Origin: an uncultured Candidatus Poseidoniales archaeon
GTDB taxonomy: Archaea > Thermoplasmatota > Poseidoniia > Poseidoniales > Poseidoniaceae
Length of the DNA stretch: 64,000 nucleotides
Direction: 5' to 3'
Assembly (NCBI GenBank): GCA_964526385.1
Contig: CAZGJD010000009.1
Coordinates: 8,358-72,357 of the forward strand
The notes beneath the pieces were generated by a model that worked only from the letters and a program-made list of their open reading frames with translations, did not search any database and was not told the origin of the DNA. Below, one piece after another: positions 1-64,000 of this stretch. Within the stretch, counting starts at the first letter, position 1. Every line of letters starts with the position of its first letter. Made by a program: the position numbers and the translations under genes.

Positions 1-300
1 TTCTAATTCCCTGCCCATCAATCTCTCCATCCGAACTATTGCGGCTTCGCCATCCGCAATCCAATCCATGAGTTGCAAAGTCCCTGTTACATCGTGTAAG
101 GTAGCTCTGTGGATGACTAGACCATCGGCCACCCTTGGTACTGGAGCATTCGGATATAGACTACCCATGTCGTGATATCGCTTTGATTCTGAACTATTAT
201 TGCCTAGTGGGTTAGCATTCCTGCCACCTAAATTCAGTTCACGTGGTCGTGAATTAGTGAATACATCAAGCGATGTCTGATTGTCTTCTTCGTCGCTCAT
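1..300 (-). CDS. Partial CDS (first 100 codons; continues beyond the left edge), possibly a SepF-like (DUF552) cell-division protein
   Basis: Absent from the ORF track because it runs off the window. ATG at 300..298 is open to position 1; my manual translation is MSDEEDNQTSLDVF...GLVIHRATLHDVTGTLQLMDWIADGEAAIVRMERLMGRELE. The hydrophobic-D-x-hydrophobic-DG-x-hydrophobic-IV pattern resembles the archaeal SepF core, but only weakly. Confidence 0.3.
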   Translation of the reverse strand, partial: MSDEEDNQTSLDVFTNSRPRELNLGGRNANPLGNNSSESKRYHDMGSLYPNAPVPRVADGLVIHRATLHDVTGTLQLMDWIADGEAAIVRMERLMGRELE

Positions 301-390
301 GAAAGACATGGTGTGACGGTTGGTTGATAAGGGTCCCGCGAAACGCAAGTAATAATCCGCCCAATTACCGGCGTCTTGTGAGGTGACAAA

Positions 391-1014
391 ATGGAAGAAG
401 GACCAAACGCAGTAAAGACTGGAACCAGTACCGTAGGAATCACGTTCAATGGAGGAGTTGTTGTGGGAGCAGACCACAGAGCTACCATGGGACATTTTGT
501 CGCAAATAAAAGCGTGCAAAAATTATTCAAAATCGGAGACAACCTTGCCCTCACTACAGCGGGTCTGGTCGGACATGCACAGTCTCTGGCAAGAACTCTT
601 TCAGCTGAAGTATCACTCTACGAGTTGAAGAGAGGGGATCAAATGACTGTTAAGGGTGCTGCCACATTAGTAGCAAACATCCTCTCAGGAAGACCACACT
701 GGGTTCAGTTACTAATCGTGGGAGCCGATGACGAAGGTGGCTCTGTTTATTCAATTGATTCAGCTGGTGGTTCAATTCCCGATGTTTACTGTGCTACAGG
801 TTCAGGGTCGCCTTACATGTATGGTGTTCTTGAAGACGGATTCAAAGAAAATATGTCAAGAAAAGACGCAGTCGCTCTGGCTGCAAGAGCCCTGAACGCT
901 TCTGCTCAACGTGACGCCGCATCTGGAAACGGAATGGACCTCGCTGTTATCACAGTGAAGGACGGATATGTTCCTGTCCTCCAATCAGAAATAGACTCAG
1001 CTCTGAAAAAGTGA
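391..1014 (+). CDS. psmB: 20S proteasome beta subunit
   Basis: 207 aa. A short propeptide is followed by TSTVGITFNGGVVVGADHRATMG, the Thr-1 nucleophile context of Ntn proteasome beta subunits. GAGGTGA lies a few nt upstream of the ATG. Confidence 0.9.
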   Translation: MEEGPNAVKTGTSTVGITFNGGVVVGADHRATMGHFVANKSVQKLFKIGDNLALTTAGLVGHAQSLARTLSAEVSLYELKRGDQMTVKGAATLVANILSGRPHWVQLLIVGADDEGGSVYSIDSAGGSIPDVYCATGSGSPYMYGVLEDGFKENMSRKDAVALAARALNASAQRDAASGNGMDLAVITVKDGYVPVLQSEIDSALKK

Positions 1015-1093
1015 GCAATTACACTCCACCTACGGGCTCGGCCCGAGGATTCCCGGGAATCCCATTGGAAGGCTGTAGGTATGAGGTGAAATT

Positions 1094-2998
1094 ATGAGAT
1101 TTAGTTTCAAAGAAATGAAAGACGAAATAGCAAAAATAGTACCCAAATCAATAGATTACGAGGTAGACCTAGAGGCTGGTGACATCGCAATTGTCACGCC
1201 CACTCCCGATGAATTTGGGGGAGGTGATGGTTTAGTTGGTAAAATCGCCAAGGCTATCAAAAGAAGAATCGTTGTTAGACCACACAAATCGATAATGAAA
1301 GACCAAAAGGAAACTGAAATCTATATTCGGGATTTGATGAAAGATTTAACCAAAATTGATTCGATATATTTTGATGAATGCTACTGTGAAGTCACCGTAA
1401 TTTGCGAAAATCCTGGGGAGGCAGTCGGTCGACGAGGAGTTAATGCAAAATCAATACGCGATGAATGTGGCTGGTTGGTCAAATTTGAAAGAACACCTCC
1501 TATTCATTCAAAGACAATACACGACATTAGAGGATATAGAGCAGCGCAGGCTCAAGAGAGAAGGAAATTATTGAAAGAATTTGGTTTGAACATTTACAGA
1601 CCAAAACGCCCCGGTTCTTTTTGGGTAAGGTCGACCGGCCTAGGCTCATATCGCGAGGTTGGAAGAGCATGCCACCTCGTCACTACAAACGAGAGTAGAG
1701 TGATGATCGATGTTGGCGTAAACATAGCTTCGGACACAGATCCCATGCCATACTTCACTGCACCAGAGGCCTTGCCAATGGAAAAAATGGATGCTGTCAT
1801 CCTAACCCACGCACATTTGGACCATGCAGGAATGCTTCCAGTTCTATTCAAATATGGATATAGAGGACCCGTTTATTGCACACCTCCGACAAGAGATATG
1901 ATGCTGTTATTGCAAACTGACTATCTCAAAGTTGGTGGAGCTGAAGGAAAAAGATCACCTTATGACATGGAAGACATAAGAACCTGCATGAGACATGTCA
2001 TTGATGTTGACTGGGGGCAAACGGTAGACATTGCACCAGACATAAAGCTGACATTCCATAATGCTGGGCACATTTTGGGTTCATCATCCGTTCACCTTCA
2101 CATTGGAGAAGGTAAGCATAATATCGTATTTTCCGGTGACCAAAAATACGAAAAATCTTGGTTATTTGATGCAGCAAACACAAGATTCCCAAGATGTGAG
2201 ACATTGGTTATTGAATCAACATATGGTGCATCAGGAGACTTCCAACCAAGCAGAGATGAAGCTAACCAAGAACTGCAAGACATTGTTACTCGAACGATTC
2301 AGCGAGGTGGTAAAATGATCTGTCCCGTATTCGCAGTAGGCCGTTCACAAGAGGTTATGATTGCAATTGATGAATTATTTAGGTCTGGAGCAGTAAAACC
2401 AGTACCTGTATATTTGGATGGAATGATTCAAGAAGCAACTGCAATTCATTCTACTCATCCAAATTACCTCACTCAATCCTTGCGAAAGAGTTTGTTACAG
2501 GACGACGGCAACAACCCATTCACAAGTGAGTGGTTCAGACCGGTTCAGGGTAGAGACATGAGAGAATCAATAATTATGGATACAAGCCCTTGTATTGTTC
2601 TGGCTACAAGTGGAATGTTAAACGGAGGACCAGTTATGTCATACTTCCAAAATTGGGCTCATGAAAACAGAAATTCTCTATGCTTTGTAGGCTACCAAGC
2701 CGAGGGAACACTTGGCAGAAGGCTCCAAAAAGGATTCAGTGAAGTTCCAATGATTATTGAAGGCAAAACTGAAATTGTCAAGATAGGATGTGAATTGGTA
2801 ACCATAGACGGATTCAGTGGACACTCGGATAGAAGGCAATTGTTGGAATTCATAGAAAACATGAGCCCAACACCAAAAAATGTCATCTGCCATCATGGTG
2901 ATTATTTCAAGTGCAACGAATTGGGAAGAACTTTAAGAGAGAAATTCAAAGTCAGAACCTACGCTCCACAGAATTTGGAAACTGTAAGGCTCGCCTAA
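1094..2998 (+). CDS. aCPSF1/FttA-type beta-CASP ribonuclease (KH + metallo-beta-lactamase + beta-CASP)
   Basis: 634 aa. N-terminal KH-like region, then the MBL motif THAHLDHAG and a C-terminal beta-CASP region (GFSGHSD...HHGD). Length and domain order are typical of archaeal CPSF1. GAGGTGA precedes the ATG. Confidence 0.9.
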   Translation: MRFSFKEMKDEIAKIVPKSIDYEVDLEAGDIAIVTPTPDEFGGGDGLVGKIAKAIKRRIVVRPHKSIMKDQKETEIYIRDLMKDLTKIDSIYFDECYCEVTVICENPGEAVGRRGVNAKSIRDECGWLVKFERTPPIHSKTIHDIRGYRAAQAQERRKLLKEFGLNIYRPKRPGSFWVRSTGLGSYREVGRACHLVTTNESRVMIDVGVNIASDTDPMPYFTAPEALPMEKMDAVILTHAHLDHAGMLPVLFKYGYRGPVYCTPPTRDMMLLLQTDYLKVGGAEGKRSPYDMEDIRTCMRHVIDVDWGQTVDIAPDIKLTFHNAGHILGSSSVHLHIGEGKHNIVFSGDQKYEKSWLFDAANTRFPRCETLVIESTYGASGDFQPSRDEANQELQDIVTRTIQRGGKMICPVFAVGRSQEVMIAIDELFRSGAVKPVPVYLDGMIQEATAIHSTHPNYLTQSLRKSLLQDDGNNPFTSEWFRPVQGRDMRESIIMDTSPCIVLATSGMLNGGPVMSYFQNWAHENRNSLCFVGYQAEGTLGRRLQKGFSEVPMIIEGKTEIVKIGCELVTIDGFSGHSDRRQLLEFIENMSPTPKNVICHHGDYFKCNELGRTLREKFKVRTYAPQNLETVRLA

Positions 2999-4389
2999 TC
3001 AACAAAGAAATCTTTGACCACGTGTGCGGTTTCATCTCTTTTCTCAGATAGTTCAGACAACCAATCTGTTGCTCGGTCGATGCAGAGTTGTTTCATTTCA
3101 CCAGCCAAAATCTTACCGGAACGATAATCTCGGTTTATTTCAGACAAGTAATTATCATCATCCTCGAAGAAATACATCATGTACTGATATGCAACATCCT
3201 TATCCGGGTCTCCGCCCAATCTTCTATGTTCTTCTACAGTAGTTTGACCACCAGAGAATGATTTCTTTATCTTTTTAGTAGCTGTATCAACATCATCAGA
3301 GAGGAACAGTGTCGTTTTTGGCTTTGATGATGACATTTTATCTCCTGTCATACCAACTGCAAATCTGTGGTATGTACTCGATGGCGATAGTAGGCCCATT
3401 CCACCCAATTCTCTTTCCAATCTCAACAAACTCATTCTGATACTGTGTTTATCTTTTCCAGCAGCGGCAGGTAAGTTCACAGTTCCATGTTTGGGGTTGG
3501 AATTTATGTCAGAGTACCCTAAAGAGGCCATGGAATCTACAATTTTCCCAAAAATTTGATTTTGCACTTCTTTGTTTACTCTACCGTTTTGATCAACACC
3601 CATTATTGCTCGATTATCCTCCTGAATGGAAACTCCAATCTGCAAACCCATTTTTGCATCACTAACATTGAACCAATTGGTTTTGGATGCTAATCCACGT
3701 GTCAGTCTTAGATGCGGATCTTGGTCAACACCTACTGGTACTACAATAGGGCGAAGCCCGCCGTATTCATCTAACTGGGGATGTAGAATGTCTCCGGCCT
3801 GGACAAGTGGTGCCTGAACATGAGCGAGGTTAGTACTTCCATCAAAGCCGTAAATCGCCTCAAATTCTGAAAGGTTCGTACGCTTTCCTAATTGAAATCC
3901 AAGTCTTTGTACAATGCTTCTCTGGGATTGAAAATATACGTTAGTTTTGTTTGGATCTAATCCCAACGCAGCGTAGTTTGCCACATATTCTTCTGTAGCA
4001 ATTTTTCGACCTTGCTCTAGAGAAATACCCCTAGTTGCCGTCGACTCAAGATCTGCGACGGCGATTGTTACGTCACCGCCTAATTTTTGGAACCATTCCA
4101 CTTGTTCAATAACCATGGAATGACCGAGGTGCATTCTACCAGATGGCATCAATCCAGTGAGTACGCCAAAAGGATTACCATTATTATTAGCATGAAATAC
4201 AGAATCTAAATCTCGATGAGCAAAAACAATTCCTCTTCGATGTAGTTTTGAAGGATTTGGAATATTCATGTCTCCGGTGGATGATAGGCCAAACTTTTCT
4301 ATTATCTTAGAATAGTCTGTTGATTGGGATGACCCCCAAGGGTCTATCACTAAATCGTCATTCATCATCCTCACCCTCAACGGTATCAC
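2995..4389 (-). CDS. trpS: Tryptophanyl-tRNA synthetase (archaeal/eukaryote type)
   Basis: Class I motifs PSGRMHLGHS (HIGH-like) and KMSSSKP (KMSKS). The C-terminus FSGGQTTVEEHRRLGGDPDKDVAYQYMMYFFEDDD...DYRSGKILAGEMK parallels eukaryotic-type TrpRS. The true start may be the internal MMNDD. Confidence 0.85.
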   Translation of the reverse strand: MIPLRVRMMNDDLVIDPWGSSQSTDYSKIIEKFGLSSTGDMNIPNPSKLHRRGIVFAHRDLDSVFHANNNGNPFGVLTGLMPSGRMHLGHSMVIEQVEWFQKLGGDVTIAVADLESTATRGISLEQGRKIATEEYVANYAALGLDPNKTNVYFQSQRSIVQRLGFQLGKRTNLSEFEAIYGFDGSTNLAHVQAPLVQAGDILHPQLDEYGGLRPIVVPVGVDQDPHLRLTRGLASKTNWFNVSDAKMGLQIGVSIQEDNRAIMGVDQNGRVNKEVQNQIFGKIVDSMASLGYSDINSNPKHGTVNLPAAAGKDKHSIRMSLLRLERELGGMGLLSPSSTYHRFAVGMTGDKMSSSKPKTTLFLSDDVDTATKKIKKSFSGGQTTVEEHRRLGGDPDKDVAYQYMMYFFEDDDNYLSEINRDYRSGKILAGEMKQLCIDRATDWLSELSEKRDETAHVVKDFFVD

Positions 4390-5554
4390 GAATCAAGGCT
4401 TCGGAAATTATGTACTCTTTTTCGTCTTTTTTTATCAAAAGGTAAATTCCCGCAACACTACTTACCAGTACTGCCAAACCAGCATATGGAAGCCATGCAA
4501 TACCTGAATCAATAGGTTTCGGACTAATCAACCAGGTAAATCTGAGGTTTTCTTGGTCATCAAATCTTTTAGACCATTGGAACAAATCGGTTGTTGAGTG
4601 ACCAGCTATTGTTAATGCAACCGATTTGTTATTGAAAAATTGAGTCCTGCCTGTGACATCATATTCAGTTTCATTCGATAGTGTAAAACTCACATTATGG
4701 CCTCTTAGTACACTGAAATATAGATTTGAACCTTCCTGTCTCCAACCTTCCATAGAATTTGATTCTTCCACGGAAATCTCCGATAATGAAGAATTAATTA
4801 CCAATGAATTGCCAATATTTGCAATCCATGTGATAGGAACATTCCAAGCGTTTGGTGCTGCTGCCTTACACTGTTCTGTGTCTTCGTGAATAAATGTCAG
4901 AGTTAGATTATCCATCTGGTGATCAAACTGATTACATCTTTCAACAGTCCAGTATGAATATGCTTCGCCCCAGGTAGTATACCATATGTCATCCCTTTGC
5001 GAGAATAACTCCAGTACCTCTGAATCGTGCCTGACATTTAGGTCGCTAATTCTTCCAATCCAATACATGTTAACTAAACCACCTGAATCTAATTGTGACT
5101 CTACTTCGCTAACATCTGCAATTCCTTTTTCGAGAGAACCACCCCTTCTTCCCAAGTCGAACCAATCAAATTCATGCAATGGCTCATTACTTGAATTATG
5201 CCACGCTTTCGCTGTTTGACCAGTATTATCACCATGAACCATGTATCCCTGATTTTCAATTATCGTGTGTTGATATGCAGATAGATCATCTGGAGTGTAG
5301 GTTGAAATTACATTTTGCCCCCACTTTGATGCATCTACCCTATTCTCAATGTACTCCCTGCATTCAATCGCTACGGCACCGGGGTCTGCCCTCCATTCGA
5401 GGTTTGGCATTCCATAGCAACCAAATTCATCACCATTCTCTAAAAAATCTTGACCCATTGTATATAGCCAGTTATCCTCTTCCCATTTTGCGTCCGCAAC
5501 GACCACAGGTGCCAAAGTCGCAGACAGCAACATAGCGAGGACCAGCATACGCAT
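4358..5554 (-). CDS. Hypothetical exported protein with a C-terminal membrane anchor
   Basis: Start placed at MRMLVLAMLLSATLAPVVVADA (signal-peptide-like). C-terminal hydrophobic helix IAWLPYAGLAVLVSSVAGIYLLI is followed by an acidic tail. I recognise no family. Confidence 0.5.
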   Translation of the reverse strand: MRMLVLAMLLSATLAPVVVADAKWEEDNWLYTMGQDFLENGDEFGCYGMPNLEWRADPGAVAIECREYIENRVDASKWGQNVISTYTPDDLSAYQHTIIENQGYMVHGDNTGQTAKAWHNSSNEPLHEFDWFDLGRRGGSLEKGIADVSEVESQLDSGGLVNMYWIGRISDLNVRHDSEVLELFSQRDDIWYTTWGEAYSYWTVERCNQFDHQMDNLTLTFIHEDTEQCKAAAPNAWNVPITWIANIGNSLVINSSLSEISVEESNSMEGWRQEGSNLYFSVLRGHNVSFTLSNETEYDVTGRTQFFNNKSVALTIAGHSTTDLFQWSKRFDDQENLRFTWLISPKPIDSGIAWLPYAGLAVLVSSVAGIYLLIKKDEKEYIISEALIRDTVEGEDDE

Positions 5555-5642
5555 GTGATTACGCTCAAGAACCCTACATTTCATTATTTTCAACTAAAGA
5601 ATAGAAGTAATCATCAAAGACAAGATAGTTTCAGGGAAATAC

Positions 5643-6407
5643 ATGAGTGACCTCAAAAAAGCCTGGATGGCCTTAGAGGAACACTACAAAATAGTGCCAG
5701 CAGCCGAAAAAATTACTGGCGACCATGCTTACAATTTTTTGAGATGGACTCTTGGTTCATTTTTTAGAACAATTCTGAGAATGAAAATACGTGGTGTCAA
5801 GAACGTACCAAAGAAGGGACCAACGATACTTGCCGCTAATCACTTATCACACGTAGACCCAATTCTTGTGATTTTAGCCTCTAGGAGAAAAACCCACTAT
5901 TTGGCAAAAGACGGACATTTCAAAAATTTCGCTCTCGCTTCCTTTATGCGAGCTACCGGACAAATAGAAACAAATCGCGAAACTGGAGGAGGTGAAGCGC
6001 TTTCAAACGCGGCGACAGTTCTACACTCAAATCGAGCATTGGGTATATTTCCGGAAGGTACACGCTCAAAAAAAGAAGAAGCGCCCTTTTTATTACAAGG
6101 AAAGACTGGCATCGCTAGATTATCCGCATCATATCCCAGCGTACCAATCGTGCCTATTGGATTGCAAGGTACAAGAGACTTCATGACCCCCTCAAAGCAC
6201 AAGATGCCTCGCTTCTGGAAGAGAGTTACCGTATCATTCGGAAAACCAATAACTTGGTGGGAATGGATTGAGAAAAGAGCAACCCTTGAAGAGTTGCAAG
6301 CACTTGCTCACAAAGAAGACCATGAGATAAAATCTGCTCTTTCATCATACTACCGGGAGTTCACAGATGAATTTATGGACAGGATAAAGGGGCAAGGCGC
6401 TCCGTGA
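5643..6407 (+). CDS. plsC: 1-acyl-sn-glycerol-3-phosphate acyltransferase-like (bacterial PlsC family)
   Basis: Acyltransferase motif I NHLSHVD (H-x4-D) and motif III FPEGTRS, followed by GKTGIARL. 254 aa. Confidence 0.8.
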   Translation: MSDLKKAWMALEEHYKIVPAAEKITGDHAYNFLRWTLGSFFRTILRMKIRGVKNVPKKGPTILAANHLSHVDPILVILASRRKTHYLAKDGHFKNFALASFMRATGQIETNRETGGGEALSNAATVLHSNRALGIFPEGTRSKKEEAPFLLQGKTGIARLSASYPSVPIVPIGLQGTRDFMTPSKHKMPRFWKRVTVSFGKPITWWEWIEKRATLEELQALAHKEDHEIKSALSSYYREFTDEFMDRIKGQGAP

Positions 6408-6444
6408 AAATCATCAAAGGCTTCCGTAACTTTGGTCGTGATTG

Positions 6445-7242
6445 ATGCGGGAGTACCTAGACTTGATGCAACGCATCCTCGACGAGGGTGAAGAGAAAGG
6501 TGACCGTACAGGTACTGGAACGATTTCAGTTTTTGGACATCAGATGCGTTTTGATTTATCGAAAGGTTTTCCAATGGTTACCACAAAGAAACTACATCTA
6601 AAATCGATTGTTCACGAATTATTGTGGTTTTTAGCAGGTGATACGAACATAAAGTACCTGCAAGATAATGGAGTAAGAATTTGGAATGAGTGGGCTGATG
6701 AGAATGGCGATTTAGGTCCCGTTTATGGCAAGCAATGGCGGAAATGGGAGTCTAAAGATGGACGAATAATCGACCAAGTCAAACAAGCCATTGAGATGAT
6801 TAAAAACAACCCCAATTCTCGTAGAATTATAGTAAGTGCATGGAATGTAGGAGAGTTGGACGAAATGGCTCTGATGCCTTGCCATGCTTTTTTCCAATTC
6901 CATGTCGCTAATGGCAAACTCAATTGTCAATTATATCAAAGAAGTGCAGACGTATTTCTGGGAGTACCATTCAACATAGCGTCTTATGCATTACTAACCC
7001 ATATGATGGCTCAAGTATGCGATCTAGATGCTGGAACATTTGTTCATACTCTTGGAGATGCACACTTGTACAATAACCATCTCGACCAAGCAAAACTACA
7101 ACTTTCAAGGACACCAATAGAACCCTTGCCGACCCTAAAACTTAATCCAAATATCAAAGATATTGATCAATTTACATATGACGACATAGAAGTAATCGGC
7201 TATGAACATCATCCTCACATAAAAGCCCCTATTGCAGTGTGA
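6445..7242 (+). CDS. thyA: Thymidylate synthase (ThyA type)
   Basis: [38 protein letters not shown], ...[22 protein letters not shown] (catalytic Cys), ...[11 protein letters not shown] at 6445 lies just inside the TTG-initiated track ORF. Confidence 0.95.
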
Positions 7243-7246
7243 TATC

Positions 7247-7705
7247 ATGCTAGGGATGATAGTTGCTTGCGATAGAAATGGAGCCATTGGCAAGGATGGC
7301 GACTTACCTTGGAGACAATCAACCGATTTGCAACATTTCAAAAATATCACAATGGATTCAAACTTGATTATGGGAAGGAAAACATGGGAATCACTCCCTG
7401 GAAAACTACCTGGAAGAGAGCACTATGTTCTCAGCAGAAGTCAAAATTTTGATAATGTGAATAATATCAATTTTGAAAGAGCTCTAGAAATGGATGGGTG
7501 GGTTATTGGCGGAGGAGAGATATACAAACTATTTCTTCCACATGTTCAGATTTTGCATCGTACAATCATTGATACTAGAGTAACCGAACCTGATACTTTC
7601 TTTCCAGACATTACAGGTTTGGGATTCGAATTGAAAGAAGAGAGACACATCGAAGCAGGAGACAAAGACCAATTTGACATGGTATTCCAAATTTGGCAGA
7701 AATGA
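7247..7705 (+). CDS. folA: Dihydrofolate reductase
   Basis: MLGMIVACDRNGAIGKDGDLPWR...GRKTWESLP...VIGGGEIY. ATG 7247 sits 5 nt after the thyA stop. Confidence 0.85.
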   Translation: MLGMIVACDRNGAIGKDGDLPWRQSTDLQHFKNITMDSNLIMGRKTWESLPGKLPGREHYVLSRSQNFDNVNNINFERALEMDGWVIGGGEIYKLFLPHVQILHRTIIDTRVTEPDTFFPDITGLGFELKEERHIEAGDKDQFDMVFQIWQK

Positions 7706-8725
7706 TCAATTAAATTGTAACAATACCTTTCCTACATTTTTAGCATCATGTATATGTTGATGAGCATCTGCTACCTTCGTAGCAGGGTATATTGAATCAA
7801 TTACGGGATCTAATTCACCCGCAACCATTCCTTCGATAATCCTAGATAATTGTTCAACCATTACCGACTCATCTTTCCAAGTCCCCATATGAACTCCGAA
7901 AACAGAACGATTTTTCATCATCAACTTTAGTGGGTCTAACTTTGGTGTCTTTCTCCAAGCAAAAAACGCTTTGATCATCGAGGGTTTTGAAGACGGAGCA
8001 GCCGCTGACATCCCGTAAGAATACAATTTACCTCCTTCTGCAAGAACTGAGAGGCTTCTACGCAGATTGTCACCACCTATCGGGTCAAGGACATGGTCTA
8101 CACCTCTGCCACCTGTCGCATTTTTGATTTTCTCGACGAAATCTTCTCCATGCCGATCGATGGGTTTACCACCAAACGATTTTATTATCTCTGCTTTAGA
8201 TTTTGATGCAGTTGCCCAAACATCTTCAATTCCAGCCCATCTGCATAATTGTAAAGCAGCAGTTCCAACGCCGCCACCGCCACCGTGGATTAATACCGTG
8301 TCTCCTTTTTTCATATTCCCCAAGTGGTGAAGCATATGATGAGCAGTTAGGTAGATTACGGGCATCGCTGCCGCTGACTCCAAACTTATTTCATCAGGGA
8401 TTGCAATTACTCTGGATGATTTTACACACACGACACTTTTCTGTCCACCGGTTGGCATGGCAGCGACGACTCTTTGCCCGGATTGGAATTTTGTTACATC
8501 GTCTCCTACAGACCTTATTATTCCGCTTACCTCATAGCCGGGAGTGAAAGGAAAAGGCGGTCTAGGTTGGTACAATCCCAACCGCATTAGTGTATCTGCA
8601 AAATTTATTCCTGCAAAATGAACGTCGATACAAACTTCATCAGATTTTGGAATAGGGTCCTTTGTTTCCGTTATTTTAAGAACGGAAGGCGGGCCTGATT
8701 TTGTAATAGATACACACTTTGCCAT
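7706..8725 (-). CDS. NAD(P)H quinone oxidoreductase / medium-chain dehydrogenase-reductase (zeta-crystallin-like)
   Basis: 339 aa. GINFADTLMRLGLY, PFTPGYEVSG, and the Rossmann motif LIHGGGGGVGTAALQL. Confidence 0.75.
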   Translation of the reverse strand: MAKCVSITKSGPPSVLKITETKDPIPKSDEVCIDVHFAGINFADTLMRLGLYQPRPPFPFTPGYEVSGIIRSVGDDVTKFQSGQRVVAAMPTGGQKSVVCVKSSRVIAIPDEISLESAAAMPVIYLTAHHMLHHLGNMKKGDTVLIHGGGGGVGTAALQLCRWAGIEDVWATASKSKAEIIKSFGGKPIDRHGEDFVEKIKNATGGRGVDHVLDPIGGDNLRRSLSVLAEGGKLYSYGMSAAAPSSKPSMIKAFFAWRKTPKLDPLKLMMKNRSVFGVHMGTWKDESVMVEQLSRIIEGMVAGELDPVIDSIYPATKVADAHQHIHDAKNVGKVLLQFN

Positions 8726-8761
8726 ACTGCCGCTAAAGTGTTCGATAAATCAATACTTGTG

Positions 8762-9181
8762 TTATCCCTGATATTCAGTAACACGGATTCCAAGGCGACC
8801 TTTTCTTGCTGGCCTTTGCATTATTTTCTCTATTTTTGATTCAAATGCTGATTTAAGGTCAATTTCCATTGCTAGAGAATGGCCCATCAACAGGATTAGA
8901 ACATCCGCCATTTCTTCAGCACATTCTTCTATTGGTTTACCCTTGGTTACAGCAGCAGCCAACTCACCTAATTCTTCGACTGTAAGTGCTATCCTGTAGC
9001 CCATATCGTGCCCGTTATTACCTGCGAAATCATGCTTGTGATGAAAATTAGCTACTTTTTTCATCATCAAACTCCAAGTATCTTCTTCGCTTGAAGCAAT
9101 CCAGTCATCTACACTCATTCCCATGATGTTTATTGGTAGGAACCGATGATTAATCATTGCGCGATGATGAATTTTATACAT
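8762..9181 (-). CDS. MazG-like all-alpha nucleoside triphosphate pyrophosphohydrolase
   Basis: EELGELAAAV...IEECAEEMADVLILLMGHS is the paired EExxE/ExxD helices of the MazG/HisE superfamily. The real start is probably an internal Met (9124 or 9118), because the track ORF overlaps mtnP. Confidence 0.55.
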   Translation of the reverse strand: MYKIHHRAMINHRFLPINIMGMSVDDWIASSEEDTWSLMMKKVANFHHKHDFAGNNGHDMGYRIALTVEELGELAAAVTKGKPIEECAEEMADVLILLMGHSLAMEIDLKSAFESKIEKIMQRPARKGRLGIRVTEYQG

Positions 9182-9903
9182 TCTACAACTGGTCCAAGTT
9201 TTGATTTTGCATTTGATGATACTTCATCGTGACTCAAATCCTTGTATGAATCTCCTGGCTCCCTTCCTGCCGCCCAGTTACTGGAAACCAATATCGCAGA
9301 ATATGGAATCTTCAATTCAGATGCCAATTTACATTCACGAGGCATAGTCATACCAACTACTTCTCCTCCTAATTTTTCAATTGCATCTATTTCTTTTGCT
9401 GTTTCAAATTGGGGGCCTTGAGCCAACCAATAAGTTCGGCCTAATCTCAAATTTGGTTGCAAAGAAGATAGTGTTCTATCCAAAGACGAATTCATATCTG
9501 AATCGAATGGACTGGTCATTGAAGTGAACTTTGCCTCGTCTTCAGAAAATGTCACTGCGACTCCTGTAAAATCAAGATATTGTGTAGCATAACCTACCGA
9601 ACCAGGTGGGAAGTCCTCAGGTATTGCGCCTACTGAGCAAACTGACAATATCTTGTCCACACCTGCTTGGGATAGTGCTTCCAAATTCGCTAGATGGTTT
9701 ATGTTGTGTGGAGGAGTTAGCCCCTTTCCGTGATGTCTATCAAGAAAGAATATTGTTGATTCTTTTGTTTTTACAACCTGTAATGGCACATCGCCAAATC
9801 TCGTTTCTGCAGTTATGCTTTCAGAACTCATAACGTCTATTGAACCTGTGGCCAAATCAGTCATCGCCGTTCCGCCGATGATTCCGATTCTCATCAGATT
9901 CAA
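9154..9903 (-). CDS. mtnP: 5'-methylthioadenosine / purine nucleoside phosphorylase family
   Basis: MRIGIIGGT..., FLDRHHGKGLTPPHNINHLANLEALSQAGVDKILSVCSVGA, and EVVGMTMPRECKLASE, as in MTAP-type phosphorylases. Confidence 0.7.
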   Translation of the reverse strand: MNLMRIGIIGGTAMTDLATGSIDVMSSESITAETRFGDVPLQVVKTKESTIFFLDRHHGKGLTPPHNINHLANLEALSQAGVDKILSVCSVGAIPEDFPPGSVGYATQYLDFTGVAVTFSEDEAKFTSMTSPFDSDMNSSLDRTLSSLQPNLRLGRTYWLAQGPQFETAKEIDAIEKLGGEVVGMTMPRECKLASELKIPYSAILVSSNWAAGREPGDSYKDLSHDEVSSNAKSKLGPVVECIKFIIAQ

Positions 9904-9904
9904 C

Positions 9905-10900
9905 TCATTCGAGTAATCTTGCTACAATGTCCGCCTTGGTTCCCGATGTTGCTACACCAGCTTCCTTCGCTTTTTCGACTAATTCGTCTTTCTTGAGTTT
10001 CATCAAATCTGCTTCGGACTCACCAGTTTCATTTGTTGTTTCTGAGACTTCTTCAACTTGCTCTGTCGCAACCTCCACAACTTCTTCCTCAGTCTTGTCA
10101 TCAGCAGATTCTTCTTTTTCAGAAATAGATTCCATTGCCTCTGCAGCAGCTAGCAAGTTGCTCTGATCTTCTTCTTCCATTGCATTTTCAAGAGCCGCAG
10201 CTTTTCTTGCTTTGAGTTCTGCTTCTTGCTTTTCTTCTTCTGCATGAATTTCATCCAATGTAGGCCCTTTATCAGTTACAACACCGGATTGTAATAGTTG
10301 GCTCTTTCGAATGACAACATTCTTACAAGGATAGATTGGCTTGATAGCGTTTCTAATTTCTGTTTCAAGATCACCATTTAACATGGATTCTTGGACTTTT
10401 GAGTAATTTGATTTTGATGAAAAACCTCGAATAATTTCGGCAGTTTTTGATCTAATTGCTTGCTTAACAGATGTTTGACATCTTCTTTCAGTAATAATCA
10501 ATGGTTTCATCCTGATTAGATAACCGTCTGTTGAAACTACATCTACCACGTCATCGATTTTACCCCTGTATCGGCGGATTTGTCTTCTTGTGTGGTCTGA
10601 TTGGTGAGAATGGCCAACAAATGTTGTTAGTGCATCTTGACCAACAGTTTCAGTAACTTTGAATCTTAAAATTACGTGCATCTTAGTGAAATCACCGCTA
10701 AATTCTTGTTGGGTCATTTCGTAAACTCTACCGATAATTTGTTCGTCGGTTTCTCCGAGAGTCTCTCCGATTCTCTTGAAATTCCAAGGATGTCTTGGTG
10801 CACGGATGGTAAACCATCTTTTATTCTTCCACTTATCTCTCTGCTTTCGTGCTGCTGCACGTGCCTTTGCACTCATCTTCTTGGCTGCCATTAGAATCAC
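9905..10900 (-). CDS. rps3ae: Ribosomal protein S3Ae (eS1) with a long acidic C-terminal extension ending in a SAP-like motif
   Basis: The core KWKNKRWFTIRAPRHPWNFKRIGETLG...HVILRFKV is typical of S3Ae. The protein is 331 aa, and by my recollection the family is usually about 200 aa. Confidence 0.85.
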   Translation of the reverse strand: MILMAAKKMSAKARAAARKQRDKWKNKRWFTIRAPRHPWNFKRIGETLGETDEQIIGRVYEMTQQEFSGDFTKMHVILRFKVTETVGQDALTTFVGHSHQSDHTRRQIRRYRGKIDDVVDVVSTDGYLIRMKPLIITERRCQTSVKQAIRSKTAEIIRGFSSKSNYSKVQESMLNGDLETEIRNAIKPIYPCKNVVIRKSQLLQSGVVTDKGPTLDEIHAEEEKQEAELKARKAAALENAMEEEDQSNLLAAAEAMESISEKEESADDKTEEEVVEVATEQVEEVSETTNETGESEADLMKLKKDELVEKAKEAGVATSGTKADIVARLLE

Positions 10901-10980
10901 TCTCAGATTGCGGGGGCTACCCCACTTGCAACCTTCCGACTAACATGGCCTATATGAAGGGAATTGATTGGGAATTGTGC

Positions 10981-11970
10981 TTACCATCCACGCTGGTCAA
11001 GCCTGATTTCCAATTTTTCCAATTCGTCCCCTCGCATTGGAGCACCTGCCATCATAGACATAGCTTCTGCAACCTTTTCAGGGTCATCGAAGTGAGCAGT
11101 TGCTAAAACAATTGCATCTGCCATAGTTTTGGGGTCTTCAGATTTGAAAATTCCAGAGCCGACGAAAATTCCGTCAACTCCCATTTGCATCATTAATGAA
11201 GCATCGGCTGGTGTAGCGATTCCTCCAGCACAGAATGTTACGACAGGAAGCCTACCCATATCGACTACTTCGTCCAAGATTTCTCTAACTTTACCATGCA
11301 TCTCATCGTCGATTTTGCCGAATGGAGTGAGTAGTGACTCTCCTGGTAATTCGCTTGAATTTGCTAAAACGCGATATCTGTCTATTATCAAATCAGCTGC
11401 TTTATTGAGCCCATCATCATCTAAACTTTGCATTTGTCTGATTTCTTGGTCAATCAGTCTCGCATGAGTGACTGCCGCAACTACATTCCCAGTTCCTGCT
11501 TCACCTTTTGTTCGAATCATTGCGGCTCCTTCGTAAATTCTACGAACTGCCTCTCCTAAACCAGTGGCACCACACACGAAGGGTATGTCATGTGAGTTTT
11601 TGTCAATATGGAAATAGGGGTCTGCGGGTGTCAAAACCTCAGATTCATCGACCATGTCAACCCCCAGCGCTTGTAGGACTTGAGATTCAGCCTCGTGTCC
11701 GATTCTTGATTTAGCCATAACTGGGATGGATGTACATTCGATTATTCCCTTGATCATGTCTGGATGTGATGTTCTCGCAACTCCTCCAGCTTTTCTGATG
11801 TCTGCTGGCACTCTCTCAAGCGCCATTACAGAAACAGCACCCGATTCTTCAGCTACGAATGCTTGGTCAGGTGTTACAACATCCATGATTACACCACCTC
11901 TAAGCATAGAGGCAAACCCTCTTTTCAATAAGTCATCAGCGTGCCTTAGAGGTTTAATTTGATTTGACAT
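10981..11970 (-). CDS. pdxS: Pyridoxal 5'-phosphate synthase, PdxS subunit
   Basis: [46 protein letters not shown]...IPFVCGA...[13 protein letters not shown]...[16 protein letters not shown]. Confidence 0.95.
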
Positions 11971-12031
11971 ACTTCCACCTTGTCTGCGGGTGAAAGTTCA
12001 CCCTCATGAAGATATGTAGTGTACCACAGGA

Positions 12032-12307
12032 TTAGTCTGCAAGAACAGGAGTATCTCCAGTAGCAATTTCAGCGTCTACTGATTCCTCTTCGTTCCTTTC
12101 AATCCATGCTTCTTCTTCATCTGGAACGTCTGTGTCAGCGAATATAGCATCTACAGGACATTCTGGAACGCACGCACCACAATCAATACACTCATCTGGG
12201 TCTATGATTAAGTAGGTGTCTGCTTCTCTGAATGCCTCAACCGGGCATACAGCAACACATTCCTGATATTTGTGGTCTACACAAGCCGATGTTACAACGT
12301 GGGTCAT
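12032..12307 (-). CDS. Ferredoxin (7Fe-type pattern)
   Basis: ACVDHKYQECVAVCPVEAF plus CIDCGACVPECPVDAI, with an acidic C-terminal tail. Confidence 0.85.
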   Translation of the reverse strand: MTHVVTSACVDHKYQECVAVCPVEAFREADTYLIIDPDECIDCGACVPECPVDAIFADTDVPDEEEAWIERNEEESVDAEIATGDTPVLAD

Positions 12308-12375
12308 GATTCTCTCTCCGACTTACCCTAGAGCAATTAGAATATAATCACTTGCTATGTTTCATATTTTGAATC

Positions 12376-12819
12376 CTATTGAGGTAGGACATCTTCTAAT
12401 GCGTTTGTAATAATCGACTCAGCTACTTCAAATGCGGTATTTCCAGGATATACCTCCAATTTTAAGCGCCCTTTTACAGTCGAATTTTGCTTTGGTTTCG
12501 CAAGTTTTATTTCGCCTGAAAGAAGTGAAATAAGATCCAATCGCAAGTGAAGGCAATTATCATCATCGATTCTAGATTCTAGCTCGTTCATTAAGGCGAA
12601 AAGAACATCTTTCCCTAAACGGGAAATAGATCTAGTAGCCTGATTTTTGTTACTCAATGTTGCATTTATTAGGTGAATATTCCCCCCTGAATAGGAGGTT
12701 GATTTTTCCAATTTTACAGATTCCGAATCTCCAGTAAGCCATGATAGTGCGTCAACGTAAATTTTTTCATCTTCAAGGCCGCTACACGTTGAAATCCATG
12801 AAGCATAATGTAATCCCAT
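12376..12819 (-). CDS. Hypothetical protein (possibly DUF54/COG1931-like RNA-binding fold)
   Basis: 147 aa with no diagnostic motif. Size and an alternating beta/alpha pattern recall the small archaeal exosome-neighbourhood protein family, but this is a recollection only. Confidence 0.4.
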   Translation of the reverse strand: MGLHYASWISTCSGLEDEKIYVDALSWLTGDSESVKLEKSTSYSGGNIHLINATLSNKNQATRSISRLGKDVLFALMNELESRIDDDNCLHLRLDLISLLSGEIKLAKPKQNSTVKGRLKLEVYPGNTAFEVAESIITNALEDVLPQ

Positions 12820-12839
12820 TGAAAATCAAACCATCCTGT

Positions 12840-13085
12840 TTAATCCAAGGGATGGTCGATCCCTTCCTGGCCTAATGTCCACTGCAAGGTCTTTATCACA
12901 CCATCGAGTGCTTTGTGATTTCTTGCAGCTTCTTTCATACCATCACGGTCTCCATCATCGCGACACTGGTCAAACCATTGTTTCCACTTATTTCTTCTAG
13001 CAACGGCTTTGTCAAGCATCGTTTCAATCTCTTCCCAAGTTCGATTGTAGGACCTAACAGGCTGGAAATCATCACTGCTGTTCAT
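12840..13085 (-). CDS. Hypothetical small protein
   Basis: Start moved to ATG 13085 (MNSSDDFQP...) to remove the overlap with the upstream gene. No recognised domain. Confidence 0.4.
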   Translation of the reverse strand: MNSSDDFQPVRSYNRTWEEIETMLDKAVARRNKWKQWFDQCRDDGDRDGMKEAARNHKALDGVIKTLQWTLGQEGIDHPLD

Positions 13086-13131
13086 AATTCTTTGGCGCAA
13101 CCGTAAGTATAAGAATCTGACACTTTTAAGT

Positions 13132-14166
13132 TCAAGAAATTCTCTCTTCTTGATGGTCAACATCAATTTCCAAATTGTCACCGATGACGCATCTGAATAT
13201 TTTTGATTTCACGACTGAATTTTCTCCAATTATTGATGATTCAGATGTTCCGTCTATTCTTGAATTTGACATAACTACCGAATCCACAGCGGCACCTGTT
13301 ACCGAAGCACCTGGAAGTATAATCGACCTCTCAATGTGGCCACTCACACTTGCAGAAGAACTGATGAAAGAACCATCTGGGAGAATTTCACCTTCAGGCA
13401 TTGGAAAAGGAAGGTTTTCAGAATTTTTGACAAGTGAAAGTTGTGCGTTCAATAATTCAAATGGATGTCCCACATCAAACCAAATGCCCTCTACCTTTTT
13501 CCCGTAAATTTTCCAACCACGATTTAATATTTCTGGAAATAATTCTTTTGAGAAATCAAATTTTGTATCTTTTGGTATTAGTTCCATAACTTCAGGCTCA
13601 ATGATGTATAATCCAGCATTTATTAGATTAGAAAATGCCTCTTCTGGTTTGGGTTTCTCTAAAAATTTGGAGATATATCCCTCAAATAAACCAGAATCTA
13701 GTTCCCCATCGTGTGTTGAACTTAAGCCTACTATTCCAAACTCAGACGGATTTTCAACCTCCCACAAAGCCATAGTAACCTTTGCGTTTGATTCCCTGTG
13801 TGATTGTATCAGGTCCGCAACATCAAATGAAGCAACTGAATCACCAGAACCTACAACGAAAGTTTCAGTTAATTCATCAGATAACAATCTGACACTTCCT
13901 GCAGTACCCATCGGGGTCAGTTCTTGATTCACTCTTCCATTTATTTTCCAGCTATGAACGTGATTTATGAGTTGGTCTCCCTTGTAGCCAGTGGTTACGA
14001 TAATCTCTGATATTCCCGAGCTGACCATTGAGTCTTTGACGTAGTCAATTACTGGCCTACCGAGAACTGATACCATTGGTTTTGGACGGTTTAGAGTCAA
14101 TGGCATCAGACGAGTACCTCGTCCGCCAGCCATTATTACTCCTTTCAGATTCTCACTTCCTTCCAC
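13132..14166 (-). CDS. Sugar-1-phosphate nucleotidyltransferase with a C-terminal left-handed beta-helix
   Basis: GVIMAGGRGTRLMPLTLNRPKPMVSVLGRPVIDY is the NTP-transferase signature. The C-terminal hexapeptide-like repeats match the GlmU/GMPP/RmlA-like family. Confidence 0.8.
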   Translation of the reverse strand: MEGSENLKGVIMAGGRGTRLMPLTLNRPKPMVSVLGRPVIDYVKDSMVSSGISEIIVTTGYKGDQLINHVHSWKINGRVNQELTPMGTAGSVRLLSDELTETFVVGSGDSVASFDVADLIQSHRESNAKVTMALWEVENPSEFGIVGLSSTHDGELDSGLFEGYISKFLEKPKPEEAFSNLINAGLYIIEPEVMELIPKDTKFDFSKELFPEILNRGWKIYGKKVEGIWFDVGHPFELLNAQLSLVKNSENLPFPMPEGEILPDGSFISSSASVSGHIERSIILPGASVTGAAVDSVVMSNSRIDGTSESSIIGENSVVKSKIFRCVIGDNLEIDVDHQEERIS

Positions 14167-15163
14167 GAGATGCAGTCATGTCGACTCTTCTCATGGATTT
14201 CTTCTTATCTGACCTGCCTTTCTTTGAACCTAAACCTTGTCTATCTCCAGACATGGTCCCTCCAAAAGAAAGTGAGCCTTGATTTAACAGCTGGTCGACC
14301 ATAGAGTCTGCAACTTTTGGGTCCTCAGCGCCGGTTTTCATCATTTTAGTCACCGATTCATTGTGGTCGACAATCCATGATTCTCTTTCTTCGCGAGCTA
14401 TTTTTAACTTATCACGAACCTCATTAACTTCGTTCATCAACTCAACGATCTTGGAGTGTACTTCATTCGCCTTTTCCTTACACGCAACAAATTCGTTGTG
14501 GAACCTGTCACCTTCACCTTTGAGGAAATTTCTGTGTTCAAAGAGTTCATCGAGTTCTTTCGACATTTCTTTCGCCCTTTCCAGACAGTCCACAAACTGC
14601 TTGTGAGCATCATCAGCCTCTGATTTTAGAGTTGCAATTGCTTCGTCTCGATTTGAAATATCAACTTTGATGATTTGAAGTTCTGCAACTAGTGGTTCCA
14701 ATTCTGCCATCTTTCGTCGCATGATTTTGATTTTATCCATTGTCTCTTTTTCTTTCTTTGGAGACATTCCGCCTTTTGTTTCAAAGATGCGTTCGAGAGA
14801 TGTAACTTCACTCGTTAACTTATTGAATTCAATTGACGCGGAATTTTTATCGTTTTGTTCTCCTCTTTTTGATTTGGAGACTCCGATTAGGTCTCGGATT
14901 TGGGCTTGAATCGCATCTCTTCTTTCCTTGTGCACCTTTTGTTCGGCTCTGACTGCCCTAACTTCTGCTACTGCAAGGTCGACTTTTTCTCTGTGTTCCT
15001 TGTATTGAGATTGGATTGCATTTCTTTGGTCTGCAAATCGATTTGCTTGGTCGTTGTGGTTATTTCTTGCTTCACGAAGTTTCTTGACCTTGGCCTCCAT
15101 CTGATGGAGATGATCTCGCAACTCAGTGTTGTCCTGAGGCTGCTGTTCTTCTGATTCGCTCAT
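14153..15163 (-). CDS. Archaeal coiled-coil protein, paralog A (COG1340-like, from memory) with a basic Gly/Ser/Lys/Arg tail
   Basis: 336 aa of almost uninterrupted heptad-like charged sequence (LREARNNHNDQANRFADQRNAIQSQYKEHREK...). It ends GSKKGRSDKKKSMRRVDMTASRGRK. Confidence 0.7.
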   Translation of the reverse strand: MSESEEQQPQDNTELRDHLHQMEAKVKKLREARNNHNDQANRFADQRNAIQSQYKEHREKVDLAVAEVRAVRAEQKVHKERRDAIQAQIRDLIGVSKSKRGEQNDKNSASIEFNKLTSEVTSLERIFETKGGMSPKKEKETMDKIKIMRRKMAELEPLVAELQIIKVDISNRDEAIATLKSEADDAHKQFVDCLERAKEMSKELDELFEHRNFLKGEGDRFHNEFVACKEKANEVHSKIVELMNEVNEVRDKLKIAREERESWIVDHNESVTKMMKTGAEDPKVADSMVDQLLNQGSLSFGGTMSGDRQGLGSKKGRSDKKKSMRRVDMTASRGRK

Positions 15164-15338
15164 GATTGGGCGTCTACTTATTGGCCTTGAATGCTACTAT
15201 TAGGGAATCGGCAACCGCAACGCAGAACGCATTCGCTGTTTCATCCTCGGCTTCCAAGTGGCCGAACGCCTTGCTGCGTGGAACAACACCCGCTACGGAG
15301 GTGGTCTTTGATGACGACGAAGCGCCCTTCGCGATTAT

Positions 15339-16817
15339 TCACACATTAATTATGCTCAATAACTGGAAAATAACGGCCGCTGTAAGCCCTATTGCTCCCG
15401 AAACATAGGAAGTTATAGAACTCGTATTCCTAAACCACTTTACAAACTCTGGTCTAACGTTTACATTGATTTGCCTTCCAACTAGTAAGTCCCCTTCTAT
15501 GTTTTCCAAACGAATTGCGACACTTGCATCACCTGAGCCCTCTGGCAGTAAAGTTTGCCAAGACAAGGTACCCTCTTGCAATAGTGTAGACATCCGGCCT
15601 AATCTGTCATCATCCCCTTTGTCGAAATCCGGTGTAGCCTCTTCTGGCCAATATGAATTTTCACCAGCTTTTAGATTATATCTAAGGAGTAATTCCTGTG
15701 GTCTAAAATCAGGTGAATTCACTCTTAACACGACTTGCCTATCTTTATCTGACAAGTTATGTATGTAGCAGAATAGATTGGCATTTTCTGTCACAACATT
15801 TTCCAAATCAACATCGAATAACAACTCTGGCATGTCTGGTTGTTTACCGATAGCCATATCTTGTTCAATTCTATCAATTAGTCTGTAAAATGCAGGTAAC
15901 TGCCTTTCTGACCTGACAAATATAGAATCCCATAATTCCTCGGAGAATATGTTGTGTTCCATAATCTCGTGGATACCTTTGTCAGTAAGAATCTCTTTTA
16001 TTTCGGTATTTGTAGTGACCCTGTCTACTCGCCCTTTGAATCTTCTGTGCATGAGCATTAGGAACTTTTCCACCCCAAAATCAGCAGACACACCTTTCTT
16101 AATATTCGATTCGAAATCTCTCAAGAAATCATCAAATTTGCTCCGTAGTAGTGGATCCATATGATTGCTCAAAATTTCACTAAATGGCAGACTAAGAGTT
16201 GAGGGGTGAATTGGTGGCTCGTATGCAGATAAAAGACCATCATTAGTCACCATGTTAAATTTGTAATTTCTTGTCGACAGGTGTTGGCCAAGAGACATTG
16301 CCAACATGGATGCACACGCAAGCAAACTTCTCTGGCCTAATTCAGAATCGGAACCAAAGTAAACAGAAAATGCCAAGACAGATATAGAAAATAACGACAT
16401 AAATAACGCCGTATTATGACTTGCCATCGTCTTTGAAATCAGGCCATCGACCGAGGAATAGCCGTGCATACTATTTATCGGTCGATGATCCTCAGCTGCA
16501 GCATTAACTTCAGCTCTGAAAACTAATCGTGTTAGTTGCATGCGATAGCGATGGATTGCTAAACCTGCAGAGTAACCTACTAATATCGTCAATGCGATTA
16601 GAATGAAGGCTGTAGAAAGCGTAAATCCAAGTGAAGGCTCAATATTCTCTAACCACCATGATGGACTTTGACTGCTAAATGCCCAAGAACCGAATATGAA
16701 CAATAATGCGAAGGCTGGTAAAAATAATACTAATCTCAGTCCTTCAGTGAGAAATTGCTTATCTATACCGTGAAATTTTTCTTCCTTATTTCTCAATTCT
16801 TTTAACACTTCAGTCAA
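15339..16817 (-). CDS. Hypothetical multi-pass membrane protein
   Basis: 492 aa. Several N-terminal hydrophobic helices, a soluble middle region and one C-terminal helix. It overlaps the upstream DtxR-family gene by 8 nt, so the two are probably co-transcribed. Confidence 0.6.
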   Translation of the reverse strand: MTEVLKELRNKEEKFHGIDKQFLTEGLRLVLFLPAFALLFIFGSWAFSSQSPSWWLENIEPSLGFTLSTAFILIALTILVGYSAGLAIHRYRMQLTRLVFRAEVNAAAEDHRPINSMHGYSSVDGLISKTMASHNTALFMSLFSISVLAFSVYFGSDSELGQRSLLACASMLAMSLGQHLSTRNYKFNMVTNDGLLSAYEPPIHPSTLSLPFSEILSNHMDPLLRSKFDDFLRDFESNIKKGVSADFGVEKFLMLMHRRFKGRVDRVTTNTEIKEILTDKGIHEIMEHNIFSEELWDSIFVRSERQLPAFYRLIDRIEQDMAIGKQPDMPELLFDVDLENVVTENANLFCYIHNLSDKDRQVVLRVNSPDFRPQELLLRYNLKAGENSYWPEEATPDFDKGDDDRLGRMSTLLQEGTLSWQTLLPEGSGDASVAIRLENIEGDLLVGRQINVNVRPEFVKWFRNTSSITSYVSGAIGLTAAVIFQLLSIINV

Positions 16818-17472
16818 ATTCCCACCTCAACAAAATCCTCTGAGACAAATAGTCAGATATATTCCCTTGCCCGTCGAGAGATAAATCACCGTTTTCAACT
16901 CTTTTGACCTTAGAATCCATTTTCAACCCTATTTTATCGAATAAAGATGCGTCATCTTCAGTTGCAAGAAACATTGAAACAAATCCCGATTCACCGACTT
17001 TCAGGTCTGAAGCAAGAATAAATTGCCCAAAATTTCCAATCTTGTTAGCGACATTCTCAGAAGGTCCTGGTATTTGCCTTCCAGATGGATCTGTTTCGGG
17101 ATTACCTAAAAGCATCGAGATTGATGCTTCCAAATCATCATTGAATGCATGTTCTAATCTGCAGGCCGTCTCATGAATGTCTCCATTGAACGGTAATCTG
17201 CTCAAAAGAACTTCAGCCAATCTGTGTCTCCTCTTCATTACTTTGCCGTGCTCTAAACCCTTCGATGTTAGCAAAACTCCTTTGTATGGCACATAGTCTA
17301 CAAATCCATTTTTTGCTAGCCTTTGGACCATTTCCGTAGCAGAAGCAGGAGTTACCGATAAGTAATCAGCGAGTTCTCCATTTCTAACCATCTGCCCTGG
17401 TTTTCTTTCGTTTATTTCATAGAGTGCTTCCAGATATTCATCCTCGAATTCTTGAAAATGCCCTGCTCCCAT
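16810..17472 (-). CDS. DtxR/IdeR/MntR-family metal-dependent transcriptional regulator with a C-terminal FeoA/SH3-like domain
   Basis: ELADYLSVTPASATEMVQRLAKNGFVDYVPYKGVLLTSKGLEHGKVMKRRHRLAEVLL, then a CRLEH metal-site region. Confidence 0.85.
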   Translation of the reverse strand: MGAGHFQEFEDEYLEALYEINERKPGQMVRNGELADYLSVTPASATEMVQRLAKNGFVDYVPYKGVLLTSKGLEHGKVMKRRHRLAEVLLSRLPFNGDIHETACRLEHAFNDDLEASISMLLGNPETDPSGRQIPGPSENVANKIGNFGQFILASDLKVGESGFVSMFLATEDDASLFDKIGLKMDSKVKRVENGDLSLDGQGNISDYLSQRILLRWEFD

Positions 17473-17487
17473 GTAAAATCACCAAAA

Positions 17488-19908
17488 TTAATCTGCACGG
17501 GCCTCAAATATTGTTTCACAAGCTGGACAACGTGCTTTTGCAGGCCTTTTCTCATATGGAACCTTTAGTTTCCGTGTACATTTTGGACAACCAAGGATGT
17601 CATTATCAGAGGAAGCCCATGGTTCTGATTCTTCTACTTCGGAAACTGTAGCATCCTCTTCTGTATCTTTTTCTATTTCTTCTAGTTTGGACTCTACATC
17701 AAATTTTGACTCACATTCGGGGCATCTCACAGACCCATTATAATCGCTAGGAACTCTTAATCTTCGGTCACAGGTGGGGCATGAAACCTCGATTTTTTCG
17801 GGTGATTTTGCTTTTGTTTCAGAAGTTTTTTGTTTAGATTTAATTGTTGATTTAGGTGAATTTTTTATTCTAATCGCAAAAATGGCGACCATACCGGCGG
17901 CTAATCCACCAAGTATTCCACCTATCGGTAATTCAAATCCAGATGATTCATCAGATGTCAATTCAGATTTTACCAAAATTTGGTCAGAAATTACTTGACC
18001 GTCTACATACCAAGAAAGAGTCACTACAACATTTTCTTGTTTAGGCCAATCGACAACCATTGAATAATCTTCAGAAGCAACTTGTTTGCCATTAACTGTT
18101 TTCATCCCTATTACAGAATTAGTGGAATCTGTTGCTATGATTTCGCTTTGTATAATTCCACCATCTCCATTATTACTCAAAGTAAAAAGAATCGTAACCT
18201 GTTCACCTGCTACGGGAACTCTAGGTTGAGTAATAGGATTAACAACGATAGAAGGGTTGGGGGAATAGTTTGGATATTCTATTTGATATTCTAAAGTGCT
18301 ACCTAATCCAATGGTCCAATCAACTGCTATAACTTTCACATATACCTGATCAGCGTTAATCTCCCCTAAATTCATCTCGCCATAGGTTACACCCGGAAGC
18401 AATACCCTTTCCTCAGAAATTAAGGTATTTCTATCTCCATCCAATATTTTACCATATTCAATAATAACGTCCCTTCCAATACCAGTTTCTAAATCGATTG
18501 CCCATTCGATATTTACACCATCTTCAGACCTCTTGATTTCACCTAAATTAATTGAAATATCTTGCGCTGATACGATAGGAATTATTACAGTTCCTGAAAG
18601 ATTTTCATCTACTACAGAGTCTACGCTTACTATTGACCAATTGAAAATATGGTCACCTTCATCTTCGATACTGAAAATGAAAGGAACTTCACCCGCACTC
18701 CCAGGTTGAAGCAAAATTGATTCGGACTCATGTAACTCGTCGCCGTTATCAAATCTAAGTGCTACACTCCCTTCAGCATCTCCTTCATTTCTAACTAAAA
18801 TCGAAACAACGATGTCATCATCCACATGCCAAGGACCGTTTATCAAGGATGGAGAATTATATCCTGCTCCGGTTATTATCGCTGATTCAAAGATTAAATT
18901 ATCACTCGAGATTGAGTCCCCAAGTGCTCTCGTGAGTTCGGGCTTACACTCAAGAACACCTGGTTTTGATAGCATGCTTATTGTATAATTAACAGAATCA
19001 TTAGAATTAATTTGCTCACCAAAACTACTCAAAAGTGAATTGTCGAAGTAGCAAGATATGTTCCCAGTGAAATTAGTATGGCCGATGTTCATGACATTGA
19101 GATTCCATGACATCTGACTTCCAGAACTTGGTTCAATATTTCTGGTTAAGTTCATTTGCAAAAACGGCAGGGGAGGGGGTGAAATTGTGATGATCGCAAA
19201 TCTCGTGTTGTCGGTTGTGTAATCATCAACATCTCCATGCAATTCAAAATCAAAAGCTAAATCCCCCTCTTGTACAGGTCCATATTGAAATTTAACTAGA
19301 TTGGTTTCGTCTCCTAAAACATTGATTGAAAATGTATTTTCATGCACACCCTCTACTGACATATTGATATCTCCAGACCATTCAATATCACCAGAGTTTA
19401 TCACTGGAATTTCGATTTCAACATAATCTCCGTCGTTTATTGTAAGATTTTCAGTCAAATTTCCATCTTCAAAAATTCCGTTAAAAATTGGCTCCCCAAT
19501 CGAAATGTTGAGTGGCCTCAAACGAGTAATTGATTCTTCAAAAACTGTCCATTGATTCGCATTTGGAGTTCCAACATCACCAGAAAGGCTAACAGTCAGA
19601 TTTGAGATTCCAAGGGGTGCTAAACCAAGTGTAGATTCGATGTAGTAATTTACCCCATCATCAACTAGCAAATTACCTGAATCTGAATCAATGAGATTTC
19701 CTTCCAAATCTGAAAGAGTTGCATTCCAAAACACTTGTGAGGATGATGCACCGCCTACACCAGTCAGTGTTATGTTCAATTCAATCGGACCTTCGCCAAC
19801 TAGCTCATCCCCAACAATCAAGACCTCAGAGATTACTCCTCCTGATGATTGAACCACTGGAACCAAAGCTAGTGTTAACAAACACATCAATGCGATGGCT
19901 CTCCGCAT
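17488..19908 (-). CDS. Large surface protein: signal peptide, Ig/CARDB-like repeats, one TM helix, cytoplasmic tail with two zinc ribbons
   Basis: The N-terminus MRRAIALMCLLTLALVPVVQS is signal-like. TM helix is LPIGGILGGLAAGMVAIFAI. The tail contains CPTCDRRLRVPSDYNGSVRCPEC and CPKCTRKLKVPYEKRPAKARCPAC. Confidence 0.7.
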   Translation of the reverse strand: MRRAIALMCLLTLALVPVVQSSGGVISEVLIVGDELVGEGPIELNITLTGVGGASSSQVFWNATLSDLEGNLIDSDSGNLLVDDGVNYYIESTLGLAPLGISNLTVSLSGDVGTPNANQWTVFEESITRLRPLNISIGEPIFNGIFEDGNLTENLTINDGDYVEIEIPVINSGDIEWSGDINMSVEGVHENTFSINVLGDETNLVKFQYGPVQEGDLAFDFELHGDVDDYTTDNTRFAIITISPPPLPFLQMNLTRNIEPSSGSQMSWNLNVMNIGHTNFTGNISCYFDNSLLSSFGEQINSNDSVNYTISMLSKPGVLECKPELTRALGDSISSDNLIFESAIITGAGYNSPSLINGPWHVDDDIVVSILVRNEGDAEGSVALRFDNGDELHESESILLQPGSAGEVPFIFSIEDEGDHIFNWSIVSVDSVVDENLSGTVIIPIVSAQDISINLGEIKRSEDGVNIEWAIDLETGIGRDVIIEYGKILDGDRNTLISEERVLLPGVTYGEMNLGEINADQVYVKVIAVDWTIGLGSTLEYQIEYPNYSPNPSIVVNPITQPRVPVAGEQVTILFTLSNNGDGGIIQSEIIATDSTNSVIGMKTVNGKQVASEDYSMVVDWPKQENVVVTLSWYVDGQVISDQILVKSELTSDESSGFELPIGGILGGLAAGMVAIFAIRIKNSPKSTIKSKQKTSETKAKSPEKIEVSCPTCDRRLRVPSDYNGSVRCPECESKFDVESKLEEIEKDTEEDATVSEVEESEPWASSDNDILGCPKCTRKLKVPYEKRPAKARCPACETIFEARAD

Positions 19909-20005
19909 GTTTCATGTCAAACCAAGGGGGTTCTTCACATTCACCCACCCTTAAGGGTGGGTCGGTGACTTTATTCAAGGGTGGCAGTTCGGCGCACTGA
20001 TAGCA

Positions 20006-20827
20006 ATGGATGTAGATGACCTCTTGTCAGTGTCGCCTAAACTATTGGCTCAAGCAATTCTACACCAAAGAGAACGCTTGATGGAACAGATTCCAAAGGA
20101 ATTGGAGGCAAGCACATCTGATCTCCAAAAATCCGAACCGTTGGCAAAGGCAGCCAGAATTGAAAGGGACAAAATTAATTCCAAAGTCAGTAAGTTGAAA
20201 TCTGAACGAGACACCTCCCAACAAAAGGCCAAAGTTTTATTTGAGAATTCTAATAAGATATACAACGAATTGTTAGATTCAGGTGGAATAAAAAATCCTA
20301 ACCCAAAATGGGCTAGAGACAAATTGGAAGCGAATCTAAAGGCTATCGAAGATAAGTTGCAGACAAGTGCTGGAAATCATAAGACAGAAGAGAAATACAT
20401 CAATGAAATGAAGAATCTTGTAAAAGAACACGAAGAGTGGGTCGAAGCAAATGCATCTTCTCAGCCAAAATTACTCGAAATGAGAGACGCAAGAAAAGAA
20501 GCCAAAAAATTACTCGACATTGCGCAAAAAGCACATGAAGCCATGGTTGAATTAGCTGGTGAAAATGATGAGAAGCATGAACAATTCATGACGTGGGAAA
20601 AAGTTCGTAGGGACAGCCTCTCCAAAACGAGGAAACTAAATGACATCATGAAGTTCTCAGAAAAATCATTGTCATATTGGAATCAAAAAATTGAAGATGA
20701 TAAATTTGAACCCTTACTACAAAATAGCGTAAATGTGAAATTAGGAAAGATGTCTTCCTTTGCAATTTCAAGGGCCAAAAAATTGGCTGAAGAAAAATCG
20801 TCTGTACGTGGTGGTGAGGAAGAATGA
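20006..20827 (+). CDS. Archaeal coiled-coil protein, paralog B (COG1340-like)
   Basis: 273 aa of charged heptad-rich sequence (ARIERDKINSKVSKLKSERDTSQQKAKVL...). Its stop overlaps the start of the next gene by 4 nt. Confidence 0.7.
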   Translation: MDVDDLLSVSPKLLAQAILHQRERLMEQIPKELEASTSDLQKSEPLAKAARIERDKINSKVSKLKSERDTSQQKAKVLFENSNKIYNELLDSGGIKNPNPKWARDKLEANLKAIEDKLQTSAGNHKTEEKYINEMKNLVKEHEEWVEANASSQPKLLEMRDARKEAKKLLDIAQKAHEAMVELAGENDEKHEQFMTWEKVRRDSLSKTRKLNDIMKFSEKSLSYWNQKIEDDKFEPLLQNSVNVKLGKMSSFAISRAKKLAEEKSSVRGGEEE

Positions 20828-22893
20828 GCGATTTCTGTGAAATCACTGGTATGTCTATAAACGATGCGAATAAGTTTGAGTTTATTCACTCAAAAATGAT
20901 CGAAGAGTTTAGTCCCAAAGAAATTGATGAGAAATATCTCGAAAAACTTGAAAATGAAATCTCAACTTCAATAAAGCGAATTCTTCCACATAAAAGTGAT
21001 TCAAAACAGAGAGAGAGTTTAACAAATCACCTATCGAGAACGTTAGGTAAAAAATTCAAATCTTCAGATGTCAAATCATTCGGTTCTTCCGTGACTGGCC
21101 TTAATATCAAAGGCGGAGACCTAGACCTTTGTTTTGTAATACCTGGTGCAAACCAGAAAAGTACAATTCAAAACATGGCTAAGGTCTTGAGGGGGCAAGG
21201 AATGGAAAACGTTCAACCTATTACTAATGCCATAGTCCCTATACTAAAATTCAAAGACCCAAGAAGTGGCATACATACTGATATTTCCGTTAACAATACT
21301 TTAGCACTGCACAATACGGAATTAATCAAAAGATATTCTAAAATTGACCGGAAGGTAAGCGATTTCATTCGATTGGTAAAATATTGGTCATTCCACAGAA
21401 ATATTTCTAATTCGTTTGAAGGCACTTTTTCATCATATGCTTGGACGATTCTCGCATTGAATTATCTTATTTCAGAGGGAGTAGTCCCTAATTTACAAGA
21501 TACCGAAGAAAAAATGTTGATTGAAATAAATGGAAATGAATTTGATATATCGATGGATAATCCTGAAACTATCAAACTATCAAGAGATATACCATTGTCA
21601 AAAATGATTTGTGGTTTCTTCGAGTTCTACTCGAACTGGGATTGGTCTAGTGATGTGGTTTCTATCAGAAACGGAGGGAAATTGGGTAGGGAAGAAGTCT
21701 CGTGGGATAATGAAGATCCGACTTCAATAGACTTGCTTAACCTTGGGAAATCTGATGCAAAAACTGGCAAGCACCACTTACCAATTCAAGACCCATTTGA
21801 CATTAATCACGACCTTTCAAAAGTATTAACTGCACAAGGCGAATTACAAATTCTAAATGAAATTCTCAGAGCAAGAGTGGAAATTGGAAACGGATTGAAT
21901 TGGTCAAAACTATGCGAAACTGTAGAACCTGAAAGGCTAGCAGACTTAGAACCTGAAGATTTGTTCCATGACCTGAGAAATTTGCCAATCAAGGATGTTG
22001 AAAATAAGAGAACTAAAATTCAAGGAGAAATTAATGCTCTTGAAACTAAAATCAAAGCATTTGAAGAGGAGAAATCTGTTTCTATTAGATTAGCAAACGC
22101 AATGAAGGGAATAATCGAGGAGACATCAGATATCCGTTCAGAACACAAGAGCATACACATAGGTCTTAAAGAAAGAAGTAAAGAAATTAGGGACCTAAAA
22201 AAGGAGAGAGACTTAATTAATTCAAACATTGTCATCCCACTGAAATACATTGAAGAGCAGTTAGCCAAAGTATACAAGCGATTAACAAATGAATTGAATG
22301 TAAGATATATTCCTAGTTTGGACAAAGAAATTAGTGATTTCTCATGGTTTTTTGAGTTACAAGAAATGCACAAAAAGGCGAAAGATGCTGAAAACTTACA
22401 CAACAAATATGTCGAATTATCAAAGCAACAGCATGAAGATATAAAGAAGCTAGAATTGTTCGAAACAAAGCATGATGAAGTTACAACAAAACTGCTCGCA
22501 GAAGAACCATTATTGAAAGATTTGAAGTTGGGTAGAAACGGTGCTAAGAGTTATGACAAGAGAGTATATAACATCAATAGAGCAATCCAAAATGGTCGCT
22601 CAGAATTTCAAAAACTAAGAAGAGAAATTGGTAGGTTGGACGCCTGGTTGAGAATTTCTAAGGGAGGAGGAAAATCAAACAAAGGTAGAAGTAGAAAAGA
22701 TTCGAATAGAGGGGAAAAGGTAACTTCAGGCCCCGTCACGCTTGGAGACCTATCCGACTTACTTGCTCAGGCTGGTCAATCTTCATCAACAAAGAAAACC
22801 AAGAAAATAAGTTCAAAGAAAGCCGGTATGAAAAAATTGGGTAACTTTTCGGCTCACAGAGGCACAAGAGGATCGTATAACAGGAAAGAATGA
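20824..22893 (+). CDS. Cid1/TUTase/non-canonical poly(A) polymerase-like nucleotidyltransferase (Pol-beta NTase + PAP-associated domain) fused to a C-terminal coiled-coil module and basic tail
   Basis: FGSSVTGLNIKGGDLDLCF (hG[GS]...DxD), PILKFKDPRSGIHTDISVNN (third Asp), LIKRYSKIDRKVSDFIRLVKYWSFHRNI, GTFSSYAWTILALNYL...VPNLQ, GFFEFYSNWDWSSDVVSIRNG, and IQDPFDINHDLSKV. Residues ~385-640 are coiled coil like paralogs A-C. The Lys/Arg/Gly/Ser-rich tail covers residues ~640-689. Confidence 0.8.
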   Translation: MSDFCEITGMSINDANKFEFIHSKMIEEFSPKEIDEKYLEKLENEISTSIKRILPHKSDSKQRESLTNHLSRTLGKKFKSSDVKSFGSSVTGLNIKGGDLDLCFVIPGANQKSTIQNMAKVLRGQGMENVQPITNAIVPILKFKDPRSGIHTDISVNNTLALHNTELIKRYSKIDRKVSDFIRLVKYWSFHRNISNSFEGTFSSYAWTILALNYLISEGVVPNLQDTEEKMLIEINGNEFDISMDNPETIKLSRDIPLSKMICGFFEFYSNWDWSSDVVSIRNGGKLGREEVSWDNEDPTSIDLLNLGKSDAKTGKHHLPIQDPFDINHDLSKVLTAQGELQILNEILRARVEIGNGLNWSKLCETVEPERLADLEPEDLFHDLRNLPIKDVENKRTKIQGEINALETKIKAFEEEKSVSIRLANAMKGIIEETSDIRSEHKSIHIGLKERSKEIRDLKKERDLINSNIVIPLKYIEEQLAKVYKRLTNELNVRYIPSLDKEISDFSWFFELQEMHKKAKDAENLHNKYVELSKQQHEDIKKLELFETKHDEVTTKLLAEEPLLKDLKLGRNGAKSYDKRVYNINRAIQNGRSEFQKLRREIGRLDAWLRISKGGGKSNKGRSRKDSNRGEKVTSGPVTLGDLSDLLAQAGQSSSTKKTKKISSKKAGMKKLGNFSAHRGTRGSYNRKE

Positions 22894-22896
22894 GTC

Positions 22897-23370
22897 ATGC
22901 TTTCGAACGCAAAAAAAGCTTATTGGCGAAACGGTATTTCCCCAAGAAAAATGGACTATCCTTCCATCGAGAGAATAAGACAATTATTCTTTGACCAAAC
23001 TGGCGAAGAATATGCACGAATTTCAATCCAGACTCTTCCAATTCCAAACTGGGGTGGAAATTTGATACTATATGATGAAAATGATTTCATCAGGGGATTG
23101 CTATGGGCTAATAGGCTCCCACCAAATAAAGTAAGAATAGTAGCTTTTGTGATTGATGAAGATTATGTTTCAAATGGCTATGGAAGTCAAGCATGGAATT
23201 TACTCTTAAATTCCGCAAGGAAAGAGGGAATAAATGAAATTCAACTCGAGGTTAAAGCTTCCAATACCAAAGCAATCAAGTTCTATGAAAACAGGGGATT
23301 GAAAATAATACAAAAATTGGAAGGATACTACAAATCTGGACTTGGTTATGCAATGAGAGGGGAGATTTAA
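22897..23370 (+). CDS. GNAT-family N-acetyltransferase
   Basis: VDEDYVSNGYGSQAWNLLL...QLEVKASNTKAIKFYENRGLKI covers acetyl-CoA binding motifs A/B. It starts 3 nt after the preceding stop. Confidence 0.75.
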   Translation: MLSNAKKAYWRNGISPRKMDYPSIERIRQLFFDQTGEEYARISIQTLPIPNWGGNLILYDENDFIRGLLWANRLPPNKVRIVAFVIDEDYVSNGYGSQAWNLLLNSARKEGINEIQLEVKASNTKAIKFYENRGLKIIQKLEGYYKSGLGYAMRGEI

Positions 23371-23407
23371 GGAAATAATCATGACCTAACTATCTCTGGT
23401 ATCGTCC

Positions 23408-23713
23408 ATGCTGAAGGATGTCATCAACGATTTAGTGGATGGCGAATGCATAACATCTGCAGCTTTGCTTGATGATTCTGGTTTCACAATTGAAAGAACA
23501 TCGATAGAACTCAAACCAAACGAATTGGTTGGTTTTTTGGAAATTGTTGAATCATATGAAATTTCAACTATAGTTACAACAGAATGCTTCGTTTCATGTA
23601 AGAGATTTCAATCAGGTCAAACATTAATTTCAATAACACCTAAGAACGGTAACATCGGAAAGGCTAGATTGCGAATCGAACAATGTTGTTCTTTGATTGA
23701 AAATTATCTTTGA
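23408..23713 (+). CDS. Small Roadblock/LC7-like protein (tentative)
   Basis: 101 aa. LKDVINDLVDGECITSAALLDDSGFTIERTS resembles the Roadblock/MglB N-terminal pattern (l..l...gv.ga.l.d.dG). Weak. Confidence 0.4.
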   Translation: MLKDVINDLVDGECITSAALLDDSGFTIERTSIELKPNELVGFLEIVESYEISTIVTTECFVSCKRFQSGQTLISITPKNGNIGKARLRIEQCCSLIENYL

Positions 23714-23800
23714 TATCGCATTAGCGAGGCTTAAATGGCAAAGGTCGGTGGTTGCAACGCTGGGAGTGCGGGAGCACTAAGCGAACAGGTGCGATGAATA

Positions 23801-24676
23801 ATGTCAGGGCTAAAAGAAACTCTTGATGAGAAGCGAAAGTTGGTAGATAAAAAGGCAACTCAATACCGAACGACTCGTGACGAATGGAATAGTCGAACAA
23901 AAGAGTTTACAGTCCAGAGAAATGAATTGAACGCAGAAGTTAGAGAACTTATTCAAAATGTAAAACAACAAAGAGAAATCAGAGAACAAATGAATGAACT
24001 TGTTCGCGAAAAGAAAACTGCAAGAAAGGAAGCAAGTAACCTAGTAAAGCAGGCAAAATCAGAATTGGACTCTCAAAAGGGCACCAAGGATGATTCCGGT
24101 CAAGGAAGAAGAAAGGGAGAAAGAAGAGTAACGGTTCACTCCTTGAGAAGAGAATTTGAAAAACTCGATCGAGAGATGGAGATGGGGAAACATCTTGGCC
24201 AAAACGAAAAGAAGGTAATGAAAAGAATGAAGGAAATTCGTGCTAAAATAAAAGACATGGAATCATCTGAAGAAAATAATTCCGACCTAAAGTCTGCAAG
24301 AGGCACTCTACGCGAAGCAATGGTCGCTCAAGAAGAAGCACACGTCGAGGTGCAAAAAGCCGCACAAGCTGCACAAGAAGCCCATGATTTAATGCTACAG
24401 TGGAATAAGGAAGTTGACCGACAGAGAGAACTTGCCGAAGGTGCTCACAGAGAGTTGAGAAAATCTAAGAAAGAAGCTGATAAAGCTCATAGATTTTACA
24501 TAGTGTCACTGCGATGCTTACACTCAATTCAAGACATCATAAGGTCAATGCGAGGTACAGAGTCTGGCGAATCTCAAAGAGGAGCGAGGGTAGAAGTACA
24601 AGACTTGATGAGTAAATTGATGAGCGGGGATACACTATCAACTGAGGAGTTAATGGAATTACAGCGCTTTGATTAA
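23801..24676 (+). CDS. Archaeal coiled-coil protein, paralog C (COG1340-like)
   Basis: 291 aa: RDEWNSRTKEFTVQRNELNAEVRELIQNVKQQREIREQMNELVREKK..., with the same two-block coiled-coil layout as A and B. Confidence 0.7.
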   Translation: MSGLKETLDEKRKLVDKKATQYRTTRDEWNSRTKEFTVQRNELNAEVRELIQNVKQQREIREQMNELVREKKTARKEASNLVKQAKSELDSQKGTKDDSGQGRRKGERRVTVHSLRREFEKLDREMEMGKHLGQNEKKVMKRMKEIRAKIKDMESSEENNSDLKSARGTLREAMVAQEEAHVEVQKAAQAAQEAHDLMLQWNKEVDRQRELAEGAHRELRKSKKEADKAHRFYIVSLRCLHSIQDIIRSMRGTESGESQRGARVEVQDLMSKLMSGDTLSTEELMELQRFD

Positions 24677-24713
24677 ATTCAAAGACTGACTTTTCATAGA
24701 AATACAATGGGGC

Positions 24714-25877
24714 TTGTTCATGATTCAACGTGATGAGATTGCTGGGATAATCGAAGATTACGAGCGACTTAAACTTCGAATAGGTATGACAGCAAGTCAT
24801 TCTGCCTTGGATATTTGTGACGGGGCTATTGAAGAAGGGTTCCCAACTGTCGCTTACGCGCAAAAAGGTAGAGACAAAACATATTCACAATACTTCAAGA
24901 CACAAAGAACTTCTTCAGGTAGGGTAAAAAGGGGAATGATTGACAAAACAATAGTCCTTGATTCTTTTAATGATGTTATGGAGCCAAAGATGCAGGATGA
25001 AATGCGAAAGAGAAACGTAATTTACATCCCTAACCGTTCGTTCACTTCCTATTCAAAAATTAGCGATATTGAAAACAATTTCAAAGTACCTATGTTTGGT
25101 TCGAGAAATATGCTTCGTATGGAAGAGAGAACTGAGGAACAAGATTACTATTGGATCCTGGATAAAGCAGGACTCCCATACCCAGAAGCAATTGAAGACC
25201 CTCAGGATATTGACTGTTTGGTTATCGTAAAACTTCACCATGCCCAAAAGAAACTAGAGAGAGGTTTCTTTACTTGTGCGTCCTATGAAGAATATCTTGA
25301 AAAGAGCAATACGCTATTGAAAGAGGGTGTAATAGACCAGGCAAGTTTGGATGGAGCAAGAATTGAAAGATACGTAATAGGTCCTGTTTTCAACTTGAAT
25401 TTCTTTTACTCGCCACTTGAAGAGGACATGCCCAAACTCGAACTTCTTGGAGTGGATTGGAGATTTGAATCATCTCTAGATGGCCATGTAAGACTACCTG
25501 CTCCACAGCAGATGACAATGCCTGCACATCAGCAAATTCCAGAAATGACGGTCGTAGGCCATAATACTGCCACAATAAGAGAATCCCTTCTTGAAAAGGC
25601 GTTTGAACTTGGTGAGAAATTTATCACTGCTTCTAAAGAACATTATGACCCTGGAATTATCGGTCCTTTCTGCCTACAAACCTGTATTGACAAAGATATG
25701 AATTATTCAATTTACGATGTTGCACCTAGATTAGGAGGAGGTACAAATGTGCATGTATCTGTTGGACACCCGTATGGTAACGCAACATGGAGAAAACCAA
25801 TGTCTTCTGGAAGAAGAATTGCAATGGAAATCCGCCGTGCTGCAGAGCAAGATCGCCTCCTTGAAGTACTAACTTGA
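24714..25877 (+). CDS. purP: FAICAR synthetase (5-formaminoimidazole-4-carboxamide ribonucleotide synthetase), archaeal PurP
   Basis: IGMTASHSALDICDGAIEEGFPTVAYAQKGRDKTY...IVLDSFNDV followed by an ATP-grasp C-terminal half matches my recollection of PurP. Confidence 0.75.
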   Translation: MFMIQRDEIAGIIEDYERLKLRIGMTASHSALDICDGAIEEGFPTVAYAQKGRDKTYSQYFKTQRTSSGRVKRGMIDKTIVLDSFNDVMEPKMQDEMRKRNVIYIPNRSFTSYSKISDIENNFKVPMFGSRNMLRMEERTEEQDYYWILDKAGLPYPEAIEDPQDIDCLVIVKLHHAQKKLERGFFTCASYEEYLEKSNTLLKEGVIDQASLDGARIERYVIGPVFNLNFFYSPLEEDMPKLELLGVDWRFESSLDGHVRLPAPQQMTMPAHQQIPEMTVVGHNTATIRESLLEKAFELGEKFITASKEHYDPGIIGPFCLQTCIDKDMNYSIYDVAPRLGGGTNVHVSVGHPYGNATWRKPMSSGRRIAMEIRRAAEQDRLLEVLT

Positions 25878-25888
25878 GGTTTTTATCT

Positions 25889-27928
25889 ATGTCCGGAGAA
25901 GTATGGGTAATACTATCATTTCTTCTCTTCATGTTCTTTTTCGCCGGAGTGGGAATGGCGAGCATCCGTGTCAAAAAAGACACAACTGATGATTACTTAG
26001 TCGCCGGACGAGGGATGCATCCAGCATTAGCCGCTCTATCAGCTGTATCAACATGGAATTCGGGATACATGTTCATCGGATTTATTGGCTTCATGTGGCT
26101 AATGGGATACTCTGCGATTTGGATTTCAATCATTTCAACTATTGGTCAATTAGTTGCTTGGATTTGGCTATACAAATACATTCAGAATGAAGGCAATGAG
26201 AGAAACATTCGTTCCCTATCATCATTAGTTGCCAACGTCAAAGGTGCTCCTGAAGCTAAAATGGCAGCGATTTGTTCTGTCGCCTTCTTACTAATTTACG
26301 CCGGGGCTCAACTTTCAAGCGGAGGGAAAGCATTGTTCGCAATGCTTGGATGGGCTGAGTGGATTGGAATTATCATTGGTTTTGTATTGGTAGTAGCTTA
26401 CTGTTATGCAGGAGGCATTAGGGCTTCAATATGGACTGATGCTGCACAATCATGTGTGATGATCATAGGCAGTACGTTACTTTGCTATGTAGCATTATCT
26501 GAAGTAGGTTGGTTTGGCGGACTACATGATTCTTTGAATACTATTGACCCTGCTCTTACATCAATAACCCCACCTGATTTAAAGCTTGGATTCAGTATGT
26601 GGGTTTTTGCATTTTTCCTTGGAGGACTTGGAGTCGCTGGACAGCCACAGGTTGTATCAAGAATCATGACATTGGAATCGGAAGAAGATAGAAAGCAAGC
26701 ATGTATTTGGTTCTTCGTTTGGCAAACACCTTTCCTTGCTTTGATGATAATCATCGGTTTAGCATCTCGTGTCATATTCCCAGAATCTGGAAGTTTCGAC
26801 CCTGAATTAGCACTGCCGTTGTTGGCTATGGACGTCTTGGGTCCATTTTGGGTCGGGCTAATTCTTGCATCGATTTTCGCAGCTACAATGTCTACTGCCG
26901 ATTCACAAGTACTAGCTTGTACAGCAGCTATAACTGACGATGTTATACCAGAATGGTCTACTAATCACAAGAAAACTAAGATCACTACAATGGTGATGGC
27001 CTTCGTAGCAACCTGTTTATCTTTGGGTGCATATTTCACAGAAAATAATTCAGTATTCTCTCTTGTAGTACTGGCAGTGTATGGTTTAGGTGGGATGTTT
27101 ATCCCACTAATTCTGATCCGAATGTCTGGATTCAAACCATCTTCAAAGCATTCGATAATTATGATGTCGTCTGCCCTTGTCGCAGTTATTACATGGAGAA
27201 TCTTAGGATTAAATGTACATATTTTTGAATCTGTACCTGGAATGGGTGCTGCATTCATTGCTCACTTCATTATGGTGATTAGAAACCAGGATCAGTGGTT
27301 AGAAAAACTGCCTTCACGAAACAAAATTGCAACGCTTGGTGTTGGAATCTTGGTTTTGATTATACCATTAGAATACTACTATGCTACTAATGCTCCTACT
27401 TCGATGAATTCTTCTCCAGAACCTGATTCAATGTGGGACTTGGTCGTTGAATTCGAGCCTCACTTCGAAGAGCAGGTAATCAATATCGGTGATGGATCGA
27501 CCGAGAGTTTTCAATTCAGCATCCCAGCCGATGCTGTTGGAGCCTCATTCCACCTAAATTATTCGGAATCCAATGAAGGAGGATTGAGTAGTCAATGTGA
27601 TAATGTAGAATCGAGTTATGATGATACGAATGTCCCCAGCGAATTCAGAGTCATGTGGAACCTGCAGAACATTACTGGACAGAATTGCGGTGAGAATCTC
27701 TTGGGAGCCATCGCTACATGGAATGGATTCGTTCAGACCGACACATATGAGAACCACCAGGTTACAATTGCTGAACTTACTGTGGAGAAGGATGCTGGTG
27801 AAATTATCTTCGAGGTCACAGTGGATGTAAATCAGGCTACTCCGCTCAACGCTGATAATGGTGAGGAAATTACAATGATGATGCGTTACAACACGTTAGT
27901 CTCTTATGATTTAACTGAGGCTGAATGA
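25889..27928 (+). CDS. Sodium:solute symporter family transporter with a ~170 aa C-terminal non-membrane domain
   Basis: About 13 hydrophobic helices. DYLVAGRGMHPALAALSAVSTWNSGYMFIG and GGIRASIWTDAAQ are SSS-family-like. ATG 25889 is preferred over the TTG at 25874. Confidence 0.7.
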   Translation: MSGEVWVILSFLLFMFFFAGVGMASIRVKKDTTDDYLVAGRGMHPALAALSAVSTWNSGYMFIGFIGFMWLMGYSAIWISIISTIGQLVAWIWLYKYIQNEGNERNIRSLSSLVANVKGAPEAKMAAICSVAFLLIYAGAQLSSGGKALFAMLGWAEWIGIIIGFVLVVAYCYAGGIRASIWTDAAQSCVMIIGSTLLCYVALSEVGWFGGLHDSLNTIDPALTSITPPDLKLGFSMWVFAFFLGGLGVAGQPQVVSRIMTLESEEDRKQACIWFFVWQTPFLALMIIIGLASRVIFPESGSFDPELALPLLAMDVLGPFWVGLILASIFAATMSTADSQVLACTAAITDDVIPEWSTNHKKTKITTMVMAFVATCLSLGAYFTENNSVFSLVVLAVYGLGGMFIPLILIRMSGFKPSSKHSIIMMSSALVAVITWRILGLNVHIFESVPGMGAAFIAHFIMVIRNQDQWLEKLPSRNKIATLGVGILVLIIPLEYYYATNAPTSMNSSPEPDSMWDLVVEFEPHFEEQVINIGDGSTESFQFSIPADAVGASFHLNYSESNEGGLSSQCDNVESSYDDTNVPSEFRVMWNLQNITGQNCGENLLGAIATWNGFVQTDTYENHQVTIAELTVEKDAGEIIFEVTVDVNQATPLNADNGEEITMMMRYNTLVSYDLTEAE

Positions 27929-28714
27929 CATTCCTTCTTTTCCAACCTTCCAGCCTAATTCTGTAACGGGAGTCTCATCCCTACAGAGTGGATTTGTATG
28001 ATTCAGATGGATGAATACGATTTCTCCGTCTCCTTCCCTTCTCTCACCTAACATCTGAAGAGTTTGCTCAACTGGCGGATGAGGCACCTCTTTTTGGTCT
28101 CTATGCTTTAGTTCATCACTACTGTAAAATGTACCATCTATCAACGCAATATCAACTTCAAAATGATTCAACCATGCCCGAAGGTCATGACCACGCAATG
28201 TTTCCTGCCACGTGTCATGGTCAGGCAAAAATAGCAAGGTCTTTTTGGCCTTAATCATATATGCATGCATATCGGATAATTCATTGCGATGTGGTATCTC
28301 TATCGCTTCTATTGATACACCAGGATAGTGGATTATTGGTGCAGTCCTAGGTATGAAAACACCATCCGACAATAAGATCGACCAGTTCGGTGTCCGCTCA
28401 ATTAGGTCTACCATTTGTTTTGAGCAATGAAGTGGGATTCCTTTAGAATTCATTGTTTCTTTTCCAAAAAGGCCTAACCCATCAACATGTCCAAAGTGAG
28501 CGTGAGTTAAGAAAAGTGAATCTATTCTCTCTACTCCCCAAATTCTAAGTTGCTCACCTAAAGCTCTTGAAGCCTCGAATAAATGGTTACCACCATCTGA
28601 ATCAGTAAGACCAATAGATACTGGATATCTTTTATCGACATCTAAGCAACAAGTGCAACCAACTTGTGGTACGCCTCCATCTTGAGCACTACCGAGTATA
28701 GTTACCGAGACCAT
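27911..28714 (-). CDS. PqqB-like metallo-beta-lactamase-fold protein
   Basis: The N-terminus VTILGSAQDGGVPQVGCTCC resembles the PqqB family (LGSAAGGGFPQWNC.C). MBL motif LFLTHAHFGHVDG is present. Confidence 0.55.
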   Translation of the reverse strand: MVSVTILGSAQDGGVPQVGCTCCLDVDKRYPVSIGLTDSDGGNHLFEASRALGEQLRIWGVERIDSLFLTHAHFGHVDGLGLFGKETMNSKGIPLHCSKQMVDLIERTPNWSILLSDGVFIPRTAPIIHYPGVSIEAIEIPHRNELSDMHAYMIKAKKTLLFLPDHDTWQETLRGHDLRAWLNHFEVDIALIDGTFYSSDELKHRDQKEVPHPPVEQTLQMLGERREGDGEIVFIHLNHTNPLCRDETPVTELGWKVGKEGMSFSLS

Positions 28715-28723
28715 TCGGAATCC

Positions 28724-31700
28724 TCAGATTCTTCTTACCCACTGTCGGGAATTTGGATCTCTCATGTACCATACACCACTCCCTGAAGGGTGTTCTAACC
28801 ATTCATTTCCATCAGACCTCATCGAACCGACATCATACATGGTTGGCTCCGCTGGCACAGAGGTAGCGAGTGGGTTCCCAGGCAATTGATTCAATTGTGG
28901 ACTTTGCCCATATTCAGGAACAACTTGTTGCTGGTAAGATGGTTGGACAGTTTGCTGATATAGACCCGGATTGCTTTGAAGAGCCATTTCGGATGCCATG
29001 ATTTCCTCTGTGCTCCAATCTTTATCATCATTCCTTGAACTCATTCTTGAGAAAATCAAGCCTGCTAAAACAATCAATAAGAGAGCACCTCCGCCTGCTC
29101 CCACATAGATTACTACTGAGTTTGCGGAATCTTCAATCACTTCTTCACACCCATTTTCTTCTGCCACACCTGCGATTTCAGGACATTGATCTCCATCTTT
29201 TCCAAAAGGATTGTCTCCAAACCCATCCTTATCTGTATCGTTCCATTGTGACGCCTCGTTAGGGAAATCATCTATGATGTCTGCCCAGCCATCATTATCA
29301 CTATCTATACAACCCAATATACCTCCTTGGAATGAATAACCTTGCTCATTTGGACAATAATCTGGATTATTACCAACTGGATTGTCTCCATATTGGTCAT
29401 TGTCTGAATTCTGCCACTGTGTTGGGTCAATTGGATTCCAATCTGTACCAGTTTCTGGGTCACCCCAGCCATCTCCATCAAAATCTGGACAACCTAGTAC
29501 ATCTGCGGTTGAATTTCCTCTAAACATTGGACAATCGTCTTTGCCATCCGGAACACCATCCAAGTCTGTATCTAGATATTCTTCAGAGTCGAATGGGAAT
29601 GCATCCATGAAATTCGCCCAACCATCTCCATCTGAATCTGGACATCCAAGTATGTCTTCTTTCCAAGATTCTCCTGCCTGCGATGGACAAGCATCTTGCC
29701 CACTTGCAAATTGCACGTATTCACCCGGCCAAGTTTGGTCTCTATCAAACCATGACATGTTGCCATAGTTATCTCCATATCCATCCTCATCATAATCCGA
29801 CCACTGTGTAGCTTCAAGAGGGAACGCATCTGCTCCATCCTCTGTTCCCCATCCACTGTCTGGTGATGAGTATCCGTCCGCATCTGGATCAGGACAACCA
29901 AACCTATCGATTACAGAAGTACCTGCAGTACCTGTGCAAGCATCTGGACTATTTCCTTCCTGATTGTCCCCAAATCCATCCCCATCGGTATCGCTCCATT
30001 GTGTCTTATCCATTGGTAGGTCATCATCTTGGTCAGCCCAACCATCACCATCTAAATCAGGGCAACCAATCGATCCCCCCATTGAAGAATTTCCGTTTGA
30101 GTTTGGACATGAGTCTTCAGTGTCTGCCCAACCATCGTCATCAGAATCAATACATCCCTTAAGTCCAAGTTCTGAAGTTCCAGCAACCTTGTTACAATCA
30201 TCAGATGAATCTGAGAAGTTATCTCCATCATCGTCTGTATCTTCATCGGCGTCTCTGCATCCATCTTGGTCAATATCGTTGGACTCGTCAGAAGTCCACC
30301 AGTTTCTGGGCGGGGTGTAAGAACTCAAACATCCGTCATCTTCATCGTCGATACCATCGTTGTCATCATCGTTGTCTTCGGTGTCATCTTTACAGCCATC
30401 ATTATCGAAATCTGTTGTGGGATCACTAGTCCAGTTCCATGCACCACCCCTCGGGCAATCATCTCCTGCATTGTCAGTAATGCCATCATTATCATCATCA
30501 TAATCACAGGCATCTCCTTCACCATCCAAATCACTATCTGTTTGCAAAGGGTTGTTTGTGTTAGGACAATTGTCTGTGAGGTCATTAACCCCATCATTAT
30601 CCACATCAGCATTATTTGCAGGGTCAACAATCCAAACGAAAATGTCTAACCCCCAAGTTGAGGAAATTGATTTTGTTCCCTTCGTGATGGAACCTTGGAA
30701 AGAACCGACTGCAGAATAGTTTCCTGTGGAATTTACTGCTAAATCACCAAATAAATCTAAGTTATTTCCACCAACGGTTTCAACCCAGTCCCATGTACCT
30801 GCTGGGGTCAATTGTGCCATAAATCCGTCAACACTTCCCGTTGAAGTGATATAATTTCCACCGAAAGATGTAGTTCCAGAATGAGTTCCTCCAACAACCA
30901 ATTTACCGTTATCGCTAGCTACAATGGAATCAGCCCATTCAGAGTCACTACTGCTTCCAACAGATATTATCCAGTCAAAGTTAGTAGACTGTGGTATGTA
31001 TTTCAACACAAAGAAATCTACATCTTGGGTTGAAGAAGTAGAGACTGTTTTCTGCCCACCCAGATTTATTGTCCCAATAAATGCTCCAGTAACGTAAATA
31101 TCACCGGAGGTGTCCATAACCAAATCATTTGCAATGTTTGCTTCACTGGCTCCACTCGGAACCCCTGACACCGTTGTAACAGATGCGCCGTTAGAAAGTA
31201 CATTCCATCCCACAAGAATCGAGTCAGTGTTGGAAACAGCCTGGTGTGAATTACCTCCACCTCCGTTAAAAGTACCACCAGCTAATGCTAACTGCCAAAC
31301 TTTTCCTGATTGATCGATTATTACATTGCTTGCGGAATCAGCTCCAATTCCACCTGTGGACTCGGCCCAATTGATTGACCCAGAGAGAGCATCCATACTT
31401 ACTAGATTTACATCTCTATCACTGCTTACAATGTTAACGCTTCCAAAATTCGTCTCACCGTCATTACTTCCTGAGACGATGATGTTGCCTGATTGTGGGT
31501 CTACAGCGATTCCATCAACTTGACTTGAACCATTATTCACCGATGAGTAACCGGTTGCCCATTGCCAATTACCTGCATCGTCAATTTTAGCAACAAACCC
31601 ATCCAAGTAGCTGTTTGGGTTTTGAATAATGTTACCGCCAAATGAAACTGTGCCAACAAATGCCCCACCGACGTAATATGAACCACCCATATCTTTCGTC

Positions 31701-32077
31701 ATTGCCTGTATGAATATCAGTCCACTTGAGGCATCTGGAATATCTGCCCATTGCCACTGGCCGTCATCACCGACTTTAGCGATATACATGTCGCCGTCAT
31801 AATTATTGTTATATGGAGAATTTGCTTGTACACTAATTGAACCAAATTGCATACTGTTTCTCGTATCTCCTGCGATTATCCATCCATCAAAACTGGCTTC
31901 CATAAAAGATGCATTGACGTGGCCTGGATTTGCACCTGCATGTACTAGTGCTTCTGGTTCAGAATCTGCTTTCTTTATTATTGTTGATTCCTCAAGAAGA
32001 ATCTGGTTATTTAGAGGGATTACACTCAAAATTAATGTCAGTACTATGAAAGTGGCAAGTACAACACGTCTGCTCAT
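28724..32077 (-). CDS. Giant surface protein: signal anchor, beta-propeller-like repeats, ~500 aa of thrombospondin-type-3-like Ca-binding repeats, TM helix, Pro/Gln/Tyr-rich cytoplasmic tail
   Basis: Start set at [19 protein letters not shown] (ATG 32077). The N-terminal half repeats the pattern G..FvG...fGg. Reiterated units include [32 protein letters not shown] helix is [22 protein letters not shown]. Confidence 0.75.
29147..30628 (-). repeat. Coding tandem array of Asp-rich TSP3-like calcium-binding repeats inside the giant surface protein
   Basis: Residues ~512-1005 carry many copies of D-x-D-x-D-G-x-x-D / C-P-x-x-x-G units. The low complexity creates many spurious ORFs in other frames and on the + strand. 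Confidence 0.8.
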
Positions 32078-32115
32078 ATATTTATGTCGTATTAGGTGGA
32101 TGATGAAGTCTTTGC

Positions 32116-33000
32116 TCAAATGTTTCTGTACAAAGAATTCGTTACTCCCTCCAAAATCCACTTTTTCCCGTTCCCTTGAATGGCAAAATGACCCGGAATT
32201 AGTACATCATAACTCTCAACAATAGCAGTTTCATCATCAAATTTCCACCATTGCAACAGTTGTCCCACATCATCGCCGTGAGATTTTCTTACAGACAATA
32301 ATTTGGAAAATTTGGGATTGTCATCTATCTCTAGATACTCCTTATTAAGCAAAGGAGCCCTTTGCATTAATTCTATAGATTCTACTACATGAAGACCGTT
32401 ACAGTTAAGCACCAACTTTTCAACAGTTTCTTTGTCAGGACCCACTAAACTTCCTTTGACTTTGTGAATGATAGCGGGTATTATTATCGGCGTTGCGTCT
32501 GAAATCTTCAAACCGTTTTCTTCCAAAACAGAAAAGTCGTTGAGGGGTTTTATCGGAAAAGGACCCTTTCCAACAAAGACATCTTCATCTGCATCATCAG
32601 ATGTTTCATCATTTTCATCTACGATTGATATTTTGCTAGACAGAATGGCTTCGCCAATGAAAGATGCCAATACTTCCCGAGTCCAAAGGATGACATTTCG
32701 ATCGGTCCTTGTAAACATCTGAGTATCATCAAAGTCCACGACTCTCTCGCTAATCAATAGGTGGGAACCTCTTGGAGCATCCATTAACCAGGATTCAAAT
32801 CCGGCAAGGTCCAGATGGGCAATTCCAGAACCAGTGACCCATATTTCCATTCCCTCAGTAAAACCAAATTGCACATGGTCAGGATGTACATCGAACATTC
32901 GTCCTAACCAGCTTATCATTCCATCTTTAACCAAGGGCTTAGATGACTGGTCGATATTAACATCAAGGCGTTGCAGAGCCTTTTTCAAATCGAATGCCAT
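32116..33000 (-). CDS. Hypothetical protein occupying the position after rpl30e
   Basis: Start is uncertain: ATG 33000 (MAFDLKK...) or TTG 33081, which overlaps rpl30e. No KH (GxxG), S1 or other motif recognised. Confidence 0.5.
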
Positions 33001-33031
33001 CAAACCCGCTGGGGGTTTGATATCTATAATC

Positions 33032-33337
33032 TCATTCCAGATTACTGTCAAGTGAAAGCAAATCGGATTCACCTGCGTCAACGACCGTTATCGTTGAAAC
33101 GCTGAAAGGCTTACCTGAAGCGATTCCTAATTCTCGATTGACAACTCTTGTCCTATGAATTGTAACCCCTGGATGCTTAGCAACCAGATTGTCGATATAT
33201 TCCTGAGGGCAGTTTGCAGCTATGATTACACATTTTGCTTCCCCTCTTGCACATGCATCTACCGCTTGTCTTTGTCCAAACAACAGTTTCCCTGTTGAAT
33301 TTGCTATCTTTAATTGTCTACTTATGTCCATTTTCAT
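33032..33337 (-). CDS. rpl30e: Ribosomal protein L30e
   Basis: 101 aa. GKLLFGQRQAVDACARGEAKCVIIAANCPQEYIDNL is typical of the L30e/L7Ae-fold protein found after rpoA'' in archaeal RNAP operons. Confidence 0.85.
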   Translation of the reverse strand: MKMDISRQLKIANSTGKLLFGQRQAVDACARGEAKCVIIAANCPQEYIDNLVAKHPGVTIHRTRVVNRELGIASGKPFSVSTITVVDAGESDLLSLDSNLE

Positions 33338-33370
33338 TCCTCCACACTAATGCTTCTCAATGTCTCCAAA

Positions 33371-38105
<4,735 letters not shown>

Positions 38106-38109
<4 letters not shown>

Positions 38110-41100
38110 CTTCTATCCTCCAGTTCTAATCTCATTGCCACCCCGAGACTCTTCATCTCGTCCAACAATAATTTGAATGCGTAAGAAGTCTGTACCTTGT
38201 AGACTTCTGCGCCGTCACCTTCTATTGGTGAAACGTAAGTTCTTCTCTTTGGGTCGTACCAAGCGATATGGCCTGATTTTGCACAAACGAATAAGTCAAT
38301 ACCGTCGGATTCATCGAGTAACCTGTCCTTGATAACCATGGATGCACCGTGAGCGATTAAACAATCACGCTCCATTTCTCCAAATCTTAGACCACCTTGT
38401 CTTGCTCTACCTTCCGTAGGTTGTCTTGTCAAAATCTGGACTCTTCCTCTGCTTCTTGCGTGGATCTTTCCAGATACCATATGGTGTAGTTTTTGATAGT
38501 AAATACAACCGATGAAGATTTCAGCAGGGTATGTTTCTCCTGTTTCTCCGTTTATCATGACTTCTCTGCCAGTATGGCTGTATCCATTTCTGACTAGACT
38601 GTCTCTCAAACTTCCTTCTTTTTCTCCACGGAAAGCAGTTCCATCGATTCTTCTTCCTTCTAAGGAACCTACCTTTCCACCAATCATCTCCAGAACGTGT
38701 GCAACTGTCATTCTTGATGGAATTGCGTGTGGGTTAATAATTAGGTCTGGAACTATTCCATCTTTTGTAAATGGCATGTCCTCAGCATCTACTAATCTTC
38801 CGATAACTCCTTTCTGACCGTGTCTCGAAGCGAACTTATCGCCGACCTCTGGGACCTTGTGGGATCTAACCATGACTCTCACAAGCCTTCCGGAATCCAA
38901 AGATTCTGTGACGTATACATTGTCAACATATCCTTTCTCCCCGTGCCTGATAAGCATTGAAGATTCTCTTCTCTCTTGAGCTTGCAAGAAAGCACCTGCA
39001 CCTGTCTCTTCTAAGAATCTTGGTGGACTTGTCTTTCCAACTAGTACATCTCCACCTTCAAGATATTTCTCAGGGTGAGGAAGACCGTCGCTTTCCAAGT
39101 GCAGATATTCATCAACTGGTTTTAGGCCCTTAACTTCTTCAAGCCCAGTACCTGGTATTTCGATTTCTTCGACTTGACCACCAGGGAATCTTCTTCTCTC
39201 TGCGTTGTAAGTTCGATTGAAGGTTGACCTACCAAGTGCTCTTTGAACACTTGATCTGTTCATGATAACTGCGTCTTGCATGTTGTATCCGTGTAGACTC
39301 ATAACTGCAACGATGAAGTTTTGGCCACCTGGTCTGTTGTCGAAATTTGTAGTATCCATAGCCTGAGTGTGTGTAATAGACCTCTGAGGGTAGTGCAATA
39401 CGTGCAACCTTGTATCTGGTCTTAATCTGTAATTTGACGATGGAAGACCTAGAGATTGCTTTACCATCGCTGTTCCTCCTGTAACACGAGGTGTTGAGTT
39501 GTGTTCAGGGTATGGAATTAGTGAAGCACATACTCCCAAAACAAGTTGAGGGTCGATTTCACAGTGCGTGTGCTCGTTTGTATATTCCAATGGAACTTCG
39601 AACTCAGCGTTTGCTGATTCTCCGTTTGGTAACTTGATTTTAGCCTGCAGTTTTGCTACAGTAGATCCGGGCTCACCGAGGTTCAACCATGTTATGGTTG
39701 AGTGGCTAACAGGTCTTCCAGCGTGTTCATTTCCTTCAGGGATTACCTCAGGAAGTACAAAAGGCCTTGGTGCGATGTAAAGGTCTTCTTCTTCATCTGC
39801 GTCGATCCACTCCACAACACCTTCATTGACTAAGTCGGTAAAGGTCAAATCTCCTCTTGCAACCATTTCCAAGTGATTCTGAGTTAATCTTGGTGCACCG
39901 TCATACAAAATGAGTACAGGTCTTAAGATTCTTCCTTTATCGGTATTGATGAATATGTCTCTATTAGAAGCGTCATATCTAATCGAAACTTCAGGTCTTA
40001 TCGAACCTCTTCTTCTTGCATTCTTGAATTGGGTTAACAGATTCTTTCCTCTCTTGTGCACTCCGTAAATGTCTCCATTTACGTGAATTCGGTCACCATC
40101 TGTCCAATCATCCGGTTGGAATACGTCCATTTCATCCAAGCGTCCCTTAATTTCGTCTTCAGGGATAGCCTCGGAAATGTCAATCATCTGGGCTGCGTTC
40201 TTTACCAATCCACAGTTTTGACCTTCGGGAGTTTCGTTAGGACAAAGACGACCCCATTGTGTAGGGTGAAGGTCTCTTGCTTCGAAGTGCGGTTGGCTTC
40301 TAACAAGTGGTGAAGTAACACGTCTCATGTGAGAGAGTGCGGAAAGGTATGTTGTTCTATCTAAGAGCTGGCTAACACCAGATCTGCCGCCAACCCAGTT
40401 TCCTGTGGCCAAAGCGTGCATGATTTTGCTACTCAATACGTCTGGCCTCAAACATGCAGTGATTTTCAGTTCTCTCTTTCTGTTGTGGTGTCTTTCGAGT
40501 TGATACTTCAAATCTCTTGCAAGTTGGTTCATTGATACACGGAATAGGTCCTCTATCAAGTCTCCAGCAAGTCTAACTCTCTTGTTAGCATAGTGATCCT
40601 TATCATTTGGTTTTCTATTTGTTATTGCCATTTCAAGAACTTGTCTGACAATTCTTCCCAAGAATATCGCTTTCTTCTTTCTGTCAGCTTCTTGGTCACC
40701 TAAGTGAGGAAGAAGTTCCCTATCAAGCAGTTGAATAACTCTTGCTTCACGGTATTCTTTCTGCTGACCTGCTGCGAATTTCTTCTCTAACCATCCATGT
40801 GCTTCTTCTGCAGAATCAACGTTGTATTCTTCGTTGTCTTTGACTTCATTGATGTTAGCTACAATGTACTTGAAAGTTTCAGTAGGACCAGCGATAGCTT
40901 GGAAGAGCTCTTGGTCATTTTCGATTCCGAGTGCTCTCATAAGAAGAACTACGGGGATTGCTGTAGTACCAGCCGTGCTAATCTTGACCATCAGCATTCC
41001 ATCTCTTCTCTTTTCAACAGTCAGAGGCTTTCTCATTCCATCTCTCTGGGAGAAAATCTTAGCTACTTCTGTCTGTTTTGCATATCTGTTGTTAATTTCA

Positions 41101-41717
41101 ACAGTTACACGGTTGGGTGCAAGATCTTCCATTGAAATCAGTACTCTTTCGGTTCCATTGATGATGAAATAACCTCCAGGGTCGAGAGGGTCTTCTCCTT
41201 TCTTCCTCAATAATTTGTCAAGGACCTTTCTGTCTTCCTCAGATGTAGTTGGGTGAAGTTGTCTGTCGCCTGCGATGTGGCTTGGATGAAGATTACATCT
41301 CTTGCTTCTAACCATAATCGGCATGCTTCCAACCTGGACACCCTTCTCAGCGAGCCCTGGTTGGTCATCTCTGTAAATGGTGAAATCCATTTGCACAGGA
41401 GACATGTATGTTAGTTTCCTTAACCTACACTCCATAGGCAGTGAAGCATGGTCACTTCCGTCTGCCTCTCTTATGTTTGGTTCACCGAGTTGAATGTTTT
41501 TTAGTCTGATTACTATGTTCTGGTCTAGAACGTCAAGCTTGATTAAACCGCCTTCGTCATCGACTACATCTTCGTCAGTTCCGACTCTAATGCTTCTGAC
41601 GATTTTTTCCATCCTCGAAAGAGTGTTGTCACTAGAAGGTATACAATCGTCGTAGGATGCAAGTTGGTGGTTAACTAAACTTCTTTGTTTGAAAAATGCC
41701 TCAATTATTTCTTTCAT
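38106..41717 (-). CDS. rpoB: DNA-directed RNA polymerase subunit B (unsplit)
   Basis: 1203 aa: ...GDKFASRHGQKGVIG..., ...LRFGEMERDCLIAHGA..., and a C-terminal Zn region. A single ORF covers both the B'' and B' equivalents. Confidence 0.95.
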
Positions 41718-41731
41718 GATATCACCTCAGC

Positions 41732-42352
41732 TTAACTGCCCTCCACGATTAGTCTGTAAGCAACTGATTTTCCAGCGGATGGAGATTTGCGTACAACTTT
41801 CAGGACACGGTCAGAAATCCATCCTGCAGGAAGTGGCACGTAGTCTTCAGAATCGGCGTTCGCTTCAACCATCTTTTCGTGGGTTTCTTTGATGACTTGA
41901 ACGACAGGGTCTGAAATCAGAATTTTTGGTAGTAATTCCTTTGCGAGTCTCATTTCTCCAGTTTCGGGGTCATTCTTAAGGAGCCCCCACGGTTCTAATG
42001 CGGATTCTTCATCCTCCACCGGTATTAATTCCTGATGAGGAACAAGTACGTGGTTTAATACGTTGAATTTTTCTCCTGCGAGGTCCAAATCCTCAGCATC
42101 ATCTATTGCAGTTTTAGAGATGGTGATTTTCTTTCCTCTCTTCTTCTGCCTGCGGTTACCTAGCTCAGCAAGCGCATTCATTGCGTCAGTGAAAGTTTGA
42201 TCGTCCTTGGAAACACCAAGAGTTGAGGCTATTTCATCAGCCGTCATGGATTTTATGTCATTCATGTTACGGTCGGTCGCCAACTTGTGTGCGTACTCTT
42301 CCGCAATTCCCATTTCCATTAGGCGTTTTTTTGTTGCCGACTTAACTACCAT
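41732..42352 (-). CDS. rpoH: DNA-directed RNA polymerase subunit H (Rpb5-like C-terminal domain) with an N-terminal extension and an internal insertion
   Basis: The C-terminal part NHVLVPHQELIPVEDEE...LPKILISDPV...VLKVVRKSPSAGKSVAYRLIV fits the RpoH pattern. It is 206 aa, against ~80 aa for typical RpoH by my recollection. It lies first in the operon, as expected. Confidence 0.75.
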   Translation of the reverse strand: MVVKSATKKRLMEMGIAEEYAHKLATDRNMNDIKSMTADEIASTLGVSKDDQTFTDAMNALAELGNRRQKKRGKKITISKTAIDDAEDLDLAGEKFNVLNHVLVPHQELIPVEDEESALEPWGLLKNDPETGEMRLAKELLPKILISDPVVQVIKETHEKMVEANADSEDYVPLPAGWISDRVLKVVRKSPSAGKSVAYRLIVEGS

Positions 42353-42400
42353 TCTGACACCCCGTAAGCCCGCAGTACACTGGTCCTGAAGTTAGTCAGG

Positions 42401-42474
42401 CGGGCCTGACGGGGTTCGAACCCGCGACCGACGGGTTAAAAGCCCGTCGCTCTACCTGACTAAGCTACAGGCCC
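42401..42474 (-). tRNA. tRNA-Lys (anticodon UUU)
   Basis: Reverse complement is GGGCCTG-TA-GCTT-AGTCAGGTA-GAGC-G-ACGGG-CTTTTAA-CCCGT-CGGTC-GCGGG-TTCGAAC-CCCGT-CAGGCCC-G. This folds as a full cloverleaf, 74 nt, with T-loop TTCGAAC and anticodon loop CU-UUU-AA. CCA is not fully encoded (CCT follows). Confidence 0.9.
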
Positions 42475-42510
42475 AAATGCAATCTTGGGCTTCTTGGCCG
42501 ACCTACCACC

Positions 42511-42520
42511 TATTATTAAA
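42511..42520 (-). promoter_or_regulatory. Candidate archaeal TATA box upstream of tRNA-Lys
   Basis: The minus strand reads TTTAATAATA, 37-46 nt upstream of the mature tRNA 5' end. This is the only AT-rich box between the tRNA and the divergent gene on that side. Confidence 0.3.
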
Positions 42521-42643
42521 CTCATCGCATAATGAAATTTCCATAGAAACGAGTACTAAACTCAATTACAACCAAATTTCATCGTTCTGCGAATTTTTTG
42601 AGTCACAAATAAAACCTTCGCCGGTTTCAGACCAACTACTCAC

Positions 42644-43993
42644 ATGACAGATTTCAGCCATTTTTCTGAAGAAAATATCCAGCGAGAAATAGAGTACTCA
42701 TCGCTTAGATCAGACATTATTGAATGGCGTCCATCTAAAAACCACTGTTACGAATTAATCGTACCAAAGACGGTTTACCCACCGAGAGAAGACACAGATA
42801 TGATCGCAAAAAAAATTATTTCAAGAGGACCAGTCAGCGGTTTAAAATTCTTAGAAATAGGTTCAGGAACTGGAGCATTGAGCATATTGGCATGTTCAAT
42901 GGGATGGGAAGTTTATTGCTGTGATATCAACCCATTTGCCGTAGCTGCAACAAAAGGTAATATTTTGGCAAATGGATTCAAAGGTTCTGTTAAAGAAGGT
43001 GGTATTGGCCCAGAAAAATTTCCCTTCTCAGAAAAATTCGACTTGATTATCTGGAATTTACCATACATACGAGAATTCAGTGAAGGAGGTTTGGGACCAC
43101 TTGAAGATGCTTCTCTAATAGACAATGACAATCTAGGATTAGACGTAAGATTGGTCAATAGTATAATTAGTAATCATTTGCTTACAAATACAGGACATGT
43201 TTGGATTTTGTGCAATGAATTAAATGTTAAAAAATCATATAAATTGTCTCACAGAATTGTCGGAAATTTAACATTTGAAGATGGTGAGTGTATTGCCTTA
43301 GTTAATTTATGGCAATCAAAGCATTACGAAAATAAGCTATTCTTGGATAAGACCAAATCGACGAATGACATCATGTTATCTTTCGATAACAATTACAAAC
43401 ATATCTACAGCCCTAAGCAAACAAATGGTAGAGGAAGACATAATAGAAAATGGGAGTCTATTAATCGTTCATTTGCTGGTTCATGGGACATATCCGAGCA
43501 CAAAAATGTACCTCCTGGCTTGTTGCAACTTGCTGCTGCAAAAGCAGTCTTAGCCACTATCAATTATCCTGAAATTAGTGTGAAATGGCCGAATGACATA
43601 ATGTTCAAAAAAAGAAAATTAGGTGGGATATTGATAGAATCAATTTCAAATTCCGATTCGACAAAAGTTGTACTTGGAATCGGCATTAACTTAGTTTCAG
43701 ACGACATCCAACGTGATTTCACCTATTCATCCTTATCTGAAATATCTGACACCAATATTCATGAATTGAGCCTCAATCTGAGCAAGAACCTTGCAAGTAT
43801 ATTTGAAAAACGAAGACATTTGCCAGACTTCGATTTTGAATCTTTACTTCCAGAGATGAAATCGGCAATCAGAGATTATGGCACACCAGTTTTCAAAGAT
43901 ATAGAATATCCAAATTTCGGCCTTTCTAAGGATGGCAAATTGAAAATCGGTTCATTGGAAATCGATGAGATTGAAGAGATAAATTGGGTTTAA
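42644..43993 (+). CDS. birA: Fusion protein: N-terminal HemK/Mtq2-like SAM methyltransferase + C-terminal biotin-protein ligase (BirA catalytic domain)
   Basis: N-terminal half: VYPPREDTDMI, LEIGSGTGALSI (SAM motif I), IIWNLPYI (NPPY-type motif IV). C-terminal half: QTNGRGRHNRKWES (GRGRxGRxW) and VKWPNDIMFKKRKLGGILIES. Confidence 0.8.
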   Translation: MTDFSHFSEENIQREIEYSSLRSDIIEWRPSKNHCYELIVPKTVYPPREDTDMIAKKIISRGPVSGLKFLEIGSGTGALSILACSMGWEVYCCDINPFAVAATKGNILANGFKGSVKEGGIGPEKFPFSEKFDLIIWNLPYIREFSEGGLGPLEDASLIDNDNLGLDVRLVNSIISNHLLTNTGHVWILCNELNVKKSYKLSHRIVGNLTFEDGECIALVNLWQSKHYENKLFLDKTKSTNDIMLSFDNNYKHIYSPKQTNGRGRHNRKWESINRSFAGSWDISEHKNVPPGLLQLAAAKAVLATINYPEISVKWPNDIMFKKRKLGGILIESISNSDSTKVVLGIGINLVSDDIQRDFTYSSLSEISDTNIHELSLNLSKNLASIFEKRRHLPDFDFESLLPEMKSAIRDYGTPVFKDIEYPNFGLSKDGKLKIGSLEIDEIEEINWV

Positions 43994-44466
43994 TCTTCAA
44001 GCATTGCTTCCAATGGCTCGTAGACTTTCTTAGCATTCCTCTTCCATATACCGAAACCCAATATGGCAATGCCAATGGGATACATTATGAAATCCATAAT
44101 TACTCCGCGACTAAGATCATATTCAATCTCTGCTGATTCTAAGGCGAGAATTTGAAATGTATGGACTCCGTCCTGATCAGCAATAAATTTCCACTCGCTT
44201 TCAACATTGTTTGAACTGTATTCCTTGTCACCAGATGGCAGAACTACTGTGGGTCTAACAACGCCATCGTTTACCGAAATAGTGAATTCATCACCCTCTG
44301 ATAAATCATATTTCACAGTATATTCGTTTCCTTCACCCTCGTCGATTGAGGTTGGAACTGTCCATGTTTGAATAACCAGCATTACTAGAAGAATCGATGA
44401 CCCGATGAGAATCATAACATCCTCGCTTTTGACCGGTGGTGCTTCCCCTCCTGCTCCCATAACCAA
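43990..44466 (-). CDS. Hypothetical membrane protein (two TM helices flanking a beta-rich loop)
   Basis: Hydrophobic helices VMILIGSSILLVMLVIQ and FIMYPIGIAILGFGIW. No recognised family. Confidence 0.45.
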   Translation of the reverse strand: MVMGAGGEAPPVKSEDVMILIGSSILLVMLVIQTWTVPTSIDEGEGNEYTVKYDLSEGDEFTISVNDGVVRPTVVLPSGDKEYSSNNVESEWKFIADQDGVHTFQILALESAEIEYDLSRGVIMDFIMYPIGIAILGFGIWKRNAKKVYEPLEAMLED

Positions 44467-44485
44467 CCCACTTCACTATTATTCT

Positions 44486-44770
44486 TCAACACTTGCGAGA
44501 TTTATTTTCCATTTCCATCCTTTCTCTTACAAGTTTTATTTTGCCACTTGAAGTAATTGATACTACTCTACCAGATGAAAGAACATCTCTTACCATCTCA
44601 TAGTCAAGAAGATTGACTTGAAGTATGCATTTTTCATCACAGAAATCAAAAAGCTTGACAGGTAAATCAGACAAGAAAGCGGTAAGTTCTGACCGGCTTG
44701 AAAATCCTTTACAATGGCATCCTATCCATCTTCTTTTGCCTCTGAGAGCTTTTGTCAATCTCTTCGGCAT
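44486..44770 (-). CDS. RNase P protein component Pop5/Rpp14-like (tentative)
   Basis: Start set at MPKRLTKALRGKRRWIGCH. The L-R-x-K-R-R-[YW]-I N-terminal motif and ~95 aa size fit archaeal Pop5. Confidence 0.45.
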   Translation of the reverse strand: MPKRLTKALRGKRRWIGCHCKGFSSRSELTAFLSDLPVKLFDFCDEKCILQVNLLDYEMVRDVLSSGRVVSITSSGKIKLVRERMEMENKSRKC

Positions 44771-44836
44771 TATATTTCCTACAAGGGTATCTATCTTAAC
44801 ATGATGGCTCATCAGCCGTAACACAGGGGCGAGCTT

Positions 44837-46123
44837 ATGTCAGAGGATAATACAGATTCTTTGAAACAAATAAGTTTCTTGGATTTGATAAAAAACATGT
44901 TCTCAACGAGGACACTACCTCACATTGTGATGATTGGTTTAATTTCTATTATTCTCCTAACCTTGGTTAGTAGCCAAGAGAATTTTGTTTCATTCGCTTT
45001 TATTTCTCTATCAGCATCATATGGATTGATTGCCATTTTATCCAATAACGAAACCGTACAAACTCTGATTAAACTACCAACGGAAAAAAATCAAACTAAT
45101 CTTACTGCAAGATTCATCCTAAGCTTTAGAATAACCATTGTCCCAATACTCCTATCAAGCGTAATAATGGGATTATTATGGTATAGCCTAGGGGGAAATG
45201 ATAACTCTTGGATTTCTCCATTATTAGCTTCGTTATTCATAGTCTGGTCCATCGCCCAAGCTGCATCTTTCCGCACGGGTATGGTAGAATGGCTCGCAAA
45301 TGGTTTGGGTGATGCTAAACTACACGACTACAAGGAGAAAATTTCAACAGCAACACAATTTGCAATAGTACAATCTTTCGCATTTGTGCTAATATGGGTA
45401 GGACAAGCACTAAGCAATTCTGAATCGATGTCATTTGGTGATGCCCTAAAAGGAGGCTTTATTTTCCTGATAATCTCTGTTCTTCTCCAATTCTTGACTC
45501 TTAGAATTACTCGCACAGAACGAGAAAATTCCGGATTTGAAAAAGGAATGGCAGCATTTTCGTTTAAGTGGATGATTATTGCACAGATATTCATCACCTG
45601 GCACGCATTTAGTGTGTACAGAAGAGCTTTGATGGAACCAACCGAAATTTCTACTATATTGGAAGAAGGTTTCTTGATGGCGCTATCGGTAATTTTTGCT
45701 GTTTGGTCGCTGACTACTTACACGGTACGAGATGGCAAAAGATTGGTTTCTGAGAACGCATCTTTGCCACTAGGGATTTCTTTTGGATATGCGTATGCAG
45801 GCTCCGTAGCTATGTTGACTGGAACCTTTGAAAGCCTCAGAGAAGTGATGATTTTTGGACACGTATTGACAATCTGCACCATGATTTTACTGATGAGACC
45901 AACCCTCAGAGCAAGCAGAGTTTCAACTGAAATTATTACTAGGGCAAGAACGATTGACATTTCTTCAAAAGAGGAAGAAAATTCTGAAATTTCCGAGACA
46001 GAGGAAGAAATTCTAGATGATAATGACTGGCAAGAAAACGAGAAAGTCGATTGGGAAAATAAAACAGGTATTGAAGAAGACACCGATTGGAATTCGAAAG
46101 AAGAGAGTACCTCTGACGATTAG
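44837..46123 (+). CDS. Hypothetical polytopic membrane protein with an acidic C-terminal tail
   Basis: 428 aa with ~9 hydrophobic helices. The tail is rich in E/D/W (EEENSEISETEEEILDDNDWQENEKVDWENK). Confidence 0.55.
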   Translation: MSEDNTDSLKQISFLDLIKNMFSTRTLPHIVMIGLISIILLTLVSSQENFVSFAFISLSASYGLIAILSNNETVQTLIKLPTEKNQTNLTARFILSFRITIVPILLSSVIMGLLWYSLGGNDNSWISPLLASLFIVWSIAQAASFRTGMVEWLANGLGDAKLHDYKEKISTATQFAIVQSFAFVLIWVGQALSNSESMSFGDALKGGFIFLIISVLLQFLTLRITRTERENSGFEKGMAAFSFKWMIIAQIFITWHAFSVYRRALMEPTEISTILEEGFLMALSVIFAVWSLTTYTVRDGKRLVSENASLPLGISFGYAYAGSVAMLTGTFESLREVMIFGHVLTICTMILLMRPTLRASRVSTEIITRARTIDISSKEEENSEISETEEEILDDNDWQENEKVDWENKTGIEEDTDWNSKEESTSDD

Positions 46124-47049
46124 TCTATAGAAATTTGACTTACCTCATCCAGACCAGAAACAACTGCTACAACTCTTATTCTTCCGACTAAATCATCGCT
46201 TACTCTAGCACCTAATATTACCTGAGCATCTTCATGAAACCTCGAAGTAAATGCATCAGCAATTGCACCGACTTGACCAACTGTCATTCCGTGACCACCT
46301 TCGATTTGTAATAAACAAGCCTTTGCTCCGTCAAACGAAAGGTTCGCCAAAGGTGCACCTAAAGCATCCTCGAGAAGTGATTCTGCATCATTTGGGTCTC
46401 CCTGGCCGACCAATAATGTTGATCCTCCTGAGTGCCCTACTATGGTTTTCAAATCCATCATATCGAGATTGATTAAGCCCAGACGAAGAAGAGTTCTAAC
46501 CAAACCATCAACGAACTCTTCGACCCAAGAAGCACCAACCCTCCAATCAGTACCTCTTTCTCTTGCTTGCCAAGCGAGCCTGTCCAATTCCAATCTAACG
46601 CACACGTCAGAGTTTGAATCAAGTTTTGGAAGTCCTTCCTTCGAAACCTTAGCCCTAGTTTCTTGGGCATCAAAAGGTACCGCTGCAATTGAGATGACTA
46701 TGGCCCCTGCGAGTCGTGCTTGCCTTGCGAATTCGGGAGAAGCTCCGGTTCCCGTCCCCCCCCCAAGTCCGGTTAAAATTATGACTAGTTCTACTTCAGT
46801 TAACAATTTCCTAACAACTGAAGATGCATTTCTCATCCTTTGCTCGCCAAGAGGAGGGAGTGCTGCACAACCAGATTCATCTGATTGATTACCAAGTCTG
46901 ATAAGATGTGCTTGGTCGTAGTCGAATGAGGAATCATCTGAATCTATTAAAACTAAATCAGCATTCTCTCCGCACAGTAAATGAGCACGTTTCGCCCATG
47001 AGCAACCTAAACCGCCAATCCCTGCAATTAGGATTTGGGCCCCATCCAT
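46120..47049 (-). CDS. Divergent FtsZ/tubulin-family GTPase (compact, no C-terminal tail)
   Basis: ILIAGIGGLGCSW (G-box 1), the tubulin signature LTGLGGGTGTGASP, VPFDAQETRAK, and a T7-like GLINLDMMDLKTIV. 309 aa. Confidence 0.75.
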   Translation of the reverse strand: MDGAQILIAGIGGLGCSWAKRAHLLCGENADLVLIDSDDSSFDYDQAHLIRLGNQSDESGCAALPPLGEQRMRNASSVVRKLLTEVELVIILTGLGGGTGTGASPEFARQARLAGAIVISIAAVPFDAQETRAKVSKEGLPKLDSNSDVCVRLELDRLAWQARERGTDWRVGASWVEEFVDGLVRTLLRLGLINLDMMDLKTIVGHSGGSTLLVGQGDPNDAESLLEDALGAPLANLSFDGAKACLLQIEGGHGMTVGQVGAIADAFTSRFHEDAQVILGARVSDDLVGRIRVVAVVSGLDEVSQISID

Positions 47050-47074
47050 GGCTTCGCCTATCCTTAGAGGTCTA

Positions 47075-47380
47075 TCAATCTCTTCCTACGTATCGTAGAT
47101 ATCTACGTCTGGCGTCTCTTGCCCAAGAATTGTCGGGTTCAAGTGCGAGAACTTTATTGTAAAGTTCTACCGCTTTTTCGAAATCTGAAAAGTGCCTACC
47201 ATACAGGTGTGCTAAGTTATTCAAAGCCGGAATGCACTCACCATCTTCATCCAACATAGCAAGTAAAATTTCTTCAGCCTTACCCAAATTATTTCTCAAC
47301 ATTTCCTCCTCTGCGTTGTCGAGTTGTTCGAGTTGCTCATGGCTCAAATCGTATGTATTGTCAAAAGCGTAATCCGACAT
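47075..47380 (-). CDS. Small TPR-repeat protein
   Basis: ALNNLAHLYGRHFSDFEKAVELYNKVLALEPDNSWA fits a TPR unit. It lies 25 nt upstream of the FtsZ-like gene on the same strand. Confidence 0.5.
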   Translation of the reverse strand: MSDYAFDNTYDLSHEQLEQLDNAEEEMLRNNLGKAEEILLAMLDEDGECIPALNNLAHLYGRHFSDFEKAVELYNKVLALEPDNSWARDARRRYLRYVGRD

Positions 47381-47532
47381 AGATTCCCCTCAATCTTATT
47401 CGTCATATGGTTTGTCATTTCCCGACTGTATGAATAATTGACAAAAATGTAACACTGCATCCAAAATTGTGGAAAATAACAAGCAACGATTATAGGCGAA
47501 ATGACGGTCGGATTAACTAAGTGGGATTAGCC

Positions 47533-48324
47533 ATGCGTACGCAGAAGGTTTTCGTCCGAAGTTTGGTATCCCTAATTCTAATTTCTCTAATGCTCGTTCC
47601 CGGCCTTGGAAACGCTTACCCGAGTGGCATTGGCGGCGAGGAAGTCTGGGCGGGTGGAGACATAGACGATGTAGCCAAGGAAGGTTGTTTGTGTCACGCC
47701 CCTGAACCCTCCAACGAGGTAATGATTATTCTGGACGATGTACCATTCACTTGGGCAGCTGGGGCAACCTACGACATGAGATTGGAGATTATTGGTGGGC
47801 CCGAATCATCGAGCGGAGGCTTTTCCGCAAGAGTCAGTGCAGGAGAATTTTCTGGCGACGGCCAAGACTGGAACGGAGACAACATGGCAAGAACACATCA
47901 AAATGCCAACAGCAGGATTTACACAATCAGCTGGACTGCTCCAGAAACAGACTCTGGGATTGTCAACTTTTGGATAACCGGTAACGCAGTTAATGGGAAC
48001 GGCGCTCCTGACGGAGATTTGTGGAACCAACTTCAATTTAGCCTGTCTGAAAACAGTAGTGCAGAAGATAAGAGAGGAACAAAGACCCTAATCGCTGGCA
48101 GTGGAACTCCAGAAGCCCCCGAGAAATCATCCGGCATTATTGACATCTCGACCATGGGAGCAGGTTTCAGAGCACACTGGTTGGGACTGTTAGGATTTGG
48201 AGCGGTCATTGCTGTAATCATATTTTGCGGATTAGTACTAAGATACGGTTTCTCAACATCTTACAAAGGTCGAAGCAATTTACTGAGACTAAGATATAAG
48301 GTCAACAGAAGAGGTGATCAGTAA
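47533..48324 (+). CDS. Exported beta-rich protein with a C-terminal TM anchor; first gene of the Rieske/cyt b operon
   Basis: ATG 47533 gives MRTQKVFVRSLVSLILISLMLVPGLGNA (signal-like). It contains EGCLCHAPEP and a C-terminal helix WLGLLGFGAVIAVIIFCGLVL. Function unknown. Confidence 0.6.
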   Translation: MRTQKVFVRSLVSLILISLMLVPGLGNAYPSGIGGEEVWAGGDIDDVAKEGCLCHAPEPSNEVMIILDDVPFTWAAGATYDMRLEIIGGPESSSGGFSARVSAGEFSGDGQDWNGDNMARTHQNANSRIYTISWTAPETDSGIVNFWITGNAVNGNGAPDGDLWNQLQFSLSENSSAEDKRGTKTLIAGSGTPEAPEKSSGIIDISTMGAGFRAHWLGLLGFGAVIAVIIFCGLVLRYGFSTSYKGRSNLLRLRYKVNRRGDQ

Positions 48325-48776
48325 TGGCTAAGGATACAATCACCCAACTATTGGAGAAGGTAGCTTCGGGCAAAGTTAGCGTTAAAGACGCAAGAACTGC
48401 GCTCCAAGATGCATCGCTCACTGAAGAGCAAATGGATGCAGCAATAAATCACGGGGTTTTCAACCCCGCAGAACCAGGCACGGTAATCTCCGCCAGCTTA
48501 GCACCTTCAGGCAACTCAGCATTGACATTGTTTTTCTTTGCATGGGGAATTTTCTGGACGCTATACTGGTTCAGCACCATGCTCTACGGCTTACTGAACG
48601 GTAGTGCCTGGGACCAGCAACAACTTTCCTACCATCTTGCTATGGGATTAACGACCCTTCTGATGATGGGTATAGTATACATGAAGTGGGTACTGCCTGA
48701 CAAAATCATTGTCAAGCACTCTCAAAACAAATACATACCTGAGCATCAAAAGGACTGGAGAGAATATAACTGGTGA
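48324..48776 (+). CDS. Small membrane protein (operon member)
   Basis: 150 aa with 2-3 hydrophobic helices. Its start overlaps the preceding stop, and its stop overlaps the Rieske gene start by 4 nt. Confidence 0.5.
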   Translation: MAKDTITQLLEKVASGKVSVKDARTALQDASLTEEQMDAAINHGVFNPAEPGTVISASLAPSGNSALTLFFFAWGIFWTLYWFSTMLYGLLNGSAWDQQQLSYHLAMGLTTLLMMGIVYMKWVLPDKIIVKHSQNKYIPEHQKDWREYNW

Positions 48777-49630
48777 TATCAATGGACGGCATGAGACTCA
48801 GACCGGCACCCTCAGAAAGTGGAAACTCTGCAAATGCTCTTGGCGATATGCAAGTCAATCGTAGACAATTCATGAGGTATGGATTTAATGCATCTGGTGG
48901 TGTTTTAGCGGCAAGCCTCGGAGCATTAGGATTCGCTTCGATTCTATTACCTCCATCCGGAGACAGTGGAGGTGATTCAGCCGTAAAATTCTGGGCAAAA
49001 GGACGTGAAGATGAAGCATGGTACGGAGCTATGCACCTACAACCCATGACAAAGTCTGCTTTTGAAGCGGAAGCCGCCAAATCGAATGTCGGGATTTCGG
49101 GCGCTCAAGGTGTTTGGAACGGACTTCCTGTGATAGTCAATTACGTACCACATTCCACAAACTCGTCTAAGCCAGTGGCAGATAATCTACCTCGATTTCA
49201 AGAAATGGCAGGATATGATATCGCTAAGAATTATGTCGGCCATGCCACAGAATTCTTACTCTCAAACCCTGATGTCTTTGACCCCAATAACAACTTAGTA
49301 ATGTCATTTGGAAGGTGCACTCACCTGTGTTGCATTCCAGGTTGGCAACTCGTTTCAAACTCTTTTACTGACGACAATTGGACACCCGGTGGTGGCGATG
49401 ATGGAGGAACTAAGATGTTCTGCATCTGTCACTCCAGCAGATTTGACCCAACCGCAATCGAGGTCAACAGAAACGCCAACAGATCGAACGGACAGATGTT
49501 CGAATACCTAGGAATTAGAAGAGCAGGAGGTCCAGCTCCTGTCGGTTTGCCTATCATTCCAATCATAATGAACGGAGACATTATCGAGGCGTCTACAGAA
49601 TATACGGGCTGGTTGACCTATTGCGATTGA
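48773..49630 (+). CDS. Rieske [2Fe-2S] protein with a Tat-like signal
   Basis: NRRQFMRYGFNASGGVLAAS (twin-Arg), box I CTHLCC and box II CICHSSRF. Confidence 0.85.
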   Translation: MISMDGMRLRPAPSESGNSANALGDMQVNRRQFMRYGFNASGGVLAASLGALGFASILLPPSGDSGGDSAVKFWAKGREDEAWYGAMHLQPMTKSAFEAEAAKSNVGISGAQGVWNGLPVIVNYVPHSTNSSKPVADNLPRFQEMAGYDIAKNYVGHATEFLLSNPDVFDPNNNLVMSFGRCTHLCCIPGWQLVSNSFTDDNWTPGGGDDGGTKMFCICHSSRFDPTAIEVNRNANRSNGQMFEYLGIRRAGGPAPVGLPIIPIIMNGDIIEASTEYTGWLTYCD

Positions 49631-49640
49631 GGTGAATAAT

Positions 49641-50507
49641 ATGAGCACGATATTTTGGGTTCTTTGGTTTTTCATAGCCTTCATAATTGTATTAATCGCA
49701 TTCACATTGAGGAAAGAGAATGAGGATGTCCCTCGAAGAGAGATTCTAAGAGCGGTCGAAACATCTGGAAAAATGGGCTTGGCTGAAAGAACCTTCCTGT
49801 GGGTGTTTTCGTTCCTTGATACAAGATTCCGAATTCAAGATTACTGGAATATGAGCAAAGGTGCTTATTACAACATGCACCGACAAATGCCACTAACTCA
49901 CGCAGAGAAATACAAACTGAGAATCATATGGTATTGGTATCCTTTGTATTGCTTGGGAGGAATTTCATTCCTATCGTTCATTATCCTCGTAATAACAGGT
50001 ACCGTTCTAGGAATTTACTACGTTCCCGGTGGAGAGGGAGACCCTTCGCCTGCATACGCAAGCATGGAATACATAATGACTCAACTTCCATTCGGTTACA
50101 TCATAAGAGCAGTCCACCACTGGGGAACTCATTTCATGGTAGCATCTGTTTTCCTTCACATGTGTAGAGTGTACTTCACTGGAGCATACAGAAACCCACG
50201 TGAACTAAACTGGTTAATCGGAGTTGCACTAATGGCATTAACAATCGTGTTCGGTTACTCAGGTTATCTACTACCTTGGGACACATTAGCATACGGAGCT
50301 GCAGTTATCGGAATTAACCTTGCAAACGCAACACCACTGATTGGAAAGTACATCGCTACTCTTCTATTCTCCGGCTCATCACTTTCCCCAAGAACCGTGA
50401 CCAGAATGTATTTCATTCACGTTTTCATTCTACCAGTGATAGTTACCACACTGATCATAATACACCTGTTCATAGTGTGGGTTCAGGGAATTGCGGAGCC
50501 GCATTGA
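49641..50507 (+). CDS. Cytochrome b (N-terminal four-helix, b6-like)
   Basis: HHWGTHFMVASVFLH gives H-x13-H and HVFILPVIVTTLIIIH gives H-x14-H. Also YRNPRELNWLIGV and GYLLPWD. GAGGTG precedes the ATG. Confidence 0.9.
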   Translation: MSTIFWVLWFFIAFIIVLIAFTLRKENEDVPRREILRAVETSGKMGLAERTFLWVFSFLDTRFRIQDYWNMSKGAYYNMHRQMPLTHAEKYKLRIIWYWYPLYCLGGISFLSFIILVITGTVLGIYYVPGGEGDPSPAYASMEYIMTQLPFGYIIRAVHHWGTHFMVASVFLHMCRVYFTGAYRNPRELNWLIGVALMALTIVFGYSGYLLPWDTLAYGAAVIGINLANATPLIGKYIATLLFSGSSLSPRTVTRMYFIHVFILPVIVTTLIIIHLFIVWVQGIAEPH

Positions 50508-50522
50508 TAGGAGGTCAAAGGT

Positions 50523-53327
50523 ATGGGATTAATGGAAAATTTAGGTGCTGTAGCATCAACATACATGGAAGAAAAGGAAAAACTCCAAACCGCCGAAGAG
50601 AGAAGAAAAAGAACAAGGTCTGGACACGGTTTTTGGCCTCATGAAGTCCTACGTGATTCACTAATCTTTGGTTTCATGATAGCAGTATTGCTATTCTATG
50701 CTTGGCTTATCCCTCCTCCACTGCACAGCGCCGCAGACCCATTCGCTCAAGCAGGATTCGTGTTCCCTGATTGGTATGTACTATTCTCATACGGATACCT
50801 ACGATGGGGAGAATATTTGCCTCAGTTTGATGTTCCACTCGGACCTGTTGGTGACTTCTTTGGTCAACCATCATTCCCGTGGAACGCAGCATGGTGGGGG
50901 GCATTCCTAACTGGAATCCCAGTTGGAATTCTAGCACTTCCACCGTTCTTAGGAGGTCGTGAAAAGAGACCTGTTGAAGACCCGTGGTTCGCAAGTGCAG
51001 GTGTCGTTTATCTCGCACACATTTGGTTTATCTCCGTATTTTCTATCAATATCTTTTTGGAGTTGTACGGAAAAAATCGAAGTGATTACTGTAAGTTGGA
51101 TAGTCATGGAGATTTACTGTGTGGTACGAGAGACCCATGGATTGCTGATTTGTTCAATATGATACCTTGGGTTCTCACGGGAATACTGTTGTGGATAATG
51201 ATATATTTCATCGCTAAATGGTTATTCAATAATGCCTGGGGTGCAAGATTTACTCCCGCTCACGGCAAAAGCTTGGTAATTGGAGCATTCATAGTTGCTA
51301 CTGCAGCGAGCGTTGTAACTTACCCAGTTTATGACAACGGTTTCTGGGAAGCCAAAGGATTACTGACAATTGCTGACTATGATGAACTCGAAGAAATGAG
51401 GTCTCAACCAACAGATATTCAAGTTCATGAGGTTAATGAGTTCATGACATTACAAGGATTTGAAGGAGACATAGTACCAGCTGCCGCTTGGATGGATTGG
51501 AATATATACCAACCGACTAGATACTACATGATCGATTTCGCAGATAATAATGGACATCAGGATCTAGACTCAGGAGTAAATGGTGCTGCCGGAATCGATA
51601 ACTATACTGCTGAAGAAACTATTTGGGCATCTGGTACTTTCTCAATTTCCGATCAATACTGGCCTGATGATATTGATTTCAAGACTGTTCCAGTTGATGC
51701 TACCTGCTCAACTCGTGCAAGTGAAGTTATCATTGATGGAGGATTATCCACTTCAAGGATGATTCAATCAAGCTTAGTCATAACCGAGAGAGATAGTGGC
51801 AAAACAGTAATTGACACTGATTGTACATCTGGTGAAACCGGTGTTGAACTTGGAGCAGGATTATATGATTATGAATTCAGAGTCAATTCAGTAGATCAAC
51901 TTGCTGCGAATGACACAGTTACTGTTGAAACCGCATTCACAATCAAGGCATTCCAGCCTCTGCTACTGTATGGAGAGAATGCTGGTAACGGACTCGCAGG
52001 AACTACTGTTGACCTATCCAACTCCCTAAATATGGAGCTTGAAGGAGAACACATGAGTGTTACAGAAAATCCAACCTACCATGCCAATCCGAAGGCTCTA
52101 GACGCTAAATTGACCTATGCTATGTTTGTACCGTGTGTGACATTAGGAGCTATTGTATTCGTATTACTCAGAAATATGGCTAGGGGATACGAGTTTGAAA
52201 TGAACAAATGTTACGGCTGTGACCTTTGTGATGATGCTTGTCCAGTCCGATTGTTCAATGCAGGTGACAAACTGAATATCATTTACAACTCATGGAACAA
52301 CGAAGATGATGGTGTTCCACTTTATTCATGTTTGACATGTACTGCATGTACCAATGCATGTCCACAATTGGTTGATTACGATTCATATGTTGATATTAGA
52401 AGAACACTGATTGTAGGTGGACCTACGGCAGAGATACCACACACAGTGTTACAAGCAGTTCTTGCAGCAGAAGCTGAAGAAGAAAGCGATGCTGACTTCG
52501 TAGCAGTGGAAGACTACCCAATCGATTCCAATGTTGGATACTACCCTGGATGCGTAGACTATCTAGATCAAGAAATGGTCTTCAGCCACCTCAATGAAGG
52601 GGAAATGAACCTTGGTGAAACTACTACTGCAGCCTTTACTCTGTTTGAAGAGATGGGTGCTGATGTATCATACCTTGGCAGAGACTTCCTCAAGTGCTGT
52701 GGCCACGACCAAAAGTGGCAAGGATTAGATGAAGTGTTTGAAAAGCTTAAGGCTTACAACCAGAAGAAAATCGAAGCCTCGGGAATTGATACTCTTGTAT
52801 CGTCATGTGCAGAGTGTTTCAGGACATTCGCAAGAGACTATGAACTAGAGGGCGTCAAAGTAATGCACACAACTGAGTTCCTAATCGAAAACGGATTCGA
52901 CATGAACATGAAGGCTGAAAATGACGTAACTGTGACCTACCACGACCCTTGTAGACTTGGAAGACAAATGGGGATCTATGAAGAACCAAGAGAACTGGTT
53001 GCAGGAGTCGAGGGAGTAGAACTTGTTGAAATGGAACATCATGGTGAAGACGCAATGTGTTGTGGAGTATCAAGCATGATGTCTTGTAATGAAAACGCAA
53101 GAGCATTGAGAATTTCAAGAATGGAAGAAATCAAGAATACTGGCGCTGACATGATGATTACATCTTGTCCTAAGTGTGTATCTCACTTCGAATGTCTCAA
53201 GTTTGAAGATGAAGAAAAATACGACATTGAAATTTTAGATGTAGTTTCCTTCTTAGCAAGACAAGTCGAAGCAAAGAAGTCACTAATTGATGAAACTTCT
53301 ACCGCCAATGTTGGCGTAGAAGCATGA
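50523..53327 (+). CDS. Fusion: cytochrome b C-terminal/subunit-IV-like domain + large extracytoplasmic insert + TM + 2x[4Fe-4S] ferredoxin + two CCG (HdrD/GlpC-like) domains
   Basis: WPHEVLRDSL and FPDWYVLFSYGYLR (a PEWY-type Qo motif). CYGCDLCDDACP and CLTCTACTNACP. CCG units are YYPGC...CCGHD...SSCAEC and YHDPC...MCCG...TSCPKC. GGAGGT precedes the ATG. Confidence 0.8.
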   Translation: MGLMENLGAVASTYMEEKEKLQTAEERRKRTRSGHGFWPHEVLRDSLIFGFMIAVLLFYAWLIPPPLHSAADPFAQAGFVFPDWYVLFSYGYLRWGEYLPQFDVPLGPVGDFFGQPSFPWNAAWWGAFLTGIPVGILALPPFLGGREKRPVEDPWFASAGVVYLAHIWFISVFSINIFLELYGKNRSDYCKLDSHGDLLCGTRDPWIADLFNMIPWVLTGILLWIMIYFIAKWLFNNAWGARFTPAHGKSLVIGAFIVATAASVVTYPVYDNGFWEAKGLLTIADYDELEEMRSQPTDIQVHEVNEFMTLQGFEGDIVPAAAWMDWNIYQPTRYYMIDFADNNGHQDLDSGVNGAAGIDNYTAEETIWASGTFSISDQYWPDDIDFKTVPVDATCSTRASEVIIDGGLSTSRMIQSSLVITERDSGKTVIDTDCTSGETGVELGAGLYDYEFRVNSVDQLAANDTVTVETAFTIKAFQPLLLYGENAGNGLAGTTVDLSNSLNMELEGEHMSVTENPTYHANPKALDAKLTYAMFVPCVTLGAIVFVLLRNMARGYEFEMNKCYGCDLCDDACPVRLFNAGDKLNIIYNSWNNEDDGVPLYSCLTCTACTNACPQLVDYDSYVDIRRTLIVGGPTAEIPHTVLQAVLAAEAEEESDADFVAVEDYPIDSNVGYYPGCVDYLDQEMVFSHLNEGEMNLGETTTAAFTLFEEMGADVSYLGRDFLKCCGHDQKWQGLDEVFEKLKAYNQKKIEASGIDTLVSSCAECFRTFARDYELEGVKVMHTTEFLIENGFDMNMKAENDVTVTYHDPCRLGRQMGIYEEPRELVAGVEGVELVEMEHHGEDAMCCGVSSMMSCNENARALRISRMEEIKNTGADMMITSCPKCVSHFECLKFEDEEKYDIEILDVVSFLARQVEAKKSLIDETSTANVGVEA

Positions 53328-53382
53328 TTCCACCCCTTTATAGGCACAGGTTTTAATTAATTACTAGATTTTAGGCCGTTTA

Positions 53383-54162
53383 ATGGATTATGACACTCTG
53401 ACTGTTCTTGAGTTGAAAACCATCTGCAAGGACAGAGGTTTGAAAGTAAGTGGAAACAAGTCTGAAATTGTAATCAGACTGATGGAGGATGACGAGTCAA
53501 AGTTACCAAAACCCGTAGAAATTAATTCCGGAACTGTAACCCATAATCAGCCTCAAGTGATATTCGTCACACAACATAATTCTACACTTCCTGCAATATT
53601 GGGTGTATTCATTATCCTATATGGAATGTTTAGAGCTGGATATTCTTTCCTTTGGATTGATTATTCATCAATTCACGCCGTTATTGGGGTGGGAATTGGA
53701 TTAGGATTCGTGTTTGCTGGAATAATTGTTGTACAAGGGTACAAAGTGGGACTAAAGATAGCCGTTGGAATATTATTGTTATCTGGTGCTTTATCCTTGT
53801 TTTTCATTGATGAAGTGACTCCATTATCAATCGGATTTGGCACTGGTGATGATGCATGTGGCCTATTTTCAGTGATGTTGTCGACATTTTGTTTACTAAT
53901 AGTTGGAACACCATTATTTTTTGATACCGAGAATTACTTCAAAGAAGGACGACCGAATTATTTAGGCGCCATAGCAGACATGACCGATGGTCTTTCACCT
54001 TTACCAATTTTTACTGGAAGTAGTATGGTCACGAAAAATAAAACAGAAGTGAAGGTAGTAACAAACTGTACGCATTGTGATACAAAACTAAAGGTTCCAG
54101 AGGGTTATAGTGGAAAGGCAAAATGCCCATCTTGTAATCAATCTTTCAAAGTAAATTTGTGA
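53383..54162 (+). CDS. Membrane protein with an N-terminal SAP-like motif and a C-terminal zinc ribbon
   Basis: LTVLELKTICKDRGLKVSGNKSEIVIRLMEDD (SAP pattern), ~4 hydrophobic helices, and C-terminal CTHCDTKLKVPEGYSGKAKCPSC. Confidence 0.65.
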   Translation: MDYDTLTVLELKTICKDRGLKVSGNKSEIVIRLMEDDESKLPKPVEINSGTVTHNQPQVIFVTQHNSTLPAILGVFIILYGMFRAGYSFLWIDYSSIHAVIGVGIGLGFVFAGIIVVQGYKVGLKIAVGILLLSGALSLFFIDEVTPLSIGFGTGDDACGLFSVMLSTFCLLIVGTPLFFDTENYFKEGRPNYLGAIADMTDGLSPLPIFTGSSMVTKNKTEVKVVTNCTHCDTKLKVPEGYSGKAKCPSCNQSFKVNL

Positions 54163-54191
54163 TGTTTAATTGAATTCAGTACGTAAATACT

Positions 54192-54217
54192 GTTTTCAGT
54201 TAAGCATTTGATTTTTG
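54192..54217 (+). terminator. Candidate oligo-T termination signals after the SAP/Zn-ribbon gene
   Basis: CTGTTTTCAG...GATTTTTGCA has T4 and T5 runs within 55 nt of the stop, in a convergent intergenic gap. Confidence 0.3.
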
Positions 54218-54236
54218 CAGAGTTGCTGTTTTAGAG

Positions 54237-54518
54237 TCACATCGATTCAGACTCGTCATCCATTCCTCTAATTTCGTAATTTGATGGGAATAGAGCCACA
54301 ATAACTCCTGCAATTAGAAATCCAAGACCTAGGGCAAAGTCATGTGAAACAAACAAAAACTCCAGAGCGAACACCACAAGCAAAAGCCCTCCAATGTTGG
54401 AGACCCAAACCAATGTCTTGAATGTTGATAATGACACTCCTGTAGTCTTTGCACCTCTTACAGGGCCAAACTCTCCACCAAATCTCTGTGCTCCTTCATG
54501 TTCAGGTTGTTTACTCAT
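54237..54518 (-). CDS. Small membrane protein
   Basis: 93 aa with two hydrophobic helices (LVWVSNIGGLLLVVFALEFLFV and GLGFLIAGVIVALF). Confidence 0.45.
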   Translation of the reverse strand: MSKQPEHEGAQRFGGEFGPVRGAKTTGVSLSTFKTLVWVSNIGGLLLVVFALEFLFVSHDFALGLGFLIAGVIVALFPSNYEIRGMDDESESM

Positions 54519-54522
54519 ATTA

Positions 54523-54855
54523 TCACCTATCTATCATTGTAATCGCATCAGTAGGACACGCAAGCACACATAACCTACACCCAGTGCAAGCATCTCGAAT
54601 AATTCTAGCTTTTCGATTACTAGGGACATTTATCAATGTTGATGCTACATCTTTGTGATACAATTCAATTGCGTCATCATCACAAACGATGGTACATTGG
54701 TCACAGCCTATGCAAAGATTTTCTGTAACCCAAGCTACTGTCCCTTCTCCTCCCTTAATCTGTGATCTTCTCTCACCTTTCTGGCGAGCAAGAGCGATGG
54801 CGATACGCTCGGCTTCTTTCGCCCTGCGTTTTGCTAAGTCCTCAGTAGAGGTCAT
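54523..54855 (-). CDS. 2x[4Fe-4S] ferredoxin-domain protein with a basic N-terminal extension
   Basis: CIGCDQCTIVCDDDAI and CTGCRLCVLACPTDAI. Confidence 0.75.
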   Translation of the reverse strand: MTSTEDLAKRRAKEAERIAIALARQKGERRSQIKGGEGTVAWVTENLCIGCDQCTIVCDDDAIELYHKDVASTLINVPSNRKARIIRDACTGCRLCVLACPTDAITMIDR

Positions 54856-55499
54856 GTATTCACCTCTATTTGAGTTGAGTTTTCAAATTTATCCACGGAT
54901 AGATTAACCAGAAAATCTCCAAGACAGTAAAATGCACCTACCAGTAAAGGGGGATTCCAAGCGGTCAAACCTGTCCAGGGAACTTCATTCGCCCAAGTCC
55001 AATTTTGTAAGTATGTCCCCCATAATTCCATCATTAATGCTAACCATGCCATCGTTACATACAGGGAGGGTTGAGGTCCAAATTTTGTAAATAGAAGTAC
55101 AAGGATCAATAAAACCACACCGGAGGTATCTGTACCCTCATACACCCCGTAGATTACTAGTGGAACGAATGGGATCAGTATATACAATGCGATTGATTTA
55201 TTGATATATTCTGCTATCCTCTTTCCTGAATCGAATAAGAACCAGTGCCCTACAGGTACAAATAATGGCATAAGTCCACGTTGATATTCGTAAATTAGCC
55301 AAACTTCACTGAAGAAAAGCTCCATCGGAGTTGCGAGAGAAATGACGGTTAACATTTCGATTCTTTCTCGACTTTCAGCCTTGTAATACAGGCCAATGAA
55401 TAATCCAATGCACCAGATATTTACCGGCCATTCACTATATTTGGCTGAAATATAAAGCCCCACAATTATAGTAACTGCGTAGACAATTAATCTATTCAA
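54852..55499 (-). CDS. Hypothetical polytopic membrane protein
   Basis: 215 aa with ~6 hydrophobic helices. It overlaps the downstream ferredoxin gene by 4 nt. Confidence 0.5.
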   Translation of the reverse strand: MNRLIVYAVTIIVGLYISAKYSEWPVNIWCIGLFIGLYYKAESRERIEMLTVISLATPMELFFSEVWLIYEYQRGLMPLFVPVGHWFLFDSGKRIAEYINKSIALYILIPFVPLVIYGVYEGTDTSGVVLLILVLLFTKFGPQPSLYVTMAWLALMMELWGTYLQNWTWANEVPWTGLTAWNPPLLVGAFYCLGDFLVNLSVDKFENSTQIEVNT

Positions 55500-55519
55500 A
55501 CCTCAACCCCACTCCCAGA

Positions 55520-56737
55520 TTATTCTGCAAAATTGTCCAATTGTGATTGAGATTCTGCACCCATAGCGAGCATAGATAACTCTGAAACCAATGCATGCCA
55601 GGTCCTTGCATGTTCACCGAATGAATCTCCTACCTCACTGTAGGACCTAAAGACTGCAGAGGGTGAGTTCAAATTTTCCATTTCACCCTTTTTTGGATTA
55701 ATTCTGTAAAACCAGGAAGCAGCTTCCCCATCTACTAGGTAAACAACTGGTTCTACAGTAGCTCCTTCACTTGTTTTCATGGTTGTAGGAACTCCTTCTT
55801 GAATTAAGAAGTTTTCAACATCAACACCTCCCTTTGAATACATCAATTTCTTGAATTTACGATTTGACAAATTTAACAATTGGTCACCACTTGTAACAGC
55901 CATTATCCCTAAACCATAGGTACCTCTATCGTTTTTAATGAAAGCGACGGGTTGTCTATCTATTCCCAGAGATTCATATTTTGCTGCAATTTTTGCCAAG
56001 AATTCATCTACCTCAGTGGCAAGCATCAATCGACAAGTTTCCTTTTCCAAACACTTGTCTTCGCTGACGAACCAATCTGCCAAAAGGTGCCAGGAATCTA
56101 TTCCAATTATCTCTGAAATCTCTTCTACATATTTTTGCAAATGTTGGTAATGTTCAGACTTGCGTCTCCTTTGCCAACCCATGTGAGGAGGTGGTGAAAC
56201 ATTGCTCGTACTCAACCCATCTACCATACCTTCAGTCAAGTCATTGTTTAGCATAACTAGGTCTGGTTTTGAACCATTAACGTGAATTTTATCATCTATT
56301 ATCGACACCTGATCTAGTATCAAAGGACCAGAAATTCCGTCTAGGGAACCGTGCCCTTCTAAATCGGGAGAGCCCACTGTACAACGAAATCCTGCCTTTT
56401 TGACAAGTCGCTTGATTGTTGCTACATTCTCAACATAGCCCGCATTACGAGTGTGAGATTCAGGGTAGAGATGAACCCAAGCGCAATTTGGATGCTTTCT
56501 AATTATGTGGTCCTTGAGAAGTTTTGAAAGAACTTCTTCATCACCTTCTGAGACGTTATTAAAACCAGCCGGAAAGTGATTTGCGTCCACTACTGCGACT
56601 TTCCACCCGCAGTCCCTAATGTCGACACTACCATAAATTGGAATTGGAACTTCTGCCCTCTTTTTATTCATCCATTCAGTGATTTCTTCCCGCTTATCTT
56701 CAAGCGATTTTGTAATTTCGTGTAGTATGGAAATCAC
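55520..56737 (-). CDS. gshA: Glutamate-cysteine ligase-like (the small 'T. ferrooxidans-type' GshA family; from memory)
   Basis: VPIPIYGSVDIRDCGWKVAVVDANHFPAGFNNV matches my recollection of the N-terminal signature of that family. ~400 aa. Needs HMM confirmation. Confidence 0.45.
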   Translation of the reverse strand: MISILHEITKSLEDKREEITEWMNKKRAEVPIPIYGSVDIRDCGWKVAVVDANHFPAGFNNVSEGDEEVLSKLLKDHIIRKHPNCAWVHLYPESHTRNAGYVENVATIKRLVKKAGFRCTVGSPDLEGHGSLDGISGPLILDQVSIIDDKIHVNGSKPDLVMLNNDLTEGMVDGLSTSNVSPPPHMGWQRRRKSEHYQHLQKYVEEISEIIGIDSWHLLADWFVSEDKCLEKETCRLMLATEVDEFLAKIAAKYESLGIDRQPVAFIKNDRGTYGLGIMAVTSGDQLLNLSNRKFKKLMYSKGGVDVENFLIQEGVPTTMKTSEGATVEPVVYLVDGEAASWFYRINPKKGEMENLNSPSAVFRSYSEVGDSFGEHARTWHALVSELSMLAMGAESQSQLDNFAE

Positions 56738-58446
56738 ATCACCTCCTCGATTAATGATTTTGCATCACCGCTCTTTTTGGATCTTCCACCATCGATAATA
56801 TGCATCGATTCGAATAGAGCCATACCTAAACAAATTTCTGGCTGTTTAATTAACTCTCGTTCTAAATCAGGATACCTTTTTGCATAATCTGGTACGAGGG
56901 GGTTTAGGTCATCTAGGATTTTTTCTATCAATCTTGGAGAGGTTGCCCTACCTGCAGGTAATTTTGGCCTGTATACTATTTCTTCGGGTAGATTGGTCAA
57001 ACTTGCGGCTTTTCTCAATGCTGCTTTTTCATCGATCCCTTCTGTATATCTCCATTTCATTGGAAGACGGTTTGATTCATTCCTGTGACGACTACCTAAA
57101 AATGGCACCCTGACTTCTAACCCATGAGCCATTGAGTGTCTATCTACTAACCTTAGTTGGAAATTCGATAATTGGCCGTGGTCAAGTTCGAACTGCAGGA
57201 AATCCTTGAGTGATTTCGTGTGATTTTCCGGTGTTAAGTCTTCAGTCCACCATTTATCTTCTTTGAGATTATCCAAATTGAAATTCATGTTGTCCAAACG
57301 ATTTCTAACCAATCTGCTATGAGCTTCTAGGTCCCTATATCTTGGATAGCCCGCATGTAATTCATCGGCTCCTTGACCACAAAGTCCCACTGTAACAGAT
57401 TGGGACATTTTTTCAAATAGTGGCTGGAAAAATAGCACTGTTACATCAAAATCTTCCCCATGCCAAGATAAATCAGGTAGCCTGTTATTGAATGAATCTT
57501 CATCTAGCACATATTGGTGATGTTCTAAATCCAAACTAGATGCTACAAGTTCAGCAGCCTTCCAATCAGGATTATCCTCGCTTTCCGCAACTGTCCAGCA
57601 AGCAGGAACCGGTTGATTTGCTATATCTGCAGCATCCCTTGCTACTGCGCAAACCAAACTTGAATCCAAACCACCAGAAAGCACGATGCCTAGCGGGACA
57701 TCTGACATCAAACGGTCACTCACACTCAATGTGAAACTCTCAAGCAAACCTTGCGGATCGTCCCAAAATTCCGCAGGTTCAACCCTTTGAGTCTCGAATC
57801 GACATGAGCTGACCAACTTGGGATGTCCATCAATAAATTCCCAAACCTCAACAGTTCCCGGCCTGACTTGGTAAACTCCATTGAATAAAGATGATGCATC
57901 TAGAGGATATTCCCAGGCGATTCTTGCTTTTATCGCTTCTAAATCCATTTCTGAATGATATTCTTCATGAGAGCGCAGTGCTTTTACCTCACTTGAAAAC
58001 AATAATGTATCGTTCACTATTGTTCGAAAAAGTGGTTTGATACCCATTGGGTCTCTTGCTAGTATCAGTTGACCATTTGACCATAGTGCAAAAGCGAACA
58101 TTCCATCAAGTTTGGAAATCCATTTTGAATGCTCTTTCGCAGAACCATAACCAGTGTGAAGAGACAAAATAACTTCACTATCTCCGTTAGTGCTGTAATT
58201 ATACTGTCTACTTTTCAGATCTAAATAATTGTATATTTCACCATTTACGACGCATACCTTGCCATCGCCAAATAATGGTTGGGGAGACCCTGATACGTCG
58301 ACTATTGCTAATCTTGCATGTGCCAAGCCACAGATTTCGTCGGCGAAAATTCCGCTTCCATCAGGACCTCTGTGTTGCATCAAATCAATCATACGTGAAA
58401 GTACCGACTTGTCGGGATTACCAAGCATACCGCCTATCCCGCACAT
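56734..58446 (-). CDS. Asparagine synthase (glutamine-hydrolysing)-family amidotransferase
   Basis: MCGIGG (Ntn Cys-2) and the PP-loop SGGLDSS. 570 aa. Confidence 0.8.
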   Translation of the reverse strand: MCGIGGMLGNPDKSVLSRMIDLMQHRGPDGSGIFADEICGLAHARLAIVDVSGSPQPLFGDGKVCVVNGEIYNYLDLKSRQYNYSTNGDSEVILSLHTGYGSAKEHSKWISKLDGMFAFALWSNGQLILARDPMGIKPLFRTIVNDTLLFSSEVKALRSHEEYHSEMDLEAIKARIAWEYPLDASSLFNGVYQVRPGTVEVWEFIDGHPKLVSSCRFETQRVEPAEFWDDPQGLLESFTLSVSDRLMSDVPLGIVLSGGLDSSLVCAVARDAADIANQPVPACWTVAESEDNPDWKAAELVASSLDLEHHQYVLDEDSFNNRLPDLSWHGEDFDVTVLFFQPLFEKMSQSVTVGLCGQGADELHAGYPRYRDLEAHSRLVRNRLDNMNFNLDNLKEDKWWTEDLTPENHTKSLKDFLQFELDHGQLSNFQLRLVDRHSMAHGLEVRVPFLGSRHRNESNRLPMKWRYTEGIDEKAALRKAASLTNLPEEIVYRPKLPAGRATSPRLIEKILDDLNPLVPDYAKRYPDLERELIKQPEICLGMALFESMHIIDGGRSKKSGDAKSLIEEVM

Positions 58447-58488
58447 ATTAATCCCTGAAATTACCTCTTGAAGAGGGCTTGCTTCTGC

Positions 58489-58599
58489 TCACCATAGAGG
58501 ATAAACGAAGAATGTGATAATTAAGAAGACGAATGATAGTAAAAATGTCATCAAATATGTGCTCTGAGGCGGGTCGTTAGATGTCTCATCATCACTCAT
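58489..58599 (-). CDS. Possible 36-aa single-TM micro-protein
   Basis: Not in the ORF track. My manual translation is MSDDETSNDPPQSTYLMTFLLSFVFLIITFFVYPLW*. It lies between the polyprenol-kinase-like gene and the AsnB-like gene. Confidence 0.25.
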   Translation of the reverse strand: MSDDETSNDPPQSTYLMTFLLSFVFLIITFFVYPLW

Positions 58600-58651
58600 A
58601 ATGTCTCACCTATTACGACGCAATTAAACTCGCCATTTCAACATAATGGTT

Positions 58652-59269
58652 TCACAACCACGGTATAGTCAATAAAATCGTGAATAAAGGAATCAACAAC
58701 ATAGTGGCATTATCATCAATCCAAGTTAGCCTTGGCCATTCTGAGGCCACGCAAATTGGAGCCATAATCAAGGCAAGAATAATTGGTGTATCGAAGAAAT
58801 TCCAGCACATAAGCCAAATTATTCCAACAAAAATTGAACCAATTATTGCAACATTCTTGCTGTTCAAATCCTTCCTACGAAGTTCTCCTAGGAATGGATC
58901 ACCCAGCGACAATGAAAGTATTAGTGGCCAAACATATTCTGGATTGTCTGGTAGCGCAATGAATGTCAAACCTATTGCAATCCCTCCCCAAGCGAGAGCA
59001 CTAACCTGTTTTGCTTCGTAATCTCTTTGTCCAAAAATCGTGAATCCTAATTTGAGACGTATCATTTCAGCAAGGATTAGAATTATGGTTAGCCCAGAGA
59101 CAACTTGAGCAACCTCAAGATTAACAAGTTCAGAAATCTTTTCTCCATATTCAAAGTAAACAAATGGTATCAAGGACATCGATAGATGAAATGACCTTCT
59201 GAATATGTGGCCTTTTACACCACCCACGGAATGATTTACTGGGTCAGTTAGTGCGACCTGTTCACTCAT
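58652..59269 (-). CDS. Polytopic membrane protein, possibly dolichol/polyprenol kinase family (COG0170-like)
   Basis: RRSFHLSM, AEMIRLK, LSLGDPFLGELRRK and IDDNATMLLIPL loosely match conserved positions of CTP-dependent polyprenol kinases. Confidence 0.4.
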   Translation of the reverse strand: MSEQVALTDPVNHSVGGVKGHIFRRSFHLSMSLIPFVYFEYGEKISELVNLEVAQVVSGLTIILILAEMIRLKLGFTIFGQRDYEAKQVSALAWGGIAIGLTFIALPDNPEYVWPLILSLSLGDPFLGELRRKDLNSKNVAIIGSIFVGIIWLMCWNFFDTPIILALIMAPICVASEWPRLTWIDDNATMLLIPLFTILLTIPWL

Positions 59270-60083
59270 CGAGTTCCCTCAAAGCGTCTTGAATTGACAA
59301 CCCTTCTTGACTGATGCGGTCAAGAATCAACTCAAACTTCGGATTTGTGACTATTTTACTCTCATGCGCCATAAGTAATTTTTGACGGGCCCTTGCTCTT
59401 GATGACGATTCACGTGCTTCTAAATTTAGCATTAGATTTGCAACTTCTTTAACACCCTCTCCGCTTAGTGCACTTGTTCTGACAATATTTGGTGGGTCAT
59501 CAGATAGGGTTAATGAAATTGTCAAGTCATTGAAAACCTTCTCTGAACCTTCTAAATCTGATTTGTTAACAATAATCAAATCAGCCAGTTCCAATAACCC
59601 AGCCTTTTCAGCCTGTATGCTATCACCTCTCGCCGGACCTTCAACAACAATAATTCTCTCGGCTACAGCGGCGCACCTTATTTCCGATTGACCAGCACCA
59701 ACGGTTTCTATGATGACCAAATCAAAATCATGGGCAAGTAGATGTGATGACAAATCTTGCACAATTAACGGAATTGAACCACCAGAAGACCTAGTAGCAA
59801 TACTTCGTATGTAAATTGATTCAGCCCTCTCATTATCATCGAGAACGTTGAATCGAATTCGGTCACCCAAGAGGGCACCTCCGCTAACGGGAGAGGTAGG
59901 GTCTACAGCTAGGACTGCGACTTTCATTTTCGGAGCTAGTTCGAATAAAATCTTGTCAATTAGACACGATTTCCCAATTCCAGGTGGCCCAGTAATTGCA
60001 ATTATTGGGCCTTCACCGACCAGCCCCTCAGTTTCGCCATTTTCTATAGAAGATAACTCTCGGGAGAGTTTTATCCTGTCCAA
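59262..60083 (-). CDS. meaB: MeaB/ArgK-type G-protein chaperone of methylmalonyl-CoA mutase
   Basis: P-loop GPPGIGKS, IIETVGAGQSE and VNKSDL (NKxD). Confidence 0.8.
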   Translation of the reverse strand: MDRIKLSRELSSIENGETEGLVGEGPIIAITGPPGIGKSCLIDKILFELAPKMKVAVLAVDPTSPVSGGALLGDRIRFNVLDDNERAESIYIRSIATRSSGGSIPLIVQDLSSHLLAHDFDLVIIETVGAGQSEIRCAAVAERIIVVEGPARGDSIQAEKAGLLELADLIIVNKSDLEGSEKVFNDLTISLTLSDDPPNIVRTSALSGEGVKEVANLMLNLEARESSSRARARQKLLMAHESKIVTNPKFELILDRISQEGLSIQDALRELDE

Positions 60084-60521
60084 TCAAACACCCCAGCGCC
60101 AATCATCTTTAGAACCGACACCGCAGTTCCTATCTGAGGCTTCATCAACAAATTGCAGGATTTCTGCTGAGGTAGTACCTGGGCCAAATATTGCTCTAAC
60201 TCCAGCACTGAATAACTCTTTTTTGTCATCCTCAGGAATAATTCCTCCACCAAAGACAACAACATCGTTTAATCCCGCCTCTCTCAGCAGTTCACAAATT
60301 TTAGGGAAAAGGTGACTGTGTGCGCCAGATAATGAGGACAGGCCAACAAATCTTGCATCCTCATCGATAATTGTTCTAACAATTTGACTTGGAGTACGTC
60401 GTAATCCGGTATAAATCACTTCATGCCCACCATCACGTAGAGCCCGCGCAACGACTTTCGCACCTCTATCGTGACCATCGAGACCTGGTTTCGCAATTAC
60501 GATACGCTGTCGGCCCCCCAT
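60084..60521 (-). CDS. Methylmalonyl-CoA mutase, B12-binding (small) subunit
   Basis: [33 protein letters not shown] carries the DxHxxG cobalamin-binding motif. 145 aa. Confidence 0.9.
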
Positions 60522-60621
60522 GGTTCGAGGTGTGTAGGGAGGTGTATGAAGGGCTTACGGTAGTTAAAACGCACACAACCAATAAGAGCGTCCTTTTGCA
60601 GTGTTCCTTTTGGCGAATAGT

Positions 60622-62175
60622 ATGATGGGCACTGAAGACCGGTTGAAAGACCTACGTGCAAGAAAAGCAAGAGGTGAGGCTGGCGGCGGTCAAGCAAGAG
60701 TCGATGCACAACATAATCGTGGCAAAATGACTGCAAGAGAACGTCTAGAGATGCTGTTAGACGAAGGTTCGTTCCAAGAAATTGACGCACTTGTTGAGCA
60801 CAGGTGCAGAGATTTTGACATGGACAAAAATGTGATCCCAGGAGATGGCGTAGTAACAGGCCACGGATTGATTAACGGGAGAGAAGTTTTTGCATTCGCT
60901 CAAGACTTCACAGTTTATGGTGGAAGCTTAGGGGAAATGCATGGTTTGAAAATTTGTAAAGTTCTCGACATGGCGCTAAAAACTGGACGTCCTGTAATTG
61001 GTCTAAACGATAGCGGGGGCGCTCGGATTCAAGAAGGCGTAGCAAGTTTAGGTTCGTATGCTGAAATATTTTTCAGAAATGTAAGAGCCAGTGGAGTCGT
61101 TCCACAAATTAGTGTCATCATGGGTCCGTGTGCAGGAGGTGCCGTTTATTCTCCTGCGATAACAGATTTCGTAATCATGGTCGATAAGACCGCACACATG
61201 TTTATCACCGGTCCTGAAGTAATTAAGACCGTTACAAATGAGGAAGTATCCTTTGAAGACCTTGGCGGGGCATCTACTCATGGAAGCAAATCAGGAGTAT
61301 CCCACTTCACTGCAACAGATGATGGTGAGGCAATAGACCTTGCAAGGGACTTGGTTGACTTACTACCCGCAAATAATATGGAAAAACCACCCATCAAAAA
61401 ATCATCAGATTCTGGAGAACGGTTGTGCGACAAACTTGACAGCATCATTCCAGATGACCCTTCGAAGCCATACGATGTAAAGGACGTAATAGTGGAGATT
61501 CTAGACGATGGTGGATTCATGGAAGTACAAGAAAACTGGGCAGGAAATATTGTGATTGGATTTGGACACTTGAACGGGTCCACTGTTGGAGTTGTAGCAA
61601 ACCAACCAAAAATTCTCGCAGGTTGCTTAGACATAGACGCTAGCGACAAAGCAGCAAGATTCGTTCGGTTCTGTGATGCATTCAACATTCCACTGATTAC
61701 TTTGGAAGATGTTCCAGGATTCCTACCGGGTACAAACCAAGAATGGGGTGGCATCATCAGACACGGAGCAAAATTATTGTATGCATATGCTGAAGCGACA
61801 GTCCCTAAATTGACTGTAATTCTAAGAAAGGCATACGGCGGTGCTTATGATGTCATGTCATCGAAACACATCAGGGGAGATTACAATGTCGCTTGGCCAT
61901 CGGCCCAATTAGCCGTAATGGGCGCAGAAGGAGCGGTGCAAATCATTCACAGAAGAAGACTACAAAATGCAAGAGACCCCGAAGGAGAAAGAGGAAGGTT
62001 AATCGAAGATTTTGAGGAAACTTTCGCTAACCCCTACAAAGCTGCATCTCTTGGTTACATTGATGATGTCATAGAACCAAATCAAACAAGAATGAAATTA
62101 GTAAGAGCCTTGTCCATGCTTTTGGATAAGGAGGAACTACGTCCGGCGAGAAAACACGGAAATATTCCTTTATGA
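60622..62175 (+). CDS. pccB: Propionyl-CoA carboxylase beta chain / methylmalonyl-CoA carboxyltransferase
   Basis: [50 protein letters not shown], and ...[28 protein letters not shown] 60622 is preferred over GTG 60601. Confidence 0.9.
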
Positions 62176-62184
62176 GGTGATAAT

Positions 62185-62370
62185 TTGAGTGATATAAATA
62201 CACTAAGGGTCGCAGCAATAATGGCTGTTATTTCTGCTTCTTCATCTTTAGATGATGCTTCAAATATTGGAAGGCAGACCGGTGAATCGTGGTCTATTGA
62301 CCATAGAAGAATAAACATGGGAATGTCATCTTTGATGCATGAAAGAAGTTCCCGTTCCCCATGGAGGTAA
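62185..62370 (+). CDS. Small ORF between pccB and the biotin carrier gene (possible small carboxylase subunit)
   Basis: TTG start with GAGGTGA 4 nt upstream. 61 aa including LRVAAIMAVISASS. It ends 4 nt before the next ATG. Confidence 0.4.
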   Translation: MSDINTLRVAAIMAVISASSSLDDASNIGRQTGESWSIDHRRINMGMSSLMHERSSRSPWR

Positions 62371-62374
62371 TCAA

Positions 62375-62782
62375 ATGACTGAGACGAGAAAAGTAATTGT
62401 CAATGGTGAAGAATTCGATGTTGAATTATCAAATGATGGGAACATGTGGACTGCTACAGTCAATGGAGAGAGTTTCGAAATAAAAATGCCTGACGCAGCC
62501 CCAGCGCCAAAGAAGAGATCTTCAGCGGGTGGAAAATCAAAGAAATCGGGTAAGGTCTCAGCAAATATACCAGGTAAAGTAGTAACTGTAGAAGTTTCTG
62601 TTGGAGATAACGTCAAAGAAGGCCAAGTCGTAATGATACTTGAAGCTATGAAAATGCAAAATGAAATCCAAGCACCAATTTCAGGGACCGTTACCGAAAT
62701 CCATTGTGAGGAAGGGCAGTCGATAGAGGCTAATGTTCCACTTCTGGTAATTACCCCTGAAGATACCGAAGACGAATCTTGA
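62375..62782 (+). CDS. Biotin carboxyl carrier / biotinyl-domain protein
   Basis: ILEAMKMQNEIQAPISGTV (the AMKM biotinylation site). GGAGGT lies upstream of ATG 62375. Confidence 0.8.
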   Translation: MTETRKVIVNGEEFDVELSNDGNMWTATVNGESFEIKMPDAAPAPKKRSSAGGKSKKSGKVSANIPGKVVTVEVSVGDNVKEGQVVMILEAMKMQNEIQAPISGTVTEIHCEEGQSIEANVPLLVITPEDTEDES

Positions 62783-62824
62783 AAATTACAATGGTTAAAG
62801 ATTAGTAAAGTGTTGGGATGTAAC

Positions 62825-63064
62825 ATGGGAGAAGAAGCTGTCTGTGATTATCCGGGTTGTAATCAGGTAGGAGACATCATTTCAAGACTATCTCCTGAAG
62901 GATATTTGGTTGCAACTGGTAAGAAGGCTTACTCCTTCAGGGAAGCATACAGGAGATTCCATTACTGCGGAGACCATCATGAAGAATTGATGGGTGGAGT
63001 TTGGTCTCGAGTAAGAAAACCTGATGACAAAAACGACGGGCATGTAGCGCCAACTGCGATTTGA
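62825..63064 (+). CDS. Hypothetical small Cys/His-containing protein
   Basis: MGEEAVCDYPGCNQ...FHYCGDHH. Possibly metal-binding; no family recognised. Confidence 0.35.
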   Translation: MGEEAVCDYPGCNQVGDIISRLSPEGYLVATGKKAYSFREAYRRFHYCGDHHEELMGGVWSRVRKPDDKNDGHVAPTAI

Positions 63065-63066
63065 AA

Positions 63067-63684
63067 TCAGAGGTATATTTCTTCTAACTCAACTGCTCTA
63101 TTCTTTGAGATCCCAAGTTGCTTGGCGGATGACCTGAGAACACTTCTCTCCATATCAGTAATGATCCCATCCTCATATGCAGCCTCTAGAATTTTTTGAT
63201 ACATTGATTCGTTAATTTCGTCATCCTTTGATATATTTGATTCTAATATTTTAGAAACGATGATTTCAATTGGAACTAACATCCCTAAAATTAGTAATTT
63301 CAATAAAATTAAAATTATTTTGTTATCAATTTCTTTTTCTAAGACGGGTTCAATAGCAAATTCAGAAATTATGAATAATAATCCGGCAACAATAAGAGTA
63401 ATGATAATTGATTTTCTCCTCAACTCAGCACTGGTTAATTTTGACATGGTTGATGAAAGTTCTTCATTTAATTTTACTAATTCTTGATTAGAAGAATTAA
63501 TCTCCTGATTGGCTAGATACAAATTTCGAGATATTTCCTCGATTGCTTCCTCCGCTTGTACTCTTGCCATTTTTTCTCGGTTAAATTTACGATCTAAACG
63601 AACAAATTTATTCTCGAGTTCCTTTTGTGGGTCAGATTCGGATTTCTTAATTTTAGCCTTCTTTGCTAAATCAAAAATATCCAT
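63067..63684 (-). CDS. Membrane protein: N-terminal coiled coil, two TM helices, C-terminal TerB-like segment
   Basis: Coiled coil ARVQAEEAIEEISRNLYLANQEINSSNQELVKLNEEL, helices IIITLIVAGLLFII and LLKLLILGMLVPIEIIV, and C-terminal AAYEDGIITDMERSVLRSSAKQLGIS. Confidence 0.55.
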   Translation of the reverse strand: MDIFDLAKKAKIKKSESDPQKELENKFVRLDRKFNREKMARVQAEEAIEEISRNLYLANQEINSSNQELVKLNEELSSTMSKLTSAELRRKSIIITLIVAGLLFIISEFAIEPVLEKEIDNKIILILLKLLILGMLVPIEIIVSKILESNISKDDEINESMYQKILEAAYEDGIITDMERSVLRSSAKQLGISKNRAVELEEIYL

Positions 63685-63710
63685 GTATACACCTTGTTTC
63701 TAGAAATAGA

Positions 63711-64000
63711 TTAATCTATTCTTTTACAAATAAACATCACAACTTGCTTTTCATCTGTCGAACGGTCTTCCATTTCGATTTCAACTGTCTCATTCCAATG
63801 TTCGAATGTACCTCGCATCAAACCAATCGCTAAATCAGCAAAATGTCGGTGTGAATGATATTCGAAATGTAAGGTTCTGCCATCCTCAGATAGTTCTCCA
63901 ATAAAATCAGGTAGCTCCGCATCGGGATAAAGTTTCAAAACCTCTACATGTACGACATCGTGAATTGATGCTAAAAACTCAAATGAGGTTTTGTGTTCGA
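63711..64000 (-). CDS. H-NOX (heme NO/O2-binding) domain protein, C-terminal part (gene continues past the right edge)
   Basis: The reading frame is open to position 64000. My manual extension reads EHKTSFEFLASIHDVVHVEVLKLYPDAELPDF, followed by LHFEYHSHRHFADLAIGLMRG. This gives the proximal-His context (D-x-V-H) and the Y-x-S-x-R heme-propionate motif of H-NOX domains. Confidence 0.7.
   Translation of the reverse strand, partial: EHKTSFEFLASIHDVVHVEVLKLYPDAELPDFIGELSEDGRTLHFEYHSHRHFADLAIGLMRGTFEHWNETVEIEMEDRSTDEKQVVMFICKRID

Follow-up and report, generated by a model that had tools for sequence, protein, structure and literature searches.

The 64,000-nt window analysed here, from an uncultured Candidatus Poseidoniales archaeon (GCA_964526385.1, CAZGJD010000009.1), encodes a eukaryote-type terminal nucleotidyl(uridylyl)transferase of the Cid1/URT1/TUT4/7 class with an intact active site (NT), whose gene overlaps that of a diverged archaeal coiled-coil protein (ccB). 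Taken as a whole, the locus is best explained as encoding a coiled-coil-scaffolded RNA 3'-tailing complex, a reading to which we assign a probability of roughly 0.55. A sequence-only reading had described four paralogous coiled-coil modules forming an operon with nucleotidyltransferase, GNAT and Roadblock-like genes; it missed the class of the nucleotidyltransferase, which is the more interesting fact of the locus. Its gene list was exact: the coiled-coil genes ccA (14153-15163, minus strand, 336 aa), ccB (20006-20827, plus strand, 273 aa) and ccD (23801-24676, plus strand, 291 aa); NT (20824-22893, plus strand, 689 aa), comprising a catalytic module, a helical module and a basic tail; GNAT, an Ard1/NAT-like acetyltransferase (22897-23370, plus strand); and RB, a small alpha/beta protein (23408-23713, plus strand). 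The spacing was likewise correct, with a 4-nt overlap between ccB and NT and gaps of 3 nt between NT and GNAT and 37 nt between GNAT and RB.

The catalytic module of NT (residues 1-365; 20824-21918, plus strand) was identified from Pfam, from its URT1 match and from AF2/Foldseek. It matches MTPAP-like_central at 111 bits and PAP_assoc at 47 bits, and its sequence matches to URT1, TUT7, TUT4, CutA and Cid1 span E-values of 1e-38 to 1e-30 (3.5e-38 for URT1); Foldseek aligned the AF2 model (pLDDT 80.6) to the URT1 structure 7xs4 with a TM score of 0.90. Among 67 orthologues, G87, S88, D101, D153, K186 and S203-S204-Y205 are invariant, and D99 is kept in 66. The nucleotide-selectivity cluster DxxDxxH (D323-x-x-D326-x-x-H329) corresponds to the DxxExxH UTP-selectivity cluster of Cid1 (PMC5689010). 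Catalytic residues have been lost in three lineages, which retain the helices, the tail and the overlap with ccB. The NT fusion was found only in Poseidoniales, and its nearest named relatives are all eukaryotic: it forms about 17 clusters at 50% identity, all named ones being Poseidoniales, Euryarchaeota or Thermoplasmatota, and the named matches that come next are eukaryotic TUT4/7-like, amoebozoan, fungal and algal proteins.

Judged by profile comparison, ccA, ccB and ccD are anciently diverged paralogues of the family DUF7121 (PF23435)/COG1340, the 'uncharacterized archaeal coiled-coil protein', to which the sequence-only reading had assigned them. The canonical member is ccD, which exceeds the Pfam cutoff of 29 bits with 56.1; it has 601 homologues, and among the matches listed PF23435 was present in 120 of 120 and every taxon-bearing name was Poseidoniales or Thermoplasmatota. 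Its orthologues carry the JGI name 'coiled-coil DUF342 family', presumably the COG1340 name. The window's own ccA (14 bits) and ccB (15 bits) fall under the Pfam cutoff. DUF7121 is the commonest Pfam match of the orthologues of both, in 8 of 8 for ccA (best E 1.8e-7) and 7 of 10 for ccB (best E 1.8e-5), and the ccB orthologue at locus L010 has a precomputed PF23435 annotation. In profile-profile alignment by hhalign, ccA matched ccD at probability 92.8 (P = 3.9e-7) and ccB matched ccD at probability 88 (P = 3e-6, 172 columns). This similarity goes beyond generic coiled-coil composition: reversed controls gave P of 0.08-0.6, and heptad-block shuffles reached the real score in 0 of 48 trials. 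Of 1032 local ORFs, a ccD HMM matched only ccD, ccB and ccA orthologues, and reciprocal searches returned nothing beyond the three families. Pairwise BLASTP with composition correction between the paralogues gave no significance, so that the signal of paralogy is confined to the profile level.

The R-[DN]-x-x-N peptides quoted as a common hallmark do occur in the ORFs, and are in register in ccA and ccD; in the profile alignment the ERDKIN of ccB is displaced by about 35 residues towards the C-terminus of ccD, and ccB has a highly conserved N-terminus of 44 aa that is unique to it. The paralogues look ancient, and a recent amplification is not supported: their mutual identity is below 25%, while within the order ccA keeps 57-88% identity and ccD, the most conserved of the three, 60-89% (57-89% for the two together).

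The fourth proposed module, the C-terminal half of NT, contains a helical module (residues 376-613; 21949-22662, plus strand) that AF2 models as helices at 389-468, 473-488, 499-560 and 571-613 (pLDDT mostly 68-89) and that is conserved in every Poseidoniales orthologue. It is followed by a basic, disordered tail with two short AF2 helices (22663-22893, plus strand). Basic tails had been noted on two of the four modules, and these are indeed ccA and NT. The NT tail motif LGDLSxLLxxGG ... KKxxMRK ... AHRG (about 22741-22866, plus strand) recurs in ccA as D-x-LL-x-x-G ... KK-x-x-M-R-R ... A-S-R-G (residues ~288-335; 14159-14302, minus strand). The two tails align by hhalign at probability 87 (P = 4.1e-6) over 38 columns, a score reached by 0 of 48 column and block shuffles (z about 11 against column shuffles); the match is short and such K/R/G/S tails are compositionally simple, though the shuffles fail to reproduce it. 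The tails are homologous; elsewhere in the C-terminal half of NT no homology to the coiled-coil paralogues was detected, and the tail matches that of ccA alone.

It is possible, though we consider it doubtful, that the C-terminal half of NT is nonetheless a true fourth DUF7121/COG1340 module, that is, a ccA-like gene fused to a nucleotidyltransferase, giving four bodies of the same fold. Such a fusion would account for the homologous tails, and a full-length realignment of this half with ccA by hhalign covers 260 collinear columns (probability 55.9, P = 1.1e-4) with agreeing landmarks (EHK, RDxI, an S-x-x-EK loop, EAxxH-x-F, RE..W and LLxxG). The AF2 element order is also the same (a helix of about 80 aa, a short helix, a Pro/Ser loop, then long helices), and JGI gives two NT-family proteins the 'coiled-coil DUF342' name borne by ccD orthologues. 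However, the Viterbi score of the match stems from the 38 tail columns only. With the tail removed, hhalign of the body gave P of 0.011-0.13, within the null, and 4-26 of 48 shuffles reached the score; the C-terminal half of the catalytically dead clade was likewise not significant. DUF7121 is not recurrent among the Pfam matches of the 67 NT orthologues and is absent from those of 10 more distant members, and an HMM of the NT C-terminal half had no significant match to ccA, ccB or ccD, whose HMMs in turn miss NT. Three of the four proposed paralogues stand; the NT body is not detectably one of them.

The proposed operon was also narrowed. The stop of ccB and the start of NT overlap in an ATGA, preceded by the Shine-Dalgarno-like GGTGGTGAGGAAGA (20810-20827, plus strand, overlap included). 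The overlap and its GGAGGTGA-like Shine-Dalgarno sequence are conserved in 10 of 10 distinct loci examined, at NT identities of 29-88%, and predict that the two genes are translationally coupled. The GNAT start lies 3 nt past the NT stop; five other loci in which this start could be read likewise have only a few nt between the two genes. A TATA-like box, CTTTATTC (19969-19976, plus strand), precedes the ccB ATG by 30-37 nt and is the putative promoter of ccB-NT-GNAT; its CTTTAT is conserved in L002-L008, and L009 and L010 have similar TTTATT boxes. Eight bp upstream of this box, in the divergent intergenic region, is a perfect 18-bp palindrome, CCCACCCTTAAGGGTGGG (19944-19961), a candidate operator that occurs once in the window; it is kept in L002-L008, where the L003 and L005 copies differ by one or two substitutions, and absent from L009 and L010. 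RB, ccD and PurP each have a conserved TATA-like box, that of RB overlapping the GNAT stop, and ccD also has a conserved leader with a Shine-Dalgarno-like sequence; these three genes probably have separate promoters. An operon-like unit is supported for ccB-NT-GNAT and probably does not extend to RB and ccD. Nor does it take in ccA, which lies about 5 kb away on the opposite strand within another overlapping pair, its stop overlapping the start of the NDP-sugar nucleotidyltransferase gene that follows it (14153-14166).

These TATA-like boxes, and the placement of ccA, would also suit a reading in which no functional link joins the coiled-coil genes to NT, GNAT, RB or PurP, all of them being housekeeping genes that a frozen gene order keeps side by side; we think this unlikely. 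The neighbourhood is conserved across Poseidoniales, but this does not discriminate: the block of about 17 kb from ferredoxin to a sodium:solute-type transporter is collinear in L002-L009, so that synteny alone proves little and adjacency, overlaps excepted, argues only weakly for a functional link. Insertions have also been admitted: L010 has an opposite-strand gene for a KaiC-like ATPase between RB and ccD, and L009 an extra small ORF between GNAT and RB. Against independence, the ccB/NT overlap and its Shine-Dalgarno-like sequence persist in every locus despite identities of 37% (ccB) and 29% (NT); ccB, NT and RB evolve fast while flanking genes hold 57-95% identity; and a specific tail is common to NT and ccA.

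GNAT matches Acetyltransf_1 at 50.7 bits, and its best PDB match is the N-terminal acetyltransferase subunit ARD1 (4pv6, E 2.5e-10); it scored 50.5 bits against the RimI equivalog model, whose cutoff is 86.4. RB is probably Roadblock/LC7-like, as had been proposed, with support near threshold. RB itself had no direct Pfam or PDB sequence match; its positional orthologues in L009 and L010, linked to it at probability 97.9, matched Robl_LC7 at E 5.7e-4 and 2.8e-4 (20-21 bits, Pfam cutoff 23), and its low-confidence AF2 model (pLDDT 56.6) gave Foldseek matches to LAMTOR, MglB and Roadblock, but also to profilin, at E 0.01-0.08. No small GTPase partner was seen near RB.

In the tailing complex that we favour, ccB and the helical arm of NT would pair up as a hetero-oligomeric coiled-coil scaffold, and the shared basic tail would dock NT and ccA onto one partner, for which RNA or a ribonucleoprotein (the ribosome, for example) is the likeliest candidate. 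That NT has its tail in common with ccA hints at a function for the DUF7121/COG1340 family. The catalytic module would add non-templated nucleotides at RNA 3' ends, probably U in most lineages given the DxxDxxH cluster, and perhaps C/U where Arg replaces His. Several observations count against this model: the helical arm of NT has no detectable relationship to ccB, the selectivity His is not universal (position 329 is His in 51 and Arg in 13 of 67 orthologues), and tailing would seem to be dispensable, given that three lineages have lost catalytic residues. The complex would persist in those lineages, and its scaffold or docking role may thus be at least as important as catalysis. That NT is a poly(A)- or C-adding enzyme, an OAS/cGAS-like signalling-nucleotide synthase or a defence-system nucleotidyltransferase is quite improbable: sequence is an uncertain guide to its specificity, Arg at position 329 is shared with the C-adding CutA, and there are weak PADLOC 'oligonucleotide cyclase' matches (E 2e-4 and 4e-3), but in sequence and structure alike its best matches are Cid1/URT1/TUT4/7/CutA terminal transferases and not OAS, cGAS or CD-NTases, NT has both PAP_assoc and the DxxDxxH cluster, no neighbour matched a defence family, no NT relative was found on viral contigs, and the context is conserved housekeeping rather than a variable island.

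Compared with known systems, RB resembles Roadblock/LC7 proteins in its predicted beta-beta-alpha-beta-beta-beta-alpha order, its conserved G-F...N-L-G motifs and its Foldseek matches (LAMTOR, MglB and an Asgard Roadblock), but all scores of its family are under the cutoff and profilins score equally. GNAT is most similar to Ard1-type NATs such as archaeal Ard1 (Thermoplasma 4pv6, Sulfolobus SSO0209), and differs in that its gene lies directly behind a TUTase gene, an arrangement of which we know of no description. To DUF7121/COG1340 the locus contributes a full-length member, ccD, and profile-level matches, ccA and ccB, with the R-[DN]-x-x-N...Q-R-N helix in register in ccA and ccD and the central loop (...T-x-G-x-x-x-x-x-EK...) also in register; it is distinguished by having three diverged paralogues within 10.5 kb, of which ccA has an additional basic tail outside the Pfam domain, and ccB has its own conserved N-terminus, a helix 1 shorter by about 35 residues and an apparent translational coupling to the nucleotidyltransferase. 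NT shares with Cid1, URT1, TUT4/TUT7 and CutA the catalytic palm and the PAP/OAS1 substrate-binding domain, the hG[GS], DxD and third-Asp motifs, the K and SSY phosphate contacts and the D-x-x-D-x-x-H nucleotide-recognition (NRM) cluster, at about 25-29% identity and TM scores of 0.75-0.90 across the whole catalytic module. Unlike TUT4/7, it has neither zinc knuckles nor a second pseudo-NTase module; unlike eukaryotic TENTs, it is archaeal, catalytically dead in some lineages, found as a fusion only in the order Poseidoniales, and joined to a helical arm of about 240 aa and a basic tail, with its gene apparently coupled to that of a DUF7121 protein.

All ORFs named by the sequence-only reading were present, and its spacings (a 4-nt overlap, then 3-nt and 37-nt gaps) were correct: the coiled-coil gene ccA (14153–15163, minus strand, 336 aa) and, 5 kb away on the opposite strand, the coiled-coil gene ccB (20006–20827, 273 aa), the nucleotidyltransferase gene NT (20824–22893, 689 aa), an acetyltransferase gene (GNAT, 22897–23370, 157 aa), a small, probably Roadblock-like gene (RB, 23408–23713, 101 aa) and the coiled-coil gene ccD (23801–24676, 291 aa), with PurP next, starting at 24714. 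Candidatus Poseidoniales, the order of the window organism, is Marine Group II of the phylum Thermoplasmatota, and we know of no cultured representative. The named related loci were, every one, MAGs of Poseidoniales, 'Euryarchaeota' or 'Methanobacteriota'.

By sequence and by model, the N-terminal 365 residues of NT are a Cid1-type non-canonical terminal nucleotidyltransferase. NT scored 111.3 bits for PF22600 (MTPAP-like_central, cutoff 27) and 47.2 bits for PF03828 (PAP_assoc, cutoff 22.6), and both domains were found in 67 of 67 orthologs; its best match was Arabidopsis URT1 (E 3.5e–38), followed by TUT7, TUT4, CutA and Cid1. Foldseek likewise placed the NT model on URT1 (7xs4; E 2.4e–20, TM (target) 0.90, rmsd 2.4 Å), with TUT7, Cid1 and CutA next. 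The catalytic motifs hG[GS], [DE]h[DE]h and h[DE]h are intact, and G87, S88, D101, D153, K186 and S203-S204-Y205 are invariant among the 67 orthologs (D99 in 66). A defense reading (CBASS and similar) was rejected, PADLOC giving NT only weak cyclase matches (E 2e–4 and 4e–3) and no match of its defense-system models to the neighbors, in a conserved housekeeping context.

The distribution of NT is narrow. When 1.84 billion representative proteins were searched exhaustively with HMMER, the full-length fusion occurred in only ~17 clusters, the named ones all Poseidoniaceae, Poseidonia, Euryarchaeota or Thermoplasmatota, with a score gap beneath them from at least 350 to ~308 bits. Eighteen lower-scoring clusters were looked up; 11 carried an organism name, and all 11 were eukaryotic, comprising TUT4/7-like proteins of mollusc, annelid and tick together with amoebozoan, fungal and algal TUTases. 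The pattern fits a putative acquisition of NT from a eukaryote by an ancestor of the Poseidoniales. A viral origin was rejected, no NT relative being found on IMG/VR viral contigs.

The coiled-coil genes beside NT had been described as belonging, with the C-terminal half of NT, to four paralogous modules, attributed to COG1340. That attribution was borne out by ccD, a clear member of DUF7121 (PF23435): it scored 56.1 bits against a Pfam gathering threshold of 29, residues 17–289 aligning near full-length to profile positions 39–303 of 307. All 120 ccD homologs among the matches listed carried PF23435, and JGI names ccD orthologs 'coiled-coil DUF342 family', which we take to be the COG1340 name. 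DUF7121/COG1340 is itself an established family without an assigned function (PMC1322226). The window copies of ccA (14.1 bits) and ccB (15.3 bits) fell under the strict Pfam cutoff; DUF7121 was the commonest Pfam family among the orthologs of each (8 of 8 for ccA, best E 1.8e–7, with 25.9 bits for the ortholog at locus L010; 7 of 10 for ccB, best E 1.8e–5). With family alignments drawn from nine Poseidoniales loci and database homologs, hhalign placed ccA in register with ccD (probability 92.8, P 3.9e–7) and ccB in register with ccD (probability 88, P 3e–6, 172 columns), and matched ccA to ccB at P 4.4e–4. Controls with reversed alignments, which retain composition and heptad character, gave P 0.08–0.6, and 7-column block shuffles of the target alignment gave a null of ~19 ± 4 vs. 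real scores of 48–52, which were reached in 0 of 48 shuffles. When the HMM of each family was run against all 1032 ORFs in the window and the loci, the matches were the other two families, with just two short ORFs as exceptions (E 0.14 and 0.95); the ccD HMM recovered every ccB ortholog (E 2e–8 to 1e–2). Composition-corrected pairwise BLASTP of the four modules found no significant pair (E 0.018 or worse), so the relationship is visible with profiles only; uncorrected values (E to 1e–7) reflect coiled-coil composition and were dismissed as evidence either way. The DUF7121 matches, the profile alignments with their shuffle and reversal nulls and the HMM searches together show that ccA, ccB and ccD are genuine paralogs, and old ones, because their mutual identity is <25%, vs. 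57–89% across the order within ccA and within ccD.

All three paralogs have a central short helix that leads through a loop to an 'EK' element (LERIFETKGGMSPKKEKETM in ccA, LDREMEMGKHLGQNEKKVM in ccD, IEDKLQTSAGNHKTEEKYI in ccB), and the profile alignment shows an R-[DN]-x-x-N...F-x-x-Q-R-N helix shared by ccA and ccD. ccB lacks ~35 residues of helix 1 and has its own 44-residue N-terminus. That N-terminus (window 20006–20137, MDxxDLLxVSPKLLAQAILHxRERL) falls outside the stretch that aligns with DUF7121 and is near-invariant across the order, the remainder of ccB being fast-evolving; it is a candidate interaction peptide. Against PDB sequences, ccD had no match at E ≤ 1.

The claim of four modules thus holds at profile level for ccA, ccB and ccD and not for the body of the NT C-terminal half (residues 376–613), whose hhalign P values against the three (0.011–0.13) lay within the shuffle null. 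This half is kept in all orthologs; in an AlphaFold2 model (pLDDT 80.6) it forms helices 389–468, 473–488, 499–560 and 571–613, the helical arm, and then a basic, disordered tail with two short helices (640–649 and 664–671). DUF7121 was absent from the recurrent Pfam matches of 67 NT orthologs and from a Pfam scan of 10 more distant members. Against the 1032 ORFs, an HMM of the C-terminal half did not significantly recover ccA, ccB or ccD, nor did their HMMs recover NT. The C-terminal half of the most divergent, catalytically dead clade gave no significant hhalign match to the three either; two members of this clade are named 'coiled-coil DUF342' by JGI. By these comparisons a DUF7121 relationship of the helical body is not detectable. 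That the half is a true fourth DUF7121 module has a probability of roughly one in three: a full-length realigned alignment of the NT C-terminal half with ccA stays collinear for 260 columns and brings several landmarks into correspondence, but its score arises from 38 tail columns, and for that reason we hold the fourth module as possible rather than shown.

The tail itself is a clearer link. NT ~640–681 (LGDLSxLLxxGG...KKxxM[RK]K...AHRG) matched ccA ~288–335 (MVDxLLNxG...KKKxMRRVDMTASRG) with probability 87 and P 4e–6 (hhalign), scoring 32 vs. a column-shuffle null of 9.4 ± 2. A 'D-L-x-x-LL-x-x-G' end motif common to all four proteins was considered and rejected: NT/ccA alone was clearly significant, ccA/ccB was marginal (P 0.007), and other pairs fell inside the null. 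In the NT homolog P0130 (860 aa), ~170 residues of the C-terminal region ('DESRLEHLEPDDLF' to 'HQRFIENIN') are repeated exactly in tandem, either an assembly artifact or a recent duplication; as the duplicated part is NT C-region, with no ccB part, a ccB–NT 'Rosetta stone' fusion was ruled out.

Three NT-family proteins (P0250, P0256 and P0257) lack the GS, DxD, third-Asp, SSY and NRM residues, yet are intact ORFs of 666–693 aa that keep the helical arm and tail, their C-terminal halves being better conserved than their N-terminal halves. Judged by these residues they are conserved pseudo-nucleotidyltransferases, and P0256 and P0257 are just 43–47% identical, which argues that the dead form has long been maintained. 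The P0257 locus (L010; NT at 8001–10016) keeps ccA, ccB, the ATGA overlap, GNAT, an RB-like gene, ccD and PurP. Because arm, tail and ccB overlap persist intact in dead lineages, the non-catalytic parts of NT must serve a function independent of catalysis.

In 10 of 10 distinct loci, at NT identities down to 29%, the stop of ccB overlaps the start of NT as ATGA, after a Shine-Dalgarno-like GGAGGTGA/GGTGGTGA. GNAT begins a few nt past the NT stop, both in the window and in five further loci whose GNAT start is readable. RB, ccD and PurP each have a conserved TATA-like box upstream, ccD also having a conserved leader with Shine-Dalgarno-like AGGTG, and look to be separately transcribed; ccB–NT–GNAT, RB, ccD and a unit starting with PurP are thus the likely transcription units. 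The operon proposed from sequence alone narrows accordingly to the tight ccB–NT–GNAT set, without RB. Neighborhood conservation, proposed as a check, was found in all loci and is uninformative, because an entire ferredoxin-to-transporter block of ~17 kb is collinear in every one of them. That collinearity speaks for a less probable rival reading in which the genes have no functional link beyond synteny; what discriminates is the overlaps alone. Two lineage-specific insertions were noted within the block: a KaiC/RecA-like ATPase gene between RB and ccD on the opposite strand (L010 10940–11623, minus) and a small hydrophobic ORF, probably a membrane protein, between GNAT and RB (locus L009 12743–13048, plus).

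GNAT has as its closest solved relative the archaeal N-terminal acetyltransferase Ard1 (4pv6, E 2.5e–10) and scored 50.5 bits against the RimI (TIGR01575) equivalog, under the cutoff of 86.4; it is thus best described by sequence as a GNAT/NAT-like protein, and its assignment as a RimI ribosomal-protein-alanine acetyltransferase equivalog was rejected. The window RB protein had no direct Pfam match and no PDB sequence match, and its profile found nothing meaningful among PDB sequences. Its positional orthologs in L009 and L010, which match the RB family with a probability of 97.9, scored 20 and 21 bits on Roadblock/LC7 (PF03259, cutoff 23), and its low-confidence AF2 model (pLDDT 56.6), with a beta-beta-alpha-beta-beta-beta-alpha order, matched profilins as well as LAMTOR, MglB and Roadblock (Foldseek E 0.01–0.08), both groups reaching the best value of 0.01. 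The earlier 'Roadblock-like' label is probable, on ortholog scores that all lie below cutoff and a fold that profilins match too.

Further features of the region deserve record. A 14-nt overlap (14153–14166) joins the stop of ccA to the start of the next gene, which encodes a sugar-1-phosphate nucleotidyltransferase (NTP_transferase with a left-handed beta-helix, an eIF2B-gamma/epsilon-like architecture), an arrangement kept in the other loci; ccA and ccB are thus each followed directly by an overlapping nucleotidyltransferase gene, the two enzymes coming from unrelated superfamilies. The sugar-1-phosphate nucleotidyltransferase gene also overlaps a conserved 113-aa ORF (13132–13181). An 806-aa protein (17488–19908, minus strand) has an apparent signal peptide, one transmembrane helix, a large Asn/Ser/Thr-rich region that is presumably extracellular and two cytoplasmic CPxC...CPxC zinc-ribbon repeats; it is conserved yet fast-evolving (27–84% identity across loci), and its L010 ortholog has only a faint precomputed Pfam match, to Zn_ribbon_4. 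In the divergent intergenic region between its gene and ccB lies a perfect 18-bp palindrome, CCCACCCTTAAGGGTGGG (19944–19961), 8 bp upstream of a TATA-like box. It occurs once in the window, is kept in L002–L008 (L003 and L005 differing by one or two substitutions) and is absent from the more distant L009 and L010. We regard it as a candidate operator; 2.5 kb from it lies the gene of a DtxR/MntR-family regulator (16810–17472). L002 (JAYQHX010000002.1, a 1.5-Mb long-read MAG contig) has apparent frameshifts in ccA, NT and a transporter gene (3457–3507/3503–4465, 10001–11590/11568–12059 and 15061–17099), probably consensus errors rather than pseudogenes.

The most far-reaching reading, at a probability of roughly one in five, is that an ancestor of the Poseidoniales captured a eukaryotic uridylyltransferase of TUT4/7/URT1 type and wired it into the ancient archaeal COG1340 coiled-coil system by way of a helical arm, a docking tail of ccA type and the dedicated paralog ccB. 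In the mechanism that we propose, and rate slightly likelier than not, coupled translation would yield ccB together with NT, and ccB would probably pair with the NT helical arm; the basic tail common to NT and ccA would probably dock both on one partner, RNA or an RNP being the most plausible. The catalytic module would then extend the 3' ends of RNA, in most lineages by U. More speculatively, the NAT-like GNAT, probably co-transcribed, hints at a link to the translation machinery. The dead lineages indicate that the proposed scaffold or docking role persists without catalysis.

Were this capture to have taken place, Poseidoniales would uridylate RNA 3' ends, COG1340/DUF7121 proteins would be scaffolds docking on RNA or ribonucleoproteins, and the dead lineages would reveal the scaffold's own function. 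The family is conserved archaea-wide and has been without a function for >20 years; the fusion, shared tail and translational coupling give a first concrete, testable handle on it, and the dead yet conserved NT variants a natural experiment separating scaffold from enzymatic role. NT would moreover cleanly exemplify a gene passing from a eukaryote to an archaeon and then undergoing domain fusion. Since Poseidoniales are abundant archaea of the surface ocean, an order-wide RNA-tailing enzyme would add a layer to the RNA metabolism of an ecologically important group.

The DUF7121/COG1340 family, with its unknown function, and the Cid1-type TUTases of eukaryotes were already known. What appears to be new is a putative archaeal TUTase, present across the order, with a helical arm and a ccA-type tail fused to it, its apparent coupling to a dedicated DUF7121 paralog, and its predicted pseudoenzyme variants; we found no description in the literature of such a fusion, coupling or variants. 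To our knowledge, the non-templated addition of U to RNA by Cid1/TUT-type enzymes counts as a eukaryotic trait. Literature on archaea and TUTases yielded no description of an archaeal Cid1/TUT-type enzyme, that on Poseidoniales nucleotidyltransferases nothing on NT, and in a TUTase review archaea appear for CCA-adding enzymes only; the database name of NT is just 'nucleotidyltransferase domain-containing protein'.

The nucleotide-recognition residues of NT predict a preference for U, from which we infer uridylyltransferase activity. A DxxExxH cluster confers UTP selectivity in Cid1 and human TUTases (PMC5689010), and its counterpart in NT is the motif D323-P-F-D326-I-N-H329. Position 329 is His in 51 of the 67 orthologs, Arg in 13 and Leu or Val in 3. 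Another nucleotide specificity or product for NT is a rival reading of low probability, and the 13 orthologs with Arg speak for it: the C-adding enzyme CutA has Arg at the position equivalent to NT 329.

What the first reader, a model, noticed from the sequence alone, without database searches (positions are those of the whole stretch)
20824..22893. Eukaryote-type Cid1/TUTase-like nucleotidyltransferase fused to an archaeal coiled-coil module
Residues ~30-360 carry essentially all hallmark blocks of the Cid1/Trf4/GLD-2 non-canonical poly(A)/poly(U) polymerase family. These are FGSSVTGLNIKGGDLDLCF (codons from ~21082), the third carboxylate in GIHTDISVNN, RLVKYWSFHRNI, GTFSSYAWTILALNYL, and the PAP-associated block GFFEFYSNWDWSSDVVSIRNG...IQDPFDINHD. 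This family is characteristic of eukaryotes. As far as I know, archaea are described with CCA-adding enzymes and minimal NTases, not with a PAP-associated-domain tailing enzyme. Here the enzyme is fused to ~250 aa of coiled coil and a Lys/Arg/Gly/Ser tail that duplicate the architecture of three neighbouring stand-alone genes. Together this suggests a previously undescribed RNA 3'-tailing or RNA-surveillance module whose catalytic subunit is targeted or scaffolded by the coiled-coil proteins.
Basis: partly seen in the sequence, partly recalled or inferred. Interest (0 to 1): 0.85.

Follow-up and report, generated by a model that had tools for sequence, protein, structure and literature searches.

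The report
Eukaryote-type RNA-tailing enzyme in marine archaea
A gene conserved in every sampled lineage of the abundant ocean archaea called Marine Group II encodes an apparently active enzyme of the Cid1/TUT4-7/URT1 family, which adds U or A tails to RNA and is otherwise known from eukaryotes, here fused to a long coiled-coil arm; this suggests these archaea tail RNA in a eukaryote-like way that I found no report of.

Summary
ORF 20824-22893 (+, 689 aa) has an N-terminal half (about residues 41-365) that is a Cid1/TUT4-7/URT1-type terminal nucleotidyltransferase. Pfam PF22600 scores 5e-32 and PAP_assoc 3e-12. PDB phmmer gives URT1 at 3.5e-38. The AF2 model superposes on URT1 at TM 0.90 and 2.5 Å.

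The catalytic triad and NTP-contact residues are invariant or nearly so in 107 orthologs. The UTP-selector cluster (Cid1 D330/E333/H336) is D323/D326/H329 here. One clade switches coordinately to an Arg-type cluster.

Residues 389-612 form an antiparallel coiled-coil hairpin, followed by a disordered Lys/Gly/Ser/Arg tail. This half is as conserved as the enzyme half.

The gene is a single-copy, syntenic core gene in all sampled Poseidoniales lineages. It forms one clade (95/100 NJ bootstraps). All nearest named relatives are eukaryotic, so one ancient eukaryote-to-archaeon transfer is the simplest history.

The three neighbouring coiled-coil genes are DUF7121/COG1340 paralogs. Homology of the fused module to them is not demonstrated: the profile score is no better than shuffled controls, and only a weak shared tail motif remains.

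Activity, substrate and nucleotide choice are inferred, not shown. I found no published description.

The parts
20824..22893 (+). Full ORF, 689 aa: a TENT (Cid1-type nucleotidyltransferase), a coiled-coil hairpin and a basic tail
   Evidence: Full-length orthologs at 33-98% identity and about 100% coverage in Poseidoniales MAGs and one SAG.
20824..20943 (+). N-terminal extension (residues 1-40) specific to the archaeal clade. It carries conserved Cys5, Thr8 and the consensus motif RWP.LH.
   Evidence: Alignment A1 gives M1, C5 and T8 at >=90%. pLDDT is 76-88. This region lies outside the Pfam domain hits and mostly outside the stretches aligned to eukaryotic TUTases. Function unknown.
20944..21918 (+). 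Catalytic module (residues about 41-365): an NTase palm inserted in a PAP/OAS1 substrate-binding (PAP_assoc) domain
   Evidence: PF22600 covers residues 42-173 and PF03828 covers 258-329. Foldseek hits are URT1, TUT7 and Cid1. 67 of 325 columns are >=90% conserved.
21079..21126 (+). hG[GS] motif (F86-G87-S88) and the first two catalytic carboxylates (D99, D101)
   Evidence: F86, G87, S88 and D101 are present in 107/107 orthologs and D99 in 106/107. They align to the URT1 and TUT7 DxD motif.
21280..21282 (+). Third catalytic carboxylate, D153
   Evidence: Present in 107/107 orthologs. It aligns to the TUT7 catalytic Asp. In 7xs4 (URT1) the aligned position reads Ala, which I take to be an engineered active-site mutation.
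21790..21822 (+). Nucleotide-recognition motif D323-P-F-D326-I-N-H329-D-L-S-K333, equivalent to Cid1 D330/E333/H336/R340
   Evidence: Cid1 residue numbering and roles come from PMC5689010. Cluster types among 107 orthologs: DDHR 60, DNHR 12, DDRT 22.
21955..21978 (+). Conserved linker motif DLFHDLR (residues 378-385) between the enzyme and the coiled coil
   Evidence: D379, F381, D383 and R385 are invariant in alignment A1. Function unknown.
21988..22659 (+). Antiparallel coiled-coil hairpin (helices 389-468, 473-488, 499-560, 571-612). The conserved tip carries P472, I476, L487 and F506-x-x-F509-x-E-L-Q-x-M515.
   Evidence: AF2 models. Foldseek finds only generic coiled-coil hairpins with E>=1.2e-3 and TM<=0.34. 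Median identity is 47%, at least as conserved as the enzyme half.
22660..22890 (+). Disordered Lys/Gly/Ser/Arg tail. It contains a short helix with LGDLSDLL and the terminal motif KKAGMKKLGNFSAHRG.
   Evidence: pLDDT is below 50 except for the 640-649 helix. L646, L647, R679 and G680 are invariant. It resembles the tail of the 336-aa DUF7121 protein weakly.
20006..20827 (+). Upstream 273-aa coiled-coil gene, a distant DUF7121 paralog. Its stop overlaps the NTase start (ATGA).
   Evidence: Junction sequence. A 4-nt coordinate overlap is seen in L001-L005 and L007-L012. Its ortholog is tagged PF23435 in L012. hhalign to cc336 gives P=66% against 0.2% for the reversed control.
22897..23370 (+). 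RimI-like GNAT acetyltransferase, starting 3 nt after the NTase stop
   Evidence: PF00583 at 2.6e-13. TIGR01575 rimI at 2.2e-13, below its cutoff. Junction sequence. Syntenic in all loci that extend past the NTase gene.
23408..23713 (+). Conserved 101-aa protein with no family assignment
   Evidence: No Pfam, NCBIfam or PADLOC hit. Orthologs are present in most loci.
23801..24676 (+). Stand-alone DUF7121 coiled-coil protein, 291 aa
   Evidence: PF23435 at 5.1e-15. 67-89% identical across the order.
14153..15163 (-). Stand-alone DUF7121/COG1340 coiled-coil protein, 336 aa, with a basic tail ending in ASRGRK
   Evidence: All 120 listed homologs carry PF23435. Source names are 'uncharacterized coiled-coil DUF342 family protein' and 'phosphoserine phosphatase'. 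hhalign to the 291-aa paralog gives P=93%.

Best explanation
The gene encodes a catalytically competent terminal ribonucleotidyltransferase (TENT) of the Cid1/TUT4-7/URT1 type. It is a vertically inherited core gene of Poseidoniales (Marine Group II) archaea. It was most likely acquired once, anciently, from a eukaryote, and then fused to an archaeal-clade-specific coiled-coil hairpin and basic tail. Proposed mechanism (inferred): the palm domain (D99/D101/D153 with two metal ions) adds untemplated nucleotides to RNA 3' ends. In the window protein and about 75% of orthologs, the D-x-x-D-x-x-H recognition cluster predicts UTP preference and therefore short U-tails. In one clade, the coordinated switch H329R/R333T/T165S predicts a different nucleotide preference, possibly C-leaning as in CutA. 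The 224-residue coiled-coil hairpin and its conserved tip would mediate oligomerisation or docking. The most probable partner is the product of the translationally coupled upstream 273-aa DUF7121-like gene. The Lys/Arg-rich disordered tail would supply non-specific RNA affinity or a docking peptide. The likely biological role is marking RNAs for decay or surveillance, or maturing them, in a way that parallels eukaryotic uridylation.
For: Shown here. Family membership by sequence and by fold. The three carboxylates are present in 106-107 of 107 orthologs. The following are all 107/107: F86-G87-S88, N164 (Cid1 N171), K186 (Cid1 K193), S204/Y205 (Cid1 S211/Y212), and D323 (Cid1 D330); residue roles come from PMC5689010. 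The coordinated three-site change in the nucleotide pocket of one clade (24 Arg / 24 Thr-or-Ser / 24 Ser) indicates selection acting on nucleotide choice, and hence on catalysis. The coiled-coil half is conserved as strongly as the enzyme half (47% against 41% median identity) and has invariant non-heptad motifs. Full-length architecture and position are conserved in every sampled lineage, including the most divergent. The ATGA start/stop overlap with the upstream gene, preceded by a purine-rich stretch, is read in the window, and the 4-nt coordinate overlap recurs in other loci. The archaeal clade is monophyletic at 95/100, and every named nearest relative is eukaryotic. The window is core archaeal chromosome, with RNAP B/A'/A'' and FttA. 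Inferred, not shown: the RNA substrate, U preference, the partner, and the biological role.
Against: No biochemical or transcriptomic evidence exists for activity, substrate or tails. The E333 equivalent is Asp (or Asn) rather than Glu, and the window protein has Lys, not Arg, at the R340 equivalent, so specificity cannot simply be read off. One lineage (P0131, locus L012) has lost the GS, DxD and third-Asp motifs but keeps the C-terminal half. So the protein has some function that does not need catalysis. No U-tail reader or U-dependent nuclease was looked for or found. Synteny is uninformative for function because the whole region is collinear across the order. The sister group and the direction of transfer are unresolved by the NJ tree.
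Confidence: 0.55

Rival explanations
1. It tails RNA, but as an A-adding or mixed-tail polymerase. It would work like Trf4/TRAMP or GLD-2, for example feeding the archaeal exosome, rather than as a uridylyltransferase.
For: GLD-2 and Trf4 are also significant PDB matches (1.4e-24 and 9.5e-12). Position 326 is Asp or Asn rather than the Glu of the DxxExxH cluster. Position 333 is Arg in 80/107 orthologs, and an Arg at the equivalent position supports ATP use in Cid1-H336N and in Trf4. From general knowledge, A-rich tails made by the exosome are the only tails described in archaea.
Against: His at the Cid1-H336 position is present in the window protein and in 80/107 orthologs. H336 is the major determinant of UTP selectivity, and Trf4-type enzymes carry Asn there. 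The best sequence and structure matches are the U-adding enzymes URT1, TUT7, TUT4 and Cid1, not Trf4.
Confidence: 0.2
2. It is mainly a structural or scaffolding coiled-coil protein. The NTase domain would serve as a binding module (for a nucleotide or an RNA end), and catalysis would be dispensable.
For: The syntenic ortholog P0131 (L012) lacks all catalytic motifs and gets no Pfam hit, yet it retains the conserved C-terminal half. The C-terminal half is at least as conserved as the enzyme half.
Against: 106 of 107 full-length orthologs keep all three carboxylates, and every NTP-contact residue is invariant. The nucleotide pocket shows coordinated substitutions, not random ones. The degenerate form was seen on a single contig.
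Confidence: 0.07
3. It acts on tRNA 3' ends, in CCA repair, CCA addition or tRNA-end surveillance, rather than on mRNA or non-coding RNA in general.
For: The tRNA-Lys gene in the window is followed by CCT, not CCA, so post-transcriptional CCA addition is required in this organism. I could not check whether a class I CCA enzyme is present elsewhere in the genome.
Against: No CCA-enzyme domain was hit, and no CCA-adding enzyme appears among the 38 PDB sequence matches. The fold matches Cid1-type enzymes, which lack the tRNA-binding body and tail domains. From general knowledge, class I CCA enzymes are essentially universal in archaea.
Confidence: 0.07
4. It makes a nucleotide second messenger or belongs to an antiviral conflict system, like cGAS/OAS/CD-NTase.
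For: It shares the Pol-beta plus PAP/OAS1 fold superfamily. PADLOC gives weak hits to oligonucleotide cyclases (2e-4 and 4e-3).
Against: Those hits are marginal. The similarity to TUTases is 30 or more orders of magnitude stronger. The gene is a fixed core gene among housekeeping neighbours (RimI-like GNAT, PurP, MntR, sugar-1-P NTase), not in a variable island. No effector gene is adjacent. No relatives were found in viral, phage or plasmid collections.
Confidence: 0.04
5. It is an artefact: eukaryotic DNA mis-assembled or mis-binned into archaeal MAGs.
For: The family is otherwise eukaryotic.
Against: The same gene lies in the same place between archaeal genes on at least 14 independent contigs. 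These come from different studies and include a single-cell genome (AG-404-K16) and a 1.53-Mb contig. It has no introns, its start overlaps the upstream archaeal gene, and its GC content (0.37) matches its flanks.
Confidence: 0.01

Closest known systems
Cytoplasmic terminal uridylyltransferases: Arabidopsis URT1, human TUT4/TUT7 catalytic modules, S. pombe Cid1
   Same: It has the same two-domain catalytic module, an NTase palm inserted in a PAP/OAS1 substrate-binding domain. The catalytic triad and NTP-contact residues are the same. The selector His sits at the Cid1-H336 position. Identity is 25-29%, TM reaches 0.90, and E is about 1e-31 to 1e-38.
   Different: The host is an archaeon. It has no zinc knuckles, no second inactive NTase module and no N-terminal IDR of the eukaryotic kind. 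Instead it has a 40-aa clade-specific N-terminus, a 224-aa coiled-coil hairpin and a basic tail. The E333 equivalent is Asp. Activity is untested.
Fungal CutA (a C/U-adding TENT)
   Same: It belongs to the same family (E=6.5e-33, TM about 0.82). The Arg-type orthologs (24 of 107) carry Arg where CutA has R557, which is the H336 position.
   Different: The CutA cluster is E-x-x-N-x-x-R, whereas here it is D-x-x-D-x-x-R. The window protein itself is the His type.
Trf4/Trf5 (TRAMP) and GLD-2 non-canonical poly(A) polymerases
   Same: They belong to the same Pfam families and the same fold superfamily. They offer a conceptual parallel: a catalytic subunit that relies on partner proteins or appended modules to engage RNA.
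   Different: They are more distant (GLD-2 1.4e-24, Trf4 9.5e-12). They carry Asn rather than His at the selector position.
DUF7121 / COG1340 archaeal coiled-coil proteins (the three neighbouring genes)
   Same: The overall look is the same: about 250 aa of long helices and, in the 336-aa member, a basic tail with the collinear motifs RE..R..(A/S)W, D.LL..G, KK..M(K/R)(K/R) and A.RG.
   Different: The fused half gets no PF23435 hit. The profile-profile score is not above shuffled controls. The family itself has no known function (PMC1322226).
Archaeal class I CCA-adding enzymes and minimal nucleotidyltransferases (the Pol-beta NTases usually described in archaea)
   Same: They share the Pol-beta superfamily palm with the hG[GS] motif and three carboxylates.
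   Different: They are not among the sequence or structure matches. There is no tRNA-binding domain here, and a PAP_assoc domain is present.

Membership tests
Cid1-type TENT (non-canonical PAP/TUTase; Pfam PF22600 + PF03828) | NTase palm with the hG[GS], [DE]h[DE]h and h[DE]h motifs | tested here: met
   The motifs are F86-G87-S88, D99-L-D101 and T-D153-I. PF22600 scores 111 bits against a cutoff of 27. They are invariant or nearly so in 107 orthologs.
Cid1-type TENT (non-canonical PAP/TUTase; Pfam PF22600 + PF03828) | PAP/OAS1 substrate-binding (PAP-associated) domain flanking the palm | tested here: met
   PF03828 scores 47.2 bits against a cutoff of 22.6, covering residues 258-329. The model aligns over about 340 columns with Cid1, URT1 and TUT7.
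Cid1-type TENT (non-canonical PAP/TUTase; Pfam PF22600 + PF03828) | Three-dimensional fold superposable on solved family members | tested here: met
   Foldseek gives 7xs4 URT1 at TM 0.90 (normalised to the target) and rmsd 2.5 Å, Cid1 at 0.85 and TUT7 at 0.88. The model pLDDT is 80-94 over the domain. The comparison uses a predicted structure, not an experimental one.
Cid1-type TENT (non-canonical PAP/TUTase; Pfam PF22600 + PF03828) | NTP-contact residues (Cid1 S90, N171/T172, K193, S211/Y212) | tested here: met
   The equivalents are S88, N164/T165, K186 and S204/Y205. All are 107/107 except T165, which is T in 83 and S in 24. Residue roles come from PMC5689010. The K197 equivalent is not conserved at the same column, but R192 is invariant nearby.
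Cid1-type TENT (non-canonical PAP/TUTase; Pfam PF22600 + PF03828) | Template-independent nucleotide addition to RNA 3' ends | not testable with these tools
   This needs a recombinant enzyme assay.
Uridylyltransferase (PUP/TUTase) subclass | D-x-x-E-x-x-H nucleotide-recognition cluster (Cid1 D330/E333/H336) | tested here: inconclusive
   The window protein has D323-x-x-D326-x-x-H329. The selector His is present (80/107), but the middle acidic residue is Asp or Asn, not Glu. 24 of 107 orthologs have Arg instead of His.
DUF7121 / COG1340 (for the C-terminal half) | Match to PF23435 at or above the gathering score | tested here: not met
   There is no PF23435 hit for residues 372-689 even at E<=5. 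The three neighbours or their orthologs do hit it.
DUF7121 / COG1340 (for the C-terminal half) | Profile-profile homology to family members above controls | tested here: inconclusive
   With small profiles hhalign gives P=55% and E=1e-4 end-to-end. With a 117-sequence profile it gives P=11% and score 30.3, and 2 of 20 block-shuffled controls reach >=30.3. A tail-only HMM scores 8-9 bits above shuffles, but the absolute score is only about 10 bits.
Class I CCA-adding enzyme | CCA-enzyme-specific domains, or best matches to CCA enzymes | tested here: not met
   No such Pfam or NCBIfam hit was found. No CCA-adding enzyme is among the 38 PDB sequence matches or the top 50 Foldseek matches.
CD-NTase / OAS / cGAS defence cyclases | Significant match to a cyclase model, plus an adjacent effector in a variable locus | tested here: not met
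   PADLOC gives only 18.8 and 14.3 bits. The locus is fixed, sits in the core genome, and has housekeeping neighbours.

The most novel reading that the evidence does not exclude
Poseidoniales, among the most abundant archaea in surface oceans, run a eukaryote-like RNA 3'-uridylation pathway. A TUTase captured from a eukaryote over evolutionary time would have been wired into archaeal RNA metabolism through a coiled-coil arm and a DUF7121-family partner. This would be U-tail-based RNA marking in a prokaryote, which I found no report of. A still bolder reading is not excluded by the unresolved tree: this archaeal clade is a relic of the lineage from which the eukaryotic Cid1-type TENTs arose.
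Probability: 0.35. Interest if true: 0.85.

Novelty: new variant of a known kind. Interest (0 to 1): 0.66.

Why it matters
As far as I know, RNA tailing by Cid1-family enzymes (uridylation, non-canonical adenylation) is treated as a eukaryotic invention. Archaea are described as tailing RNA only through the exosome, and some lineages as not tailing at all. Here, an apparently active TUTase-type enzyme is fixed in every sampled lineage of Poseidoniales, a globally abundant archaeal order. It shows signs of selection on its nucleotide pocket and has its own appended targeting module. That would add a new layer of post-transcriptional control in archaea. It would also give a clean case of an ancient eukaryote-to-archaeon transfer of an RNA-metabolism gene. 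It would link one member of the functionally unknown but highly conserved archaeal COG1340/DUF7121 coiled-coil family to a first candidate partner and pathway. The claim is directly testable, both with recombinant protein and with 3'-end analysis of existing marine metatranscriptomes.

Tried and rejected
1. Pairwise BLAST of the C-terminal half against each of the three coiled-coil neighbours found nothing significant; the best was E=0.015 over 55 aa.

2. A small-profile hhalign suggested homology to the 336-aa DUF7121 protein (P=55%). With a deeper profile plus reversed and block-shuffled controls, the signal fell to control level, so I do not claim homology.

3. Foldseek of the C-terminal half alone returned only generic coiled-coil hairpins such as SMC arms and SH3BP5. 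It gives no functional lead.

4. PADLOC gave no defence-system assignment.

5. The pattern scan of IMG/VR viral contigs and tblastn against INPHARED phages and PLSDB plasmids found no relatives, so no transfer vehicle was identified.

6. The apparent stand-alone C-halves (P0072-type hits of 381 aa) look like fragments. P0072, the one I examined, starts 63 nt from its contig end.

7. The NJ tree could not resolve the sister group. The best alternatives had 19% support or less. No ML tool was available.

8. Six literature searches found no report of this family in archaea and nothing on DUF7121. The library is partial, so absence is not proof.

I therefore could not survey other archaeal phyla with a profile.

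10. Rfam and tRNA scans of the window found only one tRNA.

Full report
**1. The observation**

The ORF listing shows one uninterrupted ORF at 20824..22893 on the + strand, encoding 689 aa. F86 of FGSS... is at nt 21079.

Pfam places the MTPAP-like central palm domain (PF22600) at residues 42-173, with E=5.1e-32 and 111 bits against a cutoff of 27. PAP_assoc (PF03828) covers residues 258-329, with E=2.8e-12 and 47 bits against a cutoff of 22.6. NTP_transf_2 (PF01909) scores 4.8e-5.

A phmmer search of all PDB sequences returns 38 matches. All are terminal nucleotidyltransferases except one canonical PAP-gamma entry at E=4e-4. The order is URT1 (3.5e-38), TUT7 and TUT4 (about 1e-36 to 1e-37), CutA (6.5e-33), Cid1 (about 1e-30 to 1e-31), GLD-2 (1e-24), TUT1, MTPAP, RET1 and Trf4 (9.5e-12). 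No CCA-adding enzyme, OAS or MNT appears.

An AlphaFold2 model built on 39 orthologs has mean pLDDT 80.6, with 80-94 over the enzyme half. Foldseek superposes it on URT1 (TM 0.90 normalised to the target, 2.5 Å), TUT7 (0.88) and Cid1 (0.85).

**2. Is the enzyme likely to be active, and on what?**

I aligned 107 full-length orthologs. These positions are invariant: F86-G87-S88, D101, D153, N164, K186, R192, S203-S204-Y205 and D323-P324. D99 is present in 106 of 107.

Using the Cid1 residue roles in PMC5689010, they correspond as follows:
- D99, D101 and D153 are the catalytic triad (Cid1 D101/D103/D160 by my own recollection of the numbering).
- N164 and T165 are the ribose/base contacts N171 and T172.
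- K186 is the phosphate contact K193.
- S204 and Y205 are S211 and Y212.

That paper describes the nucleotide-recognition cluster of U-adding enzymes as D330-x-x-E333-x-x-H336, with H336 the main determinant of UTP selectivity. The window protein reads D323-P-F-D326-I-N-H329.

Across orthologs, the four positions 323/326/329/333 read DDHR (60), DNHR (12), DDRT (22), plus minor variants. The same number of sequences carry Arg at 329 (24), Thr or Ser at 333 (24) and Ser at 165 (24). I did not test the T165S sequences for overlap with the Arg-type set. CutA, which prefers CTP, has Arg at the H336 position.

A coordinated change in the nucleotide pocket within one clade is what selection on nucleotide choice would produce. 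It is not what decay would produce. I therefore infer an active enzyme. I expect it to be U-preferring in the window lineage, but with only moderate confidence, because the middle acidic residue is Asp rather than Glu and position 333 is Lys.

RNA as the acceptor is inferred from family membership only.

**3. The C-terminal half**

The full-length model and a separate model of residues 372-689 agree. The helices are 389-468, 473-488, 499-560 and 571-612. A disordered tail covers 613-689 and contains one short helix at 640-649. The tail is rich in K, G, S and R.

This half is not filler. Its median identity to the window protein across orthologs is 47%, against 41% for the enzyme half. It has invariant non-heptad motifs:
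- DLFHDLR at the junction.
- P472, I476 and L487.
- F506-x-x-F509-x-E-L-Q-x-M515 at the hairpin tip.
- R600-E-x-G-R...W608.
- L646-L647 and R679-G680.

Foldseek of this half alone finds only generic antiparallel coiled coils (SMC arm fragments, SH3BP5), with E>=1.2e-3 and TM<=0.34.

**4. Relationship to the neighbouring coiled-coil genes**

The 291-aa neighbour hits DUF7121 (PF23435) at 5e-15. All 120 listed homologs of the 336-aa neighbour carry PF23435. Sources name them 'uncharacterized coiled-coil DUF342 family protein' or 'phosphoserine phosphatase'; I believe the latter is a mis-annotation. In divergent orthologous loci the 273-aa neighbour's ortholog is also tagged PF23435.

hhalign links the 336-aa protein to the 291-aa protein (P=93%) and to the 273-aa protein (P=66%). 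Reversed-profile controls give 0.2%. So the three stand-alone genes are paralogs of one family. I take that family to be COG1340, from the source name. [quoted passage not shown]

The fused half is a different matter:
- Pairwise BLAST is non-significant.
- There is no PF23435 hit even at E<=5.
- A first hhalign run with small profiles gave an end-to-end collinear alignment to the 336-aa family (P=55%, E=1e-4).
- With a 117-sequence profile the score fell to 30.3 (P=11%), and 2 of 20 block-shuffled controls reached that value.
- A tail-only HMM scores the 336-aa family 8-9 bits above composition-matched shuffles, but the absolute score is only about 10 bits.

My conclusion is that the architecture is similar, there may be a shared terminal motif (D.LL..G ... 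KK..M(K/R)(K/R) ... A.RG), and homology is not demonstrated.

**5. Organism, distribution and history**

The window carries split archaeal RNA polymerase genes (B, A', A'') and an FttA/aCPSF1 gene.

Homologs of the full-length protein, at 33-98% identity and about 100% coverage, come from metagenomes and MAGs. The labels are Euryarchaeota/Methanobacteriota archaeon, Candidatus Poseidoniales and Candidatus Poseidoniaceae. One is a single-cell genome. They are annotated 'hypothetical protein', 'nucleotidyltransferase domain-containing protein' or 'DNA polymerase sigma'.

In all nine genome loci and in five further contigs chosen for maximal divergence, the gene sits in the same place wherever the contig extends far enough. 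The order is: 273-aa coiled-coil gene, this gene, RimI-like GNAT, a roughly 100-aa ORF, the 291-aa DUF7121 gene, then PurP. The whole roughly 20 kb is collinear, so adjacency alone says little about function.

The upstream gene's stop overlaps this gene's start (ATGA, preceded by GGTGAGGAAGA). The GNAT start follows the stop by 3 nt. That fits co-translation of at least these three genes.

An exhaustive HMMER search of 1.84 billion cluster representatives with residues 1-380 gives about 15 representatives of the archaeal full-length type (E<=2e-46). Below a clear gap lie thousands of multidomain proteins that match only the core (6,598 at E<=1e-3).

Every nearest one that carries a name is eukaryotic:
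- A bivalve (Tegillarca).
- Basidiobolus.
- A mite GLD2-like protein.
- Pavlovales.
- Pigoraptor.
- Closterium.
- Pharyngomonas.
- Oyster and ascidian TUT4-like proteins.
- Piromyces.

One unnamed representative lies on an alga-like contig next to PsaO.

In an NJ tree of 141 catalytic domains the archaeal sequences form one clade in 95 of 100 bootstraps. The sister group is unresolved. No relatives turned up in viral, phage or plasmid collections.

The simplest history is one ancient transfer from a eukaryote into the Poseidoniales stem, followed by fusion and vertical descent. Divergence within the archaeal clade (distances up to 1.2-1.6) is nearly as deep as the distance to eukaryotes (1.35-1.5). 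That argues the event is old. The reverse direction, or wider archaeal occurrence, is not excluded, because I could not run a profile survey of other archaeal phyla.

**6. Mechanism proposed**

Shown here:
- Family membership, fold and intact catalytic and NTP-binding residues.
- The conserved fusion.
- Overlapping genes.
- Order-wide vertical inheritance.

Inferred:
- The enzyme adds short untemplated tails to RNA 3' ends, U in the His-type lineages.
- The coiled-coil hairpin oligomerises or docks, most probably with the co-translated 273-aa DUF7121-like protein.
- The basic tail adds RNA affinity or a docking peptide.
- The tails mark RNAs for decay, surveillance or maturation.

I give this composite 0.55. 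The rivals are an A- or mixed-tail polymerase (0.2), a mainly non-catalytic scaffold (0.07), tRNA-end metabolism (0.07), a signalling or defence NTase (0.04) and an artefact (0.01).

The scaffold rival has one real observation behind it. The syntenic ortholog P0131 has lost the GS, DxD and third-Asp motifs and gets no Pfam hit, yet it keeps the C-terminal half.

The tRNA rival rests on the tRNA-Lys gene in the window being followed by CCT rather than CCA. I could not check for a canonical CCA enzyme elsewhere in the genome.

**7. Comparison with what is known, and novelty**

As an enzyme, this is a member of the Cid1-type TENT family. Every defining sequence and structural feature I could test is met. 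Activity is untestable here.

It differs from all described members in three ways: its host domain, the absence of the eukaryotic accessory domains, and its own N-terminal extension, coiled-coil arm and basic tail.

Six full-text searches found no paper reporting this family in Poseidoniales or any archaeon, and none mentioning DUF7121. The reviews I opened discuss archaea only in connection with CCA-adding enzymes and minimal NTases. Automated pipelines have already attached the Pfam domains and the 'DNA polymerase sigma' label, so the hit is visible in databases.

I rate it a new variant of a known kind, with interest 0.66. A specialist in RNA tailing or archaeal RNA metabolism would be surprised, and it is readily testable. 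Function is still entirely inferred, and single-gene transfers from eukaryotes to prokaryotes are not unprecedented.

Noticed in passing
L012:8001-10082 (protein P0131, JGI contig Ga0063241_1000188): This syntenic ortholog has lost its catalytic motifs. It reads LIDSS for FGSS, it has no DxD, and the third Asp is Asn. It gets no Pfam hit, but its coiled-coil half and tail remain conserved. It looks like a natural pseudoenzyme lineage.
   Followed up: partly
Orthologs P0098-P0120 (e.g. P0100, P0103, P0116), equivalent to window residues 165, 329, 333 and about 416-450: One Poseidoniales clade has a coordinated H329R / R333T(S) switch in the nucleotide pocket, and the same number of sequences (24) carry T165S. 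The members I read (P0098, P0100, P0103, P0116) also have a roughly 30-aa deletion in the first long helix. The clade probably has a different nucleotide specificity and a shorter arm.
   Followed up: partly
P0010 (860 aa; NCBI/ENA): This ortholog contains an internal direct duplication of about 170 aa of the C-terminal half. The stretch DTVDESRLEHLEPDDLFHDLR...HQRFIENIN occurs twice. It is either a real tandem duplication or an assembly artefact.
   Followed up: no
L002:10001-11611 and L002:15061-17102 (1.53-Mb contig JAYQHX010000002.1): In this long-read assembly the ortholog is cut to 536 aa, and the downstream SSF transporter is split into two ORFs. These are probably frameshift errors in the assembly rather than biology.
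   Followed up: no
window 20824-20943 (residues 1-40): The N-terminal extension is specific to the archaeal clade. Cys5 and Thr8 are nearly invariant and there is an RWP.LH consensus. It is modelled with good confidence against the enzyme domain, and it lies outside the Pfam domain hits and mostly outside the stretches aligned to eukaryotic TUTases.
   Followed up: no
window 42399-42474 (-): The tRNA-Lys(UUU) gene is followed by CCT rather than CCA, so this organism must add CCA post-transcriptionally.
   Followed up: partly
window 1094-2998 (+) and 33371-41717 (-): An FttA/aCPSF1 transcription-termination nuclease (KH + beta-CASP + RMMBL domains) and the RNA polymerase B, A' and A'' genes lie in the same window. 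This confirms core archaeal chromosome. No functional link to the NTase has been shown.
   Followed up: no
window 17488-19908 (-) and 28724-32161 (-): There are two very large, fast-evolving putative surface proteins. The 806-aa protein has orthologs tagged CARDB with faint zinc-ribbon hits, and it reads as having a C-terminal membrane segment and CxxC pairs. The 1145-aa protein is Asp-rich, and its orthologs are tagged with thrombospondin type-3 repeats.
   Followed up: no
window 23408-23713 (+): This 101-aa ORF is conserved in most Poseidoniales loci between the GNAT and DUF7121 genes. It has no hit in Pfam, NCBIfam or PADLOC.
   Followed up: partly
window 14153-15163 (-) overlapping 13132-14166 (-): The 336-aa DUF7121 gene overlaps the downstream sugar-1-phosphate nucleotidyltransferase gene by 14 nt. 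It is much more conserved across the order (70-89% identity in most loci, 56% in the most divergent) than the NTase fusion (46-66%, 36% in the most divergent).
   Followed up: no

Follow-up and report, generated by a model that had tools for sequence, protein, structure and literature searches.

In QmoC of sulfate reducers, an HdrC-like Fe-S domain is attached to a b-type cytochrome of the membrane, and the protein works with HdrA-like flavoproteins; its cytochrome is of the HdrE/NarI type, and it comes without a Rieske protein, a Qo site or an HdrB-like domain. A few bacterial cytochromes b fused to redox domains, without a Rieske partner, were described by Kao & Hunte in 2014 (PMC4122944). 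These PDWF-FeS fusions carry 4Fe-4S and MvhD domains in Magnetospirillum and Turneriella and ferredoxin and flavin oxidoreductase domains in Alicycliphilus, and the same authors tied the PDWY variant to menaquinone and low-potential systems (PMC4122944). Large proteins of unknown function containing cytochrome b domains were reported by Dibrova et al.; the PDWF-FeS clade may be related to their subfamily H, which is a guess on our part. In EtfD/EMO, heme and quinone receive electrons originating from a cytoplasmic donor (PMC13083937; bioRxiv 10.64898/2026.08.18.745454), and heme cn has been discussed as a possible n-side point of electron entry in b6f (PMC7908018). Marine Group II archaea have been described as aerobic heterotrophs degrading proteins and fatty acids, and the Rieske/b6 operon is, according to the literature, the only complex III candidate of the lineage (PMC6336850).

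The fusion gene and its operon

We analyzed a stretch of 64,000 nucleotides from an uncultured Candidatus Poseidoniales archaeon (here, the window). It contains a five-gene operon encoding, in this order, a putative outer-face acceptor, a small membrane protein, a Tat-Rieske protein, cytochrome b6 and, last, the fusion protein. This arrangement is syntenic in 71 to 79 of the best 80 of ~460 genome loci. The genes of the operon and two neighbors are as follows.

47521..48324, + strand: choice-of-anchor-V protein, first operon gene (NCBIfam NF041895, E 1e-23)
48324..48776, + strand: small membrane protein of 150 aa, probably DUF7318-like (synteny in 72 of the 80 loci)
48773..49630, + strand: Rieske iron-sulfur protein (motifs; TIGR01416, E 6e-8, below cut-off)
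49632..50507, + strand: split cytochrome b6, helices A to D (PF00033, E 3e-43)
50523..53327, + strand: fusion gene, a single uninterrupted ORF of 934 aa (window ORF translation)
54237..54518, - strand: two-helix membrane protein of 93 aa beside the ferredoxin-like gene (synteny in 63 of the 80 loci)
54523..54855, - strand: RnfB-like 2x[4Fe-4S] ferredoxin of 110 aa, convergent with the operon (Fer4_21 and other Pfam matches)

The product of the first gene has a signal peptide, a choice-of-anchor-V domain and a C-terminal transmembrane (TM) anchor, and displays the invariant motifs DVAK.GCLCH, TH, FWI and D.WNQ (synteny in 71 of the 80 loci). Its anchor motif RA[HY]W[LI]GL[LI]G is shared with the cupredoxin (related loci L083 and L086) and cytochrome c (L085) proteins encoded at the same operon position, and no CXXCH protein of the c1, f or di-heme c type was found in the window operon. 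Judged from its position alone, the choice-of-anchor-V protein is a putative outer-face electron acceptor in the cytochrome f/c1 slot. The small membrane protein shows weak similarity (BLAST E 0.004) to the DUF7318 protein that L083 encodes in the corresponding place, and both match one shared ORF in L096; DUF7318 genes take this position in L082, L083, L085 and L086.

The initial annotation had taken the gene preceding the fusion for a cytochrome b, and it indeed encodes a split cytochrome b6, itself preceded by the Rieske gene. The Rieske protein harbors a twin-arginine signal, NRRQF (residues 29-33), and the cluster boxes CTHLCC (182-187) and CICHSS (217-222), motifs at least 95% conserved across 76 sequences, and it has homologues at the same position in L082 (E 1e-19) and L083 (E 3e-15). 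The top PDB matches of the b6 protein (90% mean identity among 69 sequences) are cytochromes b6 (E 4e-44), with all four histidines aligned; His162/His176 and His263/His278 show the b6-type spacing, and there is an additional N-terminal TM helix. Cys107, within a YCLGG motif that is at least 95% conserved and retained in distant operons, aligns with b6 Cys35, the putative heme ci/cn site, and from this one cysteine a heme ci is predicted. The Rieske and b6 genes, with both cluster boxes and the four histidines in place, are adjacent and syntenic in 75 to 79 of the 80 loci. The fusion is subunit IV of the only recognizable Rieske/cytochrome b (complex III-type) enzyme encoded by this operon.

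Beyond the operon, the 110-aa ferredoxin has rnfB as its top NCBIfam match (E 5e-13, below cut-off) and is syntenic in 61 of the 80 loci. Its gene lies on the opposite strand to the operon in Poseidoniales, and its homologues in L082 (E 1e-13) and L083 (E 2e-12) immediately follow the fusion or CCG gene on the strand of the latter, while in L086 a 242-aa Fer4 protein is found in this position. Synteny thus suggests that the ferredoxin is probably a cytoplasmic partner or subunit of the fusion. A small TM gene accompanies the ferredoxin-like gene after the module in L082, L083 and L086, and beside the operon in Poseidoniales. The TM region of the 93-aa protein aligns with operon-ending small proteins of L081, L082, L083, L085 and L086 (LE and P conserved), a homology that is tentative since the similarity was missed by BLAST alone.

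A sequencing or assembly error could in principle have fused a petD-like with an hdrD-like gene. More than 120 protein clusters of full-length homologues (~908 to 969 aa, 60 to 86% identity), assembled independently at JGI, ENA, NCBI, Logan and Tara, nevertheless show the same uninterrupted frame, and full-length homologues are present in hundreds of independent assemblies. Relatives occur in ~460 species genomes of GTDB. Going by record titles, the 80 best belong to Poseidoniales (Marine Group II), archaea that are abundant in the ocean. In these 80 loci, which include single-cell genomes and a 1.5-Mb contig, nearly all of the protein is matched, most often residues 1-920 to 1-934, except for one locus in which the match stops at residue 820. 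Independent fusions without the insert are moreover known in other lineages. No point in support of an artefact was found; its probability is negligible and we rejected it for practical purposes. The fusion is the standard form in Poseidoniales and extends well beyond the window gene, as other archaeal MAGs and metagenomes contain relatives that are split or lack the insert.

Membrane core and topology

Pfam, NCBIfam and PDB profile searches, topology analysis, AlphaFold with Foldseek, and homologues agreed on a protein composed of a subunit-IV-like domain, an insert, a return helix, an HdrC-like domain and an HdrB-like double-CCG domain.

50523..51068, + strand: residues 1-182, subunit-IV-like core with helices E, F and G (profile, alignment, topology)
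50766-50777, + strand: residues 82-85, Qo motif PDWY (motif position)
51069..52109, + strand: residues 183-529, Poseidoniales-specific insertion (missing from the short fusions in alignment A3)
52110..52178, + strand: residues 530-552, return TM helix, outside to inside (hydropathy, alignment)
52179..52412, + strand: residues 553-630, HdrC-like domain with two CX2CX2CX3CP motifs (Pfam, profile, conservation)
52527..53267, + strand: residues 669-915, HdrB-like double-CCG domain (PF02754, E 4e-25, two stretches)

Every motif on which the fusion had first been recognized was found in the 934-aa ORF: WPHEVLRD (38-45), PDWY (82-85), the ferredoxin motifs CYGCDLCDDACP (563-574) and CLTCTACTNACP (603-614), and the CCG motifs PGC...CCGHD...CAEC (675-765) and DPC...CCG...CPKC (808-885).

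The N-terminal part had been called a cytochrome b C-terminal domain, which turned out to be right in its assignment to subunit IV but not as a PF00032 match, since this model did not match the window protein even at E<=10. Homology could therefore be demonstrated only through profiles and intermediates. Shorter fusions do score with PF00032 (P0128, 48.7 bits; P0129, 44.4; P0132, 38.1; P0294, 33.9; P0127, 32.6; gathering cut-off, 20.7), and the window N-domain aligned with such fusions (P0294, E 1e-25; P0125, E 9e-23). In the PDB, the N-domain profile had b6f subunit IV as its sole match (E 0.012 to 0.14), residues 31-95 being in register with PetD 25-90, and the family profile matched PetD (3e-10) and also long cytochromes b, in their C-terminal halves (2.5e-12). 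Mean identity of the core among Marine Group II homologues was 81%. The PxWY Qo motif lies in the loop past helix E and is followed by helices F and G; as PDWY, it is invariant in the 22 Marine Group II sequences of alignment A1 and in the short fusions, which alignment A3 includes.

Hydropathy indicated six TM segments (46-64, 122-144, 161-179, 213-238, 251-269 and 530-548), and according to the positive-inside pattern both the N terminus and the Fe-S module face the cytoplasm and the 270-529 insert is outside, in agreement with the topology first proposed, including one more TM helix. The insert is acidic (45 D+E versus 12 K+R), and the three N-x-S/T sequons (185, 360 and 463) all fall into predicted outside segments. 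The Poseidoniales-specific insertion comprises an outside loop with an invariant Cys190/Cys200 pair, TM4 and TM5, and a beta-sandwich ectodomain (270-529) of ~260 aa, which is variable (43% mean identity, with indels). AlphaFold modeled the ectodomain as beta-rich with high confidence, and its weak Foldseek matches were GOLD-domain-like; the single-chain model was of low confidence at helix E, the ef loop and the dicluster domain. The return helix aligned with TM helix four of the short fusions, whose profile covers helices E to H of long cytochromes b (7q21_B residues 246-422).

The Fe-S module

The HdrC-like domain starts ~12 residues past the membrane, at a conserved GYE[FY]EMNKCYGC, and its two CX2CX2CX3CP motifs predict two cubane [4Fe-4S] clusters. 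Pfam placed a 4Fe-4S dicluster domain at 559-615, with Fer4_8/9/10 matches, and the family profile matched HdrC (5odc_C, E 1.4e-9). This is the best-conserved segment of the fusion, at 93%, versus 43% for the ectodomain. Seven of its eight cubane-motif cysteines are invariant in alignment A1, Cys563 being glycine in 1 of the 22 sequences. The two CCG domains seen initially were both detected by PF02754 at the E value listed above, and their ligands (Cys677, 725, 726, 762 and 765; Cys810, 846, 847, 882 and 885) are invariant (10/10) within a domain of 83% identity. All 18 ligand cysteines are thus in place, 17 of them invariant and Cys563 in 21 of 22 sequences, forming an HdrD/HdrBC-type signature of two CX2CX2CX3C and two CCG motifs (C..CC..CXXC). 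With both CCG motifs complete, the module is no less compatible with a catalytic thiol/disulfide site than with a pure wire.

Several known families were rejected for the fusion because bit scores fell far short of the cut-offs (TfrB, 119/385; LdhH, 84/800; GlpC, 40/278; GlcF, 35/333), and the NCBIfam HdrB models likewise scored far below theirs. No FAD dehydrogenase partner of the GlpC, GlcF, LutA-B or TfrB type was found within ~10 kb of the fusion; among the related loci, GlcD-like genes occur in L083 only, on the opposite strand.

The nearest solved structure by both sequence and fold is EtfD (9ojn). The CCG domain matched it at E 2e-25 (HdrB, E 6e-4) and the family profile, which matched HdrB chains as well, at 5e-41, and Foldseek of the model returned EtfD at 9.5e-15, with LutA at TM 0.73 and HdrB at TM 0.60 to 0.65. 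The module might therefore dock ETF and pass electrons from beta-oxidation and amino acid catabolism straight to complex III, in line with the description of Marine Group II as protein and fatty acid degraders (PMC6336850). However, the score edge of EtfD partly reflects that it is the sole solved single-chain HdrC+HdrB fusion, HdrB and HdrC occurring as two chains. The fusion does not show the degenerate distal site that is typical of EtfD/EMO, etfAB genes were found neither in related operons nor in the scanned window ORFs (most, not all, of those of at least 120 aa in the 64 kb), and the nearest unfused relatives lie beside HdrA/MvhD rather than ETF. An ETF:quinone oxidoreductase is thus very doubtful. 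The subunit-IV-like membrane domain, the complete CCG motifs and the lack of etfAB in the scanned ORFs led us to reject identity with EtfD/EMO.

Relatives and their gene neighborhoods

Short fusions of 543 to 789 aa consist of subunit IV, one TM helix, GYEYxLNxCYxC and two CCG motifs without the insert, and every one of them is encoded immediately after cytochrome b6. In split forms, the CCG domain is on its own gene (L083 and L086). The L085 form keeps the fused dicluster domain but has no CCG domain, indicating that the constant element of the family is the Fe-S domain joined to subunit IV, and that disulfide chemistry cannot be its core function. Genes for HdrA-like, Fer4 and MvhD proteins follow the module in L081, L087 to L089 and L091, and one or two of these, at 25 to 33% identity, are found in L092 to L096 and in L099 and L100. 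Among the relatives that are not fused, the closest are of the Hdr(CB) type and belong to HdrA/MvhD gene clusters. Electrons in such clusters normally run to HdrB, a direction opposed to that of an inward-feeding port.

Complete CCG motifs like those of catalytic HdrB, and Hdr(CB)-type relatives encoded with HdrA and MvhD, with electrons going toward HdrB, would suit a complex that sends electrons out. The low-potential electron from Qo would travel over heme bp, bn/ci and the Fe-S chain to a cytoplasmic acceptor (a disulfide or similar) and would not, or only partly, be recycled to quinone, so that the enzyme would reduce disulfides with electrons from quinol, with the high-potential branch supplying the power. 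For the Rieske/cytochrome b complexes of anammox, comparable schemes of bifurcation toward the cytoplasm have been put forward. The glutamate-cysteine ligase gene (gshA) ~2 kb downstream (299.9 bits against a cut-off of 293.9; synteny in 57 of the 80 loci) indicates that a low-molecular-weight thiol is made. We consider this direction unlikely, as the only complex III candidate of an aerobic heterotroph would need a stoichiometric cytoplasmic acceptor for half of its quinol electrons, and the conserved heme-ci cysteine and the b6-type Qi region point to continued reduction of quinone on the inner face. The CCG-less L085 form also speaks against it.

The same complete CCG motifs and the nearby gshA would also suit an HdrB-like site that oxidizes a cytoplasmic dithiol and delivers electrons to quinone via cytochrome b6. 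Candidate substrates would be a low-molecular-weight thiol (gamma-glutamylcysteine, for example), protein-bound dihydrolipoyl or a DsrC/TusE-like protein. Sulfur-oxidizing Hdr-like systems use lipoate-binding proteins, and lipoate/biotin-ligase-family genes are found near the window locus (42644-43993) and near the P0125 fusion. These associations are all loose, however, with the genes on other strands and several genes away, the operon showed no gene for a lipoate-binding or DsrC-like protein, and L085 again lacks the CCG domain. Such a thiol- or lipoyl-oxidizing dehydrogenase is therefore quite improbable.

A proposed n-side electron port

The initial annotation had proposed a direct electron path from a Q-cycle-type quinol oxidase to a cytoplasmic thiol/disulfide or organic-acid reaction, a path that is putative in both its substrate and its direction. 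Since the Fe-S chain starts ~12 residues past the last helix, we take it as a wire from the inner-face hemes of b6 to a cytoplasmic partner. Our preferred reading, to which we assign a probability of about 50%, is that the fusion serves as a hard-wired n-side electron port between heme bn/ci and partners in the cytoplasm, through which electrons probably flow in. The wire would link b6 heme bn and the cysteine-implied heme ci, through the Fe-S chain, to a cytoplasmic redox partner, and electrons would most likely enter from the cytoplasm. Their carrier would likely be the co-conserved RnfB-like ferredoxin or, in relatives, an HdrA/MvhD-type flavoprotein module. Electrons from the cytoplasm would reduce quinone at the Qi site jointly with the electron from Qo. 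This would correspond to the Q cycle as Mitchell originally formulated it, with the n-side donor being part of the enzyme. Such a wired inner-face port, absent from textbook complexes, is probably what the fusion provides. We propose only tentatively that Poseidoniales and related uncultured archaeal lineages from MAGs and metagenomes possess a hybrid complex III in which bn/ci is hard-wired by an Hdr-type four-cluster chain to low-potential carriers of the cytoplasm. If so, this would be a natural ferredoxin (or flavoprotein):quinone reductase inside complex III, running Mitchell's original Q cycle with an n-side donor, and the HdrA-containing relatives would physically join flavin-based and quinone-based electron bifurcation.

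Comparison with known systems

The complex resembles b6f and Bacillus-type bc complexes in its split b6 with b6-type histidine spacing and CxGG cysteine, its PxWY subunit IV with helices E to G and its Tat-exported Rieske protein. Unlike in b6f, subunit IV runs on via a fourth helix to a cytoplasmic HdrC/HdrB-type four-cluster module, two additional helices and a ~260-aa ectodomain are present in the Poseidoniales fusion, and a choice-of-anchor-V protein takes the position of cytochrome f/c1, which the window operon lacks.

With HdrDE and EtfD/EMO, the fusion shares an HdrC-like dicluster followed by an HdrB-like double-CCG domain in one chain, directly after a b-type-cytochrome membrane anchor. 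EtfD is the best structural match of the module, and its cofactors follow one another as in EtfD/EMO, with the cubanes next to the membrane and the non-cubanes beyond them. The membrane partner of the fusion, however, is a Rieske/cytochrome b6 Q-cycle core and not a NarI/HdrE-type five-helix cytochrome, and both CCG motifs are complete, whereas the distal site is degenerate in both characterized wire enzymes, EtfD and EMO; judged from motif positions, Glu764 takes the place of EtfD His583. A heterodisulfide reductase of the HdrDE type was rejected given the cytochrome b6/Rieske partner and the Poseidoniales host. As the host is described as aerobic and non-methanogenic, CoM-S-S-CoB is not expected as a substrate.

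L081-type operons, with HdrA-like and MvhD-like genes after the fusion, are reminiscent of QmoC. The PDWF-FeS clade likewise joins cytochrome b, including the Qo motif, to cytoplasmic redox domains; it differs in being bacterial, in its long cytochrome b with PDWF and in the absence of a Rieske gene from the cluster, and no CCG/HdrB domain has been reported for it (compared by description). The fusion had initially been thought undescribed, which has to be narrowed, since bacterial cytochrome b-Fe-S/MvhD fusions are known (PMC4122944), but it holds in that those come without Rieske and without a reported CCG domain. In contrast to that clade, the window fusion is built on a split subunit IV with PDWY, inside a complete Rieske/b6 operon.

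Domain structure and identity of the N-terminal part

Window positions 50523-53327 (+) form one uninterrupted ORF of 934 amino acids, in which all the motifs quoted in the initial annotation were found, among them WPHEVLRD (residues 38-45) and PDWY (residues 82-85). The two claimed ferredoxin motifs lie at residues 563-574 and 603-614, and the two cysteine-rich (CCG) motifs comprise Cys677/725/726/762/765 and Cys810/846/847/882/885. Pfam searches bore out both assignments, returning a 4Fe-4S dicluster domain (residues 559-615) and two PF02754 domains (E 4e-25). NCBIfam models of CCG-containing subunits matched below threshold only, the best being the C-terminal part of TfrB (119 bits against a cut-off of 385), followed by LdhH, a dicluster/pyridine-nucleotide-disulfide protein, TmcB, GlpC, DsrK, GlcF and HdrB. 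By sequence, the nearest solved structure was EtfD of Mycobacterium smegmatis (9ojn; E 2e-25, residues 599-928), and HdrB was the next PDB match (E 6e-4).

The subunit IV-like identity proposed for the N-terminal part was upheld by profiles and intermediate sequences, but not by PF00032, which matched neither the fusion protein nor the isolated N-domain, even at E<=10; in its place, profiles searched against the PDB and homologues linking the two were used. For the N-domain, a profile built from eight Marine Group II sequences and run against the whole PDB retrieved cytochrome b6f subunit IV chains only (E 0.012-0.14). The match was in register, aligning residues 31-95 with PetD 25-90, and spanned WP.[DE].L, ADPFA and P[DE]WY..LR. 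The N-domain also aligned with shorter fusion proteins (E 1e-25 and 9e-23), which themselves exceed the PF00032 gathering cut-off, reaching 48.7 bits. In the PDB, a profile of these short proteins matched the C-terminal halves of long cytochromes b (2.5e-12) and b6f subunit IV (3e-10), as well as EtfD (5e-41), HdrB (4e-10) and HdrC (1.4e-9).

Topology

Hydropathy analysis predicted six membrane segments (residues 46-64, 122-144, 161-179, 213-238, 251-269 and 530-548). The charge pattern places the N terminus inside (8 K+R in residues 1-45, and REKRP behind TM2), residues 270-529 outside (45 D+E against 12 K+R) and the residues past 549 inside. The protein has just three N-x-S/T sequons (185, 360 and 463), each in a predicted outside segment, and an invariant Cys190/Cys200 pair lies in a predicted outside loop. 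Hydropathy, charges and sequons thus agree with the arrangement first proposed, in which the insert is extracytoplasmic and the Fe-S/CCG module lies on the cytoplasmic side, as its cofactors demand. The isolated insert had no match in a Pfam search, and Foldseek with the ectodomain gave weak matches only, to a beta-sandwich of the GOLD-domain type.

Conservation of the fusion

At E<=1e-3, a word-indexed protein search yielded 466 relatives; of the best 120, almost all were full-length (~908-969 aa, 60-86% identity), and they stemmed from JGI, ENA, NCBI, Logan and Tara assemblies. When one genome per GTDB species was scanned, about 460 genomes had a relative. The best 80 of these loci, all labelled Poseidoniales, included a Thalassarchaeaceae MAG, single-cell genomes and a 1.5-Mb contig; 80/80 covered essentially the whole protein, mostly residues 1-920 to 1-934, with one stopping at residue 820. 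The survey of related MAGs that the initial annotation had proposed found the fusion essentially full-length in the best 80 of about 460 genomes. A mis-assembly or frameshift was rejected, since the same full-length fusion occurs in at least 120 homologues and in the 80 best genome loci. A contig labelled 'Verrucomicrobiales bacterium' (NZEQ01000055.1, locus L049) also carries a complete Poseidoniales-type operon, at 72% identity, and is probably a binning contaminant in that MAG.

Mean identity of 21 homologues to the fusion protein encoded in the window was 93% for the HdrC-like domain, 83% for the HdrB-like domain, 81% for the subunit IV core and 43% for the ectodomain, which also carries indels. 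Seventeen of the 18 cluster-ligand cysteines are invariant, and Cys563 is replaced by glycine in 1 of 22 sequences. Because the ligand cysteines are kept and the module is the best-conserved part of the protein, we rejected the idea that it is vestigial and devoid of cofactors.

The complex III operon and its neighbours

The fusion gene is the last of a tightly packed five-gene operon (47521-53327; syntenic in 71-79 of 80 loci) that encodes, in order, a choice-of-anchor-V protein, a 150-aa membrane protein, a Rieske protein, cytochrome b6 and the fusion protein.

Operon genes and convergent neighbours
47521-48324 (+), choice-of-anchor-V protein, first operon gene; invariant DVAK.GCLCH, TH, FWI and D.WNQ
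49632-50507 (+), split cytochrome b6, directly 5' of the fusion gene; PF00033 E 3e-43
54237-54518 (-), two-helix membrane protein, 93 aa, next to the 110-aa ferredoxin gene
54523-54855 (-), 2x[4Fe-4S] RnfB-like protein, 110 aa; top NCBIfam match RnfB, E 5e-13, below cut-off

The gene preceding the fusion is indeed a cytochrome b, as had been read from the sequence: besides the PF00033 match, its top PDB matches were cytochrome b6 (E 4e-44), its four heme-ligand histidines all align and are spaced as in b6, and the counterpart of its Cys107 (YCLGG) in the alignment is the heme-cn cysteine. The Rieske protein encoded upstream has a Tat signal and the boxes CTHLCC and CICHSS. The N terminus of cytochrome b6 is extended by ~100 aa with one additional TM helix (49632-49940 (+)); in the lineage of P0125, the short, insert-less fusion protein of locus L082, a ~500-aa Big_5-type ectodomain precedes cytochrome b6 in the same polypeptide (L082 898-3174).

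The choice-of-anchor-V protein had no sequence relative in the PDB. At related loci, the outside heads encoded at the first position vary: cupredoxins in L083 (5555-6202) and L086 (4473-5117), a CKTCH cytochrome c in L085 (4425-4934) and, ahead of P0125, a Reeler-like protein. One C-terminal anchor motif, RA[YH]W[LI]G[LV][LI]G, is common to the first-gene proteins of the window, L083, L085 and L086. The first position looks like a swappable slot for the Rieske acceptor; if so, choice-of-anchor V would be a candidate new redox domain, with no cofactor evident.

The genes for the 110-aa and 93-aa proteins converge on the operon and show synteny in 61-63 of 80 loci; in other archaeal lineages, their counterparts belong to the operon and run in its direction. 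Marine Group II genomes were reported to have an orphan RnfB (Tully 2019, PMC6336850), which the 110-aa protein probably represents.

Other genes in the window
9905-10900 (-), ribosomal protein S3Ae with a C-terminal SAP domain
20824-22893 (+), 689-aa protein combining an MTPAP-like palm domain (E 5e-32) with a PAP-associated domain of the Cid1 family (E 3e-12), a terminal nucleotidyltransferase of eukaryotic type encoded by an archaeon
42644-43993 (+), lipoate/biotin-ligase-family protein fused to a methyltransferase domain, 6.5 kb upstream
53383-54162 (+), multi-pass membrane protein encoded immediately behind the fusion gene; SAP domain at its N terminus, CxxC..CxxC element at its C terminus
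55520-56737 (-), glutamate-cysteine ligase (gshA); TIGR02049, 299.9 bits, above cut-off
56734-58446 (-), 570-aa ORF with a 4-bp overlap with gshA, asparagine-synthase-like as read from its sequence

Together, gshA and the 570-aa ORF may serve the synthesis of a thiol of the gamma-glutamylcysteine type, perhaps in amidated form; the pair keeps its synteny with the complex III operon in the majority of Poseidoniales loci. The neighbourhood of the P0125 fusion contains two LplA-type genes (L082 9640-13686); such lipoate-ligase neighbours may be coincidental or, by analogy with sulfur-oxidising Hdr-like systems, may reflect a link to lipoyl proteins.

Short, split and CCG-less relatives

In a search of 1.8 billion representative proteins, every Poseidoniales fusion fell into one 50% cluster, and shorter fusions of 543-789 aa were found at 37-43% identity. 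These consist of subunit IV (helices E-G, PDWY), one more helix, a juxtamembrane GYEYxLNxCYxC, a dicluster domain and two CCG domains. Aligned with them, the Poseidoniales protein has one insertion, residues ~183-529 between helix G and the last helix, made up of a loop, TM4, TM5 and the ectodomain.

Gene order at related loci
L082: Reeler-like protein, DUF7318, Rieske, cytochrome b6 (large ectodomain), fusion, polyferredoxin, small TM protein
L083 and L086 (Thermoplasmata-type): cupredoxin, DUF7318, Rieske, cytochrome b6, subunit IV + dicluster, separate CCG protein, ferredoxin-like protein, small TM protein
L085 (MAG labelled Halobacteria): cytochrome c, DUF7318, Rieske-like protein, cytochrome b, subunit IV + dicluster, small protein
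L081, L087-L089 and L091: cytochrome b6, fusion, HdrA-like flavoprotein, Fer4, MvhD/FlpD-like protein, small TM protein
L092-L096, L099 and L100: cytochrome b6, fusion, then one or two of HdrA-like, Fer4 and MvhD at 25-33% identity

The cytochrome b6 genes of these loci, compared in the metagenome loci by tblastn only, are 47-58% identical to that of the window; WYWYPLYCLGG is kept in L081, L082 and L083, and L085 has WAWYPFYCLGG. The window ferredoxin is homologous to those of L082 (E 1e-13) and L083 (E 2e-12), and the 93-aa protein aligns with the small TM proteins. CCG domains occur nowhere in L085. Across these contexts, what stays constant in the family is an Fe-S domain fused to subunit IV at the inner face of a Rieske/b6 core; the HdrB-like domain, ferredoxin and HdrA/MvhD proteins are additions that vary. 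The loci of the HdrA-like/Fer4/MvhD type (L081 3007-6517 and others) are soil and sediment metagenome relatives; their gene content suggests a membrane complex uniting a flavin-based bifurcation module with the Rieske/b6 core.

Place of the module among Hdr-type proteins

Among unfused proteins, those most closely related to the C-terminal module (36-43% identity, with source names such as ANME-2 and Methanosarcinales) are single-chain HdrC+HdrB proteins, mostly with HdrA-like, Fer4 and MvhD genes behind them (about two-thirds of 65 loci, many on short contigs). The relatives also include fusions with MvhD or with NAD(P)-binding domains of the GltD type. A first AlphaFold model, based on 22 close homologues, had a pLDDT of 57.9; a second, from a 72-sequence alignment with short and split relatives, reached pLDDT 75.4 and pTM 0.53 and was uncertain in helix E, the ef loop and the dicluster domain. 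With this predicted structure, Foldseek retrieved EtfD (9.5e-15), LutA (TM 0.73) and HdrB (TM 0.60-0.65).

EtfD and EMO act as wires from ETF to heme, and their distal non-cubane site is degenerate, whereas both CCG motifs are complete in the fusion protein. The module was therefore placed outside the EtfD/EMO, HdrDE, GlpC/GlcF/Lut and TfrB families, membership of which was rejected, although it belongs to the same superfamily and shares its cofactor order of membrane, cubanes and then non-cubanes. That the module docks ETF is very improbable; the ORFs scanned, most of those of at least 120 aa in the window, included no etfAB, hdrA, mvhD or glcD-like gene. The completeness of the HdrB-type motifs, like the validated gshA gene close by, would suit an outward flow in which the bifurcated low-potential electron reaches a cytoplasmic disulfide, a reading we consider unlikely; that the module is a catalytic thiol or lipoyl oxidase is somewhat less likely still.

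Direction of electron flow

As the clusters start about 12 residues past the membrane, the four-cluster chain would link a partner in the cytoplasm to the cytochrome b6 hemes at the inner face. We favor entry of electrons into the complex from the cytoplasm (probability about 0.5), because the lineage seems to have no other complex III and this one keeps heme-ci/Qi features, because the family core is a plain dicluster domain, CCG-less in one case, because ferredoxin-like or HdrA/MvhD partners are co-encoded, and because EtfD and EMO run the same chain inward. The complex would then run Mitchell's original version of the Q cycle, with the n-side donor built in; in b6f, such a role of heme cn and ferredoxin is a matter of long debate (PMC7908018).

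Comparison with known systems

The initial annotation knew of no description of such a protein. This held for the fusion of subunit IV with HdrD or HdrCB, which was not described in the literature searched (most subscription journals lay outside its scope), nor in reviews of Rieske/cytochrome b diversity or in genome papers on Marine Group II and Thermoplasmatota, PMC6336850 among them. A partial and nearest precedent is the PDWF-FeS clade of Kao and Hunte (2014, PMC4122944), a few bacterial long cytochromes b fused to 4Fe-4S and MvhD or, in another form, to ferredoxin and flavin-oxidoreductase domains, in a gene cluster without a Rieske gene. Subfamily H of Dibrova et al., large proteins with cytochrome b domains and of unknown function, may, at a guess, be related.

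Each of the two modules is known in itself; the novelty lies in their covalent fusion within a complete Rieske/b6 operon, as the form that complex III regularly takes in an archaeal order abundant worldwide. An earlier description is possible. In the surface ocean, Marine Group II archaea rank with the most abundant heterotrophs. Functional analogues are QmoC, which joins an HdrE-type cytochrome and an HdrC-like domain in one chain, and anammox bc complexes that carry NAD(P) modules on the cytoplasmic side. The locus would make the orphan RnfB and a further reported Marine Group II genome trait parts of one unusual enzyme, and the HdrA/MvhD-linked relatives would join both known kinds of electron bifurcation.

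Photosynthesis research has long debated whether a b6-type complex can accept electrons from an inner-face donor by way of heme cn, which is the ferredoxin:plastoquinone reductase route of cyclic electron flow (PMC7908018); a lineage with an Fe-S wire covalently attached to the inner face would be a natural test case. The architecture of the fusion also resembles the ancestor of bc complexes as proposed by Dibrova et al. (PMC5600118), in which a protruding Fe-S dehydrogenase was anchored by a cytochrome b of four helices.
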